Shown here one piece after another: positions 1 through 64,000 of a DNA stretch of 64,000 nucleotides; the first letter of the stretch is position 1, and each line of letters opens with the position of its first letter. The position numbers were made by a program, and so were the translations under genes. The stretch lies in the NCBI GenBank assembly GCA_964535735.1, contig CAZHTM010000005.1:13017-77016 (forward strand), in the 5' to 3' direction. The DNA comes from an uncultured bacterium (lineage in GTDB: Bacteria > Fidelibacterota > Marinisomatia > Marinisomatales > J089). The notes under the pieces were generated by a model, which had not been told where the DNA came from, made no database searches, and saw only the letters and a program-made list of their open reading frames with translations.

Positions 1-1529
1 TTTCGATGGGACAAAAATCTCCGGTATAAACTGTTGTCGGAGAGGGAGTAAAAAAATTCTTTCAGCAACGGTTCGTCGCTTATTTTTACCGGCCGGAGGA
101 ATATTTCCAGCCCGGTTTTGGTGGTCCGGAAGGTTTCCAACTCTGCGGGATATTCGCCGCCTTTCCCTGGGATGATGGCCTGATCCGAATAGATAAGATG
201 CCGCTCTTTAGCCTTCTGGATCAGTTCCGGACGAAATTTGGGATGGGCTATGGCTATCAATTCCATGGCTCGCTCCCGGATATTTTTTCCGTGAAGATAG
301 GCAATGCCATATTCCGTAACTACATACTGAATATCACCCCGATTCAGGGTCACACCGGCGCCCTCTTTCAAAAAGGGAACAATGCGTGAGACAGTACCAT
401 TCTCGGCAGTAGACGGTAAAGTTAGAATGGTTTTTCCCCGACGAGCCTGTACGGCTCCGCGCATGAAATCGGCCTGCCCCCCAATGCCACTATAAAAATA
501 TTCTCCCAGCGATTCCGCCGTGGATTGACCCGTGAGATCAATCTCCAGCGCGGAGTTGATGGCGGTCATGCGGTCGTGTTCGGCAATGACCCTGGGATCA
601 TTCGTGTAATCTACAGCTTTAAATTCAATCCCCGGATTGTCATGGAGATACGTGTAGGTCTCCCGTGACCCCATGCAGAAACTGGCAATCGTTTTACCCG
701 TATTGATGGTCTTTCGGGAATTGTCAATGACACCCCGTTTCATCAAATCCACGATTCCATCGCCTAGTAATTCGGTATGAACCCCCAGGTGGCGTTTATC
801 CCGCAAGTTTTTCAGAATGGCGTTGGGTAAACTGCCATATCCAACCTGGATGGTATCGCCGTCCTCAATCAGACTGGCGACATGATGGCCAATTTTTTGA
901 GCCAGGTCACTGTCAGGAAATTCCTGGTATTCCAACAGCGGTTCATCATGCGGAATGATGTAATCCACTTCCCGAATGTGAAGAAAACCGTCTCCATGAA
1001 TGCGAGGCATGTTGTGGTTTACCTGTGCTATGACGAGACGGGCATTTTCAGTCGCGGATTTAACAATATCCACGCTGATTCCCAAACTCATATATCCGTG
1101 GCGATCGGGACACGATGTTTGAATCAGGGCTACATCAATGGGAATCAGGTTGTCCCGAAAGAGGTCGGGAACCTTTGATAAAAATATCGGGGTGTAATCC
1201 GCCAGTCCACGATTTACTGCTTCCCGAGTGGTATTACCAATAAAAAAGGAATTATACCGGAAGTTTCGTTGGTATTTGGGATTGGTGTACGGGGCTACAC
1301 CCAGAGACCAGACATGGAAAACTTCGGAATCAAAAATGGACTTGGGATTGTGTTCCACATATTCCACCAGAGCGTTGACCAGAAATTGGGGCTCGCCACA
1401 CCCGGTATGAATGAAAATACGATCACCGCGATGAATCTTGGCGAATACATCTGCAACCGGAAGAAATTTGGGGGCCATCTGAGTCCGAAGATGGTCCAAT
1501 TGACATGGTGTTTCTTTGGGTCTATCCAT
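1..1529 (-). CDS. Acetyl-CoA hydrolase/transferase family protein (4-hydroxybutyrate CoA-transferase-like) with the start of a GNAT-like C-terminal extension; 3-prime end runs off the window
   Basis: Absent from the ORF track because it leaves the window. My reverse-strand translation from the ATG (complement of 1527-1529) reads MDRPKETPCQLDHLRTQMAPKFLPVADVFAKIHRGDRIFIHTGCGEPQFLVNALVEYVEH and stays open to base 1. It contains YSGIGGQADFMRGA, typical of this family. The last codons (LFRPVKISDEPLLKEFFYSLSDNSLYRRF) resemble the start of a GNAT domain. Confidence 0.8.
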   Translation of the reverse strand, partial: MDRPKETPCQLDHLRTQMAPKFLPVADVFAKIHRGDRIFIHTGCGEPQFLVNALVEYVEHNPKSIFDSEVFHVWSLGVAPYTNPKYQRNFRYNSFFIGNTTREAVNRGLADYTPIFLSKVPDLFRDNLIPIDVALIQTSCPDRHGYMSLGISVDIVKSATENARLVIAQVNHNMPRIHGDGFLHIREVDYIIPHDEPLLEYQEFPDSDLAQKIGHHVASLIEDGDTIQVGYGSLPNAILKNLRDKRHLGVHTELLGDGIVDLMKRGVIDNSRKTINTGKTIASFCMGSRETYTYLHDNPGIEFKAVDYTNDPRVIAEHDRMTAINSALEIDLTGQSTAESLGEYFYSGIGGQADFMRGAVQARRGKTILTLPSTAENGTVSRIVPFLKEGAGVTLNRGDIQYVVTEYGIAYLHGKNIRERAMELIAIAHPKFRPELIQKAKERHLIYSDQAIIPGKGGEYPAELETFRTTKTGLEIFLRPVKISDEPLLKEFFYSLSDNSLYRRFLSHR

Positions 1530-1632
1530 TGACCTTTGCATCCCCCGGAATTGAACTATATGGTACGATTAACAGACGTGAAATTAGGGACCTTTACCCC
1601 AAGACTACACGACAATAAATTTAAAAGTAAGG

Positions 1633-2982
1633 TTATTTTTCTTTGGGAGGAAGGGTCTTGAATTCCAGTGTGAACGTGGTTCCCACCCCTTTTTCACTGG
1701 TCACGCCGATGGTCCCGCCATTCAGATCCACATACCGCTTTGCCAAGGATAGCCCCAGACCAATGCCCTGGTACTTTTTGGTGTAGCCCTGACTTTCCTG
1801 GGAAAAAGTGTCAAAAACTTTCTCCAAATATTCCCGACTCATTCCGATACCTGTATCCTGGATAATAACCTGTGCTTTATGACGTCGAGAGAGCAGGGTT
1901 ATGTCCACTCGGCCCCGGTCCGTATATTTGATACCGTTTCCTACCAGATTGGAAACTGCCTGATAAACGGAGTACCGATCCGCACGGATGAATAACGGTT
2001 CCGATTGTTGATGTAATTGGTATACAAGGCCCTTGTCTTTCGCCTGAGGCCGATGTTCCCGATAAACTTCGTTAACCAGCTCCGTCAAATTCAAACGGAC
2101 AGGTTTAATCTGAAATGTTCCGGCTTCAATTTGCGAGATATCTAATATTTCATGAACGGTATTCATAAGCCGTTCACTGCTCATTTCAATAATGTTAAAA
2201 TGATCCTTTTGATCGGGTGTCAAAAATGAATCTACCTCCTGTTTCACAACCTGGATAAATCCAAGTATCGAATTCAGCGGTGTCCGAATTTCATGGGACA
2301 TGTTCGCCAAAAATAATGTTTTTACTTTTTCCGATTGTTCCGCTTTCTCTTTGGCAACGCGTAATGCTTTATTCAATCGTATTAAATCTTTAACATAAAG
2401 TGTTCCAACGAATTCCCTTCTGAAAAAAAATGCAGCTAAAATAGAGGCCAATTCACAGATAATAAGTAGAAGAACTTCATCACCAAGATTTTCATTAATA
2501 AACGGAATGAGTAATAAAATAATGGACGTAATCAGGTTCAGTACATATTGTTCTTTCCAAAACCGATTATAAAAAAACGTGATAAAAAATATAGCCATGA
2601 GATTGGCGATAAAAACGGTATTGTGAGCCGGACCTGTCGTGGTGGTCAACCAGTACAAATAAATACCAATGAAGACAATTCCCGGAAGGAGTAAAATTGG
2701 AAAGACGCCCTCGCTTAAGCGGTCAAGATCGCGGATTTTCCAGACGCTAAGACCGTAGAGATTAAGTGTGAGCAGAACAATGACAAAAATCCGGATTCGA
2801 GAAAAGGTGTAACCATCTTCAAACAATAAAAAGTCAAATGGGATTAATAACGCCATAAATACAATTGACAGGATGGAAAAATATTTTGCGTAGTTAAGTT
2901 TATTTTCACGTAACCATATACGATAAATGCCCACGAGATTTTCGCGGTCAGCGGCGGGTTGGAAATACTTTTGTTCGTTCAA
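1633..2982 (-). CDS. Membrane-bound sensor histidine kinase (polytopic N-terminal sensor, HisKA + HATPase_c)
   Basis: N-terminal ~190 aa are hydrophobic helices. H-box [20 protein letters not shown]/G boxes [20 protein letters not shown]. TTG start with no obvious SD, so the start is uncertain. Confidence 0.85.
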   Translation of the reverse strand: [449 protein letters not shown]

Positions 2983-3074
2983 GGAAATTGAAGAAAGAGA
3001 GAGGGTTCGCGTGTAACGAAAATTATATAGTAATTAAATCATAAACAAAAAATTTAGACAATAATTACCCAAAA

Positions 3075-3098
3075 AATTTGTGAACAAGATCACAAATT
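3075..3098. promoter_or_regulatory. Perfect palindrome AATTTGTGA-N6-TCACAAATT (CRP/FNR-type TGTGA-N6-TCACA core); alternatively a weak AT-rich terminator hairpin for the upstream minus-strand gene
   Basis: 9-bp perfect inverted arms at 3075-3083 and 3090-3098. It lies about 105 nt upstream of the kinase start (2982) and 29 nt past the stop of 3127-3687. On the minus strand it is followed by TTTT. Confidence 0.45.
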
Positions 3099-3126
3099 CA
3101 GGGAGATATTTATGAATTGTAAGGGT

Positions 3127-3687
3127 TTAAGAGTCCAGTCGAATTACCAGCGCTTGCCCATTCACCGTCACCCTATTTTCCACAGATGAATCGGCTGTGA
3201 TCATAAATTGTTTGGGCCGGAGTTCAATCACAGATTTGATTTTTAATAGATGTCGAATATGTTGGTGTTTGGTGATCAATTTAGGCATCGAAATATCCAG
3301 CTGTGTTGGCCAAACTTTCAGTAGTTCAGGTCCAAATGGATCATATTTTATCCCACAATAGTGGCACATATAGACATAGAGCATTTTTTGTAAGTGTACC
3401 AGAATTGTGAGGAAAATCAGGTGGTTGGGACTTTTTTCCATCGTGCTGAAATATTCACGATCGAATTCGGCTTCAATGGCATCATCCCAGACCCGATATT
3501 GCCGCATCTTTAATTTTTCCTGGACCGGCCTATTGGGCAACACATTGAAAGAAATGGTGTTTTCAACTGTATCCTCGATGATCAGCCCTTCCGATCCGGA
3601 TAAAAAAGCCCCGGGTTGCTGATAAGAATACAAGTTCTTATTTGGATATAATCCCGGCTGGGGTATAGATAGCTGTTGTGGTTCCAT
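3127..3687 (-). CDS. Hypothetical protein (186 aa), family not recognised
   Basis: Clean ORF co-directional with its neighbours. I see no diagnostic motif; a hotdog-like fold is only a guess. Confidence 0.5.
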   Translation of the reverse strand: MEPQQLSIPQPGLYPNKNLYSYQQPGAFLSGSEGLIIEDTVENTISFNVLPNRPVQEKLKMRQYRVWDDAIEAEFDREYFSTMEKSPNHLIFLTILVHLQKMLYVYMCHYCGIKYDPFGPELLKVWPTQLDISMPKLITKHQHIRHLLKIKSVIELRPKQFMITADSSVENRVTVNGQALVIRLDS

Positions 3688-3746
3688 AAATTGTCCTTCG
3701 AAAGAATGTAGACATCGGGTTCCCGAACCCGACGTCGTTTATCTAA

Positions 3747-4532
3747 TTAATGACTGACCTGTTTTTTATATTCGTTTCTAAACCAGATCCGATAACTGGG
3801 AAACAGCATATTTGTCCGAGCAACATATTCCCGATAGGCTGGGAACCGTTGTCGTAGTGCAGTTTCTTCTTCCTGGGCAGATCGAATATAATAGATCGTA
3901 AGCACAACCAGATTAAGGGCAATCCAGAGAGAACCTGTGGATATGAACATTCCGGTCAACAATAAAATATTTGACATATAGATTGGATGCCGAATATACC
4001 GATATAACCCCTCCTGGATTATATCTTTGGGCATGTAGGAGTCAAAGCACGGACTGTAATGTTCTCCTAAATTGAGCTTGGCTGTAACGAATAACGCAAT
4101 CGCAATTGCGGCCACCGCCAATCCCAGGTAAAACAACATTAAGCTCTGATGGACAAGCAGAAAAATGGAACCGTGAGTTAGGTACGTCCCTATGGATGCA
4201 ACGATAGTGGTAAGTTGGATGTAGCGATATACAAACCGGAAACTGGCCGGAGAGTGGATTCGCTCATGTTTCCCCTTGGCGTAGCGACCATCTTTATGAT
4301 TATAGAAATGAGCAGATATGAAAGCCATGGTCAATGCAAACAGCGTTCCAATCAAACCATCCACTCCTACGTAACTCACCAATGATTTTAAGGACGCAAA
4401 GGGTGTCACCTGGACCATGGCCTCTTCTGTTTCAGCCAAAGCGATGCCACTGGTAAATAATACCAGTAACACCCAAGCAAACAAGAATCGCATAAGGATT
4501 CGTTGGGTTTTAGAATACATAATGCCCTCCAT
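3747..4532 (-). CDS. Isoprenylcysteine carboxyl methyltransferase (ICMT)/phospholipid methyltransferase family membrane protein
   Basis: Multi-TM protein with a C-terminal YRYIRHPIYMSNILLLTGMFISTGSLW motif (RHPxY...) typical of the ICMT/PEMT superfamily. Confidence 0.7.
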   Translation of the reverse strand: MEGIMYSKTQRILMRFLFAWVLLVLFTSGIALAETEEAMVQVTPFASLKSLVSYVGVDGLIGTLFALTMAFISAHFYNHKDGRYAKGKHERIHSPASFRFVYRYIQLTTIVASIGTYLTHGSIFLLVHQSLMLFYLGLAVAAIAIALFVTAKLNLGEHYSPCFDSYMPKDIIQEGLYRYIRHPIYMSNILLLTGMFISTGSLWIALNLVVLTIYYIRSAQEEETALRQRFPAYREYVARTNMLFPSYRIWFRNEYKKQVSH

Positions 4533-4555
4533 GCTATTATGTATAAAATTGTGAA

Positions 4556-4756
4556 TCAGGAACTGGATCCGGTTTCTTCGAAGGTCGTCCGTTCCGAATC
4601 TTCCAGATACCCACGATCAACCATCCAGTCTTCGACAATTTTCAAGAATTGATTATTCAATGACCGATAATTCCGATTGGCCAACTTCCGCGTGATTGTC
4701 CATATCCTCGACGGTAATCGAATGGAATGAACCTTCATTTCATTGGTCTTTTTCAT
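4556..4756 (-). CDS. Arc/MetJ-type ribbon-helix-helix DNA-binding protein (66 aa)
   Basis: N-terminal beta-strand region (HSIRLPSRIW) followed by SLNNQFLKIVEDWM, resembling Arc-like RHH domains. Confidence 0.5.
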   Translation of the reverse strand: MKKTNEMKVHSIRLPSRIWTITRKLANRNYRSLNNQFLKIVEDWMVDRGYLEDSERTTFEETGSSS

Positions 4757-4975
4757 TACCGGTCGTCTAATATAACATAATTTAACATTATGAAACAGTA
4801 TTTATCATATTTGTTTTCATTATGACGTGAGATGAGCTTGAACTAATCCGAAAAACCACGCATTGGAGTTGTGATTTCTACGTGAGTATTTCTCTGATCA
4901 GTCGGGGAAGTTTAAAACGAAAGTATAACTGATTGGAACGAAATTAAACATTAGTTAACAGTTTTATTTGATCAA

Positions 4976-5743
4976 TCAGGGAATCTTATTTTTTCTTGCG
5001 GTTTTCTCCTTGTTCTTATTCTGCGCACTACTTTGATTAATCAAATTCTGTGCTTTCTGCAAATCGTAATCGTTTGGATCAATTTCTTCCAGCTGTTTTT
5101 TTAATACATCCATGGTGGGGTTTTCAGTTCCTCCCATGAATTGTTGAATCTGTTTCAAAGACTCTTCCTGGGCTTCGGTTCCACTTACTCCACTCATTTT
5201 GGTTAACGAACCCATGGAAGGAAAACTTTCTTTCAATTTTGCGGCAAATGATTTCGATCCAGGAAAGATACGCCCCAATACATTATACACTTGTGGTGCG
5301 AATCCATTTAAATAATGATACGCCAATGATTGACGACGAATTTCTTTCACGTGGGGCACCGAGTCCGGCATAATGGCCAGAAGTGGCATAAGAGAACTGA
5401 TAATTAAGGCTCCTTTGATTCCTCCCAAGAGGGTCCCTCCTGAGTGATCCAACCAGCCAAGCAGTACTAACTTCATTATTTTTTTAACAAAACTGGCGAT
5501 AATAAATGACAATAACATGACACCTATAAAAACCAGAATAAATCCCAACGCTTTCTCTCCATTGGCTCCGATGGGATAAATCTGATGAATTAATCCTGAA
5601 GAGGATGGAATAGTTTGCAACCCAAGAATCAATCCAGCTACCACGCCGATTATTTTAAATAACTCGGTAATAAGCCCCTTTCGCAGACCGTTGAATGCAA
5701 AAAAGCCAATCACAACAAGTGCAACGATATCAAAGGCAATCAA
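4976..5743 (-). CDS. cvpA: CvpA family membrane protein with low-complexity C-terminal tail
   Basis: MIAFDIVALVVIGFFAFNGLRKGLITELFKIIGVVAGLILG and four TM helices match the CvpA architecture. Confidence 0.75.
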   Translation of the reverse strand: MIAFDIVALVVIGFFAFNGLRKGLITELFKIIGVVAGLILGLQTIPSSSGLIHQIYPIGANGEKALGFILVFIGVMLLSFIIASFVKKIMKLVLLGWLDHSGGTLLGGIKGALIISSLMPLLAIMPDSVPHVKEIRRQSLAYHYLNGFAPQVYNVLGRIFPGSKSFAAKLKESFPSMGSLTKMSGVSGTEAQEESLKQIQQFMGGTENPTMDVLKKQLEEIDPNDYDLQKAQNLINQSSAQNKNKEKTARKNKIP

Positions 5744-5863
5744 TGGTTACTCCTTTCAGTCTCCAGGTCTCAGGTACCTGGTTGGTACAGCATCCAAAAT
5801 CAGGATAGAAATTGGATCAGGACGATCAATTTTGCCACACCAAATTCATTAGAAAATTTATAT

Positions 5864-5892
5864 TTGACTTAATACAGATATAATTGTATACT
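5864..5892 (+). promoter_or_regulatory. Sigma-70-type promoter candidate TTGACT-N17-TATACT for the pilus operon
   Basis: TTGACT at 5864-5869, a 17-nt spacer, and TATACT at 5887-5892, in the divergent cvpA / merR-like intergenic region. Confidence 0.5.
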
Positions 5893-5911
5893 ACTCAACC
5901 GAGGTAAGGTT

Positions 5912-6025
5912 ATGAATCTTAGTTATCTTCATTCAAACGTGGGAGTTGTGTACCCAAAACCACTCAATGGTTGTACACCTTACTCTATAACCATTGAGTT
6001 AACGACACTGTCTACCATCCTATGA
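5912..6025 (+). CDS. Candidate 37-aa leader ORF (MNLSYLHSNVGVVYPKPLNGCTPYSITIELTTLSTIL) whose stop overlaps the merR-like ATG
   Basis: GAGGTAAGG lies 2-11 nt upstream of ATG 5912. Its TGA (6023-6025) overlaps ATG 6022 (ctATGA). It is below the ORF-track size cutoff and I translated it by hand. Confidence 0.25.
   Translation: MNLSYLHSNVGVVYPKPLNGCTPYSITIELTTLSTIL
5962..5999. promoter_or_regulatory. 11-bp perfect inverted repeat ACTCAATGGTT-N16-AACCATTGAGT in the leader upstream of the merR-like gene
   Basis: Arms at 5962-5972 and 5989-5999. It could be an operator or an RNA hairpin in the 5-prime leader. Confidence 0.4.
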
Positions 6026-6252
6026 CTACGTATCTAATCGGCGATTTAGCCATGAAAACCGGATTATCACTCCATACCCTCAATTACTATCTCCGAATAG
6101 GACTGATTAAAGAAGTGGGGCGTAGCGAAAGCAGTAATTATCGATATTTTAATGACCAGACCGTTGAAGAATTAACGCGGATTATTGACCTGCGCCTCAA
6201 GCATGTCCCTCTCCGTGAAATCAAATGGAGAAAAGAAAATGGAATATTATGA
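6022..6252 (+). CDS. Short MerR-family HTH transcriptional regulator (76 aa, no effector domain)
   Basis: IGDLAMKTGLSLHTLNYYLRIGLI...YRYFNDQTVEELTRIIDLR matches the MerR N-terminal winged HTH. It is the first gene of the co-directional pilus cluster. Confidence 0.75.
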   Translation: MTTYLIGDLAMKTGLSLHTLNYYLRIGLIKEVGRSESSNYRYFNDQTVEELTRIIDLRLKHVPLREIKWRKENGIL

Positions 6253-7069
6253 ACATTTGGGGCTAACCAAAGAACCTTTCTCCAATACTCCCGACCCGGA
6301 GTTTTTCTACCATTCCCATGAACATCAAGAAGCATTATATCGGTTAGAGATTGCTATTCGCATGCGGCGGGGGTTGAGCGTAATTCTGGGCGCGGTTGGC
6401 ACTGGAAAAACCACCTTGTCACGCATTCTTCTACAGCAATTTGATGGAGATCGCGACAAATTTGTGTTTCGGTTGATCTTAGATCCTAACTTTCAGTCCG
6501 AATACGAATTTATCAAAGCGATCATGGAAGTTTTCGATATTCGGTCAATTCCCAATTCTACTATTGAATGTAAAAATGTGCTTCAGAATCATTTATATAA
6601 AATTTCATTGATCGAGGAACGAAATCCTGTACTAATCCTGGACGAAGGACAAATGTTAACGCCTACGTTTATGGAAGTATTACGCAATCTTTTGAATTAC
6701 GAAACCAATAAACAAAAATTGTTACAGGTGGTCATTTTTGCCCAACCGGAGTTTCTGCTCAAATTAAAAAAGAAACCCAATTTCAATGATCGCATCGCAT
6801 TGGGATATTCCATCAATCCTCTAAATCAAGAAGAGACGGACGAATTAATTCGATTTCGATTGCAACAGGCTGGTGCAAACGGGAAAACAATCTTTAATGA
6901 AGAGGCTATTGAACACATTTATTTTTATACCAAAGGATCACCACGTCAGATTATCAATGTATGCCATGAGGCGCTCATCACCATGATCCGCAACGATAAA
7001 TCCTTGGTGGACGGCCCAGTGATTCAAGGTATTATTAAGCAAAGAGAAAAGTGGGACGCCCTTGTCTGA
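6239..7069 (+). CDS. ExeA/GspA/MshM-like AAA ATPase (secretin-assembly-associated family)
   Basis: MEYYEHLGLTKEPFSNTPDPEFFYHSHEHQEALYRLEIAI...GAVGTGKTTL matches the ExeA N-terminal consensus. I moved the start from 6185 to ATG 6239, where the family homology begins. Confidence 0.8.
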   Translation: MEYYEHLGLTKEPFSNTPDPEFFYHSHEHQEALYRLEIAIRMRRGLSVILGAVGTGKTTLSRILLQQFDGDRDKFVFRLILDPNFQSEYEFIKAIMEVFDIRSIPNSTIECKNVLQNHLYKISLIEERNPVLILDEGQMLTPTFMEVLRNLLNYETNKQKLLQVVIFAQPEFLLKLKKKPNFNDRIALGYSINPLNQEETDELIRFRLQQAGANGKTIFNEEAIEHIYFYTKGSPRQIINVCHEALITMIRNDKSLVDGPVIQGIIKQREKWDALV

Positions 7070-10000
7070 CTTTCAGGAAAATGCTACCAATCGACTTCTG
7101 GAAATCCTGAGAAAACAAGGGACGAAGTCACGGAAAAAGCCGAAACCGGCAGAACCGGATCCGAGTCCCAAAACGAAATCGGAGAGTCCAGAATCACAGT
7201 CCACCTCAATATCTTCTGCACAGGTCCATAAAGATCATGTGATAGACTTCCTACTAAGTGATCTGGAATTGGAACCAGCGGTTGAGGACTCCATTCCTGA
7301 AAAGGAATCTGTCGATGTTCCCGAAATACCGATAGAACCAATTGAGGAGCCTCGAGACACTGCACCTGAGATAACCATCGACGAATCGCCTGAAGATGAC
7401 GCGGCCGAACTGGTATTTCAAGCTGAACAACCGGAGCAGATTGAACCGGATGTTGCCTCCAGTTCACCGGCCGATGAAGACGACCAAGAATTAACATTTA
7501 TCCCGGATGATGAAGAAGGCGTGGGACCTCCCAAATTTGATGAATCTTCACCGCCCTCTGAAACCGGCGAAAAAGATGATCAAGAGGACTTCTCACTCAC
7601 GTTCAGGGATGAACAGGGCGTCGAACCGGCTGTTACAGAGGGCGACAGCGAAACAGCGGAACTCCCCTCGACGGAAGACTCTGAATTAAATCTGGAATTA
7701 GAGCCCTCACCTGCACCCTCTTCCTTAAAGGAGGAAGCGCCAGCAACAGATTTATCTCCGGATAGTGAAGATTCTGTCCTTGAATCCGATGAATTATTTG
7801 ACGAGACACTCGATTCCGCAGACACTCCACCGGAGAAAGACACACCTGTAGAAGAAGTACAAACATCAACTGAGGCTGAAACCACCCCTGAAGCGTCGGA
7901 ACCGGCACCTGAATCAGATTCCCCCGAGGGAACTGACGATATTGAATTTGATTTTGAAGCGTTAACCGAATCCTTAAAAGCAAACAAAAAACAAGCCCCC
8001 CCAGAGGGTTCGACAGATTTTGATTTTAGTCCGCTGGAATCCACAGAACCGGCCGTCATCGAAGATACTTCTGATGCTGAGCCGGAGTCTTTACCGGACG
8101 AGGAGCCAAAAGCAGAGGTGCCCACCAGCACAAGTGAAGAATCGCCAGAAGCAGAAGAACCGGACCAAAAACAAACGGTGGAGCCAACTGACAGTGAAGA
8201 GGATCCGTTTGCCAATGTAGATTTTGGCGGTCGTGAGCCTATTTCAACGGAGGAGCAGGAATCGGATACAACGACGGAAATCCCCGTTGAAACCGAGGAA
8301 CCGGAAGAAGATGTTTTGGCGGAAAAAGAGGAACAGGAAGAACCGACTCCGGACGAAGAAGATAATTTTGATGACTTTGATGATGATCTGGAAGAATCGG
8401 ACACGGTCACGTTTTTCTATCAGAAAGAAAAGAAATTTTCCGTTAAATATCTCTTGTCGAAAATTCGTCCAAATCGTTCCCGAATCGGTCTGGACATTGG
8501 CAGCTATGCCATTAAATATGTTCTGGCCAATGATATTAGTGGAGAAATCTCAATTGAAGATTTCGGTTATGTAAAAATACCCAGCAATATTCGGGGGAAT
8601 AAAAAAGAAACAGCCACATTTATAAAAAATACCGTTCGGTCTATTCTAAGTGAAAACGAACTTAAAAAATCCAAGATCAACTTACTAATTAGCGGATCAG
8701 ACATTGGAATTAAGAATATTCAGATGCCCAAAGTTGGGAAAAAGGAGCTACAGGAAGCCGTAAGATGGTCAACAAAAAAGCACCTTTCCTTTTCCGCTGA
8801 CGAATCGGTTCTGGACTTTAAGGTTTTAAAAGAGACCGTTGTTGATGGCGTTCCCAAATTAGATATTTTAGTGGTAGCGGCTTTGGAATCACTGGTGGAA
8901 GATCAGATCAGTTTTCTTTCAGGTCTGAAAATACCCAGTAAAATTCTTCCCACCCCGCTGGCCATGTGGCGGTATTATGTGGGTCATTACCCTACCGAGA
9001 ATCTGCAGAATGTGATGGTGATAGACATTGGACATGAAACGACCATGATCAATGTGATTCATGATCAGGAATTGCGGTTTGCTCGGGAAATCGGCGTATC
9101 CGGAAAAGATTTAACGGAAGCCTTAATCGGATCTATGACCACTTCGCGGGGAGAACGCGTTAATGTAGAAGAAGACCAGGCCGAATTCTTCAAAATCAAA
9201 TACGGGTTTCCACTAAAAGAAACTGAAAATCGAGTTACGGATGAAGATATTCCTCTGGTGCAACTCTCGTCCCGGCTCCGATCTCCCTTAGAAAAACTCG
9301 CGAACGAAATCCAACGATCCATTCAATATTACGCGAAGGAATTCTCCTTCGGTCCTATTGATAAAATCTACCTTTGCGGTGGCACCGCTAGTATGATGAA
9401 TTTAGTGGATTTTCTGTCTGATTATTTAAATATGGACGTTCAGGTCAGTGATCCTTTGAGGATTTGGACCATTGAAAAATCGTTATCAAACCTGGAACTC
9501 CTGGAAGATAATTCAACCGCTTTAGCGACGCCGGCTGGCATCTCCATCGATATTTCGCCAGAACTCAACCTTCTTCCACAAAAATACGTTCAGGAAACTC
9601 AGACACGGACGTTAAAAACAGTATTTCGTCTCTTTCTGTTAGCAGCGGTTGTATCGGTAGTAAGTTTATCAACCACAGTCTCCATGAAAGGGAAAACCTA
9701 TACATCTGAACTGGAATCTTTAAAACAACGGGTCGGCCAGATGTCCTCCCTTGAGAAGCAAGTTGTCCAATTACAGGAAACAAAAAAAGACGCACAAAAG
9801 AAAGTGGGTGTGCTGAAAAAAATGTTTAATGAACCCACATTCAACGTTCAAGTTTTACGCATCATCAGCAATTTGCTACCAGAAAATGTATCGTTGGAGT
9901 CGCTGGAAAACATCGGTCATATCACATCATCTTCGCAGGCACAAATCCGCTTAGTCGGATATATTGAAACCACAAAATATGACGCCAATGTTCGGTTAGC

Positions 10001-10136
10001 AGAACTGGTTATGCGGTTGGAAAATTCAGGATACATGACAAATGTGGTCTTAAAAAATTCCCAACCCGTGGAGAATGATTATTTCACCGGATTGCAATTC
10101 GAAATTCAATGTCAGGTAAATGGTTATGAAGGTTAA
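7062..10136 (+). CDS. pilM: PilM-PilN fusion protein with ~450-aa acidic, Pro/Ser/Thr-rich N-terminal extension (1024 aa)
   Basis: aa ~470-830 have actin-like PilM features (IGLDIGSYAIKYV, VIDIGHETTMINV, LCGGTASM). An NLLP motif at 9567-9578 is followed by a TM helix (FRLFLLAAVVSVVSL) and a coiled coil, which equals PilN. The first ~445 aa are Asp/Glu-rich low complexity. TTG start. Confidence 0.8.
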   Translation: MSDFQENATNRLLEILRKQGTKSRKKPKPAEPDPSPKTKSESPESQSTSISSAQVHKDHVIDFLLSDLELEPAVEDSIPEKESVDVPEIPIEPIEEPRDTAPEITIDESPEDDAAELVFQAEQPEQIEPDVASSSPADEDDQELTFIPDDEEGVGPPKFDESSPPSETGEKDDQEDFSLTFRDEQGVEPAVTEGDSETAELPSTEDSELNLELEPSPAPSSLKEEAPATDLSPDSEDSVLESDELFDETLDSADTPPEKDTPVEEVQTSTEAETTPEASEPAPESDSPEGTDDIEFDFEALTESLKANKKQAPPEGSTDFDFSPLESTEPAVIEDTSDAEPESLPDEEPKAEVPTSTSEESPEAEEPDQKQTVEPTDSEEDPFANVDFGGREPISTEEQESDTTTEIPVETEEPEEDVLAEKEEQEEPTPDEEDNFDDFDDDLEESDTVTFFYQKEKKFSVKYLLSKIRPNRSRIGLDIGSYAIKYVLANDISGEISIEDFGYVKIPSNIRGNKKETATFIKNTVRSILSENELKKSKINLLISGSDIGIKNIQMPKVGKKELQEAVRWSTKKHLSFSADESVLDFKVLKETVVDGVPKLDILVVAALESLVEDQISFLSGLKIPSKILPTPLAMWRYYVGHYPTENLQNVMVIDIGHETTMINVIHDQELRFAREIGVSGKDLTEALIGSMTTSRGERVNVEEDQAEFFKIKYGFPLKETENRVTDEDIPLVQLSSRLRSPLEKLANEIQRSIQYYAKEFSFGPIDKIYLCGGTASMMNLVDFLSDYLNMDVQVSDPLRIWTIEKSLSNLELLEDNSTALATPAGISIDISPELNLLPQKYVQETQTRTLKTVFRLFLLAAVVSVVSLSTTVSMKGKTYTSELESLKQRVGQMSSLEKQVVQLQETKKDAQKKVGVLKKMFNEPTFNVQVLRIISNLLPENVSLESLENIGHITSSSQAQIRLVGYIETTKYDANVRLAELVMRLENSGYMTNVVLKNSQPVENDYFTGLQFEIQCQVNGYEG

Positions 10137-10680
10137 TCCACGCCAAATTATCCTCATTGGATTCGCTGCTATTATTTCAGGCCTCGTAGCTTGGTATTTT
10201 TTCATGTATCAGGGACAATTGGATAAAATCAAACAGGTCCAGGCGGAGATTAGTCGACTAAACGGACAGCTTAGCCGAGGAAAGATGTCTATAAACAATT
10301 TGCCAAAATTGAAATCTTCGGTTAATGAATTGGTAATGGAATTCGATTCCCTTTCAATGAAACTGCCCACAAAAGACCAGGTTTCCGCCATGACCAATGA
10401 TATTGTGGAGGCTGCGCTGGCTCAGGATTTAACGATTGATAAAATCCAGCCCTCGATTGACGCCATGCTTAAATCTCCTGATTATTTTGTGAAAGTACCT
10501 ATTGAAATTGTGCTTAGCGGAAGTTTTCTGAAATTTGGGGCTTTTCTGGAATCGCTGTATCAATTGCCTTTCAAAATATATGTCACTGATCTGTCTCTGA
10601 AACGTAAAGCTGACGCCATGTCCATTTCTGCTGAACTTAACGCTTATTTTTATGTTATCAATCCCGGAGGGAAAATTTAA
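10120..10680 (+). CDS. pilO: Type IV pilus assembly protein PilO
   Basis: N-terminal TM helix, a coiled coil, then KLPTKDQVSAMTNDIVEAA...YFVKVPIEIVLSGSFLKFGAFLESLYQLPF, typical of PilO. Confidence 0.75.
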   Translation: MVMKVNPRQIILIGFAAIISGLVAWYFFMYQGQLDKIKQVQAEISRLNGQLSRGKMSINNLPKLKSSVNELVMEFDSLSMKLPTKDQVSAMTNDIVEAALAQDLTIDKIQPSIDAMLKSPDYFVKVPIEIVLSGSFLKFGAFLESLYQLPFKIYVTDLSLKRKADAMSISAELNAYFYVINPGGKI

Positions 10681-10683
10681 GCA

Positions 10684-11214
10684 ATGGCCGAACGATCCAA
10701 ATCCCAGATAATTTTGCTGATCATACTGGTCGTCTCGTTATCCTATCTGGTTTATGACATGATGTTCAATAAAACGCCATCCACGAAAGAACTGATTCAA
10801 AAAATTAATTCGGAAGCTTCTCCTCCACCTCCGCAAACACAACCGGCAACGAATGCTTCGATACCTGCAATACGTCCCAAACAAATTCAACGGGCCAAAA
10901 CTGAAAAAATTCCCTCGTATGCTATGGTATGGGGACGAGATCCTTTTGTGGGATTAATCAGCGAGGTCCCGGCCGGGACAAACGAAGAAGAAAACGTGGT
11001 GGAAGAAGAACCAGTGTATATCGAAGACTATATTTTATCCGCTATCTCTTTCCGCGGGGACCGTCCGGCTGTTTTAATTAATGAATCCATTCTCAAAGTG
11101 GGAGATAAAATTGATGGACTGGTTTTAAAAGAAGTTCGTCCCGCCTCGGTGGTATTAGCATCTGCCAGCGGAAAGGAATATATTCTAAACCTACAAACCA
11201 CGTCGGAACAGTGA
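10684..11214 (+). CDS. PilP-like (GspC HR-domain-like) pilus assembly protein
   Basis: N-terminal TM helix, a Pro-rich linker and a C-terminal beta domain (YILSAISFRGDRPAVLINESILKVGDKIDGLVLKEVRPASVVL). It sits between pilO and the secretin gene. Confidence 0.55.
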   Translation: MAERSKSQIILLIILVVSLSYLVYDMMFNKTPSTKELIQKINSEASPPPPQTQPATNASIPAIRPKQIQRAKTEKIPSYAMVWGRDPFVGLISEVPAGTNEEENVVEEEPVYIEDYILSAISFRGDRPAVLINESILKVGDKIDGLVLKEVRPASVVLASASGKEYILNLQTTSEQ

Positions 11215-12578
11215 AATCATTTGCATCCATTGCCACGTCGATTCTGATGATCTTATGCCTCGGTTTCAGCCAGGACGGCTCATCGTCGCAATCCAAGCCG
11301 ACCACCGCTCGGTCAAAAGAACTGTTGACAATGGATTTTGTCAACGCAGATCTTCAGGGTGTACTACGGCTATTAGCGGAACAGAACAATATCAATTTGG
11401 TCGTCAATGAAAACATTAGCGGTACCGTGACGGTTCATTTCGTTAATGTCACTCTCAAAGGAGCTTTGGATGCCATTTTAAAATCCAATGGATTTGATTA
11501 CATCATTCAGGATAACATTTTAATTGTAAAACCGATTGATACTGAAATGGAAGGAGAAACGGACACCCGTGTTTTTCAGTTGGATTATATTTCAGCCAAT
11601 GATGCTATCGGCCCTCTAGAGGATATCCTGACCCCGAAGGGAGCGATTCAGGTTTTTCAGCGCTCATCTGAATTATCTCAAGGTGGCGATACCGAGTCCT
11701 CCACTCGGGCCGATGAACTGGTAATCACAGATATTCCCTCTAATTTTGATCGAATCGAGTCCTTAATCAAACAACTGGATGTACCGGTTCCTCAAGTGAT
11801 GATTAGCGTAAAGTTTATTGAAACAATTCTATCAGATAATGAAAACATGGGCATCGATTGGACAGCCAAGGCTACCGTGCAAGGTGGTCCGGTACAGGCT
11901 ACTTCAACCGGTTTGGTATCCGCCGGAGGTGCTACTGGAACGGCTGGCACGACGGGTGGAACCACTGGGGGTAGCGCGCTCTCGGGCCTGGGAATTGGTA
12001 AATTTAAGCAACTGAATTTGGCTATATTAACATTTCAGGAGTTTCAGGTTGTCTTGGACTATCTTAAATCTAAAGGAAATTCCAAGATTTTATCGGATCC
12101 CCGAATTACAACGCTGGACAACCATCGGGCTCAATTTACTACTGAGACAGAATTAACCGTAATCGTTCCCACGGTCGCCCAGGGCGCCACGGGAGCTTTG
12201 GCTACTGAGACCGCTGAAAAATACACTATCAAAATTGAATTGGTGGTCCTGCCTCACGTGCATAACAATGGCCAAATCACAATGGTTGTGGAACCGACTG
12301 TGGAAGGCATAACAGGATACTCGGGTCCAAATCTGGACCAACCGATAATTTCCCGACGGAATGCTCAGACGCAAGTCAGAGTTAATAATGGTGAGACAAT
12401 CGCTATGGGTGGTTTGATTAAGGAAGATGTGCGGGAGTTGGAACGCAAAGTACCGTTTTTAGGAAATATTCCGCTAATCGGGAAATTGTTTACATATCGT
12501 TCGAATGAAACCCAAAAAAGCGATTTGTTGATTTTCATTACTCCTCACCTGGTTTATTCAGATAGAAAAACGGAGTAA
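11211..12578 (+). CDS. pilQ: Secretin (PilQ/GspD family), short form with Gly/Thr-rich insert
   Basis: Signal peptide, an N0-like domain (MDFVNADLQGVLRLLAEQNNINLVV) and the C-terminal secretin signature VPFLGNIPLIGKLFTYRSNETQKSDLLIFITPHLV. The GTG start overlaps the upstream stop. Confidence 0.85.
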   Translation: MKSFASIATSILMILCLGFSQDGSSSQSKPTTARSKELLTMDFVNADLQGVLRLLAEQNNINLVVNENISGTVTVHFVNVTLKGALDAILKSNGFDYIIQDNILIVKPIDTEMEGETDTRVFQLDYISANDAIGPLEDILTPKGAIQVFQRSSELSQGGDTESSTRADELVITDIPSNFDRIESLIKQLDVPVPQVMISVKFIETILSDNENMGIDWTAKATVQGGPVQATSTGLVSAGGATGTAGTTGGTTGGSALSGLGIGKFKQLNLAILTFQEFQVVLDYLKSKGNSKILSDPRITTLDNHRAQFTTETELTVIVPTVAQGATGALATETAEKYTIKIELVVLPHVHNNGQITMVVEPTVEGITGYSGPNLDQPIISRRNAQTQVRVNNGETIAMGGLIKEDVRELERKVPFLGNIPLIGKLFTYRSNETQKSDLLIFITPHLVYSDRKTE

Positions 12579-12584
12579 AGACCT

Positions 12585-13691
12585 ATGGCATTGAATCTCA
12601 TTAAACTTCTTACAGCTGTATCCCGGAGCGGTGCTTCTGATTTCCACCTCAGTTCCGGTTATCCTCCGATCATCCGTAAAAATGGTGAAACACGTTGGTT
12701 GGATCAACCCGCCCTAACACCTCAAGAAGCCCACGATGCGATTTATGGGATTCTGACTGAGCGTCAAATCGCCATCTTTGAGGAATTTCATGAAGTCGAT
12801 TTAGGTTGGCATATTAAAGGTGTAGGCCGATTTCGTGTGAATGTATACAGTTTTGCCAATGGAATTGGGGCCGCCTTTCGGGTTATTCCGGATAAAATTT
12901 GGACCCTGGATGATATAAACGCGCCTCCCGCATTACAAAAACTCGCAAAAGCCCGTAAAGGTCTTATTTTGGTCACTGGCGCTACGGGTAGTGGGAAATC
13001 CACAACGCTAGCGGCGATTGTGGATTATATCAACAGTACTCGGCGGGGCCATATTTTAACCATTGAAGACCCAATTGAGTTTGTGCATAAAAGTAAAAAA
13101 TGTTTAATCACTCAGCGGGAAATCGGTACGCATAGCCATTCTTTCGCTAATGCCCTCCGGGCGGCTTTACGGGAAGACCCGGATGTCATTTTGGTTGGTG
13201 AAATGCGTGATCTCGACACCATCTCCCTGGCCTTAACGGCTGCCGAAACCGGGCACCTTGTTCTGGCAACATTGCATACTGGTAGTGCACCGGAAGCCGC
13301 TGACCGGGTCATTGATGTGTTTCCCTCCAGTCAACACAACCAGATTCGAGCGATTTTCTCCAGCACATTGGAAGGCGTAGTAGCCCAAAAACTGGTACGA
13401 ACCAAACACGGTGACGGACGGGTAGCCGCCATGGAAATCATGTTGGGAACCAATAGTATAAAAAACCTGATTCGGGAACGGAAATCACACCAGTTGCGGT
13501 CCGCCATTCAAACGTCCACCGAAGACGGGATGCAGACGAGCGATCAAGCCTTGATCCGATTACTGGACGAAGACGTCATTACTCTTGAAGAAGCCCAAAT
13601 GTATGCTGAAGAACTTCGGCCATTTGAAGAATGGGCCGGAAGTATCCGAAACGTCCTTCATTCCAAACGGAGAGCAAAGTCCACTATATGA
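12585..13691 (+). CDS. pilT: PilT-family retraction ATPase, copy 1
   Basis: GASDFHLSSGYPPIIRKNGE, Walker A GATGSGKST, and the AIRNLIRE-like motif SIKNLIRE. Confidence 0.85.
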   Translation: MALNLIKLLTAVSRSGASDFHLSSGYPPIIRKNGETRWLDQPALTPQEAHDAIYGILTERQIAIFEEFHEVDLGWHIKGVGRFRVNVYSFANGIGAAFRVIPDKIWTLDDINAPPALQKLAKARKGLILVTGATGSGKSTTLAAIVDYINSTRRGHILTIEDPIEFVHKSKKCLITQREIGTHSHSFANALRAALREDPDVILVGEMRDLDTISLALTAAETGHLVLATLHTGSAPEAADRVIDVFPSSQHNQIRAIFSSTLEGVVAQKLVRTKHGDGRVAAMEIMLGTNSIKNLIRERKSHQLRSAIQTSTEDGMQTSDQALIRLLDEDVITLEEAQMYAEELRPFEEWAGSIRNVLHSKRRAKSTI

Positions 13692-14923
13692 TTAAGCTCC
13701 TTCCCATCCTCGTCCTATCCGGGCTATTTGCTTCTAACAACGGCATGCCGGAGGATCGGAATGCCACCATCATTGGTCGCGTCTTTTATGAAACCAAAGG
13801 TAAGGCCTACGTGGTAAAACAATGCACGGTACGGGTTAATGGACCGGAAGAAGTTCTGCTAGATTACACGGATGATGAAGGCCGTTTTGCAATTCCCATT
13901 GAAATTACCAGTGACTTTCAGGCGTATAAGCTTCTATTCAATTTCGAATTCTCTCGCCGGATTACACCGACAAGTATTGCCCGCGCCACTCGCAATGTGA
14001 ATCCTCGGGCAGTGAAAGATTCGGTTTATAACCTGGGCAACATCTACCTAATCGCCAAGAAACCTCCACCCCGTCAATGGACAATATGGGATTTATTGGA
14101 AGATTCGTTGCAAGCCCTTTATTTCCAAAAACAGGCATTGGTCCAAGATTTAGATCAGATGCAGTTAAAACTAAGCGTCCTTCAACAGCGAAATCAAGAT
14201 TACATGAATAAATTGAAGGGACTGGAAGATAAAAATACGGATTACTATGCCCGGATTGAAGAATTGGAGCAACAAAACACCGATTTTGAAGCCGAATTGA
14301 TTCGCCTACGAAAGGATTTGAAGAAGCAAAAAATTTCCGGAAAGTTGTTCGATAATTTTTATCTCAATGAATATTTAAATTTGATCCAAATCCGCGACTC
14401 ACTCCTGGCCATCCTTGATGATAGTGTAGCGGTTATGCATAATCAGCTTCCCAATCTGGATATGATGCTGAAACAGCGTGATTTTTTCTTTTTCCGGTTG
14501 GACCTTTTTGCCAAGCATGTGGGACAGAAAGATACCAATGTTATATCCTATCAGGATTGGATTGATGACCGGGATTCCGTACTTCTAAAGCAATCTTTAC
14601 TACTATATACAACGCCGTTTGGCGAATTACAGCGGGATCTCTATCAGAAACTTACCCTCCAGCGTAATACCATTTTGGATACCCAGGACAGTCTTGTATT
14701 TTATGAATTAGCTGGATATAATGCTTTCCGTTATCATCTGGTAGTTCCCGGTGAACACCTCTGGAATATTGCTACCCAGGCTCCTGAATTGAAGAACCCG
14801 TACAGTTGGCGAATTCTATATTTGGCCAATAAAGACCAAATTGAAAATCCGGATTCCATTTATCCCGGACAAATAATAAAAATTCCGATCAGGAAAGAAT
14901 CTTCGGATATTGAAAAACCATGA
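13688..14923 (+). CDS. Secreted/anchored protein: CarboxypepD_reg-like domain + coiled coil + C-terminal LysM (TsaP/FimV-like role possible)
   Basis: I moved the start to ATG 13688 (ATGA overlap with the pilT stop). Signal/anchor MIKLLPILVLSGLFA; TIIGRVFYE...TDDEGRFAIPIE; a long heptad region; LysM YHLVVPGEHLWNIA...IYPGQIIKIP. Confidence 0.7.
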   Translation: MIKLLPILVLSGLFASNNGMPEDRNATIIGRVFYETKGKAYVVKQCTVRVNGPEEVLLDYTDDEGRFAIPIEITSDFQAYKLLFNFEFSRRITPTSIARATRNVNPRAVKDSVYNLGNIYLIAKKPPPRQWTIWDLLEDSLQALYFQKQALVQDLDQMQLKLSVLQQRNQDYMNKLKGLEDKNTDYYARIEELEQQNTDFEAELIRLRKDLKKQKISGKLFDNFYLNEYLNLIQIRDSLLAILDDSVAVMHNQLPNLDMMLKQRDFFFFRLDLFAKHVGQKDTNVISYQDWIDDRDSVLLKQSLLLYTTPFGELQRDLYQKLTLQRNTILDTQDSLVFYELAGYNAFRYHLVVPGEHLWNIATQAPELKNPYSWRILYLANKDQIENPDSIYPGQIIKIPIRKESSDIEKP

Positions 14924-15195
14924 CATTGACTAAAGAAATGATCTTCTGGGCTGCCGTCATGTTTGTCATGTTCCTGGCATTCTTCCTTAGCTGGCGGTTC
15001 TTTTTCTCTACCGAAGATGACACTTATCGGAGTAGGGTTCGGAAGTGTGCCAATTGTTCAAAATTCCAATCTACCCAATCGTTTTTTGATGGATATTGTC
15101 GGGTGTGGAAACGAAAGGTCATAAAAAAAAGCATTTGCAAACATTACTATCCTAATAATTTCTGGGTATCATTCCTTGAAAAAATGGGTTTCTAA
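14920..15195 (+). CDS. Small membrane protein with Cys-rich (CxxC...C...C) C-terminal region
   Basis: One TM helix, then KCANCSKF...YCRVW...SICKH. Start overlaps the upstream stop. Confidence 0.5.
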   Translation: MTLTKEMIFWAAVMFVMFLAFFLSWRFFFSTEDDTYRSRVRKCANCSKFQSTQSFFDGYCRVWKRKVIKKSICKHYYPNNFWVSFLEKMGF

Positions 15196-15210
15196 TAAAT
15201 TGAGGTTACG

Positions 15211-15576
15211 ATGTCAAAACGTGTCTTAGTCGTTGATGACGATCCCAATATTGTCAATCTTATCCGCGCATTTTTAACCAAAATTGGTTTTGAGGTTTTG
15301 GAAGCCAATGATGGCCTGGATGGTCTTCAAAAAGCCCGATCTGAAAATCCGGATCTGATTATTTTGGACGTGATGCTACCTAAATTGGATGGTTTTAAAT
15401 TCAGTCGCTTACTGAAATTCGATGAATCCCACCGCAATATTCCCATCCTTATGTTAACAGCTAAATCCGATGAAAAAGATGAAAAAATCGGACTAGCGAT
15501 GGGAGCCGATGCTTACCTAACGAAACCATTTAAAAACCAGGAATTAATAGACCAGGTGAAAGCCCTTGTTGCCTGA
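15211..15576 (+). CDS. Stand-alone CheY-like response regulator receiver
   Basis: VLVVDDDPNI, DLIILDVMLPKLDG, ILMLTAK and AYLTKP supply all canonical receiver residues. Confidence 0.85.
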   Translation: MSKRVLVVDDDPNIVNLIRAFLTKIGFEVLEANDGLDGLQKARSENPDLIILDVMLPKLDGFKFSRLLKFDESHRNIPILMLTAKSDEKDEKIGLAMGADAYLTKPFKNQELIDQVKALVA

Positions 15577-16354
15577 TTCACTTTGGATAGTTCTGGCGAT
15601 CATCCTGGGATTGATTGTTGGTTCTTTTCTCAATGTTGTCATTGCTCGTCTTCCTAAGGGCGAGTCCATTGTCTCTCCCCCGTCGCATTGCCCGGCATGT
15701 GAAACACCATTACGTTGGTGGCAAAACATTCCTGTCTTGAGTTTTTTTCTCCTGGGACGAAAGTGTTATTTCTGTCACGAACCCATTTCTTGGCGATACC
15801 CCTTAATTGAAAGTTTAACAGCTATCCTTTTTGGCTTGACGGCTGCACGTTATGGCTTTTCTGTGCAAACTCTTAGCACTTTTATTTTTATTGGCTACCT
15901 AATCCCGATTGCACTTATTGATTACGAACACTTTTTAATCTTCGACGCCATGTCTTATTCAGGAATGGGGTTGGGTCTCATTATAGCAGCGATTCCCCAC
16001 CAATATCCTCTTCTGTTCCCGGCGATTCTGGGAGGTGTAGTAGGGGCCGGCAGTTTATTCGTCATTCGAGGATTAGGAAATCTCCTGTTTCATAAGGAAT
16101 CCATGGGACTGGGAGATATTAAACTGGCAGGATTGATCGGTATTTTTTTAGGGTGGCAACTGACACTGATGAGCTTTTTTTCCGCCGCCGTCTTGATTGT
16201 TTTGGTCTATATAGTAAAAGCCGTGATCCGATCACAACCGCGCCCTGATGAGCGCTATCCTTTCGGATTTTATTTTTCGGTGGTTGCTGCCGGGATGCTA
16301 TTTTGGGGTAACAATCTCCTGGAAATCTATCTAAATTATCTACACATGCGATAA
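15566..16354 (+). CDS. pilD: Prepilin peptidase/N-methyltransferase (A24 family)
   Basis: CPACETPLRWWQNIPVLSFFLLGRKCYFC zinc motif, catalytic Asp contexts LIDYEH and GLGDIKLAG. TTG start. Confidence 0.85.
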   Translation: MLPDSLWIVLAIILGLIVGSFLNVVIARLPKGESIVSPPSHCPACETPLRWWQNIPVLSFFLLGRKCYFCHEPISWRYPLIESLTAILFGLTAARYGFSVQTLSTFIFIGYLIPIALIDYEHFLIFDAMSYSGMGLGLIIAAIPHQYPLLFPAILGGVVGAGSLFVIRGLGNLLFHKESMGLGDIKLAGLIGIFLGWQLTLMSFFSAAVLIVLVYIVKAVIRSQPRPDERYPFGFYFSVVAAGMLFWGNNLLEIYLNYLHMR

Positions 16355-16365
16355 CGTATCACATT

Positions 16366-18018
16366 ATGGCCAAGAAACGAATAGGTGAAATGCTGATTGA
16401 TGCTGGTGTGCTAACACCGGAGCAGTTGCATGAAGGTTTAAAAAAGCAAAAAGAAACTGGCGAACCTCTTGGTAAAGTCATCACCAAACTGGGATTTCTT
16501 ACCGAACATGATTTTATTATCGCCCTGAGTCAGCAACTTGATCTTCCTTATCTTTTTCTCAACAATTATAATTTTGATCCAGAAGTAAAATCGTTAATTC
16601 CGGAAGAATACGCCCGACATAATAAAATTATTCCACTCTTTAAAATTGGCTCAACTCTGATGATCGGTATTTCCGATCCCACCAATATTGACATTTTTGA
16701 TGAATTATCGCGCATGACCAAAATGGAAATTGAGCCCACCCTCTGCGCTGAAAGTGAAATTTTAGAATCTCTGGATGAAATATACGGGACGTCCCGTGAT
16801 ATGGACTCGGTCTTGCAGAAAATACGCACCATGGATCGGGATAAAAAACAACGGCCGGACGAAGAATCCCCCATGATCAAGCTGGTGGAATTGATGTTCG
16901 AACAAGCGGTAAAAATGAAAGCCAGTGACATCCATATTGAGCCGGAAGAATCCCTCCTGAGAGTTCGATACAGAATTGACGGTGTGATGCAAACCGTTTA
17001 TGAACATCCTGCAGATTTACAGGATGAAATCATTTCTCGCGTTAAGGTGATGTCAAATTTAAACATCACTGAAAAACGCACGCCTCAGGATGGTCGATTC
17101 AACATGGTTATTAGCGAAAAACCCTTTGATTTCCGGGTATCTACGCTCCCAACAGTCTATGGAGAAAATGTGGTGATCCGTATTTTGGATCAAAGTAGCA
17201 TTCAAATGAAACTGGCCGATTTGGGTATGGCACCGGAAATGTTAAAGGCGTTTAACCAGGCGCTCCATGAACCGAATGGCATTATTTTGGTCACCGGGCC
17301 TACCGGGTCTGGAAAATCCACAACACTATATGCTTCCCTGAATACTATTAATTCACCGGATAAAAATATCATTACGATTGAGGATCCGGTGGAATATCGG
17401 CTGCCTTTAATCCGGCAATCCAATGTCAATCCTAAGATCGGTCTCTCATTCGCCGCAGGATTGCGCTCCATTCTCCGGCAGGATCCAGATATTATAATGG
17501 TGGGTGAAATTCGTGACTCGGAAACCGCGACCGTTGCTGTGCAGGCGGCTATGACCGGTCACTTGGTTCTCAGTACCTTGCACACCAACGACACTGTCAG
17601 TTCGGCAACTCGGTTAATTGATATGGGTGTGGAACCATTTTTAGTGGCATCTTCTACAAAAGCCATACTGGCTCAACGACTGGTTCGAAAAATCTGTAAT
17701 CGGTGTAAAATGGCCTATGAGCCAGAAAAAGAAATTCTAGAAGAGTTGAATCTGGCCAACATTAAACAAAAAATAAAATTCTATAAAGGTAAGGGATGTA
17801 AAAACTGTCGGCACACCGGTTATAAAGGTCGAGTTGGACTTTATGAGATTTTGCTTATTACCGAAGGGGTACGACGATTAATTGTCGCGAAAGCCGGATA
17901 TGATAACCTTTTAGATAAAGCCTTGGAAGAAGGCCTGATTCAGTTAAAATATGATGGAATTCGAAAAGTTATCCAGGGAATAACCACTCTGGATGAAGTT
18001 TTGAGGGTATCGTCCTGA
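16366..18018 (+). CDS. pilB: Type IV pilus extension ATPase (PilB/MshE type) with N-terminal MshEN-like c-di-GMP-binding motifs
   Basis: Walker A GPTGSGKST and the tetracysteine CNRC...CKNC. The N-terminus has RIGEMLIDAGVLTPEQLHEGLKKQ, a 5-aa spacer, then LGKVITKLGFLTEHDFIIALSQQ. Confidence 0.9.
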   Translation: MAKKRIGEMLIDAGVLTPEQLHEGLKKQKETGEPLGKVITKLGFLTEHDFIIALSQQLDLPYLFLNNYNFDPEVKSLIPEEYARHNKIIPLFKIGSTLMIGISDPTNIDIFDELSRMTKMEIEPTLCAESEILESLDEIYGTSRDMDSVLQKIRTMDRDKKQRPDEESPMIKLVELMFEQAVKMKASDIHIEPEESLLRVRYRIDGVMQTVYEHPADLQDEIISRVKVMSNLNITEKRTPQDGRFNMVISEKPFDFRVSTLPTVYGENVVIRILDQSSIQMKLADLGMAPEMLKAFNQALHEPNGIILVTGPTGSGKSTTLYASLNTINSPDKNIITIEDPVEYRLPLIRQSNVNPKIGLSFAAGLRSILRQDPDIIMVGEIRDSETATVAVQAAMTGHLVLSTLHTNDTVSSATRLIDMGVEPFLVASSTKAILAQRLVRKICNRCKMAYEPEKEILEELNLANIKQKIKFYKGKGCKNCRHTGYKGRVGLYEILLITEGVRRLIVAKAGYDNLLDKALEEGLIQLKYDGIRKVIQGITTLDEVLRVSS

Positions 18019-18113
18019 GTTCCAGTAGGTCTTCAAAATCAGCCGATTCTTCCCCTAAAAATCTGCTGATTGTCGGAAAAGAAATAAAAGCCATTCAGAC
18101 TCTACTTCAGTCT

Positions 18114-19439
18114 TTGGATCATCCACCCGTTCGGATTCAAAAGGTTGATACGGGTTATGACGCCTTGAATTATTTACAATTGAATTCCGTGGATGGCGTA
18201 ATCGTGACCGATAAACTGGACCTGATTTCTCCTGTCGATACTATTAAGCGGCTTACAGCGCATCCTCATCGGTTTCCCATCTGGTTATGGATCACCCAAC
18301 CCACCATTCAAACTTTAAGTAATTATCTTAAGGCTGGTTGTGACCGCTGGTTATTGTCATCCTCATCAAAGGACATATTAATACAACTGATTAAAACCGG
18401 ATTAAACCAATTCGGGTCCTATTCAATTGTAGACCAGAAGCGCTTTCAAATACAAAAAATATACGGAATCAATAACCTGATCGGTTCGTCTGCCGTGATG
18501 ATGGACTTGTATTACGCTCTGGAACGAATCATCAATACCGAAATATCGGTTTTAATCCAGGGAGAAAGTGGCTCCGGGAAAGAACTTGTAGCCCGGTTAA
18601 TCCATTTAATAAGTCCCCGTGCCGACGAAAAAATGGTGAGTTTAAATTGCGCTGCTGTTCCTAGTAATCTCATGGAAAGTGAATTGTTCGGTTTCGAAAA
18701 AGGCGCTTTTACCGGCGCGAATACACAAAAAAAGGGGAAATTCGAATTTGCCCACAAAGGAACCCTGTTTTTAGATGAAATCGCCGACATGGACCTTTTG
18801 ATGCAAAGTAAAATCCTCCGTGTGCTGGAACTTCAAGAGTTCGAACGTATTGGAAGTAATGAGCCAAGGAAAGCCGATGTCCGCATCATTTCCGCCACCA
18901 ATAAAAACCTAGATAAAGCCATTCAAAAAAATCGATTCAGGTTAGATTTGTTTTACCGAATAAACAGCTTCACAATCTCCATACCACCTCTTCGTGAACG
19001 GTACGGGGATTTTTTACCCTTAATGGTATATTTTCTCCAGCAGTCCAACAAAAAAAACCATCGAAACATACAGACTTTCGACTCGGATGTACTATCCGTT
19101 CTCTATTCATATTCGTGGCCTGGTAATATTAGACAGTTTGAAAGTTTTTTGATCCGCGCGGCATTGTTTTCCGACGGACCCCATTTGAAAGCGGAGACCG
19201 TAGCCTCATTAATCAAGCCGCTTAAGAAAGCAAACTTTACAACCGGGCATATATCTTCAACAGAACGAAAGCCATCCGTATCGACCATAGAAGAGATGGA
19301 GCGGACAGCAATATTAAATGCCTTAAAAGAAGTGGGCGGAAATGTGACTGCTGCCGCTAAGAAATTAGGGTTGAGCCGTGTCACTGTTTGGCGTAAAATG
19401 GAACGCTATAAGATTAAAAACGAAGGACCACGAGCTTAG
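18114..19439 (+). CDS. pilR: Sigma-54-dependent transcriptional activator (PilR-like) with degenerate receiver domain
   Basis: AAA+ GESGSGKE, the GAFTGA motif (EKGAFTGA) and a C-terminal Fis-type HTH (AAKKLGLSRVTVWRKMERY). TTG start. Receiver-like sequence continues upstream in frame to 17997 with no canonical start. Confidence 0.8.
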   Translation: MDHPPVRIQKVDTGYDALNYLQLNSVDGVIVTDKLDLISPVDTIKRLTAHPHRFPIWLWITQPTIQTLSNYLKAGCDRWLLSSSSKDILIQLIKTGLNQFGSYSIVDQKRFQIQKIYGINNLIGSSAVMMDLYYALERIINTEISVLIQGESGSGKELVARLIHLISPRADEKMVSLNCAAVPSNLMESELFGFEKGAFTGANTQKKGKFEFAHKGTLFLDEIADMDLLMQSKILRVLELQEFERIGSNEPRKADVRIISATNKNLDKAIQKNRFRLDLFYRINSFTISIPPLRERYGDFLPLMVYFLQQSNKKNHRNIQTFDSDVLSVLYSYSWPGNIRQFESFLIRAALFSDGPHLKAETVASLIKPLKKANFTTGHISSTERKPSVSTIEEMERTAILNALKEVGGNVTAAAKKLGLSRVTVWRKMERYKIKNEGPRA

Positions 19440-19441
19440 CA

Positions 19442-20671
19442 ATGCCCACTTATACCTATAAAGCTATCGATGAATCCGGCCTTTTAGTTACTGGTGATTT
19501 TGAAGCTTCCAATTATGGCGAGGCTCTGGACTATTTGCAACATAGTCTGGAATACACCCCCATTAAGGTTAAGCAGAAAAAGGAATCGGCAATCCTTTCC
19601 TTCCTGCAACGGTTTCAAAAAGTTCCGGTTCAAGAAGTAATGAATTTCACGAAACAGCTTCATACATTGGAACATGCGGGTGTACCGGTGCTCACATCCA
19701 TCAGCGCATTGCGAGAACAAGCTGAGACAGCCGCCTTTAAAGCTGTTTTGGATTCAGTATACCACGATCTTGAGGGCGGATTGAGTTTTTCAGAGGCGCT
19801 ATCAAAACATCCAGATGTTTTTCCTGAATTTTATATTCATAGTGTCAGAGCCGGTGAAGAGGCTGGTGCCATGGAAGAAGTACTACTCAAGTTGAATGAT
19901 CAACTTGGCCGACAAGATGACATTCAACGCCGAATTAAAAAAGCGCTCCGCTATCCGATGATGGTTATGACGGCCATTGTCATCGCATTTGTGATTATCA
20001 TTACTTTTGTGCTTCCAAACTTCATTAAAATGTTTGCCATGGGTGGACAGGCAGCTTTACCACTGCCTACACGAATTCTTATCGGCATTAGTTATGTCTT
20101 TAAAAATTATTGGTATATGATATTCGGCGGGATTTTAGCAATTGGCTTTCTATTCAATTATTACATCCATACCGAACAAGGACGGTATAACTGGGACCGA
20201 TTTAAGCTGCACGTTGTTGTTTTTGGTAAACTATTTCATATGGTTTCTATCGCACGGTTTACATCCACCTTGCAAACATTGAATAAAAGTGGATTACCTA
20301 TTCTCCAATCACTTGAAATTGGTGCGAAGTCGACTGGGAATAGGGTTGTTGAAAAAGCAATCAATGAAATTGCTGTTGGTGTTAAGCAGGGACAGGGATT
20401 AACGATACCTTTCCGAAAAAGTAAAATGTTTCCACCATTAGTCATCCAAATGATTTCGGTAGGTGAAGAATCAGGTTCTTTGGATGAAATGCTTGTGAAT
20501 GTATCGGAACATTACGACAGTTTGGTTAATGATGCCGTTGACGGGTTGATGACAGCCTTAGAACCTATTATGACTGTGATAATCGGAAGTTTAGTGGCTC
20601 TCCTAGCAGCAGGAATGTTCTTGCCCATGTGGGGTATGATAGAAGCTTTCCAAGGGGCTCCCGGGGGTTAA
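19442..20671 (+). CDS. pilC: Type IV pilus platform protein PilC (GspF family)
   Basis: Two T2SSF repeats with three TM segments, 409 aa. Confidence 0.85.
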   Translation: MPTYTYKAIDESGLLVTGDFEASNYGEALDYLQHSLEYTPIKVKQKKESAILSFLQRFQKVPVQEVMNFTKQLHTLEHAGVPVLTSISALREQAETAAFKAVLDSVYHDLEGGLSFSEALSKHPDVFPEFYIHSVRAGEEAGAMEEVLLKLNDQLGRQDDIQRRIKKALRYPMMVMTAIVIAFVIIITFVLPNFIKMFAMGGQAALPLPTRILIGISYVFKNYWYMIFGGILAIGFLFNYYIHTEQGRYNWDRFKLHVVVFGKLFHMVSIARFTSTLQTLNKSGLPILQSLEIGAKSTGNRVVEKAINEIAVGVKQGQGLTIPFRKSKMFPPLVIQMISVGEESGSLDEMLVNVSEHYDSLVNDAVDGLMTALEPIMTVIIGSLVALLAAGMFLPMWGMIEAFQGAPGG

Positions 20672-20745
20672 CATTTGCCTGTAACACTGTTTCATTATGA
20701 AACGATGTTCGGTTTTTTCGCAAACTTATCCGACGGAGATAATAT

Positions 20746-20762
20746 TTGGCACAGTTATTGAG
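20746..20762 (+). promoter_or_regulatory. Sigma-54-type promoter candidate TGGCAC-N5-TTGA upstream of pilA
   Basis: TGGCAC at 20747-20752 and TTGA at 20758-20761, with correct GG-N10 spacing. The -12 element is GA rather than GC. It is about 50 nt upstream of the AGGAGA RBS/ATG 20823, next to a PilR-like activator gene. Confidence 0.55.
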
Positions 20763-20822
20763 ATAAGTTAAATTAGAATTAGATAAAATTTGCTAAACAA
20801 GACACAACCAGGAGAATACATA

Positions 20823-21233
20823 ATGAAACGCAACCAAGAAGGATTCACCCTGATTGAATTGGTCATGGTGATTGTGATTCTGGGTATCTTAGCCGCCGTG
20901 GCAATTCCGAAATTTGCTAATCTGACAACTCAGGCGAATGAAGCCGCTGAAGATGGTGTAATTGGAGGACTGAGATCCGGAGTATATACGTACAGTGTCA
21001 ATCAAATGGCTGCAGGATTTGGTCAATCATATCCTACGGATCCATTTGACGGTCTTGATCAAAAACCCACTGGATATACATCTACTTCCCCCACTCCCGC
21101 CGCTAACAATACCTGGGGCTTTAATTCAACAAGCAATTATATATACCACCAACGAAGTAATGGTGACAAATATTATTGGTCCTATTCTTCCGGCACGGGA
21201 ACTATTGGAACGCGGACAACTACTGCTCCATAA
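20823..21233 (+). CDS. pilA: Major type IVa pilin (136-aa precursor, 7-aa leader)
   Basis: MKRNQEG|[24 protein letters not shown] class III signal. AGGAGA RBS. I moved the start from 20790 to ATG 20823. Confidence 0.85.
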
Positions 21234-21250
21234 TTAGTATTTAAATCTAG

Positions 21251-21283
21251 AAAAAAGCCCACAGTGCTGTGGGCTTTTTTTTA
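21251..21283. terminator. Bidirectional rho-independent terminator between convergent pilA and LamG genes
   Basis: AAAAAA-GCCCACA-GTGC-TGTGGGC-TTTTTTTT: a 7-bp GC-rich stem flanked by an A-run and a T-run. Confidence 0.8.
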
Positions 21284-21322
21284 TAGTTCTTCGTCAGCGT
21301 TGACCGGGACAATCAATCAAGA

Positions 21323-22162
21323 TCACGTTTCGGGCAACTCTCCGTTGATCAAAGCCTTAATTTCGGCTCCATTTAAAGCTCGACTATAGATAAAAACGTC
21401 ATCAATTATTCCAATAAAACTTTCACCTCCAATTCCAATAGCTCTTCCAATAGCCGGCTGACTATATAATCGGAAATTTTTCGGTTTTTTCATATGGAAT
21501 TTTCCGGGAGCGGATTTAAGTCCAATTCGTTGACCGTTGAGGAATAAAGCCAGGTTTTGCCCGTCAAATGATAAAGCCACATGATACCATTGGTTTATTC
21601 TTAAACCCGTCGAACTTTCCAAATAGATGGATTGCCCATTATCTAAATAAACCTCACCAAGCAATAATCCCCGATAAATACCTAATACCCATTTGCCATC
21701 ATGGGACACAATCCCTCGTGGGCCACCATACGCCGATAAATTTATCCACGCCATAGCAGTAACGCCATCTTTAATCTGTTGAAAACTGGGACTATTCTTT
21801 ATCTCAATAAACGTATTGCGTGCGAACTGATAAGCATTGTCGGGATTTCCAAATCTATCTCTAGTTAATTTTACACCAATTAATCGACCATCATTTTTGT
21901 TCCGGGAGGCATCTTGGGGATTTTCCATAAAAGGGTAAAAAGCCACCAAGCCATTGGATAAATTTTTTGGTTCATTTACATAAGGCTGAATTATAGTTTT
22001 TTGAGTGGTCTTTTGTGTGTCGGCACTGGCTGATATTAATTGGGTTTCCGTCTTTTCTTTCCATTTCTCTATGTATTCTTCTCTTTGGAAATACAGGATC
22101 AAAATTGACATTGTGGTAAATAAAATAACCAGACGCGGAAGTAACCTATATTTTGTAGCCAT
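21323..22162 (-). CDS. Membrane-anchored LamG/concanavalin-A-like lectin domain protein
   Basis: N-terminal TM helix, then LVAFYPF...DASRNKNDG...GNPDNAYQF...WYHVALSFDG...LFLNG...IDDVFIYSRAL, typical of LamG-like jellyroll domains. Confidence 0.7.
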   Translation of the reverse strand: MATKYRLLPRLVILFTTMSILILYFQREEYIEKWKEKTETQLISASADTQKTTQKTIIQPYVNEPKNLSNGLVAFYPFMENPQDASRNKNDGRLIGVKLTRDRFGNPDNAYQFARNTFIEIKNSPSFQQIKDGVTAMAWINLSAYGGPRGIVSHDGKWVLGIYRGLLLGEVYLDNGQSIYLESSTGLRINQWYHVALSFDGQNLALFLNGQRIGLKSAPGKFHMKKPKNFRLYSQPAIGRAIGIGGESFIGIIDDVFIYSRALNGAEIKALINGELPET

Positions 22163-22330
22163 AGTTTTATTATTTCCTCATAGCCTTACAGTGATTTGTC
22201 CTATGTACTAATGAGCATTTTTCCGAGCCACCTATGAGTCGGTAACACTTTTACCGGTGGATTTTACCTTTTAAATACCATGGAAGAAACTCTAATATTT
22301 CATTAGCTTAAATTACCATCCGTAGCGACT

Positions 22331-24010
22331 ATGAATTCCAAACTCAACCATATCTCTGAAAAGATTCTCTTTCTGGCTCTTCTATTCTTTGGCTTTATCG
22401 TCAGCTACCATCGTATTCAAACCGGAGATATCTGGTGGAGTATGGCTGAAGGACGGTATATTTTTGAAAACGGGTATCTCCCGCAAGCAAATATCTTCTC
22501 TTATACAAATCCTGATGCCCCCTGGTCAACACCGCAATGGTTATTTTCACTATCTGCTTTTTTAATCTACCAATTGGGTGGAATTCCATTATTCATCATT
22601 TTGCGGATAATCCTTGTCGAAACAATTGTATTAACACTTTTCAAGACATTCCAAAATGAATTCAAAACTGTTTTATTGTCTGTTATAGGAATTGTTTGGG
22701 TTCTATTTGCTATCAATTTTAGACTTTTATTCAGAGCGCATTTATTTTCCGTGGTTTTTTTCACTTTGACAGTCTATTTTGTTTCTCGACCTGTTAAGAA
22801 AACCTCATACATAATATTATTTTTTATATTTCTCATCTGGAGCAATATTCATGCGGGTGTCTTATTCGGTTTATTCTTAATCCTATTTGTCTCGGTAGAA
22901 AACATAGCGAAAAATTTTCTTTTTAAACATATGACTTTTTATGAGTCCATTTTAAAGTCAAAATCTCTATTGATATTATTTTCAGTTTGTTTTCTTGGTG
23001 CTTTAGTCAACCCTCATCTTATTCAATTTATTACGTATCCCTATTCCCATCTCAATGTGAACGATCTCATATTGATCTCAGAATATATGCCCCCCAGTTA
23101 TTTTGGATTTGATAAGATGTTGTATTATTGGCTGACGATACCCATTTTTTTCTTATCCCTAGTGTTTTATGGAGTGAAAAAAAAGCAACTACCACCTTTT
23201 TTGTTATCAGCACTTTTTTTCCTTTTTCTCTCAATAAAATACAATCGGATAATCCCATATTTCGAAATCGTGGCAATAGGAATCATCCTGAAAACACCTA
23301 CTCAAGGGATTCTCCAGCGTTGGCACAATTTCCGATTTCAATGGATTTTGCATTTAGTTGCCATATATGCCCTGGTTATCGGTCCCTTAAACTTAATCAG
23401 TGGCGATAACAGAATCATGCCCACCTATAATTTTGGTATTGGTATTGACCCAACCGAGCTCCCTGTCCATGCAGTTCGCTTTTTAAATCAGCACCCGGCA
23501 CCTGATCCATATTTCAACGATTTTTTCTGGGGTGGATATTTAATCTGGAATAGTTATCCCGAAAAGAAAGTATTTATTGATGGTCGCATTCCCGCCTATC
23601 CTTCTGATTTTATCCATCTATACGAGGGCATGTCGTGGAATAAACAGATATTCGAAGCGGTTGATAGTTTATATAATTTTCAAACTCTTGTTATTATTAA
23701 CCCATATTCATTTCATTGGATGGACACCAGTCCCTTGGATAGAAACAATTGGGCATTAGTCTTTTGGAATAGTTACCAACACTCTGTCTATGTTAAACGC
23801 AATGAACAAAATCGGGCTTATATTAAAGAATTCGAATATAAACTTTACGATAAACCGTACACACCAGCAGGCTTGGCTCCCCTCATTCGTACAAAAGAAG
23901 ACACCTTACTTGCAATACAGGAAATCAAGCGACATAACTATTGGGCTCCTGATCCTATCGATAGATACTTGTTAAAATTATTGGACAATCCCCAGGCATC
24001 TGATGATTAG
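22331..24010 (+). CDS. Polytopic membrane protein (559 aa), GT-C-like glycosyltransferase architecture suspected
   Basis: At least 10 hydrophobic helices followed by a ~170-aa soluble C-terminal domain. I see no catalytic motif I can name, so the function is inferred from architecture and context only. Confidence 0.45.
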   Translation: MNSKLNHISEKILFLALLFFGFIVSYHRIQTGDIWWSMAEGRYIFENGYLPQANIFSYTNPDAPWSTPQWLFSLSAFLIYQLGGIPLFIILRIILVETIVLTLFKTFQNEFKTVLLSVIGIVWVLFAINFRLLFRAHLFSVVFFTLTVYFVSRPVKKTSYIILFFIFLIWSNIHAGVLFGLFLILFVSVENIAKNFLFKHMTFYESILKSKSLLILFSVCFLGALVNPHLIQFITYPYSHLNVNDLILISEYMPPSYFGFDKMLYYWLTIPIFFLSLVFYGVKKKQLPPFLLSALFFLFLSIKYNRIIPYFEIVAIGIILKTPTQGILQRWHNFRFQWILHLVAIYALVIGPLNLISGDNRIMPTYNFGIGIDPTELPVHAVRFLNQHPAPDPYFNDFFWGGYLIWNSYPEKKVFIDGRIPAYPSDFIHLYEGMSWNKQIFEAVDSLYNFQTLVIINPYSFHWMDTSPLDRNNWALVFWNSYQHSVYVKRNEQNRAYIKEFEYKLYDKPYTPAGLAPLIRTKEDTLLAIQEIKRHNYWAPDPIDRYLLKLLDNPQASDD

Positions 24011-26102
24011 AAATTTAGTGTCAATTCTTTGGGTGGGATTATTAATCATCCTACCCTTCGACCGGGGACCCGACACTCTGGGATTTAATACATTTTTAGT
24101 CTGTAGTGCGGCAGGTTTTTTATGGGTTTATTATATCGTAAGCATCAAGAAGACACACTACACAATCAGACAAGGATCAACCCTTTTAGCGTTTGGACTT
24201 TTTATTACTTGGATTTTGCTTTCCAACCTATGGACAATTGATGCATTTTCAACATATTACAAATCGCTGACCTACCTTTCAGCATTTATCATATTTTTTG
24301 TTACTATAAACTTACCAAAGTCGGACGTATCTGAATCATTCCTTATAAATACAGTTGTAGTCATCTTTGTAATAGAATTAGTCCACGGAGGAGTTCAATT
24401 TTTCTTCTCTGAAACAGGAGTCCCAATACAAGGTAGCGCCTTTCTTCGATCTCATGGAATTTTTGTCTGGCCCAACACTTTTGCCGGCTTCTTAGTCCTC
24501 ATCTGGCCACTGGTTTTTTGGATATTCCTGGAGTCAAAAAATAAAATAAAATCTGTCATCCTATATTTCGTTTTAATCACGGGAGTTTTCGTACTCGGTA
24601 CCACATATTCGCGTGGTGGTTGGTTAGCATTTTTTCTGTCATCCGGAGTCGTGAATCTTGTAATTATAATCTATTCCGGTCGATTCCGTTACTTTCTTAA
24701 CAAATTAAGGTGGGTAGGTTTCGGAATTGTCGTCGTTTTAATTTTGTTTAGTTTAATTCCAAACAGTCAGGTTGGCTCACGAATAACTTCATTCTCTGAT
24801 TTGGAATCTTTCGGTAGACTGGAAATATGGCAAAATACATTAACATTGGCGCTTGAAAAGATCTGGACCGGGTATGGTTTTCGCACCTTTCACATCACCA
24901 ATACACAATGGTTACCACCAGGAATACGCTTCGATTTTGCTCATAATGATTATCTCCAATTCCTTCTTGAATTGGGTGTCATTGGATTGGGACTATTCCT
25001 GGCTTTCCTGGCACTTCTGTCTTGGAAGGGGTGGACCTGGATCATATCACCAAACCAAAGCAATCTGAAATTCGCAACGATTACCGGCATGGGTGTAGGG
25101 GCATTAGGATTGTTGTTTCATACTTTTGTGGATTATCATCTATATATTCCAGGGAATCTGATGATCTTCCTCCTATTTATCGCCCTATTCCTTAAAAATC
25201 ATCCACAAACCACTACCCGGAAGTTTCCCATCACAGGAGAACATTTGTCCATCCCCTCTCAAAAATTTCTTGTAGCATTAACAATCATTATTCTTATCAT
25301 CCTAAGCTTGGTCCAACCGATCTCAAAATATTTTACTTCACTGGGTTTGCACGCGAAACAACTTCATCAATATGATCAGGCTTTGGAATATTACCGGTAC
25401 GCCTCCGCATTGGAACCACGTGTTGGCGACAATGCGGTTCATATTGGATCGGTTTACAGTACCCAAGCATTGTTAGAAGCTGATCACTTTACCAAGTGGA
25501 AATGGATGAATCTAGCGGAAAAGGAATTTCGCCACGCCACAACATTGGGTCCATTAACCTGGAATTACTGGCAGGCCCGGGGTGAGTTTTATAAACGCCA
25601 TTTATTGCAGTTTATCGCCAACGGTTTTCCATTGGAAAAACTTACGGTCCTTGATACCACTATGCCCGGCTGGGAGGACATGTGGCTCACTGTTCCAAAA
25701 ATGAATCGTTTTTTTCAGAAAGCGCTAAAATTATATCCCAATAATCCAGATTTGTGGATCGACCGCGCAGAAACGTGGCTCCAGTTTGAGCAACCGGAAT
25801 CATCACTCGTTTGGTTTGATAAATACATCGCACAAATGCCAAACGATTTATCGGCTAAGGTGGCCTACAGTGAAGCTCTATTGCAAATCGGGTGTTGGAA
25901 ACAATCTCTGAGTACGTTAAACAAGGTCATTGCAATCGATTCCTCTTACGGATATGCCTGGTATCTAAGAGGGCAAAATTTTTACCACCTTAATCAACTC
26001 GATTCTGCCCTGTTAAGTTTTAAATATGCAAAAAAAATTAATCCTGATGCACAACACATCACTTCATGGTTAGATTCTATTCTACTTAAAGGAATTTATT
26101 GA
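24003..26102 (+). CDS. O-antigen ligase (Wzy_C) family membrane protein with C-terminal TPR repeats; PglL/TfpO-like pilin O-oligosaccharyltransferase candidate
   Basis: SRGGWLAFFLS and FDFAHNDYLQFLLELGVIGLGLFLAF match the Wzy_C signature. The C-terminal ~250 aa are TPR-like (YDQALEYYRYASALEP...). Confidence 0.7.
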   Translation: MIRNLVSILWVGLLIILPFDRGPDTLGFNTFLVCSAAGFLWVYYIVSIKKTHYTIRQGSTLLAFGLFITWILLSNLWTIDAFSTYYKSLTYLSAFIIFFVTINLPKSDVSESFLINTVVVIFVIELVHGGVQFFFSETGVPIQGSAFLRSHGIFVWPNTFAGFLVLIWPLVFWIFLESKNKIKSVILYFVLITGVFVLGTTYSRGGWLAFFLSSGVVNLVIIIYSGRFRYFLNKLRWVGFGIVVVLILFSLIPNSQVGSRITSFSDLESFGRLEIWQNTLTLALEKIWTGYGFRTFHITNTQWLPPGIRFDFAHNDYLQFLLELGVIGLGLFLAFLALLSWKGWTWIISPNQSNLKFATITGMGVGALGLLFHTFVDYHLYIPGNLMIFLLFIALFLKNHPQTTTRKFPITGEHLSIPSQKFLVALTIIILIILSLVQPISKYFTSLGLHAKQLHQYDQALEYYRYASALEPRVGDNAVHIGSVYSTQALLEADHFTKWKWMNLAEKEFRHATTLGPLTWNYWQARGEFYKRHLLQFIANGFPLEKLTVLDTTMPGWEDMWLTVPKMNRFFQKALKLYPNNPDLWIDRAETWLQFEQPESSLVWFDKYIAQMPNDLSAKVAYSEALLQIGCWKQSLSTLNKVIAIDSSYGYAWYLRGQNFYHLNQLDSALLSFKYAKKINPDAQHITSWLDSILLKGIY

Positions 26103-26121
26103 ATCGCTTATTTAACTTAAT

Positions 26122-27123
26122 ATGCCACAAAAGCTAAATAGATTTGAACGATATTTAAGTTCCAATTTAGGGTATGGGTCATCTTCTTTTACTTATAAAG
26201 AACTATTATTATTTAATGAAAAACTATTAGCTCAAATCCGGGCAGGCCAAATTCTCTCGGATGCACTTGAAGCTGTATTTGATACCACGGGAAATCGCGT
26301 CCAGAGGATGGTGCTATTCAGTATTACAAACGCCGTAAAAGCCGGTGCCCCTCTCTCCCAGGCTATGCTTACATTTAAAGATATTTTCCCTAATTTTTAT
26401 ATTGCCATGATTATGGCGACGGAAAGAAGTGGAAAAATGATTCAGGGTCTGGAAGCCATGAGCTTACACCTGAAGAACGAAAATAAATTGTTCGATTATT
26501 ACAATGTCTCTATGTTTTACCTGAGACTTCTGATTTATCTATTTTTAGCGGGAATGGTCTATTTATTTGTACGCTTGGGGATTTTAACTCTCTCTCTTGA
26601 CAGCATTCTCTACTCCACCGGCACATTAGCCTTTCTTGCTTTAATAGGTAGTTGGGTTAGTCGTATTCTACAGAAAAATGAAGTACTGAAAGAAAATATA
26701 TTAAACATTATACCATTTGCCGGAAAGATTCATAACTTGGCCTTGATCAGCAGTTATTGTTTTCTTTTTAATGTTTTTCATAGATCAGGTGTCCCCATTT
26801 CCCAGATCAATGGTTTACTTGTCAATTATATTGGCGGAGCTCATTTAGCTCAGGATATCCAACGACTAGGAGAATTGAGCCAGTCCAATCCCGACCCCGA
26901 TCGTTTACCTAAATATTTCACAGTTCTTCCGGATACTCTGGCGCGTGAAATTATTCTCTTTGAACATGGTAAGACTAAGTTCAATACCATTCAAAATTAT
27001 TCTCAGTTTGTCAGCATTGAAATCGATGACATTGCTGCTCAGATTCTTAGCTTGGAAAAACGAATTTTAATGGGCTCTTTAAGTATTGGCGCTTTAGTTA
27101 TTTATTTGTCCTTGATCTATTAA
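26122..27123 (+). CDS. Divergent, short GspF/PilC-family platform-like protein (333 aa)
   Basis: One recognisable T2SSF repeat (LSDALEAVFD...VKAGAPLSQAMLTFKDIFPNFYIAMIMATERSGKMIQGLEAM) plus TM helices. The second repeat is weak. Confidence 0.6.
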   Translation: MPQKLNRFERYLSSNLGYGSSSFTYKELLLFNEKLLAQIRAGQILSDALEAVFDTTGNRVQRMVLFSITNAVKAGAPLSQAMLTFKDIFPNFYIAMIMATERSGKMIQGLEAMSLHLKNENKLFDYYNVSMFYLRLLIYLFLAGMVYLFVRLGILTLSLDSILYSTGTLAFLALIGSWVSRILQKNEVLKENILNIIPFAGKIHNLALISSYCFLFNVFHRSGVPISQINGLLVNYIGGAHLAQDIQRLGELSQSNPDPDRLPKYFTVLPDTLAREIILFEHGKTKFNTIQNYSQFVSIEIDDIAAQILSLEKRILMGSLSIGALVIYLSLIY

Positions 27124-27245
27124 CAATCAAAATGGGGAATAGAAATATTCCCGATTCCATTCTATATTTATTCTTATGAAACTTACTACGGACAGCCGAT
27201 TTCTACTCAAACTCAACCCACTATATTTAGACAAGAGGACTTAAC

Positions 27246-28286
27246 ATGGTCGATATTCTGGAATTGTTGAGATTTACTATTTCTTCCGGCGCTTCAGACC
27301 TCCATTTAAATGCGGGAGCCCCGCCCATGGTGAGAGTTGACGGAATGATGAAAAAAATTGATGTTCCTGATCTGCTACCAGAAGATATCCATCGTCTGAT
27401 TTATGATATCATGACTGACCAAGAACGAAAACGTTTTGAAGAAAATTGGGAATTGGATTTTTCTCGCGAAATCGGGTCCATAGGACGTTTTCGTGTAAAT
27501 GTTTATTACCAGAATGATGGAAAGGCTGCTGTCTTTCGTACCATTCCTACCAAAATTTTAACCATGGAAGAACTCAATTTACCCGATGTGATTAGAAAAT
27601 TATGCAATTTGGAGAAAGGGCTGGTCTTGGTTACCGGTCCAACCGGTAGTGGTAAATCCACAACCCTGGCAGCCATGGTAGACTATATCAATTCCGTTCA
27701 ACGATCCCATATCATTACTATTGAAGATCCGATTGAATTTGTTCATAAAAGTCGGTCTTGTCTAATTAGCCAACGGGAAGTGGGCCGCGATACTAAATCT
27801 TTTTCAAATGCTCTGCGGAGCGCATTGCGGGAAGATCCGGATGTAATCCTGGTAGGTGAAATGCGAGATCTGGAAACAATTGCATTGGCTATCAGCGCTG
27901 CGGAAACCGGACATCTTGTATTTGGAACGCTACACACCAATAGCGTGGCAAAAACCGTGGATCGAATCGTTGATGTATTTCCCACGAATCAGCAAGGACA
28001 AATCCGATCTATGTTTGCCGATTCTATTGAGGGTATCATTTCACAAATACTTTTACGTCGGAAAGAAGGGAAAGGTCGGGTGGCCGCTTTAGAAATATTA
28101 GTGGGAACAAATGCGATTCGAAGTTTGATCCGGGAAAATAAAACATACCAGATTGAATCAGCACTACAGACGGGATCATCCCTGGGTATGTGTACCATGG
28201 AACAAGCCCTTCGAAAGCTACTACAGGATGGAGCTATATCACGTGAAGCGGCCCAAGAAATTATTCCTAAAATGGACGTAACCTGA
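27246..28286 (+). CDS. pilT: PilT retraction ATPase, copy 2 (most canonical)
   Basis: GASDLHLNAGAPPMVRVDG, GPTGSGKST and AIRSLIRE, 346 aa. Confidence 0.9.
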   Translation: MVDILELLRFTISSGASDLHLNAGAPPMVRVDGMMKKIDVPDLLPEDIHRLIYDIMTDQERKRFEENWELDFSREIGSIGRFRVNVYYQNDGKAAVFRTIPTKILTMEELNLPDVIRKLCNLEKGLVLVTGPTGSGKSTTLAAMVDYINSVQRSHIITIEDPIEFVHKSRSCLISQREVGRDTKSFSNALRSALREDPDVILVGEMRDLETIALAISAAETGHLVFGTLHTNSVAKTVDRIVDVFPTNQQGQIRSMFADSIEGIISQILLRRKEGKGRVAALEILVGTNAIRSLIRENKTYQIESALQTGSSLGMCTMEQALRKLLQDGAISREAAQEIIPKMDVT

Positions 28287-28307
28287 TTTCACCCACGGGA
28301 GGTAACC

Positions 28308-29426
28308 ATGAATTTTAGCGATCTGATGAAATTAATGGTGGAAAAAGATGCCACCGACCTTTACATCTCAGTCGGAAATCCACCGATGTATCGAATTGGG
28401 CATGAAATCTATCCTGTAAGTTCTACCAAGCTTACTCCCGCTATGACCGAAAAAATTGCATATTCATTTTTAGATGAAAAACAGGCCAGGGAATTTCAAG
28501 AACATCATGAGATCGATATAGCCTATTCGGTACCGGGAGTTGGTCGGGTGCGGATAAATATTTTCCTGCAACGTGGATCAGTTGGATTAGTATTGAGACA
28601 TATCAAGTCGGAAATCCGCACTCTGGAAGACCTGGGCATGCCGGCTATTATCAGTAAAATTTGTGATACACCTCGTGGACTTGTTCTCATCACCGGTGCC
28701 ACCGGCAGTGGTAAATCCACAACGTTGGCAGCCATGATCGACCACATCAATTCAACCCGTACGGGGCACATCGTTACCATCGAAGACCCCATGGAATTTT
28801 TACATTACCATAAAAAATGTATTGTCACCCAACGTGAAGTGGGAATGGACACCGAATCCTATGCCGTCGCATTGAAAAGTGCCTTACGTCAGACACCGGA
28901 TGTTCTACTGATAGGAGAAATTCGAGATCGGGAGACCATGAAGGCGGCTTTAACTTTTGCAGAAACCGGTCATTTAGTTTTCAGTACCTTACATTCAGTC
29001 AATGCATCACAAACACTTGAACGGATCATGAATTTCTTTCCCGTTGATAATCACCCAATGATTCGTCAACACCTTTCATTAAACTTACGCGCGATCATCT
29101 CTCAGCGACTCGTCACTCGCAAGGATGGTTCCGGGATGGTAGCTGCCCTGGAGATTCTGGTGAATACATCACGAATTAGTGACTTGATGTATAAAGGTCT
29201 CATTGATGAAGTAAAAACAACCATTGGCGCATCCCGTGAGTCGGGAATGCAAACTTTTGATCAACATCTTTTTGACCTTTACAAGGAAGGGATAATTTCC
29301 ATGGATGATGCCCTCACAGCAGCAGACAGCGCCAATGATTTGAAACTACATATGAAAATGGAAGGTGCCGAAGTGGAAGCCGATCGTAATATGATGAATG
29401 AAACCATTACGTTTCGCGATGATTGA
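28308..29426 (+). CDS. pilU: PilU-like PilT-family ATPase
   Basis: DATDLYISVGNPPMYRIG and GATGSGKST. It lacks the AIRNLIRE motif (SRISDLMYKG) and has an extended C-terminus, as in PilU. Confidence 0.8.
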   Translation: MNFSDLMKLMVEKDATDLYISVGNPPMYRIGHEIYPVSSTKLTPAMTEKIAYSFLDEKQAREFQEHHEIDIAYSVPGVGRVRINIFLQRGSVGLVLRHIKSEIRTLEDLGMPAIISKICDTPRGLVLITGATGSGKSTTLAAMIDHINSTRTGHIVTIEDPMEFLHYHKKCIVTQREVGMDTESYAVALKSALRQTPDVLLIGEIRDRETMKAALTFAETGHLVFSTLHSVNASQTLERIMNFFPVDNHPMIRQHLSLNLRAIISQRLVTRKDGSGMVAALEILVNTSRISDLMYKGLIDEVKTTIGASRESGMQTFDQHLFDLYKEGIISMDDALTAADSANDLKLHMKMEGAEVEADRNMMNETITFRDD

Positions 29427-29638
29427 TCATGATTTCGATTATTATTATCGCCGTATTAGTGTTAGTCGTGGGTATGGCCTACTTACTTTTCCCCCAGTCG
29501 CTTTTCAAGTGGAACCAGTGGGCAAACCGGGTCATCTTCAAGGACGATATCTTCATCCGGAAAAACAGGGTTACAGGCGCCGGTCTGATCATAGCGGGTC
29601 TCTGGCTCCTGTGGATTTACTTCCACAGTCTCACCTAA
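29423..29638 (+). CDS. Small 2-TM membrane protein (71 aa), paralog of 36403-36609
   Basis: A hydrophobic hairpin with a conserved loop (FP...WN..ANRVI..DD......R.TGA). I chose it over the overlapping frame 29398-29685. ATG 29429 is an alternative start. Confidence 0.55.
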   Translation: MIMISIIIIAVLVLVVGMAYLLFPQSLFKWNQWANRVIFKDDIFIRKNRVTGAGLIIAGLWLLWIYFHSLT

Positions 29639-29689
29639 ATAACGCTGTGATTTTGGTCACAATACCCCAACCGCAGATAGTATAGGCTT

Positions 29690-30196
29690 ATGATGAAGAA
29701 AACAGGTAATCACGTGCAACAAAGATCATCAAAATCCGGATTCACCTTAATCGAACTAGTTATGGTCATTCTTTTATTAGGAATTTTATCCACTATTGCC
29801 ATTCCCAAAGTAACAGACATTATACAAACTGCCCGATTGAAAGCTACAAAAGGTGAGATGACGGAATTAAAAAAGGCCATTATGGGAGATCCATCTTCTG
29901 TGGCTGGTGGCGTCTTAATTGATAAGGGATTTAATGGCGATATTGGGCATCTTCCCGTAACTTTAGATGATCTTGTGAATCAGGGATCCTATCCCAATTG
30001 GAATCGATTTACCCAATCTGGATGGAACGGACCTTATATTTCTGAAGATTTTTCATCCGACAATGAATGGAAAATAGATGCCTGGGGAAACACATACGAA
30101 ATATTTAGTCCTGCCGCCGGAGATACCAGCCTGCTCAGCTATGGTCCGGATGGCACCAAAGGAACCAGTGATGATCTGAGCCTTCATCTTAAATAA
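29690..30196 (+). CDS. GspG-like major pseudopilin (168 aa)
   Basis: KSG|[22 protein letters not shown] class III signal and C-terminal DAWGNTYEI...SYGPDGTKGTSDD, typical of T2SS GspG. Confidence 0.8.
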   Translation: MMKKTGNHVQQRSSKSGFTLIELVMVILLLGILSTIAIPKVTDIIQTARLKATKGEMTELKKAIMGDPSSVAGGVLIDKGFNGDIGHLPVTLDDLVNQGSYPNWNRFTQSGWNGPYISEDFSSDNEWKIDAWGNTYEIFSPAAGDTSLLSYGPDGTKGTSDDLSLHLK

Positions 30197-30208
30197 AGGG
30201 GTCTCATC

Positions 30209-33046
30209 ATGGAAAAACATCACTTGATAAACACACCCAAAAAAGCATCTGGGTTTACCCTTTTTCAGCTCGTTGCACTGATTGTCGTGCTGGGAATCTT
30301 GGCAGCTACAGCTATCCAGGTAGTGGTGATACTGACCCCGTCAAGTTGGGAAGCCGAAGCATTAGCGGAAATGGAAAAAATACGTTGTGGGATTGTTGGA
30401 TGTACCGAAGGCGACTGCGGCTTTATTGGCGATAATGGAGCCATTCCATCTCAACTACAGGATTTACTGGAGGACCCGGGTTCTGGTCAATATTGTAACT
30501 GGCTAGGCCCCTATTTGGATGTAACCTTCGTTGACAACCCCTATGATTATCTCTATGATCCGTGGGGGAACCCTTATATCTGGGACACACAAAACTTAAC
30601 GCTAACTTCGACCTCTGGAGGAAATGGCGCCGAACCCCTAACCATTTCACTGGCCAATGAAGTTACCGATCTATTAAGTAATACCGTTCAATATCAATTC
30701 ACTGATGCCAATGGTTTGCCATTAGATTCATCATCCATTGATGTCTATGTGAATTACGGTTGTGGAGACATTAAACTTGACTATAGCGCTTCCCTTGGTT
30801 TTTATGGAGAAGGATTTCCAACGTGTGGACTGGAAGTCGTTGTCGTGTCTGGTGTCGATACGCTTCATCCACCTGCTTGTCCTGACCCGCCCTGTGATCC
30901 AGCGCCAATAACTTGTGATTACGGAACGATACAATATTCAGGATCAGCAGCCTTAAGCGGAACCATGAATGACGTCATCTCTTTTCAGGCCAGCGCCACA
31001 GGAGATTGTCAGTTCGATATTAAGAGTTTGTCCTTCGAATGGTCAGGTTCCAACTGGTGTAACCAAACACCTTATTTAGAAACATTTAAAGTAGGTGGTA
31101 GCACTTATTGGGATTATCAAGTCGATAACAACGGCGTTCGCGCTGTGTCTGGTCAAGAGATGGTCTTGAGAAGTACTCTTATTGCAAACCCCGGCACTAC
31201 ATTGAATATTACTGAAGTAAAATATGCCGATGCTCGCACCGGGTCAGCAAATCCCATTCAATTAGATGGGACCACATTCAATTTCTTTCTTTATTCTGAT
31301 TTAGCGCCCACTCAGTTGATTTCTTTCACCGCACCGGGGACTCCCCCGACGGCCGGTTCTTTGATCTATTCGAGTGGGACGCTTGAAACTTCCGGGAGTG
31401 ACCGCCAAAATATTTCCTTCGATATTACTAATCCAGGTGAATGTTGCGTCACAATCAGTGGAATGATCGTTTCTTGGGACACAACATCCACAATTTCCTA
31501 TCTGGAAGAAATTAAAATCGGAGGAACTACGTATTGGAAAGATAAGGAATGCAGAATTGCCTCCGGTCAATATTTAGCATTGGATGATATTGTCACTATT
31601 TGTGATGCCACCAAAACTATAGAATTAAAAAGTTTCACTACCGATCGTGGTTCAGATTGGGGGGACTATTATTCCGATCCCACAAGCACCTCTACAGTAA
31701 GCGGGTCAATTAACATCAATCCTAATAATAGCACATATAATCAATTCTATCTTGTGAAAACTGATGGTAGTCTGATTACCCGGGATGATTTAACCCAATC
31801 GGCTTCTGATTTCCAGGGAAGCGCTATCTGGGTTCATGTTAAACCCAAAGGAAATGGTAACCAGAACGGCCTCACGGTCAATGGATCATCCTATGCCGTG
31901 GATAACGGAAAACAATATGATATTTCTTCCAGCAATATGACCGTGAATCTCTACAACGATAATCGTTCCGGGGGACTGGCATTAGGTCAGTGGTGGATCG
32001 ATATAACCGCCACCGACGCCGTTATCGCTGAAAATGGCCATGGCTATTACTTGGATGATGAATCCAATTCATATTCAGAATACATCCATCGATATGCGTG
32101 TGAAAATCTGGAGGGCGGCGGCGGCGACCATGGGGATCATAATGACCATGGAGATCATGATGATCATGATGATCATGGGGATCATAACGACCATGGAGAT
32201 CACGACGACCACGGTGATCACAATGATCATGGGGATCATAGTGGTAGTTCCGGTTCATATTATTCACCTCCTGATTGTCCTGATGACGACGGAGATGGTA
32301 AAATTACCATAACGCATTATCCTTCCGGGGATACAGACCATCCTCAGGTTATCTGTATTTCAACCGATGCCTGGGACGCACATAAAGCCCATGGTGACGA
32401 GTGCGGAACACCGGCTCAAGAAGATAGCTATGAATGTTCAACAGAGAAAGATCATGTAAGCGGGAACGGAGATAAAGTGGATATGCGGGGACATCAAATT
32501 GAAGTCACCTTCATCGCTACAGATGGTACCCAGTATCCTTTTGTATTCAATACCGAATCCCGGAACGGACCTAATCTTGTTATTTACAATAACAATATCG
32601 ATGTCTCCGGGTCTGGACATTATACTGTGGAATTCGACGTGAAAAACACAGGAGATAGCCCCTTACAAATCAAACAAATAACGGCATCGTGGGATAAATC
32701 CAATGCCTATGCCTCCAAATTCAAAGTTGGTAGTACAACCTACTGGAATGCGGGTAAAGATGAACGGTTATCCAGTGGTGGCGTTTTGGATCTTGATAAT
32801 TATCTATATTTGGAAGCCAATAAACGCGTTACACTGAAGTACTATAAATTCAAAGACAGTCTAACCGGTGGAGACTATACAGACATGCGCGGTGTTGATT
32901 TCACGGTCATTTTTACAGGTGTTGGAGATGATAATGACTATACTCTTTCCTTCACAACACCCGGTACCAGTGGAGATGATCACAACGATCATGGGGACCA
33001 CGATGACCATGGAGACCATGGTGACCACGATGATGATGATCATTAA
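30209..33046 (+). CDS. Giant pseudopilin-like protein P1 (945 aa): prepilin signal with Gln at +5, GspG-like head, three copies of an unnamed beta domain, two Asp-His repeat tracts
   Basis: KKASG|FTLFQLVALIVVLGILAA; GFIGDNGAIPSQLQDL; DPWGNPYIWD; repeat units around aa 241-376, 385-478 and 795-918; DH tracts at aa 640-677 and 923-945. Confidence 0.8.
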   Translation: MEKHHLINTPKKASGFTLFQLVALIVVLGILAATAIQVVVILTPSSWEAEALAEMEKIRCGIVGCTEGDCGFIGDNGAIPSQLQDLLEDPGSGQYCNWLGPYLDVTFVDNPYDYLYDPWGNPYIWDTQNLTLTSTSGGNGAEPLTISLANEVTDLLSNTVQYQFTDANGLPLDSSSIDVYVNYGCGDIKLDYSASLGFYGEGFPTCGLEVVVVSGVDTLHPPACPDPPCDPAPITCDYGTIQYSGSAALSGTMNDVISFQASATGDCQFDIKSLSFEWSGSNWCNQTPYLETFKVGGSTYWDYQVDNNGVRAVSGQEMVLRSTLIANPGTTLNITEVKYADARTGSANPIQLDGTTFNFFLYSDLAPTQLISFTAPGTPPTAGSLIYSSGTLETSGSDRQNISFDITNPGECCVTISGMIVSWDTTSTISYLEEIKIGGTTYWKDKECRIASGQYLALDDIVTICDATKTIELKSFTTDRGSDWGDYYSDPTSTSTVSGSININPNNSTYNQFYLVKTDGSLITRDDLTQSASDFQGSAIWVHVKPKGNGNQNGLTVNGSSYAVDNGKQYDISSSNMTVNLYNDNRSGGLALGQWWIDITATDAVIAENGHGYYLDDESNSYSEYIHRYACENLEGGGGDHGDHNDHGDHDDHDDHGDHNDHGDHDDHGDHNDHGDHSGSSGSYYSPPDCPDDDGDGKITITHYPSGDTDHPQVICISTDAWDAHKAHGDECGTPAQEDSYECSTEKDHVSGNGDKVDMRGHQIEVTFIATDGTQYPFVFNTESRNGPNLVIYNNNIDVSGSGHYTVEFDVKNTGDSPLQIKQITASWDKSNAYASKFKVGSTTYWNAGKDERLSSGGVLDLDNYLYLEANKRVTLKYYKFKDSLTGGDYTDMRGVDFTVIFTGVGDDNDYTLSFTTPGTSGDDHNDHGDHDDHGDHGDHDDDDH
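32126..32239 (+). repeat. In-frame imperfect 9/18-nt tandem repeat encoding (DHx)n: DHGDHNDHGDHDDHDDHGDHNDHGDHDDHGDHNDHGDH
   Basis: 13 consecutive Asp-His dipeptides spaced by G/N/D. The DNA units gaccatggRgatcataaY recur with synonymous wobble differences. Confidence 0.9.
32975..33043 (+). repeat. C-terminal Asp-His tract DDHNDHGDHDDHGDHGDHDDDDH ending P1
   Basis: Read directly from the ORF. It immediately precedes the stop codon at 33044-33046. Confidence 0.9.
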
Positions 33047-33066
33047 ATCCTAATCTATGTATCTTG

Positions 33067-33098
33067 TCCTGGTCGGGGAACATCTTCCTTGACCAGGA
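33067..33098 (+). terminator. Extended hairpin between P1 and P2 (possible attenuator/partial terminator)
   Basis: TCCTGGTC-GG-GGAA-CATC-TTCC-TT-GACCAGGA followed by TTATTCTATTC. It lies in the 63-nt gap before ATG 33110. Confidence 0.35.
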
Positions 33099-33109
33099 TT
33101 ATTCTATTC

Positions 33110-34732
33110 ATGACATCCAAATCACATAGCATCGTGGCCTCCAACATCAAAAAATCCGGTTTTACTCTCATTGAACTTGTGATCGTAATCATTATCATGG
33201 GCATTCTAGCAGGCATTGCCGTGCGCACCACAACCCGGATTGCCCTGAATGCCAAATTCAATGAAACGTATGAAGAAATGCAATTGTTGGTAAAAGCCAT
33301 TATTGGGGATTCCAATATTATTCAGAATGACGTTCGTACCAGCTTCGGTTATGTAGGCGACACTGGCGTGATGCCACCGACACTGGACGACTTAATGTCT
33401 AATGTATCAGGCAAAACAGGTTGGGCCGGGCCGTATATGGACGCGGGTTATACTCAAGATCCTGACTTTTATAAACGGGATGCCTTCGGAAAACAATACC
33501 GATATGTTTTACCCACTGTAGGTACCGAGGCTCCTAAGATTTGGACACCTACGGATGGTGATACAATTACTGTAAAGATTGCCACTAGTTTAAACGCCAT
33601 TTTAAATAATACAATTAAATTGCGATTATACAGCGAAAATGGCGTCGAAATTAACGGGACAAATGGATCAGTGGCAGTTAGCTACAGTGGAGCCTGGCAT
33701 CCCCTGACGTATAGTTCATCAACAGGATTTAAAATTAACACTGTTCCTATCGGATTGCGTCAACTCCGTGCAATTTCCGCGGGAGATACTGTCTATAAGA
33801 CAATTTCAGTAGAAGAGGCAAACGGAACAACGGGAAATACTTTAACAATGACGGTATACCCTGATTATGGTAATTTGACATATGTTTCCGGATCGGCTTC
33901 TATCTCCGGCGCGGGAAATAACCAGGTTTCCTTTACGGTGACTAACACCGGAACGCCTACGTTTGATATTGATAGAATGACTATTACCTGGGAAGCATTA
34001 CCAAACGATTGCTGGAATTGTAAAAAGGCTTACTTGGCCGAAGTCCAGAAAACCTCGACATACTGGAAATGGAATACCAATGGTCGGTCAGCTTTGGTTC
34101 CCAGTGGCGCTCAGATCGTTTTAGATGGTACTATGTCCCTCTATACCGGACCTAATTCCATCGGTCCACTCATATTTTTGGATGGCACCGATGGTACCAC
34201 GGCCAATACTATCAATATGAACGCCACACGTTTTACGATCCGGTTTGAATCATCCACCGCTCCTTCACAGACAATCACCTTTGATAACGCAACAACGTGT
34301 GCTGCACCCAGTCTATCCCAAAATGGAGCCGCCACCCTGATCGACGGAGCGCGTTTATCGGTACCAGTACAAAATCCCGGTGTATTGCCCGTCACGATTA
34401 CATCCATGACCGTATCCACTGATATTACCACATCGACCGCCTATCTGGATCGTATTCGTTTCGATGGCGCAGATGTCTGGCTGGCCAACGTAACCGCCTG
34501 TAGCAATGTGGCTCGTCCCACGGTAGCAAACAACGCTACGGGAACAGCCGATTTTCTCATTTGCACCTATGCCCTCCCGACAATTAACGCCGGATCAACC
34601 GCTACTGTAGAAATACGGCTAAGGAAAGATCCTACTGGAACAACAAATGTTCCTGTTGCTGTCGGTCAAAGTTATATCCTGGTGTTTAATCTCCAGTGTG
34701 GTAGCTCCCAAACGATTGCCTTCACGTTGTAA
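33110..34732 (+). CDS. Giant pseudopilin-like protein P2 (540 aa)
   Basis: KKSG|FTLIELVIVIIIMGILAGIAV; GYVGDTGVMPPTLDDL; DAFGKQYRY; two C-terminal repeat domains with CWNC at 34010-34021. I moved the start from TTG 33089 to ATG 33110. Confidence 0.8.
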   Translation: MTSKSHSIVASNIKKSGFTLIELVIVIIIMGILAGIAVRTTTRIALNAKFNETYEEMQLLVKAIIGDSNIIQNDVRTSFGYVGDTGVMPPTLDDLMSNVSGKTGWAGPYMDAGYTQDPDFYKRDAFGKQYRYVLPTVGTEAPKIWTPTDGDTITVKIATSLNAILNNTIKLRLYSENGVEINGTNGSVAVSYSGAWHPLTYSSSTGFKINTVPIGLRQLRAISAGDTVYKTISVEEANGTTGNTLTMTVYPDYGNLTYVSGSASISGAGNNQVSFTVTNTGTPTFDIDRMTITWEALPNDCWNCKKAYLAEVQKTSTYWKWNTNGRSALVPSGAQIVLDGTMSLYTGPNSIGPLIFLDGTDGTTANTINMNATRFTIRFESSTAPSQTITFDNATTCAAPSLSQNGAATLIDGARLSVPVQNPGVLPVTITSMTVSTDITTSTAYLDRIRFDGADVWLANVTACSNVARPTVANNATGTADFLICTYALPTINAGSTATVEIRLRKDPTGTTNVPVAVGQSYILVFNLQCGSSQTIAFTL

Positions 34733-36345
34733 TGAACACCCGTCGATATTCCCCTGTCCCCGGATTTACTCTGATAGAGCTGGTAATGGTTATCGTAATT
34801 ATGGCCATTGTTAGTGCCGTGGGGATTCGTACGATTGCCCGAGTAAATGCAAACCGGAACTTCAATATTACCATGGAAAACATGCTTAATTTAAAGTATG
34901 CCATCGTAGGTAATCCCAAAATGGTAGAAAACGGTGTCAGGATTGATTACGGTTATGTAGGTGATACAGGCCAACTACCAACCAGTTTGAATGACCTTAT
35001 GACTGACCCCGGCGTTGCCGGTTGGGATGGACCTTATGGGGACTATACCGGAATTCAAGAAGATCCTACTGCCATATTTCGGGATGGTTGGGGAAAGACC
35101 ATCACGTATACTGTACCAAACAACAATACCGATCCCATTACACTGTCCAGTGCCGGAGGAGGATCACCTATTGAATTGATCGTCGCTAACAATAAAAATG
35201 AAATTTTAAACAACACTGTTGCCCTTCGGGTTAGAAATAAAGATGGATATCCGCTCAGAGGTGATGATGCTACTGTCCAAATCCAATACGGTGGCGGCAC
35301 CTGGCAAACCCTATCGTACGCAACAACTTTAGGCTATTATATTGATACCGTTCCGATTGGCATGGCCACCTTACGGTTTATTGTGGCGGGCGATACGACC
35401 CTTCGCCAGCTCAGCGTGGGTCCCAACAATTCCACGACTAGCCCTAACGAAGGATTGGAATACACCGTAAATCCCGTTTTTGGAACACTAAACTACGTGG
35501 CCGGTTCCGCAAGTCTAGGAGGCACCAATAACTCGGAATTAACCTTTACAGTGAATAATTCTGGTAGTACGATTATGGAAATCGACCAAATCAGTGTTGG
35601 TTGGTCGAATTCATCCTGTTGGGAATGCGATTACGCTTATCTGGCGAACATCACGGTTAATGGAACCGATTATTGGCGCTGGAATACAACGAATCGTAAT
35701 GCTTTGGCATCTACTGACGCTCGGTTGGTGTTGGACCAGAAACTCTCCCTTTCATCCGGAAATACAACCATTGGTCCCCTTGCTTTCCAGGATCTGGTAG
35801 ATGGTACCGGTTCGCCCCAACCTATGAATGCGGTCACGTTTCAGATTACGTTTTTATCGGATCTGACGCCGAATCAAATTGTTAGTTTTTCTACGGGAGG
35901 CACCTGTTCGCCGGCAGTCATTTCCTATTCGAATTTATCCAAACCACTGAATTATCGCGTACGGTGTCAGCTGGATAATACGGGGAATGCTAAAGCCACC
36001 ATCACCGGTATGAATATTAAGTGCGATGTGAGTCCTTCACCTTACCTAGATGTTATTTCTTTTGTAGACTTAACAAACATTTACTGGCAAGCCAATCAGT
36101 CCTGGTGTGGTAATCAATCCCGACAATTGGTTGATAATTTGAACGGAGCTGAGATCACATTCTGCAAAACACAACCGCCAGTAACGGTCCCAGGAGGGAG
36201 TTACATATTGTTAAATCGGATGGACTTTTATACGAGTGCTCAAGCGGATGATAACACTAAAGCAGATGTTACCGGTGGAAATTTCACGTTAACACTCCAT
36301 TTCAAATGCGGATCTGATCAAACGATCTCTTTCACCATGCCTTAA
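34732..36345 (+). CDS. Giant pseudopilin-like protein P3 (537 aa)
   Basis: MNTRRYSPVPG|[16 protein letters not shown]; GYVGDTGQLPTSLNDL; DGWGKTITY; CWEC at 35617-35628. The ATG overlaps the P2 stop by 1 nt (TAATG). Confidence 0.8.
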   Translation: MNTRRYSPVPGFTLIELVMVIVIMAIVSAVGIRTIARVNANRNFNITMENMLNLKYAIVGNPKMVENGVRIDYGYVGDTGQLPTSLNDLMTDPGVAGWDGPYGDYTGIQEDPTAIFRDGWGKTITYTVPNNNTDPITLSSAGGGSPIELIVANNKNEILNNTVALRVRNKDGYPLRGDDATVQIQYGGGTWQTLSYATTLGYYIDTVPIGMATLRFIVAGDTTLRQLSVGPNNSTTSPNEGLEYTVNPVFGTLNYVAGSASLGGTNNSELTFTVNNSGSTIMEIDQISVGWSNSSCWECDYAYLANITVNGTDYWRWNTTNRNALASTDARLVLDQKLSLSSGNTTIGPLAFQDLVDGTGSPQPMNAVTFQITFLSDLTPNQIVSFSTGGTCSPAVISYSNLSKPLNYRVRCQLDNTGNAKATITGMNIKCDVSPSPYLDVISFVDLTNIYWQANQSWCGNQSRQLVDNLNGAEITFCKTQPPVTVPGGSYILLNRMDFYTSAQADDNTKADVTGGNFTLTLHFKCGSDQTISFTMP

Positions 36346-36402
36346 TGTTTTCCGTTTTTCCTCTAGTTATTTGTAATATGTTACTTCAAGATACCACACA
36401 TA

Positions 36403-36609
36403 ATGAATCCAATTAATTTCATTTTAATAATCGCTATCCTCGCCCTGGTCTTCGGTCTCTTATTGATGTTTAATCCCGAGTTTGTAAAAGAATTAAATGA
36501 ACTGGGAAATAAGATTATTGCCACCGATGAACAAATGCTGGCACATCGCTACATTACTGGTGCTGTTTTAGTGATCTTGAGTCTGATTCTGATTGTTATT
36601 AGTTGGTGA
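36403..36609 (+). CDS. Small 2-TM membrane protein (68 aa), paralog of 29423-29638
   Basis: MNPINFILIIAILALVFGLLLMFNPEFVKELNELGNKIIATDEQMLAHRYITGAVLVILSLILIVISW aligns with the 71-aa protein at G, P, N, N-[RK]-[VI]-I, D-[DE] and TGA. Confidence 0.55.
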   Translation: MNPINFILIIAILALVFGLLLMFNPEFVKELNELGNKIIATDEQMLAHRYITGAVLVILSLILIVISW

Positions 36610-36638
36610 ACAACAGGAAACGGAAGACCCTGTAATTC

Positions 36639-39080
36639 ATGCCCAGGGGGAACCATCCATCTGCACTAGACTCCTCCCTCACCCAACGTGAAATATATCT
36701 TCCGGTTTTAACCGGATTTCATTTTGGTCTAATCCAAGTATCCAGTTATTTCCTGTTTCAATGTTATTACACAGCCACATTTATGGGGTATTTTTTCTTG
36801 GGCGTGGCTTGGATTGTAGGCGTCTGGTTAAATCTTCGGTTTGGAAAACCATTAACATTACGACATAGTCTCTATTTATCTGCCGTATTCTATCTGCTCC
36901 TAGCTTTGGCTTTGGTTCGGGGAACTCCGAACGGATTTTTCATTCCTATTTACGAATTTCTGATTCTCGGAATAGCCGCACCTGCTGGAGCTCTTTTTCG
37001 GACACGGGCATCCACACAACCCACAGCCCACCTGTTTTTCCATGAAAACAACGGGTTTGTCATGGGATTTGTGGTTAGTCTTCTAGGATTTGTCCATTGG
37101 GGTGTCCGTTCACCGTTTATTCTTCCTGTAATCTCTTTTATTCTAATTCTACTTATATACCGTTATGGTTCTTTAAAATATCCATTAATCGTTCTGGGAA
37201 CAGGAACAATCCTTTTACTTTCCCAAGGTCTCTTTGATATAGCATTTATGATAGGATTTTTTATCTTGATCCTGTTTTTCGCACGCAAATTCACAATCCC
37301 GGTTGTAAATCAGAATCAGGAAATTTCTGCTCCGGCTATTTCTGTTTCGGGAAAAAAAATGATTCTTTTTCTCTCCGGATTTAATTTAATCATACTTCAA
37401 TTTTTTATAACCCGGGAATTTTCAACATTGTTATCCGCTTCTGAATTGTCAATACTCATCGTGGCTACAGCCTATTTCACAGGTTATTCCATCGGCTATC
37501 TCGTGGCTCCTCGTATCCCCGAAAAGTTGATTCCATTTTTAGGGTGGTTCATCCTCTTCCTCCATCTGGATATCTTTCTCTTCCTGCGATATTTTGCCGC
37601 TCTTTTAGTATATCTCGGGGCCGGATGGTGGGTGCTCATGGGACTATTGTTTATAACATCCCTTTTTACCTCAGCATTTTATTCCCTGTTTCTTCCGCGG
37701 TTGACCGATAACCGTACATTACACTTGAAATTAACTTCTACCTATTCACTGGAATTGGCAGGAGCAGTTGTAGGTACAATTTTCTTGGTCATTCACACTC
37801 TTTCGGGAGCCCGGTGGATTCAACCTGTATATTTTTTCATCCTGCTAAGCATCCTTTATCTTCTTCAACCTCGGGGCCGATGGAAGTTCACACCTCTGAT
37901 TGGAGCGTTGGGTATACTCCCTTTTCTGATATTCTATGGCCCGAAATTAAACCAAACTGTCATCCGGGATTATTATGCCCTGCGGGGGTACAGTAATCCC
38001 ACAATTTGCTATCAAACAAATAGCCTATATCATACCATCGAAATTTTAGACACCCACCCGCAGCCGGGCTTCCCTGCCGATGGTCGTTGGTCATTTATTA
38101 ACGGTGTCCTGTACTTTGGGTACCAAACTGACACTTCCGGTGCTTTTATCCAGGAAACAGGATTATCTGAATTCACTTATTTTTTAGCAGAACTCCCTGC
38201 TCGTTACCAGGTCATAAGTACTGGTCGAAAACTCAACATTCTGATTTTAGGATGTGGATCGATGTATTCCATTGGTCGTGTGGGACCTTATGCCGATAAG
38301 ATCCAAATGGTGGAAATTGACCCTGAAATCGTCCGGTCTGCTAAAGCTTGTTGGAGCCAACTGAATCAATATGATCAATGGCCCAATGCTCAAATCATCA
38401 TTGATGACGCTAAGCACTTTATTCGTACCCAAGACACGGTTTACGATTTAATCATCATGGATATTTCAGCACCTTATACTCTGGGAACTTTACTTTTACA
38501 CAATCAGGATTTTTTCCGAATCCTGAAGGATCGACTGGCTCCCGGTGGTTTGTTCGCCGAATCCACGCAAGGACGAGCCGATCCTGACTATCCCGAAAGC
38601 CAGGGGATGAAAATCCTAGCAGGTGTTGTCAATGAATATTCTGAAACTCTGGTACTAAATACCTATGGAAGTGGTCATGGTAACCATGGATTTGTCTATT
38701 CCTCCCAAGATGATTCTATCGATTGGAAACGCATGGATTCACTTCTTATCGCAGATAATATGCGATCCGGTGTTCGACTTGAAACAGACTGGGATACAAA
38801 AGTGGACTGGACCACAATCCGACCGTTTACCTATTCGAACATGGAAACACTTTTATCAGGAAACATCTGGCGCTTGACTGACCGGTTAGAACTGGATCGA
38901 ACATTTCTGGACCTAGACTGGTTACGTCGACGTTGGTCGCGATTAGCTACCTTTCATTTACAATTACCCCAAGAACTCCGTCAGCTTTTCCGGTCCCCGT
39001 GGTTTTGGGTTTGGTTTGCTTCTTTTGGTGTGACGTTTATTTGGTCTTACGGACCTTTTACTTCTAAGCGCCAAAGCTGA
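36639..39080 (+). CDS. Polytopic membrane domain fused to spermidine-synthase-like (class I MTase fold) C-terminal domain (813 aa)
   Basis: About 12 TM helices in the first ~430 aa, then YHTIEILD, ILILGCGSMYSIGRV, VEIDPEIVRSAK, IIIDDAKHFI, YDLIIMDISAP and LKDRLAPGGLF, co-linear with SpeE-family motifs. The glycine-rich loop is GCGSM rather than GGGDG. Start uncertain. Confidence 0.65.
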   Translation: MPRGNHPSALDSSLTQREIYLPVLTGFHFGLIQVSSYFLFQCYYTATFMGYFFLGVAWIVGVWLNLRFGKPLTLRHSLYLSAVFYLLLALALVRGTPNGFFIPIYEFLILGIAAPAGALFRTRASTQPTAHLFFHENNGFVMGFVVSLLGFVHWGVRSPFILPVISFILILLIYRYGSLKYPLIVLGTGTILLLSQGLFDIAFMIGFFILILFFARKFTIPVVNQNQEISAPAISVSGKKMILFLSGFNLIILQFFITREFSTLLSASELSILIVATAYFTGYSIGYLVAPRIPEKLIPFLGWFILFLHLDIFLFLRYFAALLVYLGAGWWVLMGLLFITSLFTSAFYSLFLPRLTDNRTLHLKLTSTYSLELAGAVVGTIFLVIHTLSGARWIQPVYFFILLSILYLLQPRGRWKFTPLIGALGILPFLIFYGPKLNQTVIRDYYALRGYSNPTICYQTNSLYHTIEILDTHPQPGFPADGRWSFINGVLYFGYQTDTSGAFIQETGLSEFTYFLAELPARYQVISTGRKLNILILGCGSMYSIGRVGPYADKIQMVEIDPEIVRSAKACWSQLNQYDQWPNAQIIIDDAKHFIRTQDTVYDLIIMDISAPYTLGTLLLHNQDFFRILKDRLAPGGLFAESTQGRADPDYPESQGMKILAGVVNEYSETLVLNTYGSGHGNHGFVYSSQDDSIDWKRMDSLLIADNMRSGVRLETDWDTKVDWTTIRPFTYSNMETLLSGNIWRLTDRLELDRTFLDLDWLRRRWSRLATFHLQLPQELRQLFRSPWFWVWFASFGVTFIWSYGPFTSKRQS

Positions 39081-40681
39081 AACTTTTTGCATCGCGCGCC
39101 CAAAACTGGACTCGCTTTTACTTTCAAACGTTCAAGAATCGAGAATGGCGGGCCAGGATCATTTGTTAGAAAAAACATCGGAACGCCTCTATCAACCATC
39201 GTTTTTAGTTCCGCCGTAGTTAATGGTGGTTTATAAATGGCCATACTCAGTTGACTTAACAAATACTGATTTCGTAAAACATCATTACTCTTGTCCAGAT
39301 AAGTTATCACTATCGGAGTTGCCGTTGTATAAATCCTAAAATGATTCGCCAAGTGACGACGATCTACTAGTACAATGGCTTTATCAGGCAAAAACGAACG
39401 TAATCCCATGACTAAATTGGGATACGGTGTTCCCCGAAGATAATACCCGCTAAACCCCGTCATCTCTTTACTATGATAACGCCTGAAATTTGTATAAGGT
39501 ATCACTGATTTATAGGCCTGGATATATTGATACCCATTAACAAAAATTAAAAATGTAAATACGGCGCCTAAAGTCAGAATTTTCCGTCGGCTCCCGTCTG
39601 TAAACCAGCCCAAGCCTACCAATACCATCCCGGCGAATATGGTAGGAATCCATTGCTCTGGATCCCAGGGAAGCCAGAAGAAAAAATGAAAAGAAATCAA
39701 TCCTAAATACAGAGTAAAAAATGCGGTAATTCCCGGTCGTTTTTTCCAAGCCTTTTTAATAGTCATAATCATGAATACGGTTCCAAGGACCATTTCTCCC
39801 AACATCCAAGGTCCTTCACCGGTTTCACCGATCAACATACGCCGAAAGCCCGTCCATGCTTCTACAGCCTGGTCAAGAATATGTGGGGTCACTGAAAAAA
39901 ATTCGCCAGTCACATGGTACTCAAAAAGCCATTGGAGTGCCCCCGCAACAGTGGTAATGCCATTGATCCCTACAATCAGAAATCCGAACCAAACCAAACC
40001 CGTCATCAGTGCCGAGACACCGATCAGCAGGAATTGCTTCCATGATAGTTTCCTTTTCAATACATGACCGCCTAAAACAGACACAATGGTTAAGACCATA
40101 ATCCCGTTTTCGAGATGTGCCATAACGGAGAGGGCCAGGGTAAACCCCAATATTCCTTCTGGTCCATAGAATACATAGTGTCGGATATTGGGTAAGCCAT
40201 GTTTTATCCATCCCAGATAAGCAAAGGTGAGGTAAACACAGATCTGTTGGAAAAAGAGCAGAATTTCTTTTTCTTCACCCTGAGTGGCAAACATCCAGCG
40301 ACCATGAAAGATAATCGTTAGGGATGTTAACAGAAATGCTATGCGCTTAAGCTTCAGAATACGGTATAACCCCCAATACATGAGAGCTGAATTCAAAGCG
40401 GCAAAAATAATTTCCCGAATACTCACCACCACATGTGGATCCGTACCCGGAAGCATTAGACTAACCAATCGGGTTAATGGAAGCACCAGTGTATGGGCAA
40501 AAAAGAATATGACAGTAGAGGGCATCGTGGACCAGTCCTGCACAATGGTTGCCGACATAAGGCTGTCCCAACGACGAAATCCCGGCATTGGGAAAATCAA
40601 ATATAGAATCGCTGTACAAAGCGCTAATACGAGAGCCGGGAATCCGGGACTAATATGAATATTCCTTGGTTTCATTTCCAT
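39047..40681 (-). CDS. Polytopic membrane protein (544 aa), GT-C-like glycosyltransferase architecture suspected
   Basis: About 12 hydrophobic helices plus a ~150-aa soluble C-terminus. It is the only minus-strand gene inside the pseudopilin block, and its 3-prime end overlaps 36639-39080 by 34 bp. Confidence 0.45.
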   Translation of the reverse strand: MEMKPRNIHISPGFPALVLALCTAILYLIFPMPGFRRWDSLMSATIVQDWSTMPSTVIFFFAHTLVLPLTRLVSLMLPGTDPHVVVSIREIIFAALNSALMYWGLYRILKLKRIAFLLTSLTIIFHGRWMFATQGEEKEILLFFQQICVYLTFAYLGWIKHGLPNIRHYVFYGPEGILGFTLALSVMAHLENGIMVLTIVSVLGGHVLKRKLSWKQFLLIGVSALMTGLVWFGFLIVGINGITTVAGALQWLFEYHVTGEFFSVTPHILDQAVEAWTGFRRMLIGETGEGPWMLGEMVLGTVFMIMTIKKAWKKRPGITAFFTLYLGLISFHFFFWLPWDPEQWIPTIFAGMVLVGLGWFTDGSRRKILTLGAVFTFLIFVNGYQYIQAYKSVIPYTNFRRYHSKEMTGFSGYYLRGTPYPNLVMGLRSFLPDKAIVLVDRRHLANHFRIYTTATPIVITYLDKSNDVLRNQYLLSQLSMAIYKPPLTTAELKTMVDRGVPMFFLTNDPGPPFSILERLKVKASPVLGARCKKFQLWRLEVKGP

Positions 40682-40799
40682 TTCTCAACTCAAATTAAGT
40701 CATCTATGAACATGTTTAAGCCGAAAAAATATCCTTTGTTTAGCATGACTTGCAGGGTTGCGAAATAATACCGGGTGGTTTAGTTTCTGCAACATTCCC

Positions 40800-42413
40800 A
40801 TGGTTACAATAACAAAATCCCATCGCCATCAATATTCGGGTTTTTCACTCATGGAACTCGTAATGGTCATGATCATTATCGCGATCCTTAGCGGCATTGG
40901 TGCTCGGTCGCTAATGCGTGTTTTTGACAATGCCAATGTGAACGGAACAATTGCTGAAATGCGTATTTTGGCCGAAGGGATCGTTGGAAATCCCGATATT
41001 ATGGAAAATAATATTCGAACCAATTATGGATACGTTGGCGATACGGGTCAACTCCCCCCTACTCTTAGGGATTTGGTATCCAATGAATCCGGTGTCACAG
41101 GATGGGATGGTCCGTATATCGATGTCGGTTTTTCTGATGATCCTGATTATTACCTGACCGATGCCTGGGGTAATAATTATGTGTATGTTGTACCCTCTGA
41201 CCCCACGCAACCTCCAATTATCTACACCCCTGCCGACGGGGATACCATCACTAAAAAAATCGGGAATAGTGTAAATGAACTGCTGAACAACACGATAAAA
41301 ATCAGACTATTAACTTCGAAGGATGTGGAAATAGACGACTCATCGGGTAAGGTGGAAGTGAAATATGCAGGTTCTTACCATACATTGAGTTTTAATTCGA
41401 CCGAAGGCAATTTCACGGGTTCGGTACCGATAGGAATTCATTTAATCCGGGCGATATCTGCCGGCGATACGGTGTATAAATCAGTATCCGTCTCACCGGG
41501 AAATCGAACCACCAACAACAGTATTGAAATCACAGTCTATGCCAGTTATGGTCATGTCACGTATGTTGATGGATCAGCTTCGGTGGAAACAACTACTCAA
41601 AACGAAGTGTACTTTGATGTGCATAATTCAGGAAGCACCACGATGCCCATCAATAAAATGACCCTCACCTGGGAAGCAGCCACCCAAAATTGCTGGAATT
41701 GTGCCACACCCTATTTGGAAGAAGTCAAAGTGGCAGGCACTTCTCACTGGAAATGGGATGTGAATAGTACCGCTTTATCCCCCAGCGATGCGCAAATAGT
41801 TCTGGGTGCCAAAATCCAAATCTATTCCGGCGATATGACCTTGGGTCCCTTTATTTTTAAAGATGCCGCCGATGGGACGGGCGCAGCCGTTGATATGCGG
41901 GGCACGACGTTTACCATTAAACTTCAGTCCCAGATCGCTCCAACTCAAACCATCATATTTACAACTGAAGGAGTGTGTTCTGACCCTAATCTTTCACTCT
42001 CTGGAACCGTCACTAGTGATACACGCAACGTGTATTTTCCTTTAAAAAACACGGGTTTTGTGACCACCGAATTGACCAGTATCCAAGTTAGTACAAATAT
42101 TTCCGCCTCCACCGCCTACCTGGAAACCGTGTTTCTAGCGGGAAACACGGTGTGGCAAGCTGATAATGCCAATTGTGGTTCGGTCCCCCGCCAACGGATA
42201 GATAGCAATATACAGGCGACTATTCCGTTTTCTAGTTGTAGTTATACTAATCCCAGTTGGACTGCGGGCCAGTCACAAACTCTGCGTATGCGGATTTATG
42301 ACGGCACTACTGGAACGGCCGCGGTGACCGGCGGCTTCTCAGGAATTGTCTTTGATATCACCTATAATTATGCCTGTGGTGCCTCACAGACAACATCCAT
42401 TCCGATCCCATAA
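40800..42413 (+). CDS. Giant pseudopilin-like protein P4 (537 aa)
   Basis: MVTITKSHRHQYSG|FSLMELVMVMIIIAIL; GYVGDTGQLPPTLRDL; DAWGNNYVY; CWNC at 41691-41702. It is co-linear with P2 along its full length. I moved the start from 40758 to ATG 40800. Confidence 0.8.
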   Translation: MVTITKSHRHQYSGFSLMELVMVMIIIAILSGIGARSLMRVFDNANVNGTIAEMRILAEGIVGNPDIMENNIRTNYGYVGDTGQLPPTLRDLVSNESGVTGWDGPYIDVGFSDDPDYYLTDAWGNNYVYVVPSDPTQPPIIYTPADGDTITKKIGNSVNELLNNTIKIRLLTSKDVEIDDSSGKVEVKYAGSYHTLSFNSTEGNFTGSVPIGIHLIRAISAGDTVYKSVSVSPGNRTTNNSIEITVYASYGHVTYVDGSASVETTTQNEVYFDVHNSGSTTMPINKMTLTWEAATQNCWNCATPYLEEVKVAGTSHWKWDVNSTALSPSDAQIVLGAKIQIYSGDMTLGPFIFKDAADGTGAAVDMRGTTFTIKLQSQIAPTQTIIFTTEGVCSDPNLSLSGTVTSDTRNVYFPLKNTGFVTTELTSIQVSTNISASTAYLETVFLAGNTVWQADNANCGSVPRQRIDSNIQATIPFSSCSYTNPSWTAGQSQTLRMRIYDGTTGTAAVTGGFSGIVFDITYNYACGASQTTSIPIP

Positions 42414-42452
42414 CATCCCATTTATAGTGATCTTGACATCTCTTTATCAGAT

Positions 42453-42581
42453 TTACATATTATTTATCACGATATAGAAAACAACAGCGTAGATTACGGT
42501 AATAAGAAGTAAAACCCAGAGCGGATATTTACGTTTAAATAATATTTCTTTCCAGAGTGGTTGAATGCTTTCCTGTCCCAA
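42453..42581 (-). CDS. Candidate 42-aa single-TM miniprotein (MGQESIQPLWKEILFKRKYPLWVLLLITVIYAVVFYIVINNM)
   Basis: TTG start 6 nt downstream of a perfect AGGAGG (complement of 42588-42593). It is below the ORF-track cutoff and I translated it by hand. Confidence 0.3.
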   Translation of the reverse strand: MGQESIQPLWKEILFKRKYPLWVLLLITVIYAVVFYIVINNM

Positions 42582-42666
42582 ATTTTTCCTCCTAATTCTG
42601 TTTTTACCTTAAAGTGTACCTAGTAACAGGATCATTTGCAAGCATTGACTCGTGACATAGGATTCG

Positions 42667-42696
42667 TTGAAAGTCATCTATTTTTTACAGTAATAT
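42667..42696 (+). promoter_or_regulatory. Sigma-70-type promoter candidate TTGAAA-N18-TAATAT upstream of the Hpt gene
   Basis: TTGAAA at 42667-42672 and TAATAT at 42691-42696, about 60 nt upstream of GTG 42757 (RBS AGAGG). Confidence 0.35.
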
Positions 42697-42756
42697 CAAC
42701 AGGTATTAATATTACCTCAATAAAAAGTACAACACGTCATATCTCAGAGGTGCATC

Positions 42757-43056
42757 GTGGAAAATGATTATCTAAAAGATCCGGAATTCCAAGAACTTAT
42801 AAGACAATATCTTGAATTTTTAAATAATGCCTTACCCGATGTCAAATCCAATCTCAGCAACAAAAACTTTTTAGAAGTCCAAAAATTTGGTCACAATATG
42901 AAAGGCAGCGGTGGTGGATACGGCCTGGATGAATTCTCAGAGTTTGGCGCTCAAATAGAAAAAGCCGCTATGGTTCAGGATCAACTCACCCTGGACAGCT
43001 TGTTGACTTCTTTTGAGAAAAAACTCAAAGAAACATTTGAGCGTTTCGCCGACTGA
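42757..43056 (+). CDS. Histidine phosphotransfer (Hpt) protein
   Basis: HNMKGSGGGYGL matches the HxxKG Hpt phosphorylation motif, in a 99-aa helical protein. GTG start with an AGAGG RBS. Confidence 0.8.
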   Translation: MENDYLKDPEFQELIRQYLEFLNNALPDVKSNLSNKNFLEVQKFGHNMKGSGGGYGLDEFSEFGAQIEKAAMVQDQLTLDSLLTSFEKKLKETFERFAD

Positions 43057-43100
43057 TAAACTGTTTCGCTAAAACCGACAAAAACAGGAACGGGAATTCC

Positions 43101-44003
43101 ATGCAAAAAACGGTCAAGGTTCTTATTCTCGAAGACGACCATTTTTTTATCGCCCCCATTCGCTACCACTTAGAAAAGGCGGGTTATAAGGTCTTTGTCC
43201 TGGATGTATTGGAAAATGCTGAATCTGCACAAGAACTGGTTTTTCAGCATTCACCCAACATCATTCTATGTGATATCCAAATGCGGCCCAATGGGTTTGA
43301 GATACTTAAGACGATTAAAAGTCATTCCCAATTACGACTGATTCCCTTCATTTTCATGACCGGGATTGAATCCCTGCCGGAACGAATCCGTGCCTATCTT
43401 GGTGGGGTGGATGATTTTATAATCAAACCCATTAACCGGGATGAAATGCTGGCAAAAATCAGTTCTATTTTGAAACGACAGGACGATTTAGAGCATGCGA
43501 TTTATTTAGACCCGCTTACTCAAATTTACAACCGTCGGTTTTTCCAAAAAGAATTGGTGCGCCAGATCAAATTGCACCGCCGCCACGGAGATGGCTTTAC
43601 CCTGGTGTTAATGGATTTGGACCATTTTAAATCCATTAACGACACTTACGGTCATTCCTGCGGAGACCAGGTACTCATTGCCTTTACCCGCTTTATCCAA
43701 AATAATATTCGGACAACGGATATTTTATCCCGGTGGGGCGGTGAAGAATTCTTCCTGATTATGGAGCGATCGGAAATTGATGGCGCTGTGAAAACAGTGG
43801 AACTTCTTCTTAAGAACCTCCAGGAACAAGTTAAAGTCCGCTGGAATGATCAGGTAATCAGTTTCACCTTTAGCGCCGGTGTCGCCCAATTTCCCACTCA
43901 TGGTGAAGATCCCCAAGTGCTGATTGACACTGCTGACCGAGGGCTATACAAAGCCAAAGAATCTGGCCGTTGCCGTGTGGAAATCGGAACGCCGGAGCCT
44001 TAA
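43101..44003 (+). CDS. Response regulator with GGDEF diguanylate cyclase output (PleD/WspR-like)
   Basis: Receiver (ILEDD, ILCDIQM, FMTG, IIKP). The GGDEF domain has an intact GGEEF and an RxxD I-site (RTTD) 5 residues upstream. Confidence 0.9.
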   Translation: MQKTVKVLILEDDHFFIAPIRYHLEKAGYKVFVLDVLENAESAQELVFQHSPNIILCDIQMRPNGFEILKTIKSHSQLRLIPFIFMTGIESLPERIRAYLGGVDDFIIKPINRDEMLAKISSILKRQDDLEHAIYLDPLTQIYNRRFFQKELVRQIKLHRRHGDGFTLVLMDLDHFKSINDTYGHSCGDQVLIAFTRFIQNNIRTTDILSRWGGEEFFLIMERSEIDGAVKTVELLLKNLQEQVKVRWNDQVISFTFSAGVAQFPTHGEDPQVLIDTADRGLYKAKESGRCRVEIGTPEP

Positions 44004-46105
44004 GAGGCCCGACGTTCCGCCGCGTCTTTCAGATCTGGTTTAACGATAATCCGCCCTTCTTCCAGCGCGATCACCGCTCGATGCGCTTCCGGATACTCCA
44101 GCATTACCCGCGATAATTCCGCCAGAATCTCCCGTTTAATAAGTCGTTTCACTGGCCGGGCACCATATTCCGGATCATACCCATGTTCTGTCAGGTAATC
44201 CCGCACTTCATCGTTTATTACGATCTCCATGTTCGATTCTTTCACCTGTTTCAGCATACGGTTTAACTGAATATCCACAATTCCACGAATCACGGATTGA
44301 TCCAAATCGTTGAACTGGATCAGTTCATCAATTCGATTCAGGAATTCCGGACGTAGAACCGATTTCAGGTTTTCCTGTGCCAGGTTGGATGTCATAATGA
44401 TAATGGTATTCTTGAAATTCACGGTGCGACCCTTGGCATCCGTCAATCGACCGTCATCCAGAATCTGGAGCAGAATATTGAGCACATTGGGATGGGCTTT
44501 TTCAATTTCATCAAACAGGATTACGGCATAGGGCCGGCGCCGAATTTTTTCCGTGAGTTGGCCTCCTTCATCATAGCCCACATATCCCGGTGGTGCCCCA
44601 ATTAATTTGGCCACGGAATGGAGTTCCATATATTCACTCATATCGACACGGATCAGGGCCCGCTCATCATCAAATAGGGCTTCCGCCAGGGCTTTAGCGC
44701 ATTCTGTTTTTCCTACTCCCGTATTCCCAGTAAAGAGGAAGGAACCCAGCGGCCGATTCTGGTCCAACACACCCATCTTCGACATGCGAATCACATCGGC
44801 AACCTTGGTCAAGGCCAAATCATGTCCCACCACGCGGTTCCGGAGTTGATCCTCTAAATGGAGTAATTTTTCTTTCTCACCACTAAGCATTTTCGTGGTG
44901 GGGATTCCGGTCCATTTGGATACTATTTCGGCGATATCTTCTTCATCCACTTCCATTTTCAAGAAGTGGTGTTCCCGGGTGATCCGTTCGGTAGCCGCTT
45001 CAATCTCCCGTTCCAGTTTGGGTATTTCATCATAGAGAATGCGAGCTGACGTCTGGTAATCCCCGTTGCGTTGCGCCTGGTCACTTTGATTCTGGAGCTC
45101 TTCTACACGGGACTTCAACGATTGTATTTGATTGACCGTCTCTTTTTCCCGTTCCCAGATTTTAGTCAAACTTTCCAACTCAGCTTTCAAGGCTTTAATC
45201 TCTGATTTGACCTGTTCCAACCGTTCCCGGGATTTGGCATCCTTTTCTTTTTTCAGCGCTTCCCGCTCCACTTCTAATTGTAGAAGTTTCCGCCGTTTAT
45301 CGTCAATTTCCGCCGGCGCCGAATTCATTTCAATTTTCAGTTTAGCAGCGGCTTCATCCACCAAATCCACGGCTTTATCCGGTAGAAACCGATCCGATAT
45401 GTATCGGTCAGAAAGACTTGCTGCTGCAATTAGGGCCGAATCTTTAATATGGAGTCCGTGATGGATTTCGTATTTATCCTTGATTCCACGTAAAATAGTA
45501 ATCGTGTCTTCAACGCCTGGTTCTGCTATGTATACCTGTTGGAACCGGCGTTCAAGCGCAGCATCTTTTTCGATATATTTTTGATACTCATTGAGAGTGG
45601 TGGCCCCAATCACCTTCATCCGGCCTCGGGCTAGCTCCGGCTTAATCATGTTGGATACATCCATTTGACCTTCACCACCTCCGGCACCTACAATCATATG
45701 TAATTCATCAATGAATAAAATGATTTCGCCATCACTTTCGACAATTTTTTTAACAAAATTTTTCAACCGTTCTTCAAACTGTCCACGATACATGGCCCCA
45801 GCAACCATAGCGCTGAGGTCCAATGCAATCAAGCGTTTACGTTTCAGGTTTTCCGGGACATCCCCTTCGATAATGCGACGGGCCAATCCTTCCACCACGG
45901 TAGTTTTTCCGGTTCCTGGTTCTCCAATCAGGACAGGATTATTTTTTGTCCGCCGCGTTAAAATTTGTATGATACGACGAATTTCATTTTCACGACCAAT
46001 TACGGGATCCACCTTGCCTTGACGAGCCAATTCCGTAAGGTCAACGCCATATTTTTCCAGAGGGTTTACCCCTTCTTCAGGATTCATAGTTTGTTGCATA
46101 TTCAT
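44000..46105 (-). CDS. clpB: ClpB-type AAA+ disaggregase lacking the N-terminal domain
   Basis: Two NBDs ([16 protein letters not shown]) and a long coiled-coil middle domain. The protein begins just before NBD1 ([29 protein letters not shown]). I prefer ATG 46105, which follows GGAGAGG, over GTG 46132. Confidence 0.85.
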
Positions 46106-46213
46106 ATTGCCTCTCCTTTTTCGTCCTTCCACCTTGCCAAGGATATACCAAACCCGAATCTGCGACAGTCCGGTTCCGGTACTGGTCAGAGTGGCATCGT
46201 TCTAATGTAGGGG

Positions 46214-46230
46214 TGGCACATGTATCGCCA
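46214..46230. promoter_or_regulatory. Palindromic sigma-54-like element TGGCACATGTATCGCCA between divergent clpB and pepF
   Basis: The plus strand reads TGGCAC-N5-TCGC and the minus strand reads TGGCGA-N5-GTGC. Both have GG-N10-GC spacing. Confidence 0.35.
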
Positions 46231-46364
46231 ATCTGTCAGGGGATATTTAAATCAAAAACGAATAAAAAAAACTATGATCAAAAGAAACCTTTCACTTGTT
46301 CAATGCACCCAATATTGAGCATTTTCACCCGGTTTTTATTCATCTGAAACGTAAGAGAGACATC

Positions 46365-48248
46365 ATGAAAAATTCCTATCGATTAACTTGTGTTTTAACA
46401 GTCCTGTGCATCACCAGTTTATTGGTGGGCAAACCAAAAACACTCAAACGTTCTGAAATTCCCGATAAGTATAAGTGGAATCTTACCGATATTTATTCTG
46501 ATTGGACCGCCTGGGAGGCCGATTATCAACGTCTTCAGGATATTATGGACCAATATTCAGCTTTGAAAGGAACGTTGAATCAAGGCCCCGACGCTATTTT
46601 AAACGCTTATAAACTCTCCGATGAATTGGGCATCCTGGCTGAAAAAGTGTATAGCTACGCATCCTTAAATCGTGACGTGGACAGCCGGAATAATGACAAC
46701 GCCGCAAAACTTCAACAGGTACAAATTCTCTTTTCCAAGTTTGGAACCGCAACGGCCTGGTTCGATCCTGAACTCCTGAGCATTCCCTGGGAAACCATGT
46801 CGACCTGGTTGGATCAAACGCCTGATCTGGCGCCCTATCGGTTCTCCATCGAAAACCTGTATCGTCAACAAAAACACGTTTTGGATGAAGAAGGTGAACG
46901 ACTGCTCTCCTACTTTTCCCGTTTTAACAGCACGCCGCGGTCCATACATTCTGAATTATCCACATCTGACATCAAATTCCCGGATGTTGTATTGTCCACC
47001 GGAGATTCCGTTACCATCACCCCGGGTCAATATCGGTTGATCTTAAGCACCAACCGTAATCAGGATGACCGGCGTTTGGCCTTTGAAACCCGTAACGGAC
47101 TCTATAATGCCAACATTAATACTTACGCGGCCATTTATAATGGGATTTGTCAGCGAGATTGGGCTGTGGCTCAGGCCCGTAATTACTCCTCCACACTGGA
47201 GGCCGCTTTAGACAATAACAATATTCCCATGGACGTCTATCTTAATCTGATTCAGGAAGTCAAGAAAGGAACCGAATCGCTGAGAAAATATCACCGGCTG
47301 CGAAAGCAGGCTCTGGGACTTGATGAATATCACCTTTATGACAGCAGCATTCCAGTAGTGGATTTCAACAAGACCTATGAATATGATGAAGTGGCAGACA
47401 TCATTCAACACGGTGTTAAGATTCTGGGAAAAGATTATGGAAAGAAGCTAAAAGCAGCCTTTGAAGGCGGTTGGGTCGATGTCTATGAAAATGAGGGTAA
47501 ACGAGGCGGCGCCTACTCATCCGGTGTCTATGGCGTTCATCCGTATATGCTTCTAAACTACAGCGACACCATGGATGATATGTTTACGGTCGCCCACGAA
47601 ATGGGGCATTCCATGCACACCATGTATGCCAATGAAAATCAACCCTACGCCACAGCCGATTACACGATCTTCGTTGCGGAAGTGGCATCCACTCTTAACG
47701 AAGCGTTGCTTCTGGATTATCTTTTGGAAAAATCCAAAGACCCCAAAGAACGTATTGCACTTTTATCCTTAGCGATAGATAATATTGCAGGAACCTTTTT
47801 TACACAGGTCATGTTTGCTGATTTTGAATTACAAGCCCATAAACTGGCAGAAGAGGGAAAGCCTATTACAGCAGATGTTCTGAATGGCATTTATCGACAG
47901 CTTCTTCAAGAATATTATGGTGACGACGTGGCGCATGACGACCTCTATGACATCACCTGGGCCCGGATACCTCATTTCTATTTCGCACCCTACTATGTGT
48001 TCCAATACGCCACCTGTTTTGCATCCTCAGCAAAAATTGTCTCGGATATCAAGGCAGCAAAAGGTCGGAAGCGGAAAAAAGTCGTGGAACGCTACCTAAA
48101 TCTTTTGAAATCCGGCGGCAACGACTATCCTATGGAACAGTTGAAAGCTGCGGGTGTCGATCTCAGCAAGCCAGAGACCATCCAAGCTGTGCTGAAGCAA
48201 ATGGAGTCACTAGTAGATCAGTTTGAAAAAGAAGTCAGCCAACTCTGA
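46365..48248 (+). CDS. pepF: Oligoendopeptidase F (M3B family), secreted/lipoprotein-like
   Basis: HEMGHSMH zinc motif and M3B-like length. I moved the start to ATG 46365, which gives the signal peptide MKNSYRLTCVLTVLCITSLLVG. Confidence 0.85.
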   Translation: MKNSYRLTCVLTVLCITSLLVGKPKTLKRSEIPDKYKWNLTDIYSDWTAWEADYQRLQDIMDQYSALKGTLNQGPDAILNAYKLSDELGILAEKVYSYASLNRDVDSRNNDNAAKLQQVQILFSKFGTATAWFDPELLSIPWETMSTWLDQTPDLAPYRFSIENLYRQQKHVLDEEGERLLSYFSRFNSTPRSIHSELSTSDIKFPDVVLSTGDSVTITPGQYRLILSTNRNQDDRRLAFETRNGLYNANINTYAAIYNGICQRDWAVAQARNYSSTLEAALDNNNIPMDVYLNLIQEVKKGTESLRKYHRLRKQALGLDEYHLYDSSIPVVDFNKTYEYDEVADIIQHGVKILGKDYGKKLKAAFEGGWVDVYENEGKRGGAYSSGVYGVHPYMLLNYSDTMDDMFTVAHEMGHSMHTMYANENQPYATADYTIFVAEVASTLNEALLLDYLLEKSKDPKERIALLSLAIDNIAGTFFTQVMFADFELQAHKLAEEGKPITADVLNGIYRQLLQEYYGDDVAHDDLYDITWARIPHFYFAPYYVFQYATCFASSAKIVSDIKAAKGRKRKKVVERYLNLLKSGGNDYPMEQLKAAGVDLSKPETIQAVLKQMESLVDQFEKEVSQL

Positions 48249-48282
48249 TACTTCGGACATTTCGTCCTATAGAAATAAGTAG

Positions 48283-49125
48283 TTAATACAGCGCTTTTTC
48301 GATCGATATGGCTGTATCGAGGAATTGGCGACAGAGCTTATCCTGGTTTTCTTCCTCTTTCCAGATTTGAGAGCCTAGCAGTACCGCACCGAACCAACCC
48401 TCTTTGTGCCAATGGCCGCCGGATGGTAATTCATCCTCAGGAGGAGTTTCAGGACGAGGATAAGGATTTACGTACCAGTAGGGCTCCGGGTACACCTCAT
48501 CCCCCGGAGAAAGTCCTAGCCCAATCGATTGGGAAAAATCATAGGACTTTCCCATGGAAATCAACGCGCCGATATCAAAATGATGCGGCCAACACCTGGG
48601 ATGGGTAGCGTCTTCTTCCCAATCTACGACTGATTCTAAGAGGGCAAATCCGTTGTGAAACCAGTGAGCCAATTCCTGTAGTGCTTCAGGATCAGAACGA
48701 TCAAACGAAGCTCCATTACCCACTGGATGAGCTGGCATTTCATAATCCCGCAAAATGGGTTCACGCTCCATGGGTCGGCCTGTTAAGCGTTCTATAGCCC
48801 CCGCGACCCATTGAAGCGCTTCTTCGATCGATTTTCCAGCCAAAGGCAATGAGGCAAACTCTTTTCCGAAGGCATCCAAAAAACTAATGGTTAAATAGGG
48901 TATTTTTAGCGCCAGGTGAAAGCCATCCGGTGTCTCCTGACCCACTAAGGCTTCCAGATCGGCTCGCCATGACAAATTGGTATGACTGTCGTCTGGTTTA
49001 GGGGATATACATACATCCGCCACAGCTGATAAAATTTGGGTAGCCCAATGGCATTGCAAACGGGCATTGACCAATCGTTCCACCTCTATTTCGTCGACTG
49101 TTTTCCAGCTTACAGAGTCACTCAT
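48283..49125 (-). CDS. Hypothetical protein (280 aa)
   Basis: Clean ORF whose start overlaps the upstream gene's stop. Family not recognised. Confidence 0.5.
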   Translation of the reverse strand: MSDSVSWKTVDEIEVERLVNARLQCHWATQILSAVADVCISPKPDDSHTNLSWRADLEALVGQETPDGFHLALKIPYLTISFLDAFGKEFASLPLAGKSIEEALQWVAGAIERLTGRPMEREPILRDYEMPAHPVGNGASFDRSDPEALQELAHWFHNGFALLESVVDWEEDATHPRCWPHHFDIGALISMGKSYDFSQSIGLGLSPGDEVYPEPYWYVNPYPRPETPPEDELPSGGHWHKEGWFGAVLLGSQIWKEEENQDKLCRQFLDTAISIEKALY

Positions 49126-50755
49126 ACGAGATTCCTTCCTGGTTTAGAACAACACCACCATAAGATACACCTGTTAAATACATCATTTCCCGTTTAAAGG
49201 TGGTCAAATCGTTGATGTTAAATTTTTTCAAAGCCTCATGACCACAGGCCCGGGCCAGAATTTTCATGAGCTCCACAGAGGAGCGAAAAAACCGATTCAG
49301 TCGTTCCGCCGCCTCCTGGACCGGAAGTCGAGCCCTCAAATCCTCTTTTTGAGTGGCGATTCCCACGGGGCAATTATTGGTATGACAGGCCCGCATCCCA
49401 ATACATCCTATCGCCTGAAGGGCCGCGTTGGAAACGGCTATGCCATCAGCTCCCAGCGCCAAGGCTTTAGCAAAATCTGCCGGTGTTCGTAATCCACCGG
49501 TAATAATCAGCGTAACATCTTGACGTTGGCGTCGATCCAGATGTCGCCGGGCTCGTGCTAATGCCGGTATTGTTGGTACGGAGATATGATCCCTGAAAAT
49601 CAGGGGCGCAGCACCGGTACCACCTCCCCGGCCGTCTAAAATGATATAGTCTACGCCGACTTCCAAAGCCGCATCCACGTCCTCTTCAATATGCTGGGCC
49701 GATAATTTGAATCCAATGGGTATACCTCCAGTCCGTTCCCGGACCTCGTCCGCAAAATCGCGGTAATCAGAAAGGTTTTCCCAGTCGGGAAACCGAGCGG
49801 GAGAAATAGCGGGCTCACCTTCCGGAAGTCCTCGTACCTGGGCAATTTTTCCCTGAACTTTCTCTCCTGGAAGATGTCCTCCGGTTCCGGTTTTTGCTCC
49901 CTGTCCACCTTTGAAATGAAAAGCCTGGACACGGGTCACTTTATCCCAACTCCATCCAAACCGACCTGATGCCAATTCATAGAAATATCGGGAATTGGCG
50001 GCCTGTTCTTCTGGAAGCATCCCTCCTTCCCCGGAACAAATCCCTGTACCCGCCAGTTCGGCGCCCGTTGCCAGGGCGATCTTGGCTTCTTCCGACAATG
50101 CGCCATAACTCATATCTGAGACAAACAAAGGAATCTCCAGACGGAGAGGTTTCCTAGCATTGGGACCAATCACCAACTCCGTAGCCACCGGTTCATCGTC
50201 TAGTCGGGGAAGGGTATGCAATTGCGCCACAACAAACTGCAAATCATCCCAGGAAGGTAATTCCTGGCGAGGAACACCCATAGCTTCCGTAGGGCCATGG
50301 TGACCGGTTCGGGAAAGCCCGTAGCCCGCTAACTCCCGGATCATTCCTACATGGGGTTCTACCTCCGTACCGTGAGGATCCTGAAACGCGCCTTGATACT
50401 CTTTCCGATTCCAGGATTGAGGATGACGAGATTGCCAGTCCACTATTTCTGTTTCATCCACCCACAAGGCGCCCTCTTCTACCCAGGAAGTAAACTTCTT
50501 TAATTGTTCCTGGTTGTTGTATTCACTGATCCCGGAATCGATGCGGTAATCCCAGCGATGGAGGCCGCAAATAAGGTTTCGGCCTTCGATAGTTCCATCG
50601 GATAATAGAGCGCCCCGATGTAAACACCGGCCATACAGAACATGAAATTGGTCGCCATCCCGAATAATGACCAAATCGACCTCGCCCACAATCGCATGTT
50701 GCGGCATCTGATTAGGTACATCCTGAACGTAACTTAACTTTATTGGTTTTTTCAA
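49118..50755 (-). CDS. Rieske [2Fe-2S] domain fused to glutamate-synthase-related FMN-binding (GltB domain 2-like) protein
   Basis: CLHRG...CGLHRWDY Rieske ligands at the N-terminus. The rest has GltS-like motifs (GEGGMLPEE, GGQGAKTGTGGHLPG, GRGGGTGAAP). Confidence 0.8.
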   Translation of the reverse strand: MKKPIKLSYVQDVPNQMPQHAIVGEVDLVIIRDGDQFHVLYGRCLHRGALLSDGTIEGRNLICGLHRWDYRIDSGISEYNNQEQLKKFTSWVEEGALWVDETEIVDWQSRHPQSWNRKEYQGAFQDPHGTEVEPHVGMIRELAGYGLSRTGHHGPTEAMGVPRQELPSWDDLQFVVAQLHTLPRLDDEPVATELVIGPNARKPLRLEIPLFVSDMSYGALSEEAKIALATGAELAGTGICSGEGGMLPEEQAANSRYFYELASGRFGWSWDKVTRVQAFHFKGGQGAKTGTGGHLPGEKVQGKIAQVRGLPEGEPAISPARFPDWENLSDYRDFADEVRERTGGIPIGFKLSAQHIEEDVDAALEVGVDYIILDGRGGGTGAAPLIFRDHISVPTIPALARARRHLDRRQRQDVTLIITGGLRTPADFAKALALGADGIAVSNAALQAIGCIGMRACHTNNCPVGIATQKEDLRARLPVQEAAERLNRFFRSSVELMKILARACGHEALKKFNINDLTTFKREMMYLTGVSYGGVVLNQEGISYE

Positions 50756-50816
50756 AACATCCTCTTCCTGGAGAGATACATAACCGGAAACCAGGATATG
50801 TTAATTATTTAATCGG

Positions 50817-51695
50817 TCACATGACTGTCATTTTTTCTGATGATACGATCAGGGAATCGAGAAAAGCTTCCAATTTCCAGACCATCGATGGGCTATGAGT
50901 ATTGGAATTCGTGCCCATATCCAGATATTGGCCATTGGGGAGGAGGGTTTCCATGATCTCCAGGTTATTGGGCTCATGCAAAATATCTTGAGACCCACCC
51001 ATGATAAGCACTGGACACGTGATGTCCGGAAGCCGATCCCATACTGTGTAATGTGCCAACTCTCGGGCAGCTTGTTTTAATCGTACTGGATCGGCTTCAT
51101 CCAATGCAGCACAATATTTTTCATATTGAGTCCGGTCATGATCCACATCTAACCGGAATGTTCGGAGGTACCATTTCACAAAAGGTTTCATAATGAAATA
51201 TAGAATCGGAGGAAAACAGGCAATCAAGGCTTGTCCCCAAAGAGGTATCCTAAATTCGGCATTCGGTCCTACCAATGCTAATGCTCGTGGCAACGAATCC
51301 AGATACTGCATGGCTTCCAGAATGGCCGTGGCTCCTAATGAGCTGCCAAACCAGACGGTTGTTTCCGGATTAAGATCCAAATGTCGGGCAACATTTATAA
51401 GGTCAGCAGCAATGGCTTCCACACCAAAAGAAACGTCGGATTTTACTACTGCCGATTGTTTCTCCCGTGTTTCCAGATAGATTACCGGCCAGATTGCGGT
51501 CATTTCCTGAAGGACAGTTTTCCAACCTTCTATCCTCGATATCCATCCAGGGATGAAGAAAATGGTAACAGGATTGGGCTGGGAAGGTGTAAAGCGATAG
51601 GCTCTCAATGTTATACCTTGGTCCACTGAAATGGATAATGTTTCCACAGTGGTACCCGGGGCACAATACGACTTCAGGTTCAGGGAATCTGTCAT
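50817..51695 (-). CDS. Alpha/beta hydrolase
   Basis: Nucleophile elbow GSSLGA and typical length. Confidence 0.7.
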   Translation of the reverse strand: MTDSLNLKSYCAPGTTVETLSISVDQGITLRAYRFTPSQPNPVTIFFIPGWISRIEGWKTVLQEMTAIWPVIYLETREKQSAVVKSDVSFGVEAIAADLINVARHLDLNPETTVWFGSSLGATAILEAMQYLDSLPRALALVGPNAEFRIPLWGQALIACFPPILYFIMKPFVKWYLRTFRLDVDHDRTQYEKYCAALDEADPVRLKQAARELAHYTVWDRLPDITCPVLIMGGSQDILHEPNNLEIMETLLPNGQYLDMGTNSNTHSPSMVWKLEAFLDSLIVSSEKMTVM

Positions 51696-52633
51696 ACAAT
51701 CACCTTGAGCATTTTAGGAAGGATGGAATACCGGGCGGGCGTGGTTCCCGCGATTTGACCGTCGGCTTCGATTACCATGGGAACCTCGGTTTCAACCTTT
51801 ACATTTTTAGTTTCACGGTAATACGCTTCCGGATAGTCCAACACCGTTCCAGTATACAGCGTGGGAATCAGTCGCATAAGCCGTCGGCGGGTTGCCGCTT
51901 CCAGCCAGGCCACCCCCAACTTTCCGTCATCTTGTTCCGGAGCGCGACCATATCTCATCCCACCACCAAAATAAGGCGTTTTATACACCGTGAGATTGGA
52001 AAAGGCCGCTACAGGATAAGATTGACCATCTAAGGTTAGCGTAACTTCCGTGGGAATATAGTTCCGAATTGCCTGAAGACCGGCTAAAATTGCGGCTCCA
52101 TCTACAGTCAGACGTTTGAGCGTTAACTCCCAACCGGACATGGCATTGAATTTATCGTTGGCCAGGCTGATGACACCAATGCTGGAATTATTGGCAAAGT
52201 AGAATTCTTTCTGGTTTCCATTAGCATCATCCAGAATAATCCGCCCCACATCAATACGTCGCTCGTCTGTTCCCAGAACTTTATCAATAGACGATCGACC
52301 CGTAGTGAATTTTTTCTCGAAATCGCAACTGCTTCCAGCGGCTAAATAAAGCCATTGGCAATCGGGATTTGTTAAGGTTCCATCTGAGAAAGCGCCATTT
52401 AACGCTTCATTAAACGTGCCATCGCCTCCAACGATGCCTAAACGATCAATTCCGTGGGTCATCCACTCCCGGACAATATCGGTGGCATGTCCAGGGTATT
52501 CAGTTTTTCGAACTTCATAAGGAATTCCTCTGGCATCCAGGTGGTTTTTCAGATCTAACCACCGTTGTTCTCCCCGATATCCACCTGCAGCAGGATTCCA
52601 AAGGATCTTCAATGATCTAAATGGCAGATTCAC
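51692..52633 (-). CDS. Diacylglycerol/lipid kinase family protein (YegS-like)
   Basis: GGDGTFNEALNG catalytic-domain motif, 313 aa. Confidence 0.8.
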   Translation of the reverse strand: MNLPFRSLKILWNPAAGGYRGEQRWLDLKNHLDARGIPYEVRKTEYPGHATDIVREWMTHGIDRLGIVGGDGTFNEALNGAFSDGTLTNPDCQWLYLAAGSSCDFEKKFTTGRSSIDKVLGTDERRIDVGRIILDDANGNQKEFYFANNSSIGVISLANDKFNAMSGWELTLKRLTVDGAAILAGLQAIRNYIPTEVTLTLDGQSYPVAAFSNLTVYKTPYFGGGMRYGRAPEQDDGKLGVAWLEAATRRRLMRLIPTLYTGTVLDYPEAYYRETKNVKVETEVPMVIEADGQIAGTTPARYSILPKMLKVIV

Positions 52634-52699
52634 GATTCAGGCAACCCTATTCACCCTAAATAGGATCATTTCCTGAGGTTATAAATGTGGTATTGAAGA

Positions 52700-55600
52700 T
52701 CAGTCCTCCTGTGAACTTACTTGGCGGATTCGTTTCAGCAATGCGGCTTGTTTCACGGGTTTGGATAGATAATCAGTACAACCGGCCTTAATGCACTGTT
52801 CACGATCGGATACAAACGCATGGGCCGTAAGAGCAATCACGGGAATTGATTTCCATTCCTTGGATTTACGCATATCCCGAACCAAGTTTAGTCCATCTTC
52901 CTGTCCGGCTAAGGAAAGATCCAGTAGGACGACTTTGGGTTTAATTTTTTTCAAAACGTCTTTGGCTTCCTGGACACTGACTGCATAATACAAATTATAC
53001 CGCGATTTCAGGAAATATTCCATGAGTAATTGAGATGAGGGATCGTCTTCAACCACCAGAATATCGTCTAAAATTTCCTCAGAGATCAATTCTTCCATCT
53101 GAACGCTATCCGAGGATGAAGGACGGGATGCGGTACTGTGAGTTACCGGAATAAATTCCAAACGAAACGTGGTTCCCACATCCTTTTCACTTTCCACAGA
53201 AATCTCTACAGAGTTCATATCCAGACATCGCTTTGTGATGGATAAGCCTAGACCCAACCCCTGATATTTTTTTGTAAAACCGGTGCTTTCTTGAGAAAAA
53301 ACGTCGTACATATGTTTCATATATTCCCGGGAAATACCGATACCGGTATCCTTAATATATAGCGCGTAGCGATCCTTCTCGGATTTTAAATAAACTTGAA
53401 TCGTCCCTGACGGTGTGTATTTAATCGCATTATCCACCAAATTGGAAATTGCTTTCAGGATACTTTCCTTATCCCCGTGTATGATGGGCTTGCGGACCTC
53501 TGAAAGATTTACCAATTCCAGATCGCGCATTTTGATGGTGGCGCTGTGCTCTTTAACCACCTGATTGATTATTTCGTTCAAATCCAGGTCTTCCGGATTA
53601 AGAGTAAACGTGCCGGCTTCAATTTGAGAAATATCTAATACTTCATGTACGGTGCGCATAAGACGCTCACCACTAGCCTGGATAATATCAATCACCTCAT
53701 TACGTTCTTCGGGGGATTTAATGGCATCATCTTTCCGAAGTAAATCCACAAATCCCAGAACCGAATTCAGAGGAGTACGAATTTCATGGGACATATTAGC
53801 CAAGAACAGCGTTTTTACCCGTTCCCCCTCCTGGGCTTTTTCCAAGGCTTCTTCCAGGCGTTGTCGATCTTTTTCCCGTTCCGTGATGTCATGAATCAAT
53901 CCTGAAAACACCGGGCTTTCCTGATCTTCCGTCTGAACCACCTTGGCCGTCATGAGACACGTCATGGCGCTTCCATCTTTTTTCTTTAATACCACTTTAA
54001 AATCCCGTACAAATCCCTCCTTTTCGATTTGCTCCATAAAGGCCTTCGTGGCTTCAGGATTTACGTAGAAATCGTGGATATTAAGCCTTAGTAATTCTTC
54101 CCGACTATATCCGAACAAAGCTTCACCGGCGGGATTAATATCCAGAATTTGTCCGTCGGGTGCACTGAGATAGATCGTATCAAGGGATTCTTCAAAAAGA
54201 GATCGGAATTTTGCTTCACTTTCTTCCAACTTGGCCAAGGTTTCCTTTTTCTCGGTAATATCTTCTTTGACGGCTAAAAAGTGCTGCGTTTTTCCTTGAT
54301 CATCCACCACCGGCGATATAATGACACTTTCCCAGTATAAGCTGCCATCCTTCCGTTTATTACGAAATTCTCCTTGCCATATTTTCCCTGCTGAAATCGT
54401 GGTCCATAATTCCTGGTACTCTTCCTGAGTGGTATGTCCCGATTTCAATATATTGGCTTTTTTCCCAATCACTTCCTCACTTTTCCAACCAGTGACTTCC
54501 GTGAATTTGGGATTTACATATTCAATGTTGCCGTCCAAACCCGTTATCATTACAATCGAGGGGCTTTGTTGGACCGCTTTATTCAGAATTTGAATTTCGC
54601 TTTCTGCTTCTTTTAGCGCCGTAATATCTACGGCAATGACTTGATACGCCGTATCCCCTTTATATTGAATAGGGGTGGATGTCACCAGTGCATAGACCGT
54701 GTTCCCATCCCGTCGAAGGAGTTTTTCTTCCGCCAATACCAATGGTTTTCCGGTTTTTATCATGGATTCAATTCGCTTCAGTACAAAATCCCGGCTATCG
54801 GGATGCACCACATCCAATACCGACTGACCTACTAGTTCCTCGTAGGAGTCGTACCCCATCAATCGCACCGCCTCCTTATTGATAAAACGCCAAACACCCT
54901 TCGAATGAATACCGATTGCCACCGGCGCAAGATCTACTAATTTCCGGTAACGTGTTTCGCTTTCCATTAATCGGATTTCATCCTGTTTACGATCTTCGAT
55001 ATCCCGGGTAATGGATAAAATATGAGGCTCACCATTCATATTGATTATCCTGGCCGACATGAGCCCGGTATGAACCCTCCCATCTTTGAACCTGAATTTT
55101 GCTTCCAAATTGTTGCAGACTCTATTTTTCATTAGACCGGCCACCAATCGGTTCCGATCTTCAGGATTATACCACATATTTAATTCATCAGAGGTTTTAC
55201 CTTCTACATCTTCCCATGTATAACCCGTTATAGCCGTAAATCCTTCATTAATTTCTACATACAGTCCGTCGGAAAGTCGGTTGATATTGACCGCATCCGG
55301 ACTGGTTCTAAAAGCTATGCGGAACTTTTCTTCCGATTCTCGAATTTTCTCATAGGCTATCCGTCGCTCCAGTTCCGACCCTGCCCGGACCGCAAATACC
55401 TTTAACAACGATTCCACCAGCCATTCATTCTTCATGGCCTGACGGGACATAACCACGACAATTCCCAGGGGCTCATTTTGAGTGGAAAAAAGGGGCATGC
55501 CGTAGTAGCAAGCGATACCCATCTCGCGTAACAAGTGATCATCCGGAAACTGATCCTGCACATGATTCGAATAATGTTGATAGCATTGCCCCACCACATT

Positions 55601-58333
55601 CTCACATGGCGTATTCTTTAAATCATACACGAAATTAGGAGATAGTTTTCTGTCCTGCGCAAAAGCCACAGTCTGAATTTGTTCCGGTTCCTGATTGATG
55701 AGTTCCCCCACAAAGGCAAAGTCACAATTCAGAACAAGACTTAGCTCCAGTACTAAAGATTCGAAAAATGATTCTTCCGGTGTAACCGAGACACTTTCCG
55801 CTAGGTGTTTAAGCGCCGCATCGGATATATCTCGTTGAATGGAACTTCCCAGAAGATTAGCAGCGATTGTTAGGGATTCCACTTCGACTTCAGACCAGTG
55901 TCGGTCGGATCGCCCGTCGTCAAAACGTAATAACCCCCACCATTCAGAGCCCGTATAGATCGGAATAGCTAATAAGCTCTTTGATTTATTTTTCTTGAAA
56001 TAGATTTGATCCTTGGGCGACATATCAGAGATTCGGGCAACTATTTTTTCTCCCTTTTCCAGCAGCCTTTCCCAACGATCAAGTCCTATATTTCGGAACG
56101 ACTGGGCCTTCTTACGATCTTTGAATCCAAACCCCTTGGCAGCCCATTCCCCTCGTATCGTGGTCAACCGTTCACCAGATTCAGATATTTGATTTTCAAA
56201 TAACGTAACTCGAGTGACCCCCACGGCTTCACCCAATTTGGCCAGCACCGGATCAACACAATCGGACCAGGATTCTGCCCGGAGTACTTGTTCGGCAGCC
56301 TCGGTGATGACCGAAAGAATCCGGTCACGTTGCCTTAATTCGGCTTCCACTCGTTTACGTTCAGTAATATCTCGATGAATCACTAAAATGCCATCTTCAC
56401 CATTAGGCAAGGGGACTTTTACCTCGTGAAGTTCCAGAAAAACAGTGGATCCATCCCGTCGTTTATTCTCTACATCGTGGCGTAGGTATCCGGTTTTAAG
56501 AATAGCCTTGATATTAGCTCTGACTTTGGATCTGTTTTCAGGGGAGGTTAACTCCTGAACATTCATCCCCACCAATTCATCGGGATCAAACCCCAAAATC
56601 CGACAACTAGCAGGATTACAATCGATAATCGTTCCGTCTTTATTTTCGAGAATAAAACCATCCGGCGAAGCTTGAAATAATGTAGCATATCGTTTCTGTG
56701 TCTCTTCCAGATTTCGGGCTGTTTGAACTACTTCCGTTTCATCCCGGAAAAATCCTACTAATCCATATCTGGTCTCTGTTCGGAAAGTCGTTATTATTTG
56801 TTGGACGATCTTTTCTTCACCCTGCGCCGTCTTAATGGGAACTCTGATTGATTGTTCAACTGAAGTCAAATCTCCCGTTTCCAAAATAGATTGAATCCGG
56901 TTGGCAATCTGTTCCATTTTTGCCGAAGATTTTTTATTAGTGGTCATGAAATCCATTTGTACGTCCCAAATGGGTCGCCCAATGACATCGTCCGCGGGTA
57001 CACCGGTAATCTCTTCCATGCCTTGGCTCCATTCCACCAGTTTCCCTGATTCATCCGTAACGATAATACCTTCCAGAGCCTGCTTTAGAACATTTCGGAT
57101 CAGGCGGTCTTTTCGCACTAAATCCTGACTCAGGGTGACCATCTCGGTAATTTCGGTAATATATCCCACAAAAGATTTGATCTGGTCATGACGGTCCCGA
57201 ACAATCATCGTCAAATCATGGACCCAATGTTCTTTACCACGAGCGTCTAAAATGCGGTACCGTTGACTGAAGTGGGTGGAGCCAGCTTTGATATAATCTT
57301 CAACTTCCTGAATCACCCGTTTGAAATCTTCCGGATGAATCAAGTCCGAATATGTGATTTCGCCCTCTATGAGTTGTTGTACCGAATATCCATAGAGCTG
57401 CGTCACATTGGGAGATACATATTTCACGGGTATGCGGTCCTCACCCGCCGCCCATTTAAATATTACTGTGGGTCCTGCCCGAAATAGTTGGCGTTCTTCC
57501 TGAAGCGCTTGACGGATTTTCCGCTCTCGGGTGATATCCTCTACCGTGCCTTCGAAGTAAAGAACTTCACCGGCGTGGTCCCGGACTAACGAGACACTTT
57601 CCCGAACATAAATCTCTTCACCATCTTTTCGCTTCCAAATAGCTTCCAACCCCTGAATATGACCTTCTTTTTTAAGCTTTTCAATAAACTCTGTTCGGTC
57701 ATATTGAGGTTCATATTTCTCATCATTCAGATTCCGCCCAGCGATTTCCTCAAAAGAATCATAACCCAACAAGCGAATCAAGGCCTCATTGGCTATTAAA
57801 ACTTCCCCTTCTGGTGTAGTACGATAAAGTCCTACGGTCAGATTGTTGAATAAAAATCTGAATTGGGATTCATTCTCCAAAAGATGAATTGCTTGTTCCC
57901 GTACTTTAGTTTCTAAGTCTTTCCGCTGATATAGGACTTGGTCTTCTAAAGCTTTTATCCGCAACATGGCTCGTACCTGAGCGACCAATTCACCCTGATC
58001 AATGGGTTTGGCTAAATACACATCACCGCCAGCATTTAAACCTTTGATCTTGTCTTGCGATTCAAGGTGGACACCAGTAAGAATAACAATGGGAATATAG
58101 GATGTGGTTTGAGACAATCGTATTTGGCGGCAAACTTCAAGACCGTCTATTCCGGGTAAAGCCAGATCAACAATTACCACATCCGGAGGTGTTTTAGAAA
58201 GAATGTTTAGCCCTTCCTCACCGCTAGTAGCTGTGAGTAGTTTTAACCGGGGAAATTCTCTCTGCAGTACACGTTTAATCGTCGTTAACGTGTCAGAATG
58301 ATCATCTATAATTAATAGGGTAGACATGGGCAT
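52700..58333 (-). CDS. Giant hybrid sensor kinase (1877 aa): REC - multiple PAS/PAC - GAF - PAS - HisKA - HATPase_c - REC
   Basis: N-terminal receiver (LIIDDHSD...VIVDLALPG), many PAS-like repeats, H-box FLANMSHEIRTPLNSVLGF, G-box GLGLGLS, and a C-terminal receiver (ILVVEDD...VLLDLSL...YLSKP). Confidence 0.9.
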   Translation of the reverse strand: MPMSTLLIIDDHSDTLTTIKRVLQREFPRLKLLTATSGEEGLNILSKTPPDVVIVDLALPGIDGLEVCRQIRLSQTTSYIPIVILTGVHLESQDKIKGLNAGGDVYLAKPIDQGELVAQVRAMLRIKALEDQVLYQRKDLETKVREQAIHLLENESQFRFLFNNLTVGLYRTTPEGEVLIANEALIRLLGYDSFEEIAGRNLNDEKYEPQYDRTEFIEKLKKEGHIQGLEAIWKRKDGEEIYVRESVSLVRDHAGEVLYFEGTVEDITRERKIRQALQEERQLFRAGPTVIFKWAAGEDRIPVKYVSPNVTQLYGYSVQQLIEGEITYSDLIHPEDFKRVIQEVEDYIKAGSTHFSQRYRILDARGKEHWVHDLTMIVRDRHDQIKSFVGYITEITEMVTLSQDLVRKDRLIRNVLKQALEGIIVTDESGKLVEWSQGMEEITGVPADDVIGRPIWDVQMDFMTTNKKSSAKMEQIANRIQSILETGDLTSVEQSIRVPIKTAQGEEKIVQQIITTFRTETRYGLVGFFRDETEVVQTARNLEETQKRYATLFQASPDGFILENKDGTIIDCNPASCRILGFDPDELVGMNVQELTSPENRSKVRANIKAILKTGYLRHDVENKRRDGSTVFLELHEVKVPLPNGEDGILVIHRDITERKRVEAELRQRDRILSVITEAAEQVLRAESWSDCVDPVLAKLGEAVGVTRVTLFENQISESGERLTTIRGEWAAKGFGFKDRKKAQSFRNIGLDRWERLLEKGEKIVARISDMSPKDQIYFKKNKSKSLLAIPIYTGSEWWGLLRFDDGRSDRHWSEVEVESLTIAANLLGSSIQRDISDAALKHLAESVSVTPEESFFESLVLELSLVLNCDFAFVGELINQEPEQIQTVAFAQDRKLSPNFVYDLKNTPCENVVGQCYQHYSNHVQDQFPDDHLLREMGIACYYGMPLFSTQNEPLGIVVVMSRQAMKNEWLVESLLKVFAVRAGSELERRIAYEKIRESEEKFRIAFRTSPDAVNINRLSDGLYVEINEGFTAITGYTWEDVEGKTSDELNMWYNPEDRNRLVAGLMKNRVCNNLEAKFRFKDGRVHTGLMSARIINMNGEPHILSITRDIEDRKQDEIRLMESETRYRKLVDLAPVAIGIHSKGVWRFINKEAVRLMGYDSYEELVGQSVLDVVHPDSRDFVLKRIESMIKTGKPLVLAEEKLLRRDGNTVYALVTSTPIQYKGDTAYQVIAVDITALKEAESEIQILNKAVQQSPSIVMITGLDGNIEYVNPKFTEVTGWKSEEVIGKKANILKSGHTTQEEYQELWTTISAGKIWQGEFRNKRKDGSLYWESVIISPVVDDQGKTQHFLAVKEDITEKKETLAKLEESEAKFRSLFEESLDTIYLSAPDGQILDINPAGEALFGYSREELLRLNIHDFYVNPEATKAFMEQIEKEGFVRDFKVVLKKKDGSAMTCLMTAKVVQTEDQESPVFSGLIHDITEREKDRQRLEEALEKAQEGERVKTLFLANMSHEIRTPLNSVLGFVDLLRKDDAIKSPEERNEVIDIIQASGERLMRTVHEVLDISQIEAGTFTLNPEDLDLNEIINQVVKEHSATIKMRDLELVNLSEVRKPIIHGDKESILKAISNLVDNAIKYTPSGTIQVYLKSEKDRYALYIKDTGIGISREYMKHMYDVFSQESTGFTKKYQGLGLGLSITKRCLDMNSVEISVESEKDVGTTFRLEFIPVTHSTASRPSSSDSVQMEELISEEILDDILVVEDDPSSQLLMEYFLKSRYNLYYAVSVQEAKDVLKKIKPKVVLLDLSLAGQEDGLNLVRDMRKSKEWKSIPVIALTAHAFVSDREQCIKAGCTDYLSKPVKQAALLKRIRQVSSQED

Positions 58334-58673
58334 GCCCTGGTTTTATAGCGTTTACAACTACTCACAGCTCCTAAGAACTTACCTCCTCCTAATTCTACTT
58401 TTCTGCTACGGTTATATTATATAGAAATACCGAAACTTTGGCAGGAAAATTCCAGGAAATAGCTGCCATAAAATGGTAGGGCAAGCCCATGAAGTAACTT
58501 GGGAAAGCTTTATCACAATAGTGACTGCTTTCTCCTTTAGGTCACCAGATATTGGTCCTGATTACAATTTCTTTAGCTAGGATCTGAAAAGATCGTAGGC
58601 AATCATTGGTCTTTATTACCTGATGAAAGAAGGATACCTCGCACTTATGTTATAGAATTATTTCACTTCATAC

Positions 58674-59285
58674 TTATTTGACATGACAGGTCAAACAAAG
58701 AGTGCTTCCATTGGGTGTAATTTTTAATAACTCAGGGTTACTACTATAGCCATTATGGACATCATGACAAGAGGAGCATTCCAAGGTCAATCCAGCGCTA
58801 AGTAAATCTTCCTGAATCGTACCTCCCAAAGGTGTAACTGCTGTAGTGGGATCCTTCAATTCACCATCTTGATTGGCCAGAGTTTGATCATAAACAAAGG
58901 AAATGGGATGGTCATTCGTTAAATCCGTACCCATGTGTTCCCGACCAGTTATCAACCAAGTACCATTGGTAGTACCACCATAATTGTCCACGGCGGTCAA
59001 ACCATCATGGCAAGATAAACAAAGCTTGGACACACCGGACGGTTGTCCTACCGTAGCATCCAGAGTCGTCGTGGAATAGGGCGTAAACGTCTGACTTGTT
59101 ACCTGGTGATTCCAGAGCGGGGAGTTGGGAACGGTGGTATTGGCATTATGGGGAGTATGGCAGGGAACGCAGAGTTCCCCAGTAGCTGTATAATTTCGGA
59201 AATCATGACTCGTACCCTGAATGGTTTGAGCCCAGGAAAAGGAGAGCCACAGCAGGCCAATTAAAAGAGCGTAGAATCGTTTCAT
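58674..59285 (-). CDS. Periplasmic tetraheme c-type cytochrome, copy 1 (203 aa)
   Basis: Signal peptide ending AQT. Four CXXCH motifs: CVPCH, CLSCH, CSSCH, CLTCH. Confidence 0.85.
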   Translation of the reverse strand: MKRFYALLIGLLWLSFSWAQTIQGTSHDFRNYTATGELCVPCHTPHNANTTVPNSPLWNHQVTSQTFTPYSTTTLDATVGQPSGVSKLCLSCHDGLTAVDNYGGTTNGTWLITGREHMGTDLTNDHPISFVYDQTLANQDGELKDPTTAVTPLGGTIQEDLLSAGLTLECSSCHDVHNGYSSNPELLKITPNGSTLCLTCHVK

Positions 59286-59333
59286 GGTTTAGTCCTGTAC
59301 TTTATTCTCAAAGATTCAAATGAATGTAAAAGG

Positions 59334-59367
59334 AAGGCCCCCGCTCTCAGATGAAAACGGGGGCCTT
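59334..59367 (-). terminator. GC-rich hairpin between the two cytochrome genes (partial terminator/processing site candidate)
   Basis: AAGGCCCCCG-N14-CGGGGGCCTT, a 10-bp perfect stem, followed on the minus strand by CCTTTTAC. Confidence 0.5.
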
Positions 59368-59390
59368 CTACATAAAGCTATACCAATTGG

Positions 59391-60005
59391 TTATTTAGAA
59401 TGGCAGGTCAGGCAAAGAGCACTTCCAGAATTGCTTTTAACTAACAATTTTGTTCCATTGACAGCCACGGTATTGTGGACATCATGGCAGGAGGCACATT
59501 CCATTTTGCCGCCGATCAATAAATCTTCTGCAATGGTACCACCCAATCCACTCGTGCTGGATGGATCCTTCAGTTCACCATCGGCAGTTGCTAAAGTAGC
59601 ATCATAGGTAAATGAAATAGGATGATCATTGCTTAGATCGGTACCAAAATTCTTATTACCACCAACAAAATTGGTCCCATTAGTTTTTCCACCAAAGTTA
59701 TCCATAGCAACGGTTCCATCATGACAAGATAGACAAAGCTTAGAGGCTCCATCCGGTTGACCGGACGCGGCATCAAACGTGGAGCTGGTGTACACCGTAA
59801 ACGTTGCTGTTGTCACCTCGTGATTCCACAAAGGGGCACCATTCACACCAGTATCAGCATTATGTGGTGTATGACAAACTACACAGATCTCACCGGTTGT
59901 ATTCCAGTTTTTACCACTGAAATCATGATCAGATCCAACAATGGTCTGTGCGGAAACTATTCCAATGAGCGTCAGGCTTGTTATAATTGCGGTTAACGTA
60001 CGCAT
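59391..60005 (-). CDS. Periplasmic tetraheme c-type cytochrome, copy 2 (204 aa)
   Basis: CVVCH, CLSCH, CASCH, CLTCH. I moved the start to ATG 60005 (MRTLTAIITSLTLIGIVSAQT), which follows GAGAGG. It is co-linear with copy 1. Confidence 0.85.
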   Translation of the reverse strand: MRTLTAIITSLTLIGIVSAQTIVGSDHDFSGKNWNTTGEICVVCHTPHNADTGVNGAPLWNHEVTTATFTVYTSSTFDAASGQPDGASKLCLSCHDGTVAMDNFGGKTNGTNFVGGNKNFGTDLSNDHPISFTYDATLATADGELKDPSSTSGLGGTIAEDLLIGGKMECASCHDVHNTVAVNGTKLLVKSNSGSALCLTCHSK

Positions 60006-60067
60006 CGTATTACCTCTCTTTTTTCTTTTAAGTTTATTAGGTTCAAAAAACATTCACTTTCAAATAC

Positions 60068-60082
60068 ACAAATACCATGCCA
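60068..60082 (-). promoter_or_regulatory. Sigma-54-type promoter candidate TGGCAT-N5-TTGT upstream of the cytochrome genes
   Basis: The minus strand reads CTGGCATGGTATTTGTG with correct GG-N10 spacing and one mismatch at -12. It is about 50 nt upstream of ATG 60005 and downstream of a sigma-54 activator gene. Confidence 0.5.
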
Positions 60083-60257
60083 GTAAACGATAATAGGATG
60101 ATTTCATCCGATTTTACCAACTTAGGAGTGATATCAGTCACATACTGCTCTGGTTTCCCGACGATCAATGGCCTAAAGAGTCGCATGCGTTTTCTTGACT
60201 TACTGTAGATACGGTATCAAATATTTTCAAGGGTTATGGGCGTACAGAATACGTAAC

Positions 60258-60295
60258 TGTGTAAAATCACACATCAAATTGTGGAATATTCCACA
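60258..60295. promoter_or_regulatory. Two TGTG-N8-CACA palindromes 22 bp apart (TGTGTAAAATCACACA and perfect TGTGGAATATTCCACA): candidate enhancer/activator sites
   Basis: Sites at 60258-60273 and 60280-60295. Centre-to-centre spacing is 22 bp, and they lie about 200-230 bp upstream of the sigma-54-like promoter. Confidence 0.45.
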
Positions 60296-60311
60296 GATTC
60301 AGACATCTAAC

Positions 60312-61697
60312 TTAGAGGAGACCGTGTTTTTTCATTTTATATCTAATTTGGTCACGGGATAGTTTCAGGCGTTTAGCCGCATGAACCTGGTTACCATTTT
60401 CCTGGGTCAAGGCCCATTGGATGATCATATTCTCCAGTTCATCCCAACTTTTTCCAGCAAAAACGGAACCTGGCTCAACAGCGTTTACAACATTTTTATC
60501 ATTTGAGATGGGTTTGGATTCCGATTGGATGTGAACAGGTAAATGCCATGGTTCAATAACGGAGGTCCGCTCTAACAAGAATATCCGTTCCAACGTATTT
60601 TTTAACTCCCGAACATTTCCCGGCCATGGATATCCAATAATCAAATCCAAGGCGCTTTTTGAAATACCTTTCACCGATCGTCCAAATTCGGCATTAAATA
60701 AATCAATGAAGCGATTTACCAGCAAAGGAATATCTTCTTTTCGTTCACGGAGGGGTGGTAGCACCAGCGTAATCACATTGAGCCTATAATATAAATCTTC
60801 CCGGAAATTCCCGTCCTGCATTTCCTGTTTCAAGTCCCGATTGGTAGAGGCAATGATCCGGACATTAACTTTTATCTCCCGAGTTCCTCCGACCCGATAA
60901 AAGGATTGGGTCTCGATAAACCGCAACAATTTAGCCTGAAACCCGATGGGGATTTCCCCAATTTCATCCAGGAGGATGGTGCCCATATTGGCCATTTCCA
61001 CCTGACCGGGTTTCCTGGATTTCGCATCCGTAAAGGCTCCTTTTTCATAGCCGAATAATTCACTTTCCAGCAGGTTTTCTGATAATGAAGCACAGTTAAC
61101 AATAATAAAGGGTTTGTCTTTGCGAGGTCCCTGTTCGTGGATAACCCGGGCCAGGGTGTCTTTCCCAGTGCCTGTTTCACCCAGAAGTAGAATTGTGCCT
61201 GTATCAGTTTGAACCAGTTTTTGCGCGGTTTCCATCACTTCCCGCATTTTTTTAGATTGGCTGATATAGGTTCCCAATTGGAAGCGCTGTTCTTCCTGTT
61301 GTTTCAAAATCGAAATTTCGCGGGATTTCTCTTTTTCTTCAAGAGCCCGCCTGACCATAACGGTCACTTCATCAAAGTTGACCGGTTTATTCAAATATTC
61401 CCGGGCGCCCAATTTCAGCGCTTCCACTGATACTTCTTCGGTTCCATAAGCGGTCATGAAAAAGAATACGGTTTCCTCCCGAATTGGCTGTAGTTGGCGC
61501 AAAATTTCAATTCCATTCGTGTCAGGCAAACGATAATCCATAAAAATCACATCTGGTGGGTCATGCAGCGCCTGCTCGATACCGGGTTTCCCAAATTCAG
61601 AAATCGACGTGGCAAACCCCATCTTTTTCAAGTGCTCCGATAAGGACCAAGCTACCAGTTTTTCATCTTCGATAATTAGGGCGTGTGGAGTAGTCAT
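60312..61697 (-). CDS. NtrC-family sigma-54-dependent response regulator
   Basis: Receiver (LIIEDEK...IFMDYRLPD), AAA+ GETGTGKD, GAFTDA variant of the GAFTGA loop, and a C-terminal HTH (AAKRLKLSRDQIRYKMKKHGL). Confidence 0.9.
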   Translation of the reverse strand: MTTPHALIIEDEKLVAWSLSEHLKKMGFATSISEFGKPGIEQALHDPPDVIFMDYRLPDTNGIEILRQLQPIREETVFFFMTAYGTEEVSVEALKLGAREYLNKPVNFDEVTVMVRRALEEKEKSREISILKQQEEQRFQLGTYISQSKKMREVMETAQKLVQTDTGTILLLGETGTGKDTLARVIHEQGPRKDKPFIIVNCASLSENLLESELFGYEKGAFTDAKSRKPGQVEMANMGTILLDEIGEIPIGFQAKLLRFIETQSFYRVGGTREIKVNVRIIASTNRDLKQEMQDGNFREDLYYRLNVITLVLPPLRERKEDIPLLVNRFIDLFNAEFGRSVKGISKSALDLIIGYPWPGNVRELKNTLERIFLLERTSVIEPWHLPVHIQSESKPISNDKNVVNAVEPGSVFAGKSWDELENMIIQWALTQENGNQVHAAKRLKLSRDQIRYKMKKHGLL

Positions 61698-63193
61698 AAA
61701 GTCCCCCCTTCTGAATACATTAAAGCAGGCAATTCCACCTTGAATTCAGTCCATCCTTCGGGAGCGCTTCGCACCGAAATCGTCCCCCCGTGTTTTTCGA
61801 CAATGGACTTGGTCAGCGATAAACCTAAACCTGTGCCCTTATGTTTGGTGGTATAAAATGGTTTAAAGATCGTATCCTGCATGTCTTCGGGCACCCAACT
61901 CCCCGTATTTTTAACCGTGATCTCCAAAATGTCTTTCTCCGTATTGCAACGGGTACGGATTTCGATTGACCCACCGTCGGTTCCCACAGTGGCTTGATAG
62001 GCATTGAGAATCAAATTGGCAAAAACCTGCTTCAATAAATCACTATCCCCTTGTATAACTGAACAATCAGAAGCCAAATCTACTTCCAGTTTGATCTGAT
62101 CACTGTTAATCTTTGGGCGTTGCAAAGCGATGGATTGTTCCAGAACGTCATGGATATCAACCGGGGCGAATTTGGGATCACGTGGTTTAGCATAATCCAT
62201 CAAATCCCGAATGGTCTTGGTGACGCGATTAATTTGAGAGAACATTTCATCAAATATAGGTTTTTCCTTTAAATCGCTGTGCTCGTTCAAAATGATTTCC
62301 AGAGCGTTACGAATTCCGGAGATAGGGTTTTTAATTTCATGAGCAACGCTGGCCGCCAGTTCACCTACACTGGCTAATTGACTGGCTCGTTCGATCTGGT
62401 CCTGGTGCAAGATGTCCACTTCTTTTTGTGTGCGTTCCAACTGTTCCGTCATTTTTGTAATATATTCAGCCAGTCCACTTAATTCTCCGGGAGTATCCAA
62501 ATAAACTCGTGTAGAAAGATCTCCGGCCTTAATGCGTTCGATTCCTGCTTTCAGTTCCGTCAATGGTTTTTGGAAAATTCGATGGTGAACAACACCTAAA
62601 ATGAGAGAAAGAACGGCGATGAAAAAGAAAAAGGATAGAAAATCATACTTGAGCATCATGGCTTCCACTTTAATCTCGGCCGAATCATTAACACCAATTT
62701 CAATATAACCATTAACCTCATTTTCCGATCCATGGCATTTATGACAAAATTCATCGTTCGGAACACCAGAAATAATTCGTATAACGGGTAGTGAATCTCC
62801 CGATGTATACGCCGCCATATCTTCTATATTTAGTTCACTTACATCCTTTCCATTTAAGTTCGATATCTCGCCGATATATTTTTTATCATTGGCGAATACA
62901 ACCTTAAAGTTTGTATCTAAAACTTTTACCCATCGAATTTTTTCATTTGTCGATAATCCTTCCAGCAACAACTGAAAATGGTCAGGAGCATGGTATTTCA
63001 TGTTATGAATGATATTGTTCTCCAATAGGGCTTCGATAGGGCTCATTAGTTCAAACATATAGTCGTGAAAATGTTGCTCCCGATGTTTGTTTATAATGAG
63101 CGTAATGCCGCTTCCAAATACGAACAAAAAAATCAAGGACAGAATGATCATCTGACTGCGCCAAGTAATCCGTTTCGATAACGGGTTTTTCAT
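61694..63193 (-). CDS. Sensor histidine kinase with periplasmic domain carrying a CXXCH heme-c motif, HAMP, HisKA, HATPase_c
   Basis: Two TM helices flank a ~150-aa periplasmic domain with CHKCH (62732-62746). HAMP; H-box ASVAHEIKNP; G-boxes. A 4-nt overlap with the regulator gene. Confidence 0.85.
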   Translation of the reverse strand: MKNPLSKRITWRSQMIILSLIFLFVFGSGITLIINKHREQHFHDYMFELMSPIEALLENNIIHNMKYHAPDHFQLLLEGLSTNEKIRWVKVLDTNFKVVFANDKKYIGEISNLNGKDVSELNIEDMAAYTSGDSLPVIRIISGVPNDEFCHKCHGSENEVNGYIEIGVNDSAEIKVEAMMLKYDFLSFFFFIAVLSLILGVVHHRIFQKPLTELKAGIERIKAGDLSTRVYLDTPGELSGLAEYITKMTEQLERTQKEVDILHQDQIERASQLASVGELAASVAHEIKNPISGIRNALEIILNEHSDLKEKPIFDEMFSQINRVTKTIRDLMDYAKPRDPKFAPVDIHDVLEQSIALQRPKINSDQIKLEVDLASDCSVIQGDSDLLKQVFANLILNAYQATVGTDGGSIEIRTRCNTEKDILEITVKNTGSWVPEDMQDTIFKPFYTTKHKGTGLGLSLTKSIVEKHGGTISVRSAPEGWTEFKVELPALMYSEGGTL

Positions 63194-63208
63194 AACGCGA
63201 TCCTTTCG

Positions 63209-64000
63209 CTAAGGTAAAAAAGTTGAATGAATTTTTTTTGCTGATTGCACAGCGCTTTTGCGATATTCATCGCAGGCCCGGTCCGGCTGTCCCAATACCG
63301 TCAATACTTCTCCTTTCCAGAAATGTACACGATACATTTCCGGGATCGTTTTAATGGCCGATAAATACGCCAACGCCTGTTCCGGGTGGCCTTGATAATA
63401 ACTCAACAGCCCCAAACCAAAATTTCGATACCCCGAATAGGGGCGTTGATCCGGTAGTAACCGAAACATGGAATCCGCTTTTGTCCAATCCTCGAGATGT
63501 AAATACGTCATGGCCAACAATACTTGACCGCTCACTGACAGGGTGTCAATAGCCAAAAGTTGGTTTAAAGCTATCTGATAATGTTTTTTATCCACCAGTT
63601 TTCGCGCCAAATCTTCCTTACGCACTTTTCGCTTCGCGCTCCGGTCGTAGGATACAGTACTCGGTAGTGGAATATCATCCGGAAAATATGGATTTAGAGC
63701 CTTCGTAAGATGGGATTTTAACGTCGGAGTAAATCCCGGCATATAATTGAGGATTTCCCCTTTTGGTGACAGAATGAAGAGTGTTGGGAACACCCGAACA
63801 CCAAATTGAGCATATAATCCATGAAGGGTGTCGTCTATCCAGGGCCAGGGATGGGAACGCGTGGTATCCAACACCGTCCCTGGGAGCGGCGCCAGTATTT
63901 CCACTACCGGCATTTGTTGGCGAATTCCTTCTGGAATAAATTCATTTAGTTGATTTACAAACCGATCGGAATAGCGATGGTCCTCACGGGTGAAAACCAG
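63209..64000 (-). CDS. Thioredoxin-fold + TPR protein; 5-prime end runs off the window
   Basis: The reading frame stays open upstream of the tracked ATG (63913) to base 64000 (LVFTREDHRYSDRFVNQLNEFIPEGIRQQ...). FPTLFILSPKGEIL is thioredoxin-like, and the C-terminal half is TPR-like. Confidence 0.6.
   Translation of the reverse strand: MVFTREDHRYSDRFVNQLNEFIPEGIRQQMPVVEILAPLPGTVLDTTRSHPWPWIDDTLHGLYAQFGVRVFPTLFILSPKGEILNYMPGFTPTLKSHLTKALNPYFPDDIPLPSTVSYDRSAKRKVRKEDLARKLVDKKHYQIALNQLLAIDTLSVSGQVLLAMTYLHLEDWTKADSMFRLLPDQRPYSGYRNFGLGLLSYYQGHPEQALAYLSAIKTIPEMYRVHFWKGEVLTVLGQPDRACDEYRKSAVQSAKKIHSTFLP

Follow-up and report, generated by a model that had tools for sequence, protein, structure and literature searches.

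The pilin-like protein P1 (945 residues), encoded by an uncultured member of the Fidelibacterota (Marinimicrobia), carries two Asp-His tracts that look like metal-chelating segments, and chelation by them is chemically well founded. We hypothesized that P1 caps a retractile type IVa pilus and that its disordered tracts chelate divalent metals at the tip, a reading to which we give roughly an even chance. The features of the gene and of its surroundings in the window, meaning the whole 64 kb stretch of DNA analyzed, are collected in Table 1.

Table 1. Coordinates of P1, its parts and the neighboring pilus genes in the window
Feature	Position (nt)	Strand	Basis
Gene P1 (= P0001), multimodular pilin-like protein, 945 aa	30209..33046, stop codon (33044-33046) included	+	ORF list
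Class III (prepilin) signal; leader aa 1-15 ends in Gly15	30209..30334	+	read from sequence
Pilin head module (GspG-like), aa 14-127	30248..30589	+	TIGR01710, BLASTP
Region paralogous to three ~540-aa pilin-like proteins of the window, aa 15-444 (head + beta-sandwiches)	30251..31540	+	BLASTP
P1-specific middle beta domain, aa ~489-620	31673..32068	+	AF2 beta strands, pLDDT 45-65
GGGG + Asp-His tract 1, aa 636-677	32114..32239	+	sequence, TRF, AF2
SGSSGS spacer directly 3' of tract 1	32240..32257	+	read from sequence
DDDGDG, DxDxDG-type loop, candidate Ca2+ site, aa 692-697	32282..32299	+	homologue conservation
Small beta-beta-alpha His/Cys module, aa 698-733, KITITHYPSGDTDHPQVICISTDAWDAHKAHGDECG	32300..32407	+	profile search, AF2
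C-terminal beta-sandwich, aa 750-920, further copy of the paralogues' sandwich	32456..32968	+	AF2, BLASTP
Asp-His tract 2, free C-terminal tail, aa 923-945	32975..33043	+	sequence, AF2
Type IVa pilus machinery around P1	7062..29426	+	Pfam and NCBIfam
PilM-N fusion	7062-10136	+	
PilO	10120-10680	+	
Secretin	11211-12578	+	
PilT-like ATPase	12585-13691	+	
Prepilin peptidase (PilD)	15566-16354	+	
PilB	16366-18018	+	
PilC	19442-20671	+	
Small pilin (E5 like other non-P1 pilins)	20790-21233	+	
T2SSF-like	26122-27123	+	
PilT	27246-28286	+	
PilU-like	28308-29426	+	
168-aa GspG-like pilin (E5), first of pilin block, 12 nt upstream of P1	29690..30196	+	Pfam T2SSG, N_methyl; TIGR01710 E 1.2e-13
Two ~540-aa pilin-like paralogues (547, 537 aa; both E5)	33089-34732, 34732-36345	+	N_methyl / TIGR02532
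Third ~540-aa pilin-like paralogue (551 aa, E5)	40758-42413		N_methyl / TIGR02532

The identical 945-aa protein is recorded in NCBI, JGI/IMG and Logan, and P1 was called on two contigs beyond the window, one in the Logan assembly of SRR9849951 and the other in JGI 3300023548. The Logan contig is identical to the window in DNA over the whole P1 gene. These records remove the worry, raised in the sequence-only reading of this DNA, that tract 1 is an assembly artefact.

The N-terminus of P1 resembles that of a type IV prepilin. The leader was read as KKASG followed by FTLFQLVALIVVLG and, with the full leader, as MEKHHLINTPKKASG followed by FTLFQ; it is short and basic, ends in Gly, and is followed by Phe at +1. 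Of the 10 homologues, only L007 departs from Gly at -1, with Ala in its place. The mature N-terminus, FTLFQLVALIVVLGILAATAIQVVVIL, has the stretch of about 20 hydrophobic residues typical of an N-terminal pilin helix (alpha1N), with a helix at residues 18-33 in the AF2 model, and G15-V27 and Q20 are invariant in a 7-sequence alignment. The head showed a weak match to TIGR01710 (gspG; E 1e-4, below the family cutoff) and 33.6% identity to the neighboring 168-aa GspG-like pilin (BLASTP, E 2.5e-12). Pfam N_methyl did not match P1, a profile search of the PDB gave weak matches confined to the N-terminal helix, and the pilin head was poorly modelled (AF2 pLDDT <50 for aa 30-234). The class III leader, the similarity of the head to the GspG-type pilin, and the presence of a prepilin peptidase and a full T4aP machine nearby agree with the earlier description of P1 as pilin-like.

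Comparison of the pilin-like proteins in the window shows that P1 differs from the rest at position +5, where Gln20 (nt 30266-30268) replaces Glu. Gln5 is found in all 10 homologues, whereas the five other pilin-like proteins of the window (168, 147, 547, 537 and 551 aa) keep Glu5, so that P1 alone among the six has Gln in place of the Glu5 of pilins. Absence of Glu5 is a known exception for the tip-capping subunit (GspK / PilK / PilX class) (PMC10191384). Searches of Pfam and NCBIfam gave no T2SSK or GspK match that would place P1 in the GspK/PilX family. Gln5 in all homologues, together with about 800 extra residues, argues for reading P1 as probably the single tip-capping modular minor pilin, and not a bulk filament subunit; this placement rests on Gln5, size and analogy. 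The term "filament subunit" used in the sequence-only reading is thus unlikely to fit, and metal binding by the tracts, if any, would take place at the pilus tip rather than along the filament.

P1 is housed in a type IVa pilus cluster with a complete gene content, and the gene order of the pilin block is conserved in homologous loci. The cluster also includes a conserved Wzy_C + TPR protein (24003-26102). Domain searches of the window did not reveal any metal transporter, metallochaperone, metal-responsive regulator or homeostasis gene near P1. No SBP domain was found in P1, no ABC transporter in its neighborhood, and no radical-SAM domain in any window ORF of at least 150 aa.

Beyond the head, P1 continues with beta-sandwich domains and a middle domain, then with the beta-beta-alpha module and a last sandwich, which together give it the make-up of a modular pilin. 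The region shared with the three ~540-aa paralogues is 27-30% identical to them (BLASTP, E 4e-40 to 5e-44), and its beta-sandwich part was modelled by AF2 with pLDDT mostly >70 (aa ~240-480). The part of the profile covering the middle beta domain matches proteins of 900-1200 aa by itself. None of the 10 homologues lacks the DxDxDG loop, a putative Ca2+ motif, and the distant L014 has it too; in the 7-sequence alignment, D692, D694, G695, D696 and G697 do not vary. The His/Cys module that follows it, a beta-hairpin plus helix (AF2 pLDDT 80-90), had no match in Pfam or NCBIfam and no fold match in the PDB. A profile search with the module returned 222 small proteins at E<0.01, identifying it, at the level of sequence, as a copy of a widespread unannotated secreted mini-domain. 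Among the stand-alone proteins of this kind, an acidic stretch lies upstream in 16 of 119 and a His-rich stretch in 0 of 119. The C-terminal beta-sandwich (AF2 pLDDT 72-90) resembles those of the paralogues (BLASTP, E 2e-6 to 2e-5).

Both tracts are present as first described. Tract 1, DHGDHNDHGDHDDHDDHGDHNDHGDHDDHGDHNDHGDH, consists of 13 consecutive D-H-x units at aa 640-677 (nt 32126-32239) preceded by GGGG (aa 636-639), and contains 16 Asp, 13 His, 6 Gly and 3 Asn. The C-terminus is a 23-residue Asp/His tail, DDHNDHGDHDDHGDHGDHDDDDH, with 7 His and 12 Asp, giving 20 His and 28 Asp in the two tracts together. This enrichment is far beyond chance: the longest DHx run in P1 is 13, whereas shuffling the protein 20,000 times gave runs of at most 3, and its 22 DH dipeptides compare with a shuffle mean of 3.7 and a shuffle maximum of 12. 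A six-frame scan revealed no second tract of such kind in the 64 kb window.

The tracts lie at domain boundaries between confidently modelled beta-sandwich domains, and both are predicted to be disordered (AF2 pLDDT within 22-35; 22-29 without secondary structure for tract 1, and about 30 for tract 2). The calculated net charge falls from -15.1 at pH 7 to -2.6 at pH 5 for tract 1, and from -11.6 to -4.4 for the tail. Disordered segments between domains with such a charge profile could act as a pH sensor, a strong polyanion above pH ~7 that carries almost no net charge below pH ~5.5, and so change how far the distal adhesin domains reach or how exposed they are. We consider this improbable, as nothing indicates that the organism experiences pH changes of that size. 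Metal binding by these residues would also fall within this pH range, which makes the explanation hard to separate from metal chelation.

The DNA encoding tract 1 is a degenerate tandem repeat, in which TRF detected periods of 9, 18 and 45. The imperfect 18-nt repeat proposed in the sequence-only reading was thus detected, but with only 68% matches and 16% indels; a 9-nt base period (GAY-CAY-NNN) with a 45-nt higher-order duplication (87% matches) describes the DNA better. The accompanying remark that the copies differ mostly at wobble positions holds, since the two full 45-nt copies differ at 7 positions in total, and 6 of these differences are third-position changes that leave the amino acid unaltered. 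Length variation by slippage, also suggested there, now has low potential, with repeat copies only 65-83% identical, and no tract length variants were found among the three assemblies compared.

To place the tracts in an evolutionary context, P1 homologues were compared; they fall into seven clusters, all from Fidelibacterota/FCB MAGs where the source is named. Nine of the 10 homologues carry His-rich tracts, with 2-13 His, at these two domain boundaries, contrary to the possibility that they are absent from all close relatives. Enrichment of His at both sites in these 9 is significant (Fisher p 2e-2 to 4e-15), against ~1.5% His elsewhere per protein. In P0003-P0006 and L011, the tract 2 site is the linker to an extra DUF7467 domain. 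The repeat units vary among homologues (DHG/DHN, GSHNDH, DDHS), as do the periods, which are 9/45 nt in P1 and 12 nt (DDHS) in L011; such differences between lineages point to repeated expansion towards one composition. In L014, a distant homologue with 35% identity, a GH repeat stands beside the same His/Cys module, and only 3 of 149 more distant relatives of the individual domains contain any His-rich stretch. Taken together, the enrichment in 9 of 10 homologues, the varied units, L014 and the 3 of 149 show that the composition is specific to this clade and these sites.

The tracts also drift. The sites range from 14 to 51 residues in length and from 0 to 13 His. P0007 has no His at either site and a Gly/Asn/Ser linker instead, in a syntenic locus, and therefore the tracts are not essential to basic function. 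Since P0007 lacks His and some homologues have only 2-4 His at the tract sites, the core role of the protein does not depend on being able to chelate much metal. L011 has long DH tracts, yet has lost three His of the adjoining module, and fixed functional coupling of tract and module is therefore unsupported.

These observations bear on the main rival to metal chelation, in which the tracts are fast-evolving, flexible, hydrophilic inter-domain linkers that bind no ligand, their Asp and His being a by-product of GAY-CAY-NNN expansion and decay under near-neutral drift. Predicted disorder at domain boundaries, the span of tract lengths and His counts (including the linker without His), the degenerate repeat and the absence of metal genes near P1 are all consistent with a spacer, and length and sequence change as fast as they should in weakly constrained low-complexity linkers. 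His, however, is rare as a linker residue, and a spacer does not readily account for its enrichment at both sites in 9 of 10 homologues, for its construction from different repeat units and periods by lineage, with a GH repeat in a homologue as distant as L014, for the 6:1 synonymous bias between the duplicated units, or for the scarcity of His-rich stretches among the more distant domain relatives. We therefore regard the spacer as a serious contender, though an unlikely one.

The case for chelation draws on known chemistry. Experiments have shown binding of Zn, Fe(II) and Mn by peptides in which Asp and His alternate (PMC11938343, PMC9472272), in support of the earlier suggestion that the composition of the tracts is like that of known metal-chelating segments. 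For Ac-HDHDHDHDH-NH2, the Kd is 1.8e-7 M for Zn(II), 6.3e-6 M for Fe(II) and 8.4e-5 M for Mn(II) (PMC11938343). [quoted passage not shown] Precedents for metal-dependent pilus tips are the MIDAS site of PilB (PMC8179133) and calcium binding by PilY1 (PMC8833165). The conserved DxDxDG loop and the His-rich mini-domain that immediately follow tract 1 in P1 also speak for this reading. A literature search found no natural His-rich pilin described, in line with the statement in the sequence-only reading that no pilin with such tracts is known.

The abundance of Asp raises the question of whether His is secondary, with the tracts and the DxDxDG loop binding Ca2+/Mg2+ or attaching to or nucleating carbonate, phosphate or oxide minerals. 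The 28 Asp of the tracts, the conserved loop directly after tract 1 and the poly-Asp stretch upstream of some stand-alone copies of the adjoining module fit this idea, as does the requirement of PilY1-type tip adhesins for Ca2+ through Dx[DN]xDGxxD motifs (PMC8833165). The P1 loop, DDDGDGKIT, fits DxDxDG but only partly the PilY1 consensus, with Thr at position 9 (PMC8833165). The strict alternation with His is left unexplained, and His is enriched even where Asp is low (6-9 His but only 2-3 Asp in tract 1 of P0002, L006 and L007), making a role led by Asp distinctly improbable.

Post-translational modification was also considered, either of period-3 His repeats by radical-SAM enzymes, as in His-Xaa-Ser, or of the Ser/Gly flank through glycosylation by the Wzy_C-family protein conserved in the pilus cluster. 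Residues 639-683 gave a weak NCBIfam match to HxsA4 (NF038313, E 1e-4), but its 23.1 bits are far below the cutoff of 55 bits and reflect composition. The repeat unit of P1 is H-x-D, not H-x-S, and HXS systems need HxsB, HxsC and HxsD (PMC13128918), whereas no radical-SAM gene was found among window ORFs of at least 150 aa; these points speak against P1 being an HxsA. Glycosylation would touch Ser residues and not the DH units. Modification is thus the least credible of the explanations, and very improbable.

For the preferred reading, in which the tracts chelate metals at the tip, we propose the following mechanism. The prepilin peptidase encoded in the window would cleave P1 after Gly15, and the hydrophobic N-terminal helix would hold P1 in the filament core. 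Because P1 has Gln5 and lacks Glu5, it would have no subunit above to pair with, and would occupy the very tip, on a priming complex with the adjacent pilin-like proteins of 168, 547 and 537 aa. Its extension of about 800 residues would form a chain of beta-sandwich domains, in which tract 1 would join the stalk to a distal unit made of the DxDxDG loop, the His/Cys module and the last beta-sandwich, while tract 2 would be a free tail. From neutral pH upwards, the disordered, strongly anionic tracts, with their 20 imidazoles and 28 carboxylates, would chelate several Zn2+, Ni2+, Cu2+, Co2+ or Fe2+ ions.

Such binding, as we infer it, would most likely serve to bridge the pilus tip, through the bound metal, to particles or surfaces that themselves carry metals. 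It could instead draw the linker into a more compact shape and thereby fix how the tip adhesin is arranged; a role in nutritional uptake of metals is less likely. A bolder version, which we find rather doubtful, is a retractile "fishing line", in which the tip tracts, the DxDxDG loop and the His mini-domain grip transition-metal ions or metal-bearing mineral particles and PilT/PilU retract the pilus. If true, retraction would pull the cell to the particle or bring metal to the cell surface, and lineages would have adjusted the length of their tracts to how much metal is available locally. Nature would then have its own counterpart to pili engineered with His tags, and the modular pilins would gain a new functional class.

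Comparison of P1 with known systems shows partial likenesses to several. The ZnuA-type loop and the N-terminal HxHHxH of ZinT are, like tract 1, disordered stretches of His and Asp/Glu in exported proteins, and such stretches have been proposed as metal scavengers or antennae, binding Zn2+ through His and carboxylates (PMC9175090). The ZnuA loop, however, flanks the high-affinity site of a solute-binding fold (cluster A-I) that works with an ABC importer, and P1 has neither such a fold nor a nearby transporter; its tract is also longer and strictly periodic. Snake-venom peptides (DHDHDH-H6-PGSSV-G10) and Ac-HDHDHDHDH-NH2 share with P1 the alternating Asp/His, Gly runs and Ser/Gly stretch, and binding of Zn(II), Cu(II), Fe(II) and Mn(II) has been measured for such venom or model peptides (PMC9472272, PMC11938343). 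These peptides are short, free, and of animal or synthetic origin, with a period of 2 (DH) in contrast to the period of 3 (DHx) in P1, and the likeness is one of chemistry, with no homology. HxsA of the HXS anti-phage system is likewise exported and has period-3 His repeats, but five HxS repeats as opposed to the 13 H-x-D units of P1; it is a peptidoglycan-binding, periplasmic protein, and needs two radical-SAM enzymes and HxsD (PMC13128918), none of which was found in the window.

Among pilus proteins, the PilY1/PilC tip adhesins are T4aP tip proteins dependent on a divalent cation (PMC8833165), and in P1 the conserved DxDxDG loop adjoins tract 1. PilY1 itself, with its C-terminal beta-propeller, does not belong to the pilins, whereas P1 has no PilY1 domain (Pfam) and only beta-sandwiches in the AF2 model. 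Members of the GspK / PilK / PilX class lack Glu5, as does P1 (PMC10191384), which is the largest of the adjacent pilin-like block in the pilus cluster. Unlike GspK, P1 has no Pfam T2SSK match, its head resembles the GspG type, and its partner minor pilins are modular proteins of ~540 aa. The modular minor pilins (Streptococcus sanguinis PilB with vWA/MIDAS and PilC, ETEC CofB, T2SS GspK) join a pilin module to bulky modules and, like P1, are predicted to be tip-located (PMC8179133). The metal bound by PilB in the folded MIDAS pocket of its distal module is important for adhesion and twitching (PMC8179133); the candidate metal sites of P1 are instead disordered Asp/His repeats, and its extra modules are unannotated beta-sandwiches and a His/Cys mini-domain. 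With 945 aa, P1 exceeds the extreme case of 860 residues in the modular pilin survey (PMC8179133). P1 is probably a modular tip pilin of a known kind, and carries Asp-His tracts that are predicted to be disordered.

P1, a pilin-like protein, carries two Asp-His tracts at the positions described in the sequence-only reading. Tract 1 (DHGDHNDHGDHDDHDDHGDHNDHGDHDDHGDHNDHGDH) follows directly on GGGG (aa 636-639) and consists of 13 unbroken D-H-x units; tract 2 (DDHNDHGDHDDHGDHGDHDDDDH) forms the final 23 residues. The two hold 20 of the 33 His residues of P1. Shuffling the protein 20,000 times gave D-H-x runs of at most 3 units, whereas P1 has 13; its 22 DH dipeptides compare with a shuffle mean of 3.7 and maximum of 12. 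A scan of all frames of the 64-kb window found no comparable tract in the other reading frames, and two ORFs (see table) were rejected as coding, being stop-free by-products of the repeat. A phmmer search of tract 1 against PDB sequences returned a sole match, to a collagen-like GD peptide (E = 4), which was rejected as compositional. At the DNA level, tract 1 is an imperfect tandem repeat with mostly wobble differences, as had been proposed, but the proposed 18-nt period scores below a base period of 9 nt and a higher-order duplication of 45 nt with 87% matches. The two complete 45-nt copies show 7 differences, 6 of them synonymous third-position changes, and the repeat copies are at present only 65–83% identical.

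An assembly artefact was ruled out because the same protein recurs in other records. The identical 945-aa P1 is present in NCBI, JGI/IMG and Logan records; it was also called on the Logan assembly of SRR9849951 and on one JGI contig (3300023548), and the Logan contig is identical to the window in DNA across the P1 gene. Slippage had been suggested for the repeat; no tract length variants were seen among the assemblies with P1. In a related MAG (locus L010, 76% identity), a 100-N scaffold gap (L010 7674-7773) lies over the tract 1 region, which suggests that in some data sets the repeat is an obstacle to assembly.

Examination of the gene content of the window shows that a type IVa pilus gene set predominates, and the gene order around P1 is conserved in homologous loci.

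Features of the window and of P1
Feature	Position in window	Strand	Length or residues
PilM-N fusion, PilO, secretin			
Three PilT/PilU-family ATPases			
Prepilin peptidase			
PilB with MshE-type N-terminus	16366-18018	+	
Sigma-54 activator			
PilC			
Pilin			147 aa
Laminin_G_3 (concanavalin A-like lectin/glucanase) protein			
Wzy_C (O-antigen ligase-like) + TPR membrane protein	24003-26102	+	
Half-size T2SSF protein			
Pilin-like block: GspG-like pilin			168 aa
Pilin-like block: P1	30209-33046	+	945 aa
P1 tract 1	32126-32239		aa 640-677
P1 DDDGDG loop	32282-32299		aa 692-697
P1 ~36-residue unit	32300-32407		aa 698-733
P1 tract 2	32975-33043		aa 923-945
Rejected ORF	32034-32312	+	
Rejected ORF	32022-32267	-	
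Pilin-like block: two paralogues	33089-36345	+	547 aa, 537 aa
Large membrane protein, spermine/spermidine-synthase-like domain	36639-39080	+	813 aa
Further pilin-like paralogue	40758-42413	+	551 aa
Response-regulator diguanylate cyclase	43101-44003	+	
Multihaem c-type cytochrome	58674-59285	-	
Multihaem c-type cytochrome	59391-60053	-	

The three ~540-aa pilin-like paralogues share 38–46% mutual identity. Each has a GspG-like head and beta-sandwich domains, and the same block is kept in related MAGs; the number of giant 'minor pilins' in the cluster is unusually large. The Wzy_C and TPR protein, kept within the pilus cluster here and at homologous loci, is a candidate PglL/TfpO-type O-glycosyltransferase for pilins. 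The 813-aa protein follows the pilin block, as does its 1000-aa counterpart at the locus of the homologue P0003 (L003 19842-22844). Closely downstream, the pilin genes are followed by that of the diguanylate cyclase, which is found in locus L005 too; its proximity, with the c-di-GMP-binding MshE-type N-terminus of PilB, suggests c-di-GMP control of this pilus. The two cytochromes lie beside a sigma-54 two-component system, ~25 kb from the DH gene. They have Paired_CXXCH_1 and cytochrome c7-like domains and a weak MtrC/MtrF match, and hint that this organism may transfer electrons outside the cell or respire metals.

P1 starts with a class III signal of the usual kind (KKASG/FTLFQLVALIVVLG...). 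Over its first ~125 residues it resembles the 168-aa pilin (E = 2.5e-12). Paralogy to the three ~540-aa proteins extends over residues 15-444 (E = 4e-40 to 5e-44), and the beta-sandwich domain of these proteins recurs at residues ~790-920. No GspK-family match was found for P1, and the whole-family profile gave only weak N-terminal pilin-helix matches among PDB sequences (MshA, geopilin, E about 0.06–0.1). P1 alone in the window has Gln at mature position +5, the other five pilin-like proteins having Glu5, and Gln5 is kept in every homologue. Pilins onto which bulky modules have been grafted (modular pilins) are widespread, and their expected place is exposed at the tip (PMC8179133). Because Gln5 is unique to P1 and such pilins are expected at the tip, we infer that P1, whose pilin head is poorly modelled, is probably the minor pilin, multimodular in build, that caps this pilus. 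Its Gln5 and bulky extra modules thus point away from a repeating filament subunit, P1 having first been read as a putative filament subunit.

An AlphaFold2 model of P1 from a 7-sequence alignment (mean pLDDT 55.8) shows aa ~240-480 and 750-920 with good confidence as beta-sandwich domains, while residues 608-750 and 921-945 have pLDDT of 22–35 and the tracts lack predicted secondary structure. A Foldseek search of the model against the PDB returned only generic Ig-like/macroglobulin/adhesin domain chains (TM about 0.1), which supports a prediction of tandem beta-sandwiches, no more. After tract 1 come an SGSSGS spacer, a loop of the DxDxDG type (DDDGDG) and a ~36-residue unit (KITITHYPSGDTDHPQVICISTDAWDAHKAHGDECG). 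The loop is present in 10/10 homologues, as DDDGDG, DSDGDG or DVDGDG, and in the distant locus L014. PilY1 adhesins have similar EF-hand-like Ca2+ loops, whose consensus ends in an Asp that is missing here. Binding of Ca2+ or minerals by the tracts themselves, driven by their Asp residues, is decidedly improbable.

A profile search with the ~36-residue unit revealed 222 small (60–100 aa) signal-peptide proteins with the consensus KVTICHIPPGNPDNAHTIxVSxxAVPAHLAHGDxLGxC. All are hypothetical; they come from many phyla, with sources in Flavobacteriaceae, Acidobacteriota, Zixibacteria and one Nitrososphaeraceae archaeon. No Pfam domain was found in these 222 proteins, and the unit has no Pfam or NCBIfam model. 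It also occurs many times inside secreted proteins of >1000 aa. Proteins with the unit include P0012-P0131, P0135 and P0191. Modelled by AlphaFold2 with the 222-protein alignment, this mini-domain forms a beta-hairpin and a helix (pLDDT 80–90), and no PDB fold match to the model was obtained. Its conserved residues are four His (two around the hairpin, two at i/i+3 on the helix), one Asp and two Cys; the layout of the His and Cys residues may point to a small metal site or to a knot clamped by a disulfide. Fixed coupling of tract to mini-domain was not supported by comparison of the homologues and stand-alone proteins. As a widespread, unannotated, secreted His/Cys unit, the mini-domain merits separate study.

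Tract 2 is a free C-terminus in P1, and a linker to an extra DUF7467 domain in four homologues (P0003-P0006) and locus L011. Since site 1 lies between domains and site 2 leads to DUF7467 in these homologues, both tracts are linkers, either between domains or terminal.

The homologue set comprised seven 90%-identity clusters and a few further loci from genome and metagenome scans, the metagenome scan adding only two. Wherever a source is named, it is a MAG of the Fidelibacterota, Neomarinimicrobiota or FCB group. When 1.84 billion representatives were searched exhaustively with a profile, one full-length 50%-identity representative was found, the remaining matches being per-domain; the P1 family is a narrow clade.

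His residues at the two tract sites in P1 and its homologues
Protein or locus	Site 1	Site 2
P1 (P0001)	13	7
L006/P0010	9	6
P0002	7	2
L007	6	6
L011	7	9
P0003	4	5
P0004	3	3
P0005	2	2
P0006	2	1
P0007	0	0

Relative to the rest of the protein (~1.5% His), the tract sites have a His excess in 9/10 homologues (Fisher p 0.02 to 4e-15). The repeat units differ by lineage: DHG/DHN/DHD in P1, GSHNDH in L007 and DDHS with a 12-nt period in L011. L014 (P0140, 35% identity; metagenome contig Ga0207797_1005296, ORF 3519-5822) has GQGHGHGHGHG beyond the mini-domain, on the other side from tract 1. It shares the GFTLFQL N-terminus of P1, and its C-terminus is a (GK)5 tail; its repeats form a further low-complexity solution at equivalent positions. 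Among distant relatives of single domains, a His-rich stretch was present in 3/149. Because the His-rich low complexity at both boundaries is recurrent and clade-specific, and has repeatedly arisen or been remodelled, it argues for selection on composition. The absence of tract His from P0007 shows that the trait is dispensable, and His number varies widely; both argue against an essential role. That they are near-neutral flexible linkers is possible, if somewhat unlikely; the finding would then shrink to a compositional curiosity of a narrow clade.

Peptides in which Asp and His alternate are well-established chelators. For Ac-HDHDHDHDH-NH2, the Kd is 1.8e-7 M with Zn(II), 6.3e-6 M with Fe(II) and 8.4e-5 M with Mn(II) (PMC11938343), and in snake-venom poly-His/poly-Gly peptides Zn(II) binds primarily at a VDHDHDH motif (PMC9472272). 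[quoted passage not shown] The S. sanguinis PilB MIDAS site (PMC8179133) and PilY1 Ca2+ binding (PMC8833165) are precedents for metal-dependent pilus-tip function. P1 would lie at the very tip as the pilus cap, and its two disordered tracts would, by analogy with these chelators, chelate divalent transition metals, leading to metal-bridged contact of the tip with particles or surfaces; alternatively, metal-dependent linker compaction would set the position of a distal adhesin unit. We give a capping P1 whose tracts chelate such metals, for either end, an even chance, and regard a retractile pilus tip gripping metal or minerals as doubtful. Of this picture, the sequence and place of the tracts, their predicted disorder, their recurrence and the gene context are observed; the tip location, the metal binding by P1 and its purpose are inferred. 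Against chelation stand the tract-free homologue P0007, fast evolution and the lack of nearby metal genes, none for metal handling being found near P1 in the window.

The calculated charge of tract 1 rises from -15 at pH 7 to -2.6 at pH 5, as expected of a pH-responsive polyampholyte, an explanation that we consider unlikely. There is only the slightest chance that the tracts are a substrate for modification: the HxsA4 match is weak (23 bits, where the cutoff is 55) and compositional. An HxsA-like modified repeat protein was rejected on its score below cutoff, wrong unit and lack of radical-SAM neighbours. HXS systems require radical-SAM partners (PMC13128918), and no radical-SAM genes were found in the window.

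No His-rich tract in a natural pilin turned up in the literature searched, in keeping with the initial remark that none was known. The feature is genuine and out of the ordinary, and it recurs within its clade, but the group is narrow and uncultured, the tracts are not essential, and their function is proposed by chemical analogy. Type IV pili gain functions by module grafts on tip pilins; to our knowledge, the known grafts are folded domains, e.g. lectins and vWA. If chelation by P1 is true, a disordered, His-dense tip tract would give such filaments a new means of interaction with their environment. This would bear on mineral attachment or metal sensing by uncultured particle-associated marine and sediment Fidelibacterota/Marinimicrobia, and offer a natural template for metal-capturing protein nanofibres.

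Compared with known systems, P1 carries the capping mark of a missing Glu5 but is a sequence member of none of the GspK, PilY1, ZnuA and HxsA families. It fits the definition of modular pilins, and would be a modular tip pilin whose odd 'module' is a disordered Asp/His candidate chelating tract.

Follow-up and report, generated by a model that had tools for sequence, protein, structure and literature searches.

Where in a filament would a very large pilin-like protein be placed if it lacks the glutamate at mature position 5 (Glu5)? This question is raised by P1, a gene in a 64,000-nucleotide stretch of DNA (hereafter, the window) from an uncultured bacterium of the Marinisomatales (GenBank assembly GCA_964535735.1, contig CAZHTM010000005.1). 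The original prediction saw P1 as a GspK-like tip subunit, invoking a rule that does exist in the literature, namely, that the tip is capped by the single minor pilin without Glu5 (PMC10191384, PMC5207764, PMC7541494, PMC9934059). The rule covers PilX and GspK (PMC7541494), as well as S. sanguinis PilA, which comes with the modular pilins PilB and PilC (PMC9934059).

The P1 gene and its neighbors

The P1 gene and the parts of its product are located as follows.

30209..33046, + strand: P1, modular pilin-like protein of 945 aa, mature residue 5 being Gln; the proposed first, tip-capping subunit
30209..30253, + strand: class III leader peptide MEKHHLINTPKKASG, last residue Gly-1 (from the ORF translation)
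30254..30343, + strand: hydrophobic α1N, FTLFQLVALIVVLGILAATAIQVVVILTPS (from the alignment; modeled helix 18-63)
30266..30268, + strand: codon CAG, encoding mature Gln5 (precursor Gln20)
30254..30628, + strand: pilin head, residues 16-140, with weak GspG-type matches and conserved Cys70 and Cys96
30914..31648, + strand: β-sandwich repeats 1 and 2, common to P2-P4
32120..32239, + strand: Asp/His (DH) tract 1, residues 638-677, the length of which differs among orthologs
32276..32407, + strand: Cys/His motif CPDDDGDGKITITH...HGDECG, also found in the distant homologs P0008 and P0014
32471..32968, + strand: β-sandwich repeat 3
32972..33043, + strand: C-terminal DH tract, residues 922-945

The precursor starts with the leader MEKHHLINTPKKASG, followed by the mature part (FTLFQLVALIVV; FTLFQLVALIVVLGILAATAIQVVV), the first base of which (Phe1) is at 30254. 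The predicted cleavage site lies between KKASG and FTLFQLVALIVVLGILAATAI, in the context of a class III prepilin leader with Gly-1 and the hydrophobic α1N present. P1 is marked as pilin-like by its short, basic leader with Gly-1, by Phe+1, and by a helix of at least about 20 residues that is hydrophobic, and both Gly-1 and Phe+1 are invariant across the ortholog alignment; we infer that P1 is processed by the prepilin peptidase. The predicted Gln at +5 is confirmed by its codon, and the DH tracts and repeat domains that had been noticed are real as well, amounting to two tracts and three copies of one β-sandwich repeat. Beyond the head, β-sandwich domains are confidently modeled by AF2 at residues 235-480 and 755-920. 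This is the layout of a modular pilin, in which extra folded modules are grafted C-terminally onto an N-terminal pilin module.

The other pilin genes of the window and the two small genes that bracket the P1 module are listed below.

20790..21233, + strand: PilA-like major pilin, Glu5
29423..29638, + strand: small membrane protein (71 aa, two hydrophobic segments), the upstream bracket of the module; sole Pfam match, a weak one to DUF4345
29690..30196, + strand: small GspG-like pilin (the G-like pilin), 168 aa, Glu5; directly upstream of the Gln5 gene in 6/6 loci
33089..34732, + strand: P2, a modular pilin with Glu5, paralog of P1
34732..36345, + strand: P3, a modular pilin with Glu5
36403..36609, + strand: small membrane protein (68 aa, two hydrophobic segments), the downstream bracket of the module; without a Pfam match
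40758..42413, + strand: P4, a modular pilin with Glu5 (FSLMELV); away from the cluster here, adjoining it in loci L001 and L003

The cluster is tightly packed, with a gap of 12 nt between the G-like gene and P1 and an overlap between P2 and P3. Counterparts of the 68-aa membrane protein in L001 and L046 are DUF6199 proteins. Two independent scans found exactly six genes with prepilin-like N termini in the window. P1 alone lacks Glu5; the other five, namely, PilA, the G-like pilin, and P2-P4, keep it, as originally stated. These same five account for all sites matched by a degenerate nucleotide pattern encoding GF[TS]L[IM]E (5 in the window versus 0.11 expected by chance).

The same window also encodes a pilus machine, comprising PilD, PilB, PilC, PilMNOQ, and three PilT-family ATPases.

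7062..12578, + strand: PilM-PilN fusion, PilO, a gene in the PilP position, and the PilQ secretin
15566..16354, + strand: prepilin peptidase PilD (A24_N_bact and Peptidase_A24)
16366..18018, + strand: PilB-type extension ATPase
19442..20671, + strand: PilC platform protein
26122..27123, + strand: half-size PilC-like T2SSF protein, first in the second cluster
27246..29426, + strand: two PilT/PilU-family ATPases, shortly upstream of the pilin module

These surroundings form a type IVa pilus gene set without T2SS context, and an assignment of P1 to a T2SS was rejected. Neither a second cap candidate (GspK/PilX-like) nor PilY1 was found in the window and about 10 kb past either end. Multiheme cytochromes are also encoded nearby in this organism.

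Conservation of Gln5

An alignment of P1 orthologs, which the original prediction had proposed as a check, gave Gln5 in 7/7 sequences (49-100% identity) and Glu5 in none. The residue lies inside an invariant GFTLFQLVALIVVLG block, and α1N, Gln5 included, is invariant in the orthologs and the best-conserved stretch of the protein. A second homolog search with P1 residues 1-630, sparing the DH tracts, returned the same 7 proteins. Six distant positional homologs (P0008, P0026, P0157, P0010, P0158, and P0159; 27-36% identity) also have Gln5, which brings the count to 13/13 cluster representatives; the family as a whole gave 492 hits. CAG and CAA codons both occur at this position, with many synonymous changes in the adjacent codons. 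Since the residue is invariant in 13 representatives and its codon varies amid such changes, Gln5 is not a chance or sequencing event; an assembly or sequencing artifact was rejected on the same grounds of conservation and use of two codons. The exception within the P1-like group is P0014 (781 aa), which has Glu5. In a tree of the head domains, P1 and the distant Gln5 proteins grouped at 42% neighbor-joining bootstrap, a weak value. A contig profile scan with the 7-sequence alignment gave 42 loci among the matches listed, none of them relevant, generic GFTLIELV pilins being dominant.

The module was compared in six loci (the window, L001, L003, L046, L047, and L048). In each, the sole non-Glu5 pilin of the module is encoded right after the G-like pilin and is the biggest pilin, by a margin of just 8 residues in L048, while Glu5 is kept by the PilA copies, the G-like pilin, and one to three modular paralogs. 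The presence of Gln5 and its strict conservation, the single non-Glu5 gene per module, the paralogy of P1 with P2-P4, and the linkage to pilus genes are direct observations.

The models of the N-terminal methylation region, PF07963 (N_methyl) and TIGR02532 (GFxxxE), are matched by PilA, the G-like pilin, and P2-P4. P1 matches neither at an E value of ≤0.01, because of its Gln5. Together with the requirement of Glu5 for the assembly of ordinary pilins (PMC10191384), this failure speaks for a different scenario, in which P1 would never be polymerized: its prepilin leader would serve membrane insertion and cleavage only, loss of Glu5 would reflect release from assembly constraints, and the protein would either stay in the periplasm, anchored in the inner membrane, or end up at the surface after release. 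We consider this distinctly unlikely. Relaxed constraint predicts variation, but the whole of α1N is the most conserved part of P1, and Gln is retained in 13/13 sequences despite the synonymous codon change. Moreover, P1 strictly co-occurs with the G-like pilin and the Glu5 paralogs. We infer, instead, that P1 is incorporated into a filament.

Relation to GspK and GspG

The description of P1 as GspK-like holds as a functional analogy, that of a non-Glu5 subunit, and fails as a statement of kinship. Within the minor-pilin set, P1 is the single non-Glu5 member, in the window as in the five other loci. However, no Pfam or NCBIfam match to a GspK/PilX domain was obtained for P1, and homology to GspK was rejected. 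Position 5 is occupied by polar Gln in 13/13 sequences and not by the hydrophobic residue of GspK/PilX. P1 is, furthermore, encoded between the G-like pilin and the Glu5 paralogs, in second place in the cluster, rather than at the 3′ end of a GspH/I/J-type operon. The sole matches of the head domain are weak ones of the GspG type, to TIGR01710 (E = 1e-4; 22.3 bits, cut-off 88.85) and T2SSG (PF08334; E = 0.08; 13.4 bits, cut-off 21), with scores below both cut-offs.

The AF2 model of the P1 head, of moderate confidence (pLDDT 76.5), has a long helix (18-63) and three to four strands. A Foldseek search with it returned nothing significant, the best match being an S. sanguinis pilus (8pfb, E = 0.88), and a PDB profile search with the head matched only within the generic pilin α1 helix. 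The full-length AF2 model has a mean pLDDT of 55, with the head not modeled, and in Foldseek it matched only generic strings of multiple Ig domains (TM-scores about 0.1). When the grafted modules were compared with adhesion families, the single match was a subthreshold one to DUF1573. Judged by its sequence, P1 is a diverged P2-P4 paralog that combines a head of weak GspG type with β-sandwich repeats, and it is a member of an apparently so far undescribed protein family, unrelated to GspK/PilX.

The GspG-type matches bear on another possibility, that P1-P4 and the G-like pilin, rather than forming the tip of the PilA pilus, build a short T2SS-like pseudopilus of their own, with the G-like pilin as the main subunit. 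Such a structure would be periplasmic or secretory. The half-size PilC-like protein and the PilT-type ATPases encoded nearby would serve it, and P1 could still cap it. We regard this as unlikely. In its favor, T2SSG matches occur in 12/12 heads at an E value of ≤0.1, the G-like protein matches TIGR01710 at 1.2e-13, P0157 bears the NCBI name "GspG," and the cluster of the window includes a T2SSF-like gene of its own as well as two PilT-family ATPases; L048 additionally carries a canonical-looking PilV/PilW/PilX-like set, with its own non-Glu5 protein. However, no GspE, GspL, GspM, GspC, or second secretin is found near the module, and L046-L048, in which the module directly follows pilD-pilB-pilR-pilC-pilA-pilT, lack the additional T2SSF gene. 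Every GspG score is far under the curated cut-offs, and proteins of 500-1000 aa with repeated β-sandwich domains and DH tracts resemble surface-exposed modules.

A proposed tip-capping role for P1

Our preferred reading, to which we give a probability of about 0.55, is that P1 would be the first-assembled, tip-capping subunit of the filament. It offers the best explanation because of the published non-Glu5 rule and because of the behavior of TcpB variants: pilus assembly is still possible with both E5Q and E5V, E5V disrupts retraction, which its authors explain by a lack of insertion into the growing pilus, and E5Q has the same functional defects in a milder form (PMC5207764). The conservation of Gln5 with two codons, the single non-Glu5 gene in each locus, the tight packing of the cluster, the pilus machine of the window, and the lack of a second cap candidate there count in its favor as well.

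The proposed mechanism starts from the pairing of charges in a pilus, where Glu5 of each subunit neutralizes the N-terminal amine of the subunit above. A non-Glu5 subunit cannot dock under another and, therefore, can only be laid down first; since pili grow from tip to base, this first subunit, here P1, would end at the distal tip. The amine of P1 itself would be paired with a Glu5 from the subunit that follows, either the G-like pilin or one of P2-P4 or both, and with these P1 would form a priming complex on which PilA polymerizes. The roughly 800 extra residues of P1, with the β-sandwich repeats, the Cys/His motif, and the DH tracts, would then project from the tip as an exposed binding surface. 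With a secretin present, pilins bearing 350-800 extra residues plausibly leave the cell at the tip only.

The TcpB data also bear on whether Gln5 has positional meaning at all. P1 might belong to a group of bulky minor pilins without a fixed order of insertion, all entering at the tip or close to it, with Gln hydrogen-bonding in place of Glu. Gln is indeed polar and isosteric with Glu, unlike the hydrophobic residue of GspK, and P0014 shows that Glu is tolerated in a P1-type protein. Nonetheless, we find this very unlikely: TcpB E5Q is functionally defective, whereas E5D is nearly wild type, and therefore charge matters (PMC5207764). Moreover, exactly one Gln5 gene is present per module, in lineages as far apart as 27% identity.

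Some observations weigh against P1 as the cap. GspK/PilX-type caps have a hydrophobic residue at position 5 (PMC5207764); the strictly kept polar Gln of P1 suggests a specific hydrogen-bonding role, beyond mere loss of charge. Gln5 might still allow a subunit above P1. Since L048 also has the PilV/PilW/PilX-like set, one protein of which lacks Glu5, the module may serve to prime a different filament or a different tip rather than provide the sole cap. The Glu5 of P0014, the low bootstrap value of the head-domain tree, and the moderate head model without a significant structural match weigh on the same side.

Comparison with known tip pilins

Like GspK/XcpX of the T2SS and PilX/PilK of type IVa pili, P1 is the single non-Glu5 subunit and the largest pilin of its set, and by the published rule, it would assemble first and cap the tip. 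Its partners differ, being a G-like pilin and its own paralogs instead of GspH/I/J-type pilins, and its extra mass lies in C-terminal β-sandwich repeats, whereas that of GspK is an α-domain inserted into the pilin sheet. The S. sanguinis PilA-PilB-PilC operon likewise combines one non-Glu5 pilin with bulky, C-terminally modular Glu5 pilins, and the complex has been proposed to fit at the tip only (PMC9934059). There, however, the non-Glu5 PilA is small and the bulky pilins have Glu5, while P1 is itself the bulkiest; in addition, the host of P1 is a diderm with a secretin, and the P1 modules have no recognizable vWA or lectin domains.

TcpB and CofB of type IVb pili are also large minor pilins with C-terminal β-rich domains that initiate assembly at the tip, and the engineered E5Q and E5V variants of TcpB mimic the natural state of P1 (PMC5207764). 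The natural forms, in contrast, keep Glu5 and are the sole minor pilins of their systems, and no sequence similarity between P1 and TcpB/CofB was detected. ComZ of Thermus thermophilus, another large pilin-like protein, also has a big β-rich module; from steric considerations, it has been argued to be located at the tip, with a single small pilin, PilA2, as its partner (PMC6561018). ComZ has a GspK-like pilin domain with a β-solenoid inserted in its fold, whereas P1 has C-terminal extensions and a GspG-like head. In Tad pili, which belong to another filament class, TadG/CpaL is a large minor-pilin-like protein in the PilK role in a system without a canonical PilK (PMC13533445).

Implications for Marinimicrobia pili

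If P1 caps its filament, the rule that one subunit without Glu5 does so would extend to a family unrelated to GspK/PilX, in which the cap would derive from a duplicated modular pilin of the ordinary, Glu5 type. The charge-pairing model of pilus initiation would thereby gain independent support from evolution. Because the natural Glu-to-Gln change in P1 corresponds to the engineered TcpB E5Q variant, the prediction is directly testable by a residue swap.

Marinimicrobia are a widespread uncultured phylum. More speculatively, and with more doubt than confidence on our part, their pili could be primed by a tip complex not described before, which would stand in for the universal PilH/I/J/K-plus-PilY1 set. 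All components of such a complex would be duplicates of GspG-type pilins, namely, a strictly Gln5 cap, a small adaptor, and between one and three modular pilins with Glu5. The complex would be bracketed by the two small membrane proteins and would display the putative metal-binding His/Asp-rich tracts of the cap at the tip, possibly for attachment to minerals or metals. Should the tip-capping reading of P1 hold, this protein would be the likely exposed tip protein of Marinimicrobia pili and the first candidate for what those pili bind.

Results

P1 is alone among the window's prepilins in lacking Glu5. The original prediction placed Gln at position +5 of P1 and Glu5 in the other pilins of the window, and this is confirmed as written. 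Searching the window's DNA with a degenerate pattern that encodes G-F-[TS]-L-[IM]-E gave five sites (0.11 expected). Prepilin-type N-termini were sought by two independent scans, a strict and a hydrophobicity-based one, which returned the same five proteins plus P1 and none besides. If prepilin peptidase cuts after Gly15, as predicted, mature P1 starts with FTLFQ.

Pilin features of the window
30209-33046 (+): P1, ORF of 945 residues, N-terminus MEKHHLINTPKKASGFTLFQLVALIVVLGILAATAIQVVV
30266-30268 (+): CAG, the Gln5 codon of P1
32120-32239 and 32972-33043: DH tracts of P1 (residues 638-677 and 922-945)
32276-32407: conserved Cys/His motif of P1 (residues 690-733), CPDDDGDGKITITH...HGDECG, also written CPDDDGDGKITITHYPSGD...ICIS..AWDAHKAHGDECG
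20790-21233: PilA, G-F-[TS]-L-[IM]-E site, Glu5
29690-30196: GspG-like (G-like) pilin, 168 aa, G-F-[TS]-L-[IM]-E site, Glu5
33089-34732: P2, G-F-[TS]-L-[IM]-E site, Glu5
34732-36345: P3, G-F-[TS]-L-[IM]-E site, Glu5
40758-42413: P4, G-F-[TS]-L-[IM]-E site, Glu5

Alignment of P1 orthologues bears out the conservation of this residue. A collection of 5.8 billion proteins holds only seven P1-type clusters (49-100% identity), one of them annotated as a Candidatus Neomarinimicrobiota MAG. The block GFTLFQLVALIVVLG, Gln included, is invariant in all seven, and no other part of the protein is as well conserved. An exhaustive phmmer search with residues 1-480 against 1.84 billion representatives gave 492 matches; among those listed, together with the P1 orthologues, 119 of 156 carry Glu5 and 13 carry Gln5. 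The nearest matches listed from outside the orthogroup, P0008 (36% identity), P0010 (31%) and P0026 (27%), all have Gln5, as do their relatives P0157, P0158 and P0159. The homologue P0014 is an exception with Glu5, so that Glu5 is possible in this protein type. Across six loci the codon is CAG in two and CAA in four, amid many synonymous differences in neighbouring codons, so selection on the protein maintains Gln5. That it is positionally neutral seems to us very improbable.

After masking of the first 27 residues of the mature proteins, a neighbor-joining tree of the head domains groups the P1 orthologues with P0008, P0026, P0010 and the Glu5-bearing P0014. A second non-Glu5 group, with Gln, Gln, Asn, Tyr, His and His at position 5, falls separately, and Glu5 was probably lost more than once in the superfamily. 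Bootstrap values are weak: the P1-containing group has 42%, the second group 51% and the two combined 4%. P1 is thus tied to the distant Gln5 proteins more by positional orthology, full-length similarity and shared motifs than by this tree.

Sequence comparison identifies P1 as a paralogue of P2-P4. P1 and P2 are 28% identical across 466 residues (E=2e-39) that take in the head, an Ig-like linker domain and two beta-sandwich repeats; the third repeat of P1 aligns to the same domain of P2. P2 and P4 are 45% identical. Both the DH tracts and the three repeat domains of the original prediction are present, the latter as one beta-sandwich repeat in triplicate. The roughly 480 extra residues of P1 comprise a middle beta domain, the variable DH tract, the Cys/His motif, the third repeat and the DH tail. 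The motif, a possible metal site without a Pfam name, is shared by two distant homologues, P0008 and P0014, of which P0014 has two copies. Asp/His tract lengths vary greatly among orthologues; in P0002, tract 1 is mostly missing. A C-terminal DUF7467 (PF24269) domain, which the window's P1 lacks, extends the longer orthologues. In the orthologue heads, residues 60-96 (30386-30496) hold an invariant cluster of C60, C65, C70 and C96; distant Gln5 homologues share only C70 and C96, and all four are missing from the Glu5 paralogues and the G-like pilin.

The P1 head matches GspG models weakly (TIGR01710, E=1e-4, residues 14-127; PF08334, E=0.08), and all 12 aligned heads of the family match T2SSG at E<=0.1; GspK and PilX models have no match in P1. 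AF2 modelled the repeats confidently and the head moderately (12 sequences, pLDDT 76.5), with a helix at 18-63 followed by short helices and three to four strands. Structure searches with the P1 models returned nothing informative.

The synteny of the module is conserved. In L001 and L003, two loci with P1 orthologues, the order is PilA, LamG protein, ..., half-size T2SSF, PilT, PilT/U, small membrane protein, G-like pilin, P1, three Glu5 modular pilins and a small DUF6199 protein. The more distant Marinimicrobia loci L046, L047 and L048 have a simpler module: PilT(-PilT), a 71-74-aa membrane protein, G-like pilin (Glu5), Gln5 protein (523-817 aa), one Glu5 modular pilin (515-520 aa) and DUF6199. 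In the window and in each of these five loci, the G-like pilin gene is followed by that of the module's sole non-Glu5 pilin, which is also the locus's largest pilin, in L048 by just 523 versus 515 residues.

Several further features of these loci were observed. Small proteins of about 70 aa with two hydrophobic segments each (29423-29638 (+) and 36403-36609 (+)) bracket the G-like/P1/P2/P3 genes, and similar ones flank the module in the other five loci, the downstream one there being DUF6199. The 95-aa ORF at 29398-29685 chosen by gene callers lies in a different frame and looks spurious. The three Glu5 paralogues are contiguous in L001 and L003, unlike in the window, where a membrane spermidine-synthase-like gene (36639-39080) and a 544-aa minus-strand gene part P4 from P1-P3. 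Besides full PilC and PilB, the window encodes a half-size PilC-like protein (26122-27123, 333 aa, one T2SSF domain), and this extra gene is confined to lineages with P1 orthologues. The PilT/PilU-family ATPases lie at 12585-13691, 27246-28286 and 28308-29426. The PilM-PilN fusion (7062-10136 (+)) has a highly acidic, low-complexity N-terminal extension of about 470 residues, rich in Glu/Asp/Pro/Ser.

Discussion

It is established that the N-terminal amine of a pilin pairs with Glu5 of the subunit below, and that filaments grow from tip to base. GspK and PilX/PilK fit the rule that a non-Glu5 subunit caps the tip (PMC7541494; bioRxiv 10.64898/2026.02.12.705559), as does Streptococcus sanguinis PilA, the partner of modular pilins PilB and PilC (PMC9934059). 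Ng et al. proposed that the first subunit is the sole non-Glu5 minor pilin and is larger than the major pilin; TcpB E5Q and E5V still allow pilus assembly, and E5V disrupts retraction, which they explained by a failure to insert into the growing pilus (PMC5207764). The principle invoked by the original prediction was already known and was correctly applied.

Since the published rule holds and the natural Gln5 of P1 mimics the engineered TcpB E5Q, the best-supported reading, to which we give a probability of about 0.55, is that P1 caps the tip. P1 would be able to serve only as the first subunit, at the distal end; below it, the G-like pilin and P2-P4 would attach via their own Glu5, and PilA would polymerize next. 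Here we infer the cleavage, assembly and position of P1; that it stays membrane-anchored and non-polymerized is quite unlikely. On steric grounds, for pilins with 350-800 extra residues in a diderm with a secretin, the tip would be the only plausible exit, in agreement with this placement.

The window encodes a full type IVa machine (PilM-PilN fusion, PilO, PilQ secretin, PilD, PilB, PilC, PilA and three PilT-family ATPases). A separate pseudopilus appears unlikely. Neither GspH/I/J/K- or PilV/W/X-type genes nor a PilY1-like gene were found in the window and about 10 kb past either end.

The proposed GspK-like signature stands insofar as P1 is the sole non-Glu5 pilin of its module. Membership in the GspK family was rejected on sequence and fold, gene order and residue 5, which is hydrophobic in GspK but polar Gln in P1. 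The strict conservation of Gln, and not just of an uncharged residue, hints at a positive role in hydrogen bonding, for which the GspK analogy offers no explanation.

Myxococcus and cyanobacteria have multiple minor-pilin clusters. In L048, canonical-looking PilV-like (155 aa), PilW-like (213 aa) and PilX-like (573 aa) genes lie 5' of pilM (8588-11414), and the PilX-like protein (G|HAIIT, without Glu5) co-occurs with the G-like/Gln5/Glu5 module. Some lineages, at least, may thus use the module as an alternative priming set, by analogy with those clusters.

Elsewhere in the window, ORFs of 203 and 220 aa (58674-60053 (-)) have identically spaced counterparts of 203 and 204 aa in locus L052, which match multihaem c-type cytochromes weakly (Paired_CXXCH, Cytochrome_C7). 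Past the window's right end, L052 holds more such genes, one MtrC-like, and NHL-repeat proteins, adjoining a sigma-54 two-component pair. These similarities hint that the same bacterium carries out extracellular electron transfer.

With the non-Glu5 cap itself already known, the novelty lies in its carrier, an undescribed family of GspG-type modular pilins restricted to Marinimicrobia. Also new are a putative cap paralogous to, and diverged from, its own Glu5 partners, a polar Gln at its position 5, and the small membrane proteins conserved alongside the module.

Follow-up and report, generated by a model that had tools for sequence, protein, structure and literature searches.

The question raised by this locus is what kind of domain is repeated at the C termini of four large pilin-like proteins, and what it might do on the filament that carries them. 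The proteins, designated P1 to P4, are encoded in a 64,000-nt stretch of DNA (the window) from an uncultured bacterium of the Marinimicrobia, a marine phylum that is abundant and uncultured and whose means of attaching to surfaces is not understood. A first-pass annotation, made without database searches, had described them as giant pseudopilins ending in copies of an unnamed beta-rich domain with a CW[NE]C motif, located in P2 at positions 33860-34732. This interval corresponds to the 290 C-terminal residues of P2. The genes and their parts are as follows.

29690-30196, plus strand: P0, a 168-aa GspG-like pilin that lacks the extra module and opens the five-pilin set
30209-33046, plus strand: P1 gene, 945 aa
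30209-30904, plus strand: P1 pilin head and mid domain, with mature N terminus FTLFQ, in which Gln5 replaces Glu5
30905-31336, plus strand: P1 unit copy 1, aa 233-376; NWCN replaces CxxC; unit-A HMM iE, 9.5e-27
31337-32560, plus strand: P1 unit copy 2, in three putative parts (head, insertion, and tail)
31337-31636, plus strand: head of P1 copy 2, aa 377-476, HMM positions 2-107
31637-32434, plus strand: putative insertion in P1 copy 2, ~266 aa, with a His/Asp repeat inside
32435-32560, plus strand: tail of P1 copy 2, aa 743-784, HMM positions 108-141
32561-32983, plus strand: P1 unit copy 3, aa 785-925, cysteine-free; unit-A HMM iE, 5e-12
33089-34732, plus strand: P2 gene, 547 aa, TTG start
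33089-33859, plus strand: P2 N-terminal part, with class III signal peptide, GspG-like head, and mid beta domain
33158-33565, plus strand: P2 GspG-like pilin head, aa 24-159; N_methyl, 30.8 bits; 39% identity to P0
33566-33859, plus strand: P2 mid beta domain, aa 160-257, at the position of CarboxypepD_reg in relatives
33860-34285, plus strand: P2 unit A, copy 1 of the ~140-aa beta-sandwich module, aa 258-399
34286-34729, plus strand: P2 unit B, aa 400-547, diverged second copy
34732-36345, plus strand: P3 gene, 537 aa
35473-36342, plus strand: P3 units A (35473-35892) and B (35893-36342)
40758-42413, plus strand: P4 gene, 551 aa, TTG start
41541-42410, plus strand: P4 units A (41541-41963) and B (41964-42410)

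Minus-strand ORFs that lie within these genes (e.g., 34141-34431) were dismissed because it is the plus-strand frame that shows conservation, synteny, and purifying selection.

A tandem unit is repeated in four paralogous pilins

HMM searches and hhalign comparisons identified two copies of the unit in each of P2, P3, and P4 and three in P1, the nine copies that the first-pass annotation had counted, and an HMM scan of the whole window found the unit in no ORF other than P1 to P4. Profiles of unit A (P2 residues 258-399) and unit B (P2 residues 400-547), built from 18 family members, were aligned by hhalign with a probability of 98.1% (E = 1.1e-13) over 113 columns; the controls gave P values of 0.015 for a reversed decoy, at least 0.16 for ten column-shuffled decoys, and at least 0.06 for the mid and N-terminal domains. 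The internal duplication is well beyond chance, and the repeats are upheld by profile-profile alignment, the comparison on which they had been staked. The copies also recognize each other in HMM searches: the unit-A HMM picks up unit B of P2, P3, and P4 (iE, 4e-4 to 5e-3), the unit-B HMM picks up unit A (1e-6 to 7.5e-5), and P1 yields three unit matches. The measured unit length is 140 to 148 aa rather than the 120 to 140 aa originally given, and the five strand sequences quoted as its beginning were found at P2 aa 280, P3 aa 270, P4 aa 284, P1 aa 402, and P1 aa 807. The mid domain was considered as a third copy of the unit and rejected (hhalign probability, at most 0.9%).

The second copy in P1 appears to be interrupted by an insertion of ~266 aa. 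A contiguous copy at aa 377-525, obtained with MAFFT, was set aside because HMM and hhalign prefer a head at aa 377-476 and a tail at aa 743-784. The tail, which orthologues also retain, aligns with the stacked unit profile (hhalign probability, 92.6%; E = 4.5e-7); the split model is favored and was adopted.

P2, P3, and P4 proved co-linear over their full length, as had been proposed, with single BLASTP alignments spanning 527 to 537 residues (identity of 45.7% for P2-P4, 37.8% for P2-P3, and 38.1% for P3-P4). The impression that P2 and P4 were about half identical in the first ~160 aa was close to the measured value of 53%.

The unit is a rare, unclassified module of type IV filament subunits

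The AlphaFold models of P2 unit A (pLDDT, 92.8; pTM, 0.87) and of the tandem unit (pLDDT, 92.1) are both confident and show all-beta sandwiches with 9 to 10 strands per unit, consistent with the beta-rich domain guessed earlier. Pfam, NCBIfam, and PDB sequence searches returned nothing above threshold for the unit, and a Foldseek search with the single unit gave neither a PDB nor a viral match at E ≤ 1e-3 (E values of at least 4.5e-3 and TM of at most 0.43). All Pfam scores are below their cutoffs, so the supposition that the unit matches no existing Pfam domain stands. Its CARDB-like start is borne out for the first beta-hairpin motif (xFxVxNxG...I) but not for family membership: CARDB (PF07705) reached at best 16.2 bits (cutoff, 22.7; 20 to 40 residues matched), DUF1573 (PF07610) at best 17.7 bits (cutoff, 26.1; 26 residues matched), and CBM3 (PF00942) a Pfam E value of 0.074, with PDB CBM3 chains at E values of 0.076 to 1.2. 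Membership in these families was rejected because just the opening hairpin aligns and every score is below the cutoff. The unit has the opening hairpin motif and the general two-sheet sandwich in common with them, whereas its matches span 20 to 90 residues at E values from 0.003 to 0.4.

An exhaustive search of 1.84 billion protein representatives with the unit HMM identified 36 clusters, nearly all of them type IV filament subunits with pilin, PilX_N, or TadE N termini. The unit is present in PilX_N and TadE proteins as well as N_methyl proteins; it comes after the pilin head and mid domain, as one, two, or three copies. At the position of the P2 mid domain, the relatives P0044, P0048, and P0049 carry PF13620 (CarboxypepD_reg). 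P0076, a marginal match that consists of Ig_7 repeats, is probably spurious. The unit is a rare, unclassified module found almost solely in type IV filament subunits.

In both Pfam and Foldseek, the strongest signals of the unit, weak as they are, lead to archaellins and archaeal pilins, which raises the question of whether it is an evolutionary homologue of the archaellin or archaeal type IV pilin beta-sandwich (PF01917) that was transferred onto bacterial pilins. PF01917 is the sole Pfam family matched by several units (5/67; best, 5.8e-5), one unit B reaches it at an E value of 1.5e-5 (25.9 bits, 128 residues), and the top single-unit Foldseek match is the Pyrobaculum flagellar-like pilus 8fk7, in a list that includes FlaF, the Halobacterium salinarum archaellum, Iho670, and the Sulfolobus acidocaldarius AAP pilin. 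Like the archaellin structures (PDB 8fk7, 9eq7, 5kyh, and 8q30), the unit is an all-beta sandwich on a type IV filament subunit and has the xFxVxNxGSxxIxL hairpin. Against this, all PF01917 scores fall below the 29.5-bit cutoff, the Foldseek matches have the E values of at least 4.5e-3 and TM of at most 0.43 given above, and hhalign against 112 archaellin beta domains (of 120 fetched, from Methanococcales and Thermococcales only) gave probabilities of at most 1% and P values of at least 0.055, over at most 26 columns of the NxGSxxIDL hairpin and with no gain over reversed decoys. The architectures differ as well, in that the archaellin beta domain directly follows the N-terminal helix, whereas a complete bacterial alpha/beta pilin head precedes the unit. 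Homology to archaellins was rejected as unsupported and is, in our estimation, improbable. Less improbable, but still unlikely, is that the unit, as a distant relative of the CBM3/CBM49-type cellulose-binding sandwiches, is a module by which the pili would bind carbohydrate and anchor cells to polysaccharide particles. CBM3 chains lead the PDB sequence-profile matches of the stacked unit profile (6sl4, E = 0.076; 2xbt, E = 0.11; 3ndy; 6xx1), Pfam CBM_3 and CBM49 match weakly, and a lectin-type Laminin_G_3 domain occupies the same slot in relatives; yet every E value exceeds 0.01, the alignments lie mostly over the first hairpin, and CBM3 is absent among the best 50 Foldseek matches. Such a module would be a ligand-specific form of the adhesion model discussed below.

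The CxxC motif is confined to a subset of units

The CxxC motifs were found at the nucleotides given in the first-pass annotation (CWNC at 34010-34021 in P2, CWEC at 35617-35628 in P3, and CWNC at 41691-41702 in P4), as was the NWCN that P1 carries in their place (31052-31063). The residue numbers obtained here, 308 in P2 and 312 in P4, differ from the earlier 301 and 298 because later Met starts had been taken. In P2, CWNC sits in the loop joining the third and fourth long strands of unit A; unit B lacks this 6-residue CxxC loop and has four conserved cysteines, including the one at the unit boundary. Among 92 unit copies surveyed, CxxC is present in 24, the first Cys alone is retained in 8, and about 20 are devoid of cysteine. 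CW[NE]C holds as a feature of the first copy in P2, P3, and P4 but not as one that defines the unit, and it is a lineage-specific trait of that copy.

One could suppose that the CxxC works as a redox or metal-binding center and represents the purpose of the domain, given that C51 is invariant and C54 nearly so among the 17 closest two-unit relatives. Its restriction to 24 of the 92 units, the NWCN of P1, and the cysteine-free copies argue otherwise; moreover, the fold is a beta sandwich, which together with that count fails to fit a thioredoxin-like or metal-binding CxxC, the location is extracellular, and a metal site needs more than two thiols. Because P0016, P0055, and P0056 retain as their sole cysteines the first loop Cys and the unit-boundary Cys, the pattern suggests a structural loop-to-tail disulfide, which we infer in place of a CxxC pair. 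A catalytic or metal site is unlikely, and a redox or metal center as the purpose of the domain is barely credible.

P0 to P4 have GspG-like heads and lie in a type IV pilus locus

P1 to P4 have the short basic class III leader ending in Gly and the ~20-residue hydrophobic helix of type IV pilins, with the motifs GFTLIELV (P2 and P3), GFSLMELV (P4), and GFTLFQLV (P1). PF07963 (cutoff, 21.2 bits) scores 30.8 bits in P2, 22.9 in P4, and 19.9 in P3, and TIGR02532 is passed by P2 to P4. Glu5 is present in P0, P2, P3, and P4. P1 has Gln5, as expected for a tip cap, and this residue is conserved in the P1 orthologues of lineages L001 and L004 and in P0053, P0055, P0057, and P0064. P0 is a paralogue of the P1 to P4 heads (34 to 39% identity by BLASTP) and matches N_methyl at 27.9 bits in Pfam; T2SSG (PF08334; cutoff, 21 bits) is passed by P0 at 30.2 bits, with P1 to P4 below at 12.7 to 20.2 bits. 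None of the five reaches the 88.85 bits of the GspG model TIGR01710 (P0, 51.3; P1 to P4, 17 to 24). Judged by these scores, the heads of P0 to P4 are GspG-like but not GspG equivalogs.

The pilus genes of the window comprise an MshE-type ATPase, PilC, PilM/N/O, a secretin, three copies of PilT, a prepilin peptidase, and a further pilin:

15566-16354: prepilin peptidase (Peptidase_A24)
20790-21233: 147-aa PilA-like pilin, after PilC and separate from P0 to P4

This is a complete type IV pilus locus, and its machinery belongs to a retractile pilus, not to a type II secretion system. For this reason, pilin is a better name for these proteins than the earlier pseudopilin, even with their GspG-like heads. 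A type II secretion-like system, in which the proteins would be pseudopilins and their modules would contact secreted substrates, is very improbable. The weak T2SSG/GspG similarity of the heads and the resemblance of a GspG-like pilin plus four others to a gspG-H-I-J-K arrangement would favor them; the three PilT retraction ATPases, PilM/N/O, the MshE-type ATPase, and the PilA-like pilin indicate a retractile pilus, and homologues of GspC, GspL, and GspM were not found in the window.

The modular pilins may display the unit at the pilus tip

The best reading, which we consider somewhat probable, is that the unit is an unclassified, pilin-restricted module shown at the pilus tip by modular minor pilins for adhesion; tip location and adhesive role are what we infer for P1 to P4. 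In P2, a type IV pilin head of the GspG-like kind is joined by a CarboxypepD_reg-like spacer to the C-terminal tandem unit pair. The prepilin peptidase would cut after the conserved Gly, and the hydrophobic N-terminal helix would place the subunit in a pilus whose type IVa/MSHA-like assembly machine is encoded upstream, with the C-terminal beta-sandwich domains, three to four in a chain, pointing outward. P0 to P4 would then form a set of minor pilins that primes assembly and comes to lie at the pilus tip, with the 945-aa, Glu5-less P1 as the cap and P2 to P4 beneath it. The repeated modules may serve as an extended, disulfide-stapled stalk or as a binding surface for adhesion, with polysaccharide, particle, or mineral surfaces as plausible ligands. 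In homologous pilins that share the head and mid scaffold, the slot of the unit is taken by Laminin_G_3 (a ConA-like lectin domain) or fn3, and modules of this kind are described as grafted for ligand binding and likely tip-exposed (Raynaud et al. 2021, PMC8179133).

The heads of all four large pilins are GspG-type and mutually paralogous, unlike divergent H/I/J/K-type heads; they could co-polymerize along the shaft, and both observations count against the tip reading. Accordingly, P2 to P4, with or without P1, might be shaft subunits that polymerize, together with P0 or among themselves, over the full length of the filament, their modules forming an outer sheath as in archaeal pili and archaella and yielding a thick, decorated filament without a tip complex. 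This is unlikely on our assessment, even though the heads are GspG/major-pilin-like and 34 to 39% identical to P0, Glu5 is kept in P2 to P4, the single-unit Foldseek list is headed by archaeal pilin and archaellin outer domains (a weak resemblance), and a body location with flexible linkers is left possible by Raynaud et al. (PMC8179133). A separate small PilA-like pilin adjoins PilC, the conserved set of one small, one very large, and three large genes with its Glu5-less member resembles a priming complex, and a 400-aa appendage on each subunit would need passage through the secretin. A more far-reaching version of the tip reading, also doubtful, is that P0 to P4 are a self-sufficient tip and priming complex derived from paralogues of one GspG-like pilin and capped by P1, a complex that would stand in for the canonical H-I-J-K minor pilins as well as for a PilY1-type adhesin. 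In that case, the unit would be a filament-specific fold (no PDB neighbor has a TM above 0.43) and an old, previously unrecognized accessory module common to T4a-like, PilX-like, and Tad-type subunits.

Relation to known pilins

Modular type IV pilins, thought to explain how simple filaments acquire many functions, are known from Streptococcus sanguinis PilB (vWA module) and PilC (lectin module) and from the >1,200 proteins in the survey by Raynaud et al. (2021, PMC8179133). P1 to P4, with a pilin head, a mid domain, and two to three units, are modular pilins; the design is already known, and the unit is a rare new module of it, unnamed in databases. PF13620 and PF13385, common in that survey, occur in relatives of P1 to P4. 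The survey sought domains "not specific to T4P biology" (PMC8179133), whereas the unit has no database signature, is almost confined to type IV filament subunits, and so is not a defined domain that also occurs outside them; it is, furthermore, tandemly duplicated, and four paralogous modular pilins share one conserved operon here. Surveys count only modules with existing signatures, and the unit is a well-supported example without one. The finding overturns no current view. Defining the unit family would allow such pilins to be annotated, and the unit offers a concrete target for binding assays on particle attachment by Marinimicrobia.

The type IVb minor pilins CofB and TcpB, which combine a pilin domain with a beta-repeat and an H-type-lectin-like beta-sandwich, likewise are large minor pilins with extra C-terminal beta domains unrecognized by sequence signatures; they form a tip-located trimer that initiates assembly. 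The system described here differs in being T4a/MSHA-like and in having four distinct paralogues rather than a homotrimer, and CofB or TcpB chains were absent among the PDB sequence matches and the best 50 Foldseek matches listed. The GspH-I-J-K and PilH-I-J-K tip complexes, capped by the Glu5-less GspK, are matched by a set of one small pilin plus four others with GspG-like heads, of which P1, the largest, also lacks Glu5. By contrast, the heads of P1 to P4 are paralogous to each other and GspG-type, with scores far under the TIGR01710 cutoff, and their extra mass consists of C-terminal beta-sandwiches rather than an alpha-domain inserted in the head. The tip reading rests on the window, and canonical minor pilins may sit elsewhere in the genome.

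Conservation of the five-pilin set

The dN/dS comparison of the paralogues proposed in the first-pass annotation is meaningless at 38 to 46% identity, and orthologues from L001 were used instead. For these, dN is 0.06 to 0.20 and dS is saturated; dN/dS is 0.04 to 0.14 where computable and, since the saturation permits only an upper bound, is below about 0.15. Selective constraint on the units equals that on the pilin head, and the five-pilin set is under strong purifying selection. P0 to P4 are syntenic in three Marinimicrobia lineages: a small pilin, another of ~1000 aa, and three of ~540 aa occur in the same gene order in L001 and L004/L005. A Wzy_C-type ligase is syntenic as well. In L002, the unit occurs in a single-unit form, as one among four consecutive pilin genes.

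Four paralogous pilins with an internally repeated module

The small GspG-like pilin P0 precedes four large paralogous pilins, P1 to P4, in the window:

29690-30196, P0, small pilin, 168 aa
30209-33046, P1, 945 aa
33089-34732 (+), P2, 547 aa; its 3′ half is the region under study
34732-36345, P3, 537 aa
40758-42413, P4, 551 aa

The co-linearity of P2, P3, and P4 that had been proposed in the first-pass annotation holds, with one BLASTP alignment per pair (45.7, 37.8, and 38.1% identity), and the by-eye estimate that P2 and P4 are about half identical at their N termini agrees with a computed identity of 53% over the first ∼160 residues. P1 aligns with P2 to P4 along the first ∼465 to 527 residues (26 to 29% identity), with further internal matches. 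Apart from the N-terminal methylation motif and a weakly GspG-like head, Pfam and NCBIfam recognized nothing in P1 to P4. The P2 stop and P3 start codons share one base (TAATG, 34730-34734), which suggests translational coupling of the two genes. TTG starts are called for P2 and P4, with in-frame ATG codons 7 and 14 codons downstream; the first-pass annotation had chosen later Met starts, so its residue numbers are offset although its coordinates are all correct.

The three ∼540-aa paralogues and 15 full-length relatives were aligned, and the alignment was cut at P2 residues 258 to 399 (unit A) and 400 to 547 (unit B), the two copies of a ∼140-aa all-beta sandwich module. Profile-profile comparison of unit A with unit B gave a probability of 98.1% (E = 1.1e-13, 113 columns), far better than the decoys (P = 0.015 for reversed unit B and ≥0.16 for ten column-shuffled versions) and the mid and N-terminal domains used as controls (P ≥ 0.06). 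Each unit's HMM detects its partner in P2, P3, and P4, and three copies are found in P1, bearing out the nine copies originally counted; a six-frame translation of the window yielded nothing beyond these. The internal repeat is therefore real. Between the window and L001, a locus with orthologues of the pilins, dN is 0.06 to 0.20 in every domain and dS is saturated; dN/dS, where computable, is 0.04 to 0.14, and constraint is equally strong on the units and on the pilin head. Orthologues served for this comparison, the paralogues being too divergent for a meaningful ratio.

Distribution of the unit and exchange of modules

When the A+B profile was run exhaustively with HMMER against 1.84 billion cluster representatives, it retrieved only 36 proteins at E ≤ 1e-3, 19 of them at ≤1e-10; a word-indexed search gave 49 matches. 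Carriers from both searches belong to Neomarinimicrobiota/Fidelibacterota, the "FCB group," Zixibacteria, and a few others. Their architecture is almost always a pilin head followed by a mid domain and one, two, or three units, and in the more remote carriers the N terminus is of the PilX_N, TadE, or N_methyl type. Given this near-exclusive association, the unit appears to belong specifically to subunits of type IV filaments.

Relatives built on the same scaffold of head and mid domain have a mid domain that scores as CarboxypepD_reg, and the slot of the unit can be occupied in them by fn3 or by Laminin_G_3 (ConA-like lectin), the latter in P0026, P0038, and P0039. The same swapping of modules has been described for modular pilins (PMC8179133). 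Modular pilins are already known; what is new here is a rare module family and an unusual five-pilin operon consisting entirely of paralogues.

The pilus locus and its conservation

The window encodes a complete type IVa/MSHA-like pilus system, comprising an MshM-like ATPase, a PilM-PilN fusion, PilO, a secretin, PilC, a prepilin peptidase, an MshE-type ATPase, a sigma-54 activator, three PilT paralogues, a 147-aa PilA-like pilin, a second T2SSF-like protein, and a GGDEF response regulator. Parts of this system and neighboring genes are as follows:

7062-10136, 1024-aa protein with PilM (aa 476-827) and PilN (aa 930-1019); N-terminal ∼470 aa without assignment
12585-13691, 27246-28286, and 28308-29426, three PilT-like ATPases
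16366-18018, extension ATPase with MshEN domain (c-di-GMP-binding type)
20790-21233, PilA-like pilin
21323-22162 (-), Laminin_G_3 (ConA-like lectin) protein, 279 aa, adjoining the PilA-like pilin
22331-26102 and 36639-40681, Wzy_C O-antigen-ligase-like protein with TPRs and three large polytopic membrane proteins
26122-27123, second, short T2SSF-like platform protein (333 aa)
42757-44003, Hpt protein and GGDEF response regulator, directly after P4

The MshEN domain, together with the Hpt protein and GGDEF response regulator after P4, suggests that the pilus is under c-di-GMP control. The pilin set, the Wzy_C-TPR protein beside it, and the polytopic membrane proteins occur in unchanged order in L001, where the proteins are ∼80% identical. 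Another lineage (L004/L005) again has one small, one ∼1000-aa, and three ∼540-aa pilins, and a further locus (L002) has four pilin genes in a row, one of them encoding the single-unit form.

Genes for the Wzy_C/TPR protein and the polytopic membrane proteins, one of which has a spermine-synthase-like domain, lie beside and among the pilin genes, with synteny extending to L001 and L004. Pilin glycosylation may lie behind this neighborhood; P3 contains 16 NxS/T sequons versus 8.8 expected. A 68-aa two-transmembrane ORF (36403-36609) separates P3 from the membrane protein that follows; L001 and L004 have a 69-aa ORF at this position, with a weak DUF6199 match. Elsewhere in the window, two small multihaem c-type cytochromes with paired CXXCH motifs (58674-60053, -) adjoin a 1877-aa PAS/GAF-rich hybrid histidine kinase (52700-58333, -).

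P1 and its interrupted second copy

In P1, aa 377 to 476 correspond to unit positions 2 to 107, and the last two strands resume at aa 743 to 784, which match the last 39 unit positions (hhalign 92.6%, E = 4.5e-7). Because orthologues show the same split, we interpret the intervening ∼266 aa, which include a His/Asp repeat, as an insertion in a loop of copy 2. The unusual segments of P1 are as follows:

31637-32434 (aa 477-742), insertion nested in copy 2, ∼266 aa, beta-rich, conserved in three orthologues; no Pfam match
32123-32239 (aa 639-677), His/Asp-rich repeat, (G/N/D)DH × ∼13
32300-32419, Cys/His-rich mini-motif KITITHYPSGDTDHPQVICISTDAWDAHKAHGDECG within the insertion, conserved in orthologues; no family match
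32975-33043 (aa 923-945), His/Asp-rich C-terminal tail

The His/Asp-rich repeats differ in length among orthologues, have a weak HxsA4-like NCBIfam match, and may bind metal. The mature N terminus of P1 (GFTLFQ, 30248-30265) has Gln at position 5, as do all its orthologues and relatives (L001, L004/L005, P0053, P0055, P0057, and P0064), whereas P0 and P2 to P4 have Glu5. In L004, the P1 orthologue (5142-8279) carries an additional domain at its C terminus, DUF7467 (aa 950-1032, E = 5.6e-11), which is absent from P1 of the window.

Affinities and proposed role of the unit

The first-pass observation of the unit is confirmed and its interpretation supported, with caveats concerning CARDB membership and the CxxC motif. 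Pfam was scanned one by one with 67 diverse copies of the unit and with the C-terminal half of each of 17 relatives, giving only partial, sub-threshold matches, including DUF1573 and CBM49; profile searches of all PDB sequences found none below E = 0.07. With NCBIfam also included, these searches agree with the description of the unit as lacking an established family. All five strand strings quoted for a CARDB/Ig-like opening are present, but the best CARDB match reached 16 bits versus a threshold of 22.7. The best Arch_flagellin match had 25.9 bits versus a threshold of 29.5, and since this family (PF01917) was the only one matched by several units and archaeal pilins headed the Foldseek list, 120 genuine archaellins were retrieved for profile comparison. 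The probability was ≤1% (P ≥ 0.055) over ≤26 columns, which correspond to the NxGSxxIDL hairpin, and did not exceed that of reversed decoys. Homology to archaellins is accordingly improbable; the resemblance is at the level of motif and general fold, at least for archaellins of Methanococcales and Thermococcales.

P1 to P4 are type IV pilin-type proteins in which a GspG-like head and a CarboxypepD_reg-like spacer are joined to tandem copies of an unclassified beta-sandwich module. This module is confined to filament subunits, and both its sequence and its synteny are conserved. We consider it somewhat probable that P0 to P4 would serve as minor pilins for the pilus whose genes lie upstream, that P1 would cap the pilus tip, and that the chains of sandwiches would form an extended, disulfide-stapled adhesive structure. 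The proteins might instead form a sheath decorating the shaft, or the unit might be a CBM-like carbohydrate binder, which would be compatible with adhesion at the tip; we regard both as doubtful, to a similar degree, and a role in type II secretion as very unlikely. The CW[NE]C motif is present in the first copies of P2, P3, and P4 as described (CWNC, 34010-34021; CWEC, 35617-35628; CWNC, 41691-41702), with NWCN in P1, and a redox or metal center there could be envisaged. However, CxxC does not characterize the unit as such: it occurs in 24/92 copies, while 8 have the first Cys only and ∼20 have no Cys at all, making such a center the least probable of these readings. As for the disulfides of the adhesive model, C51 is invariant among the 17 closest relatives, and C54, C147 (at the A/B boundary), C214, C235, and C280 are nearly so. 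In the related proteins P0016, P0055, and P0056, no cysteine remains apart from the first one of the loop and the one at the boundary. These patterns lead us to favor a predicted disulfide between loop and tail (C51-C147), with a different partner for C54, over a local CxxC bridge or metal site.
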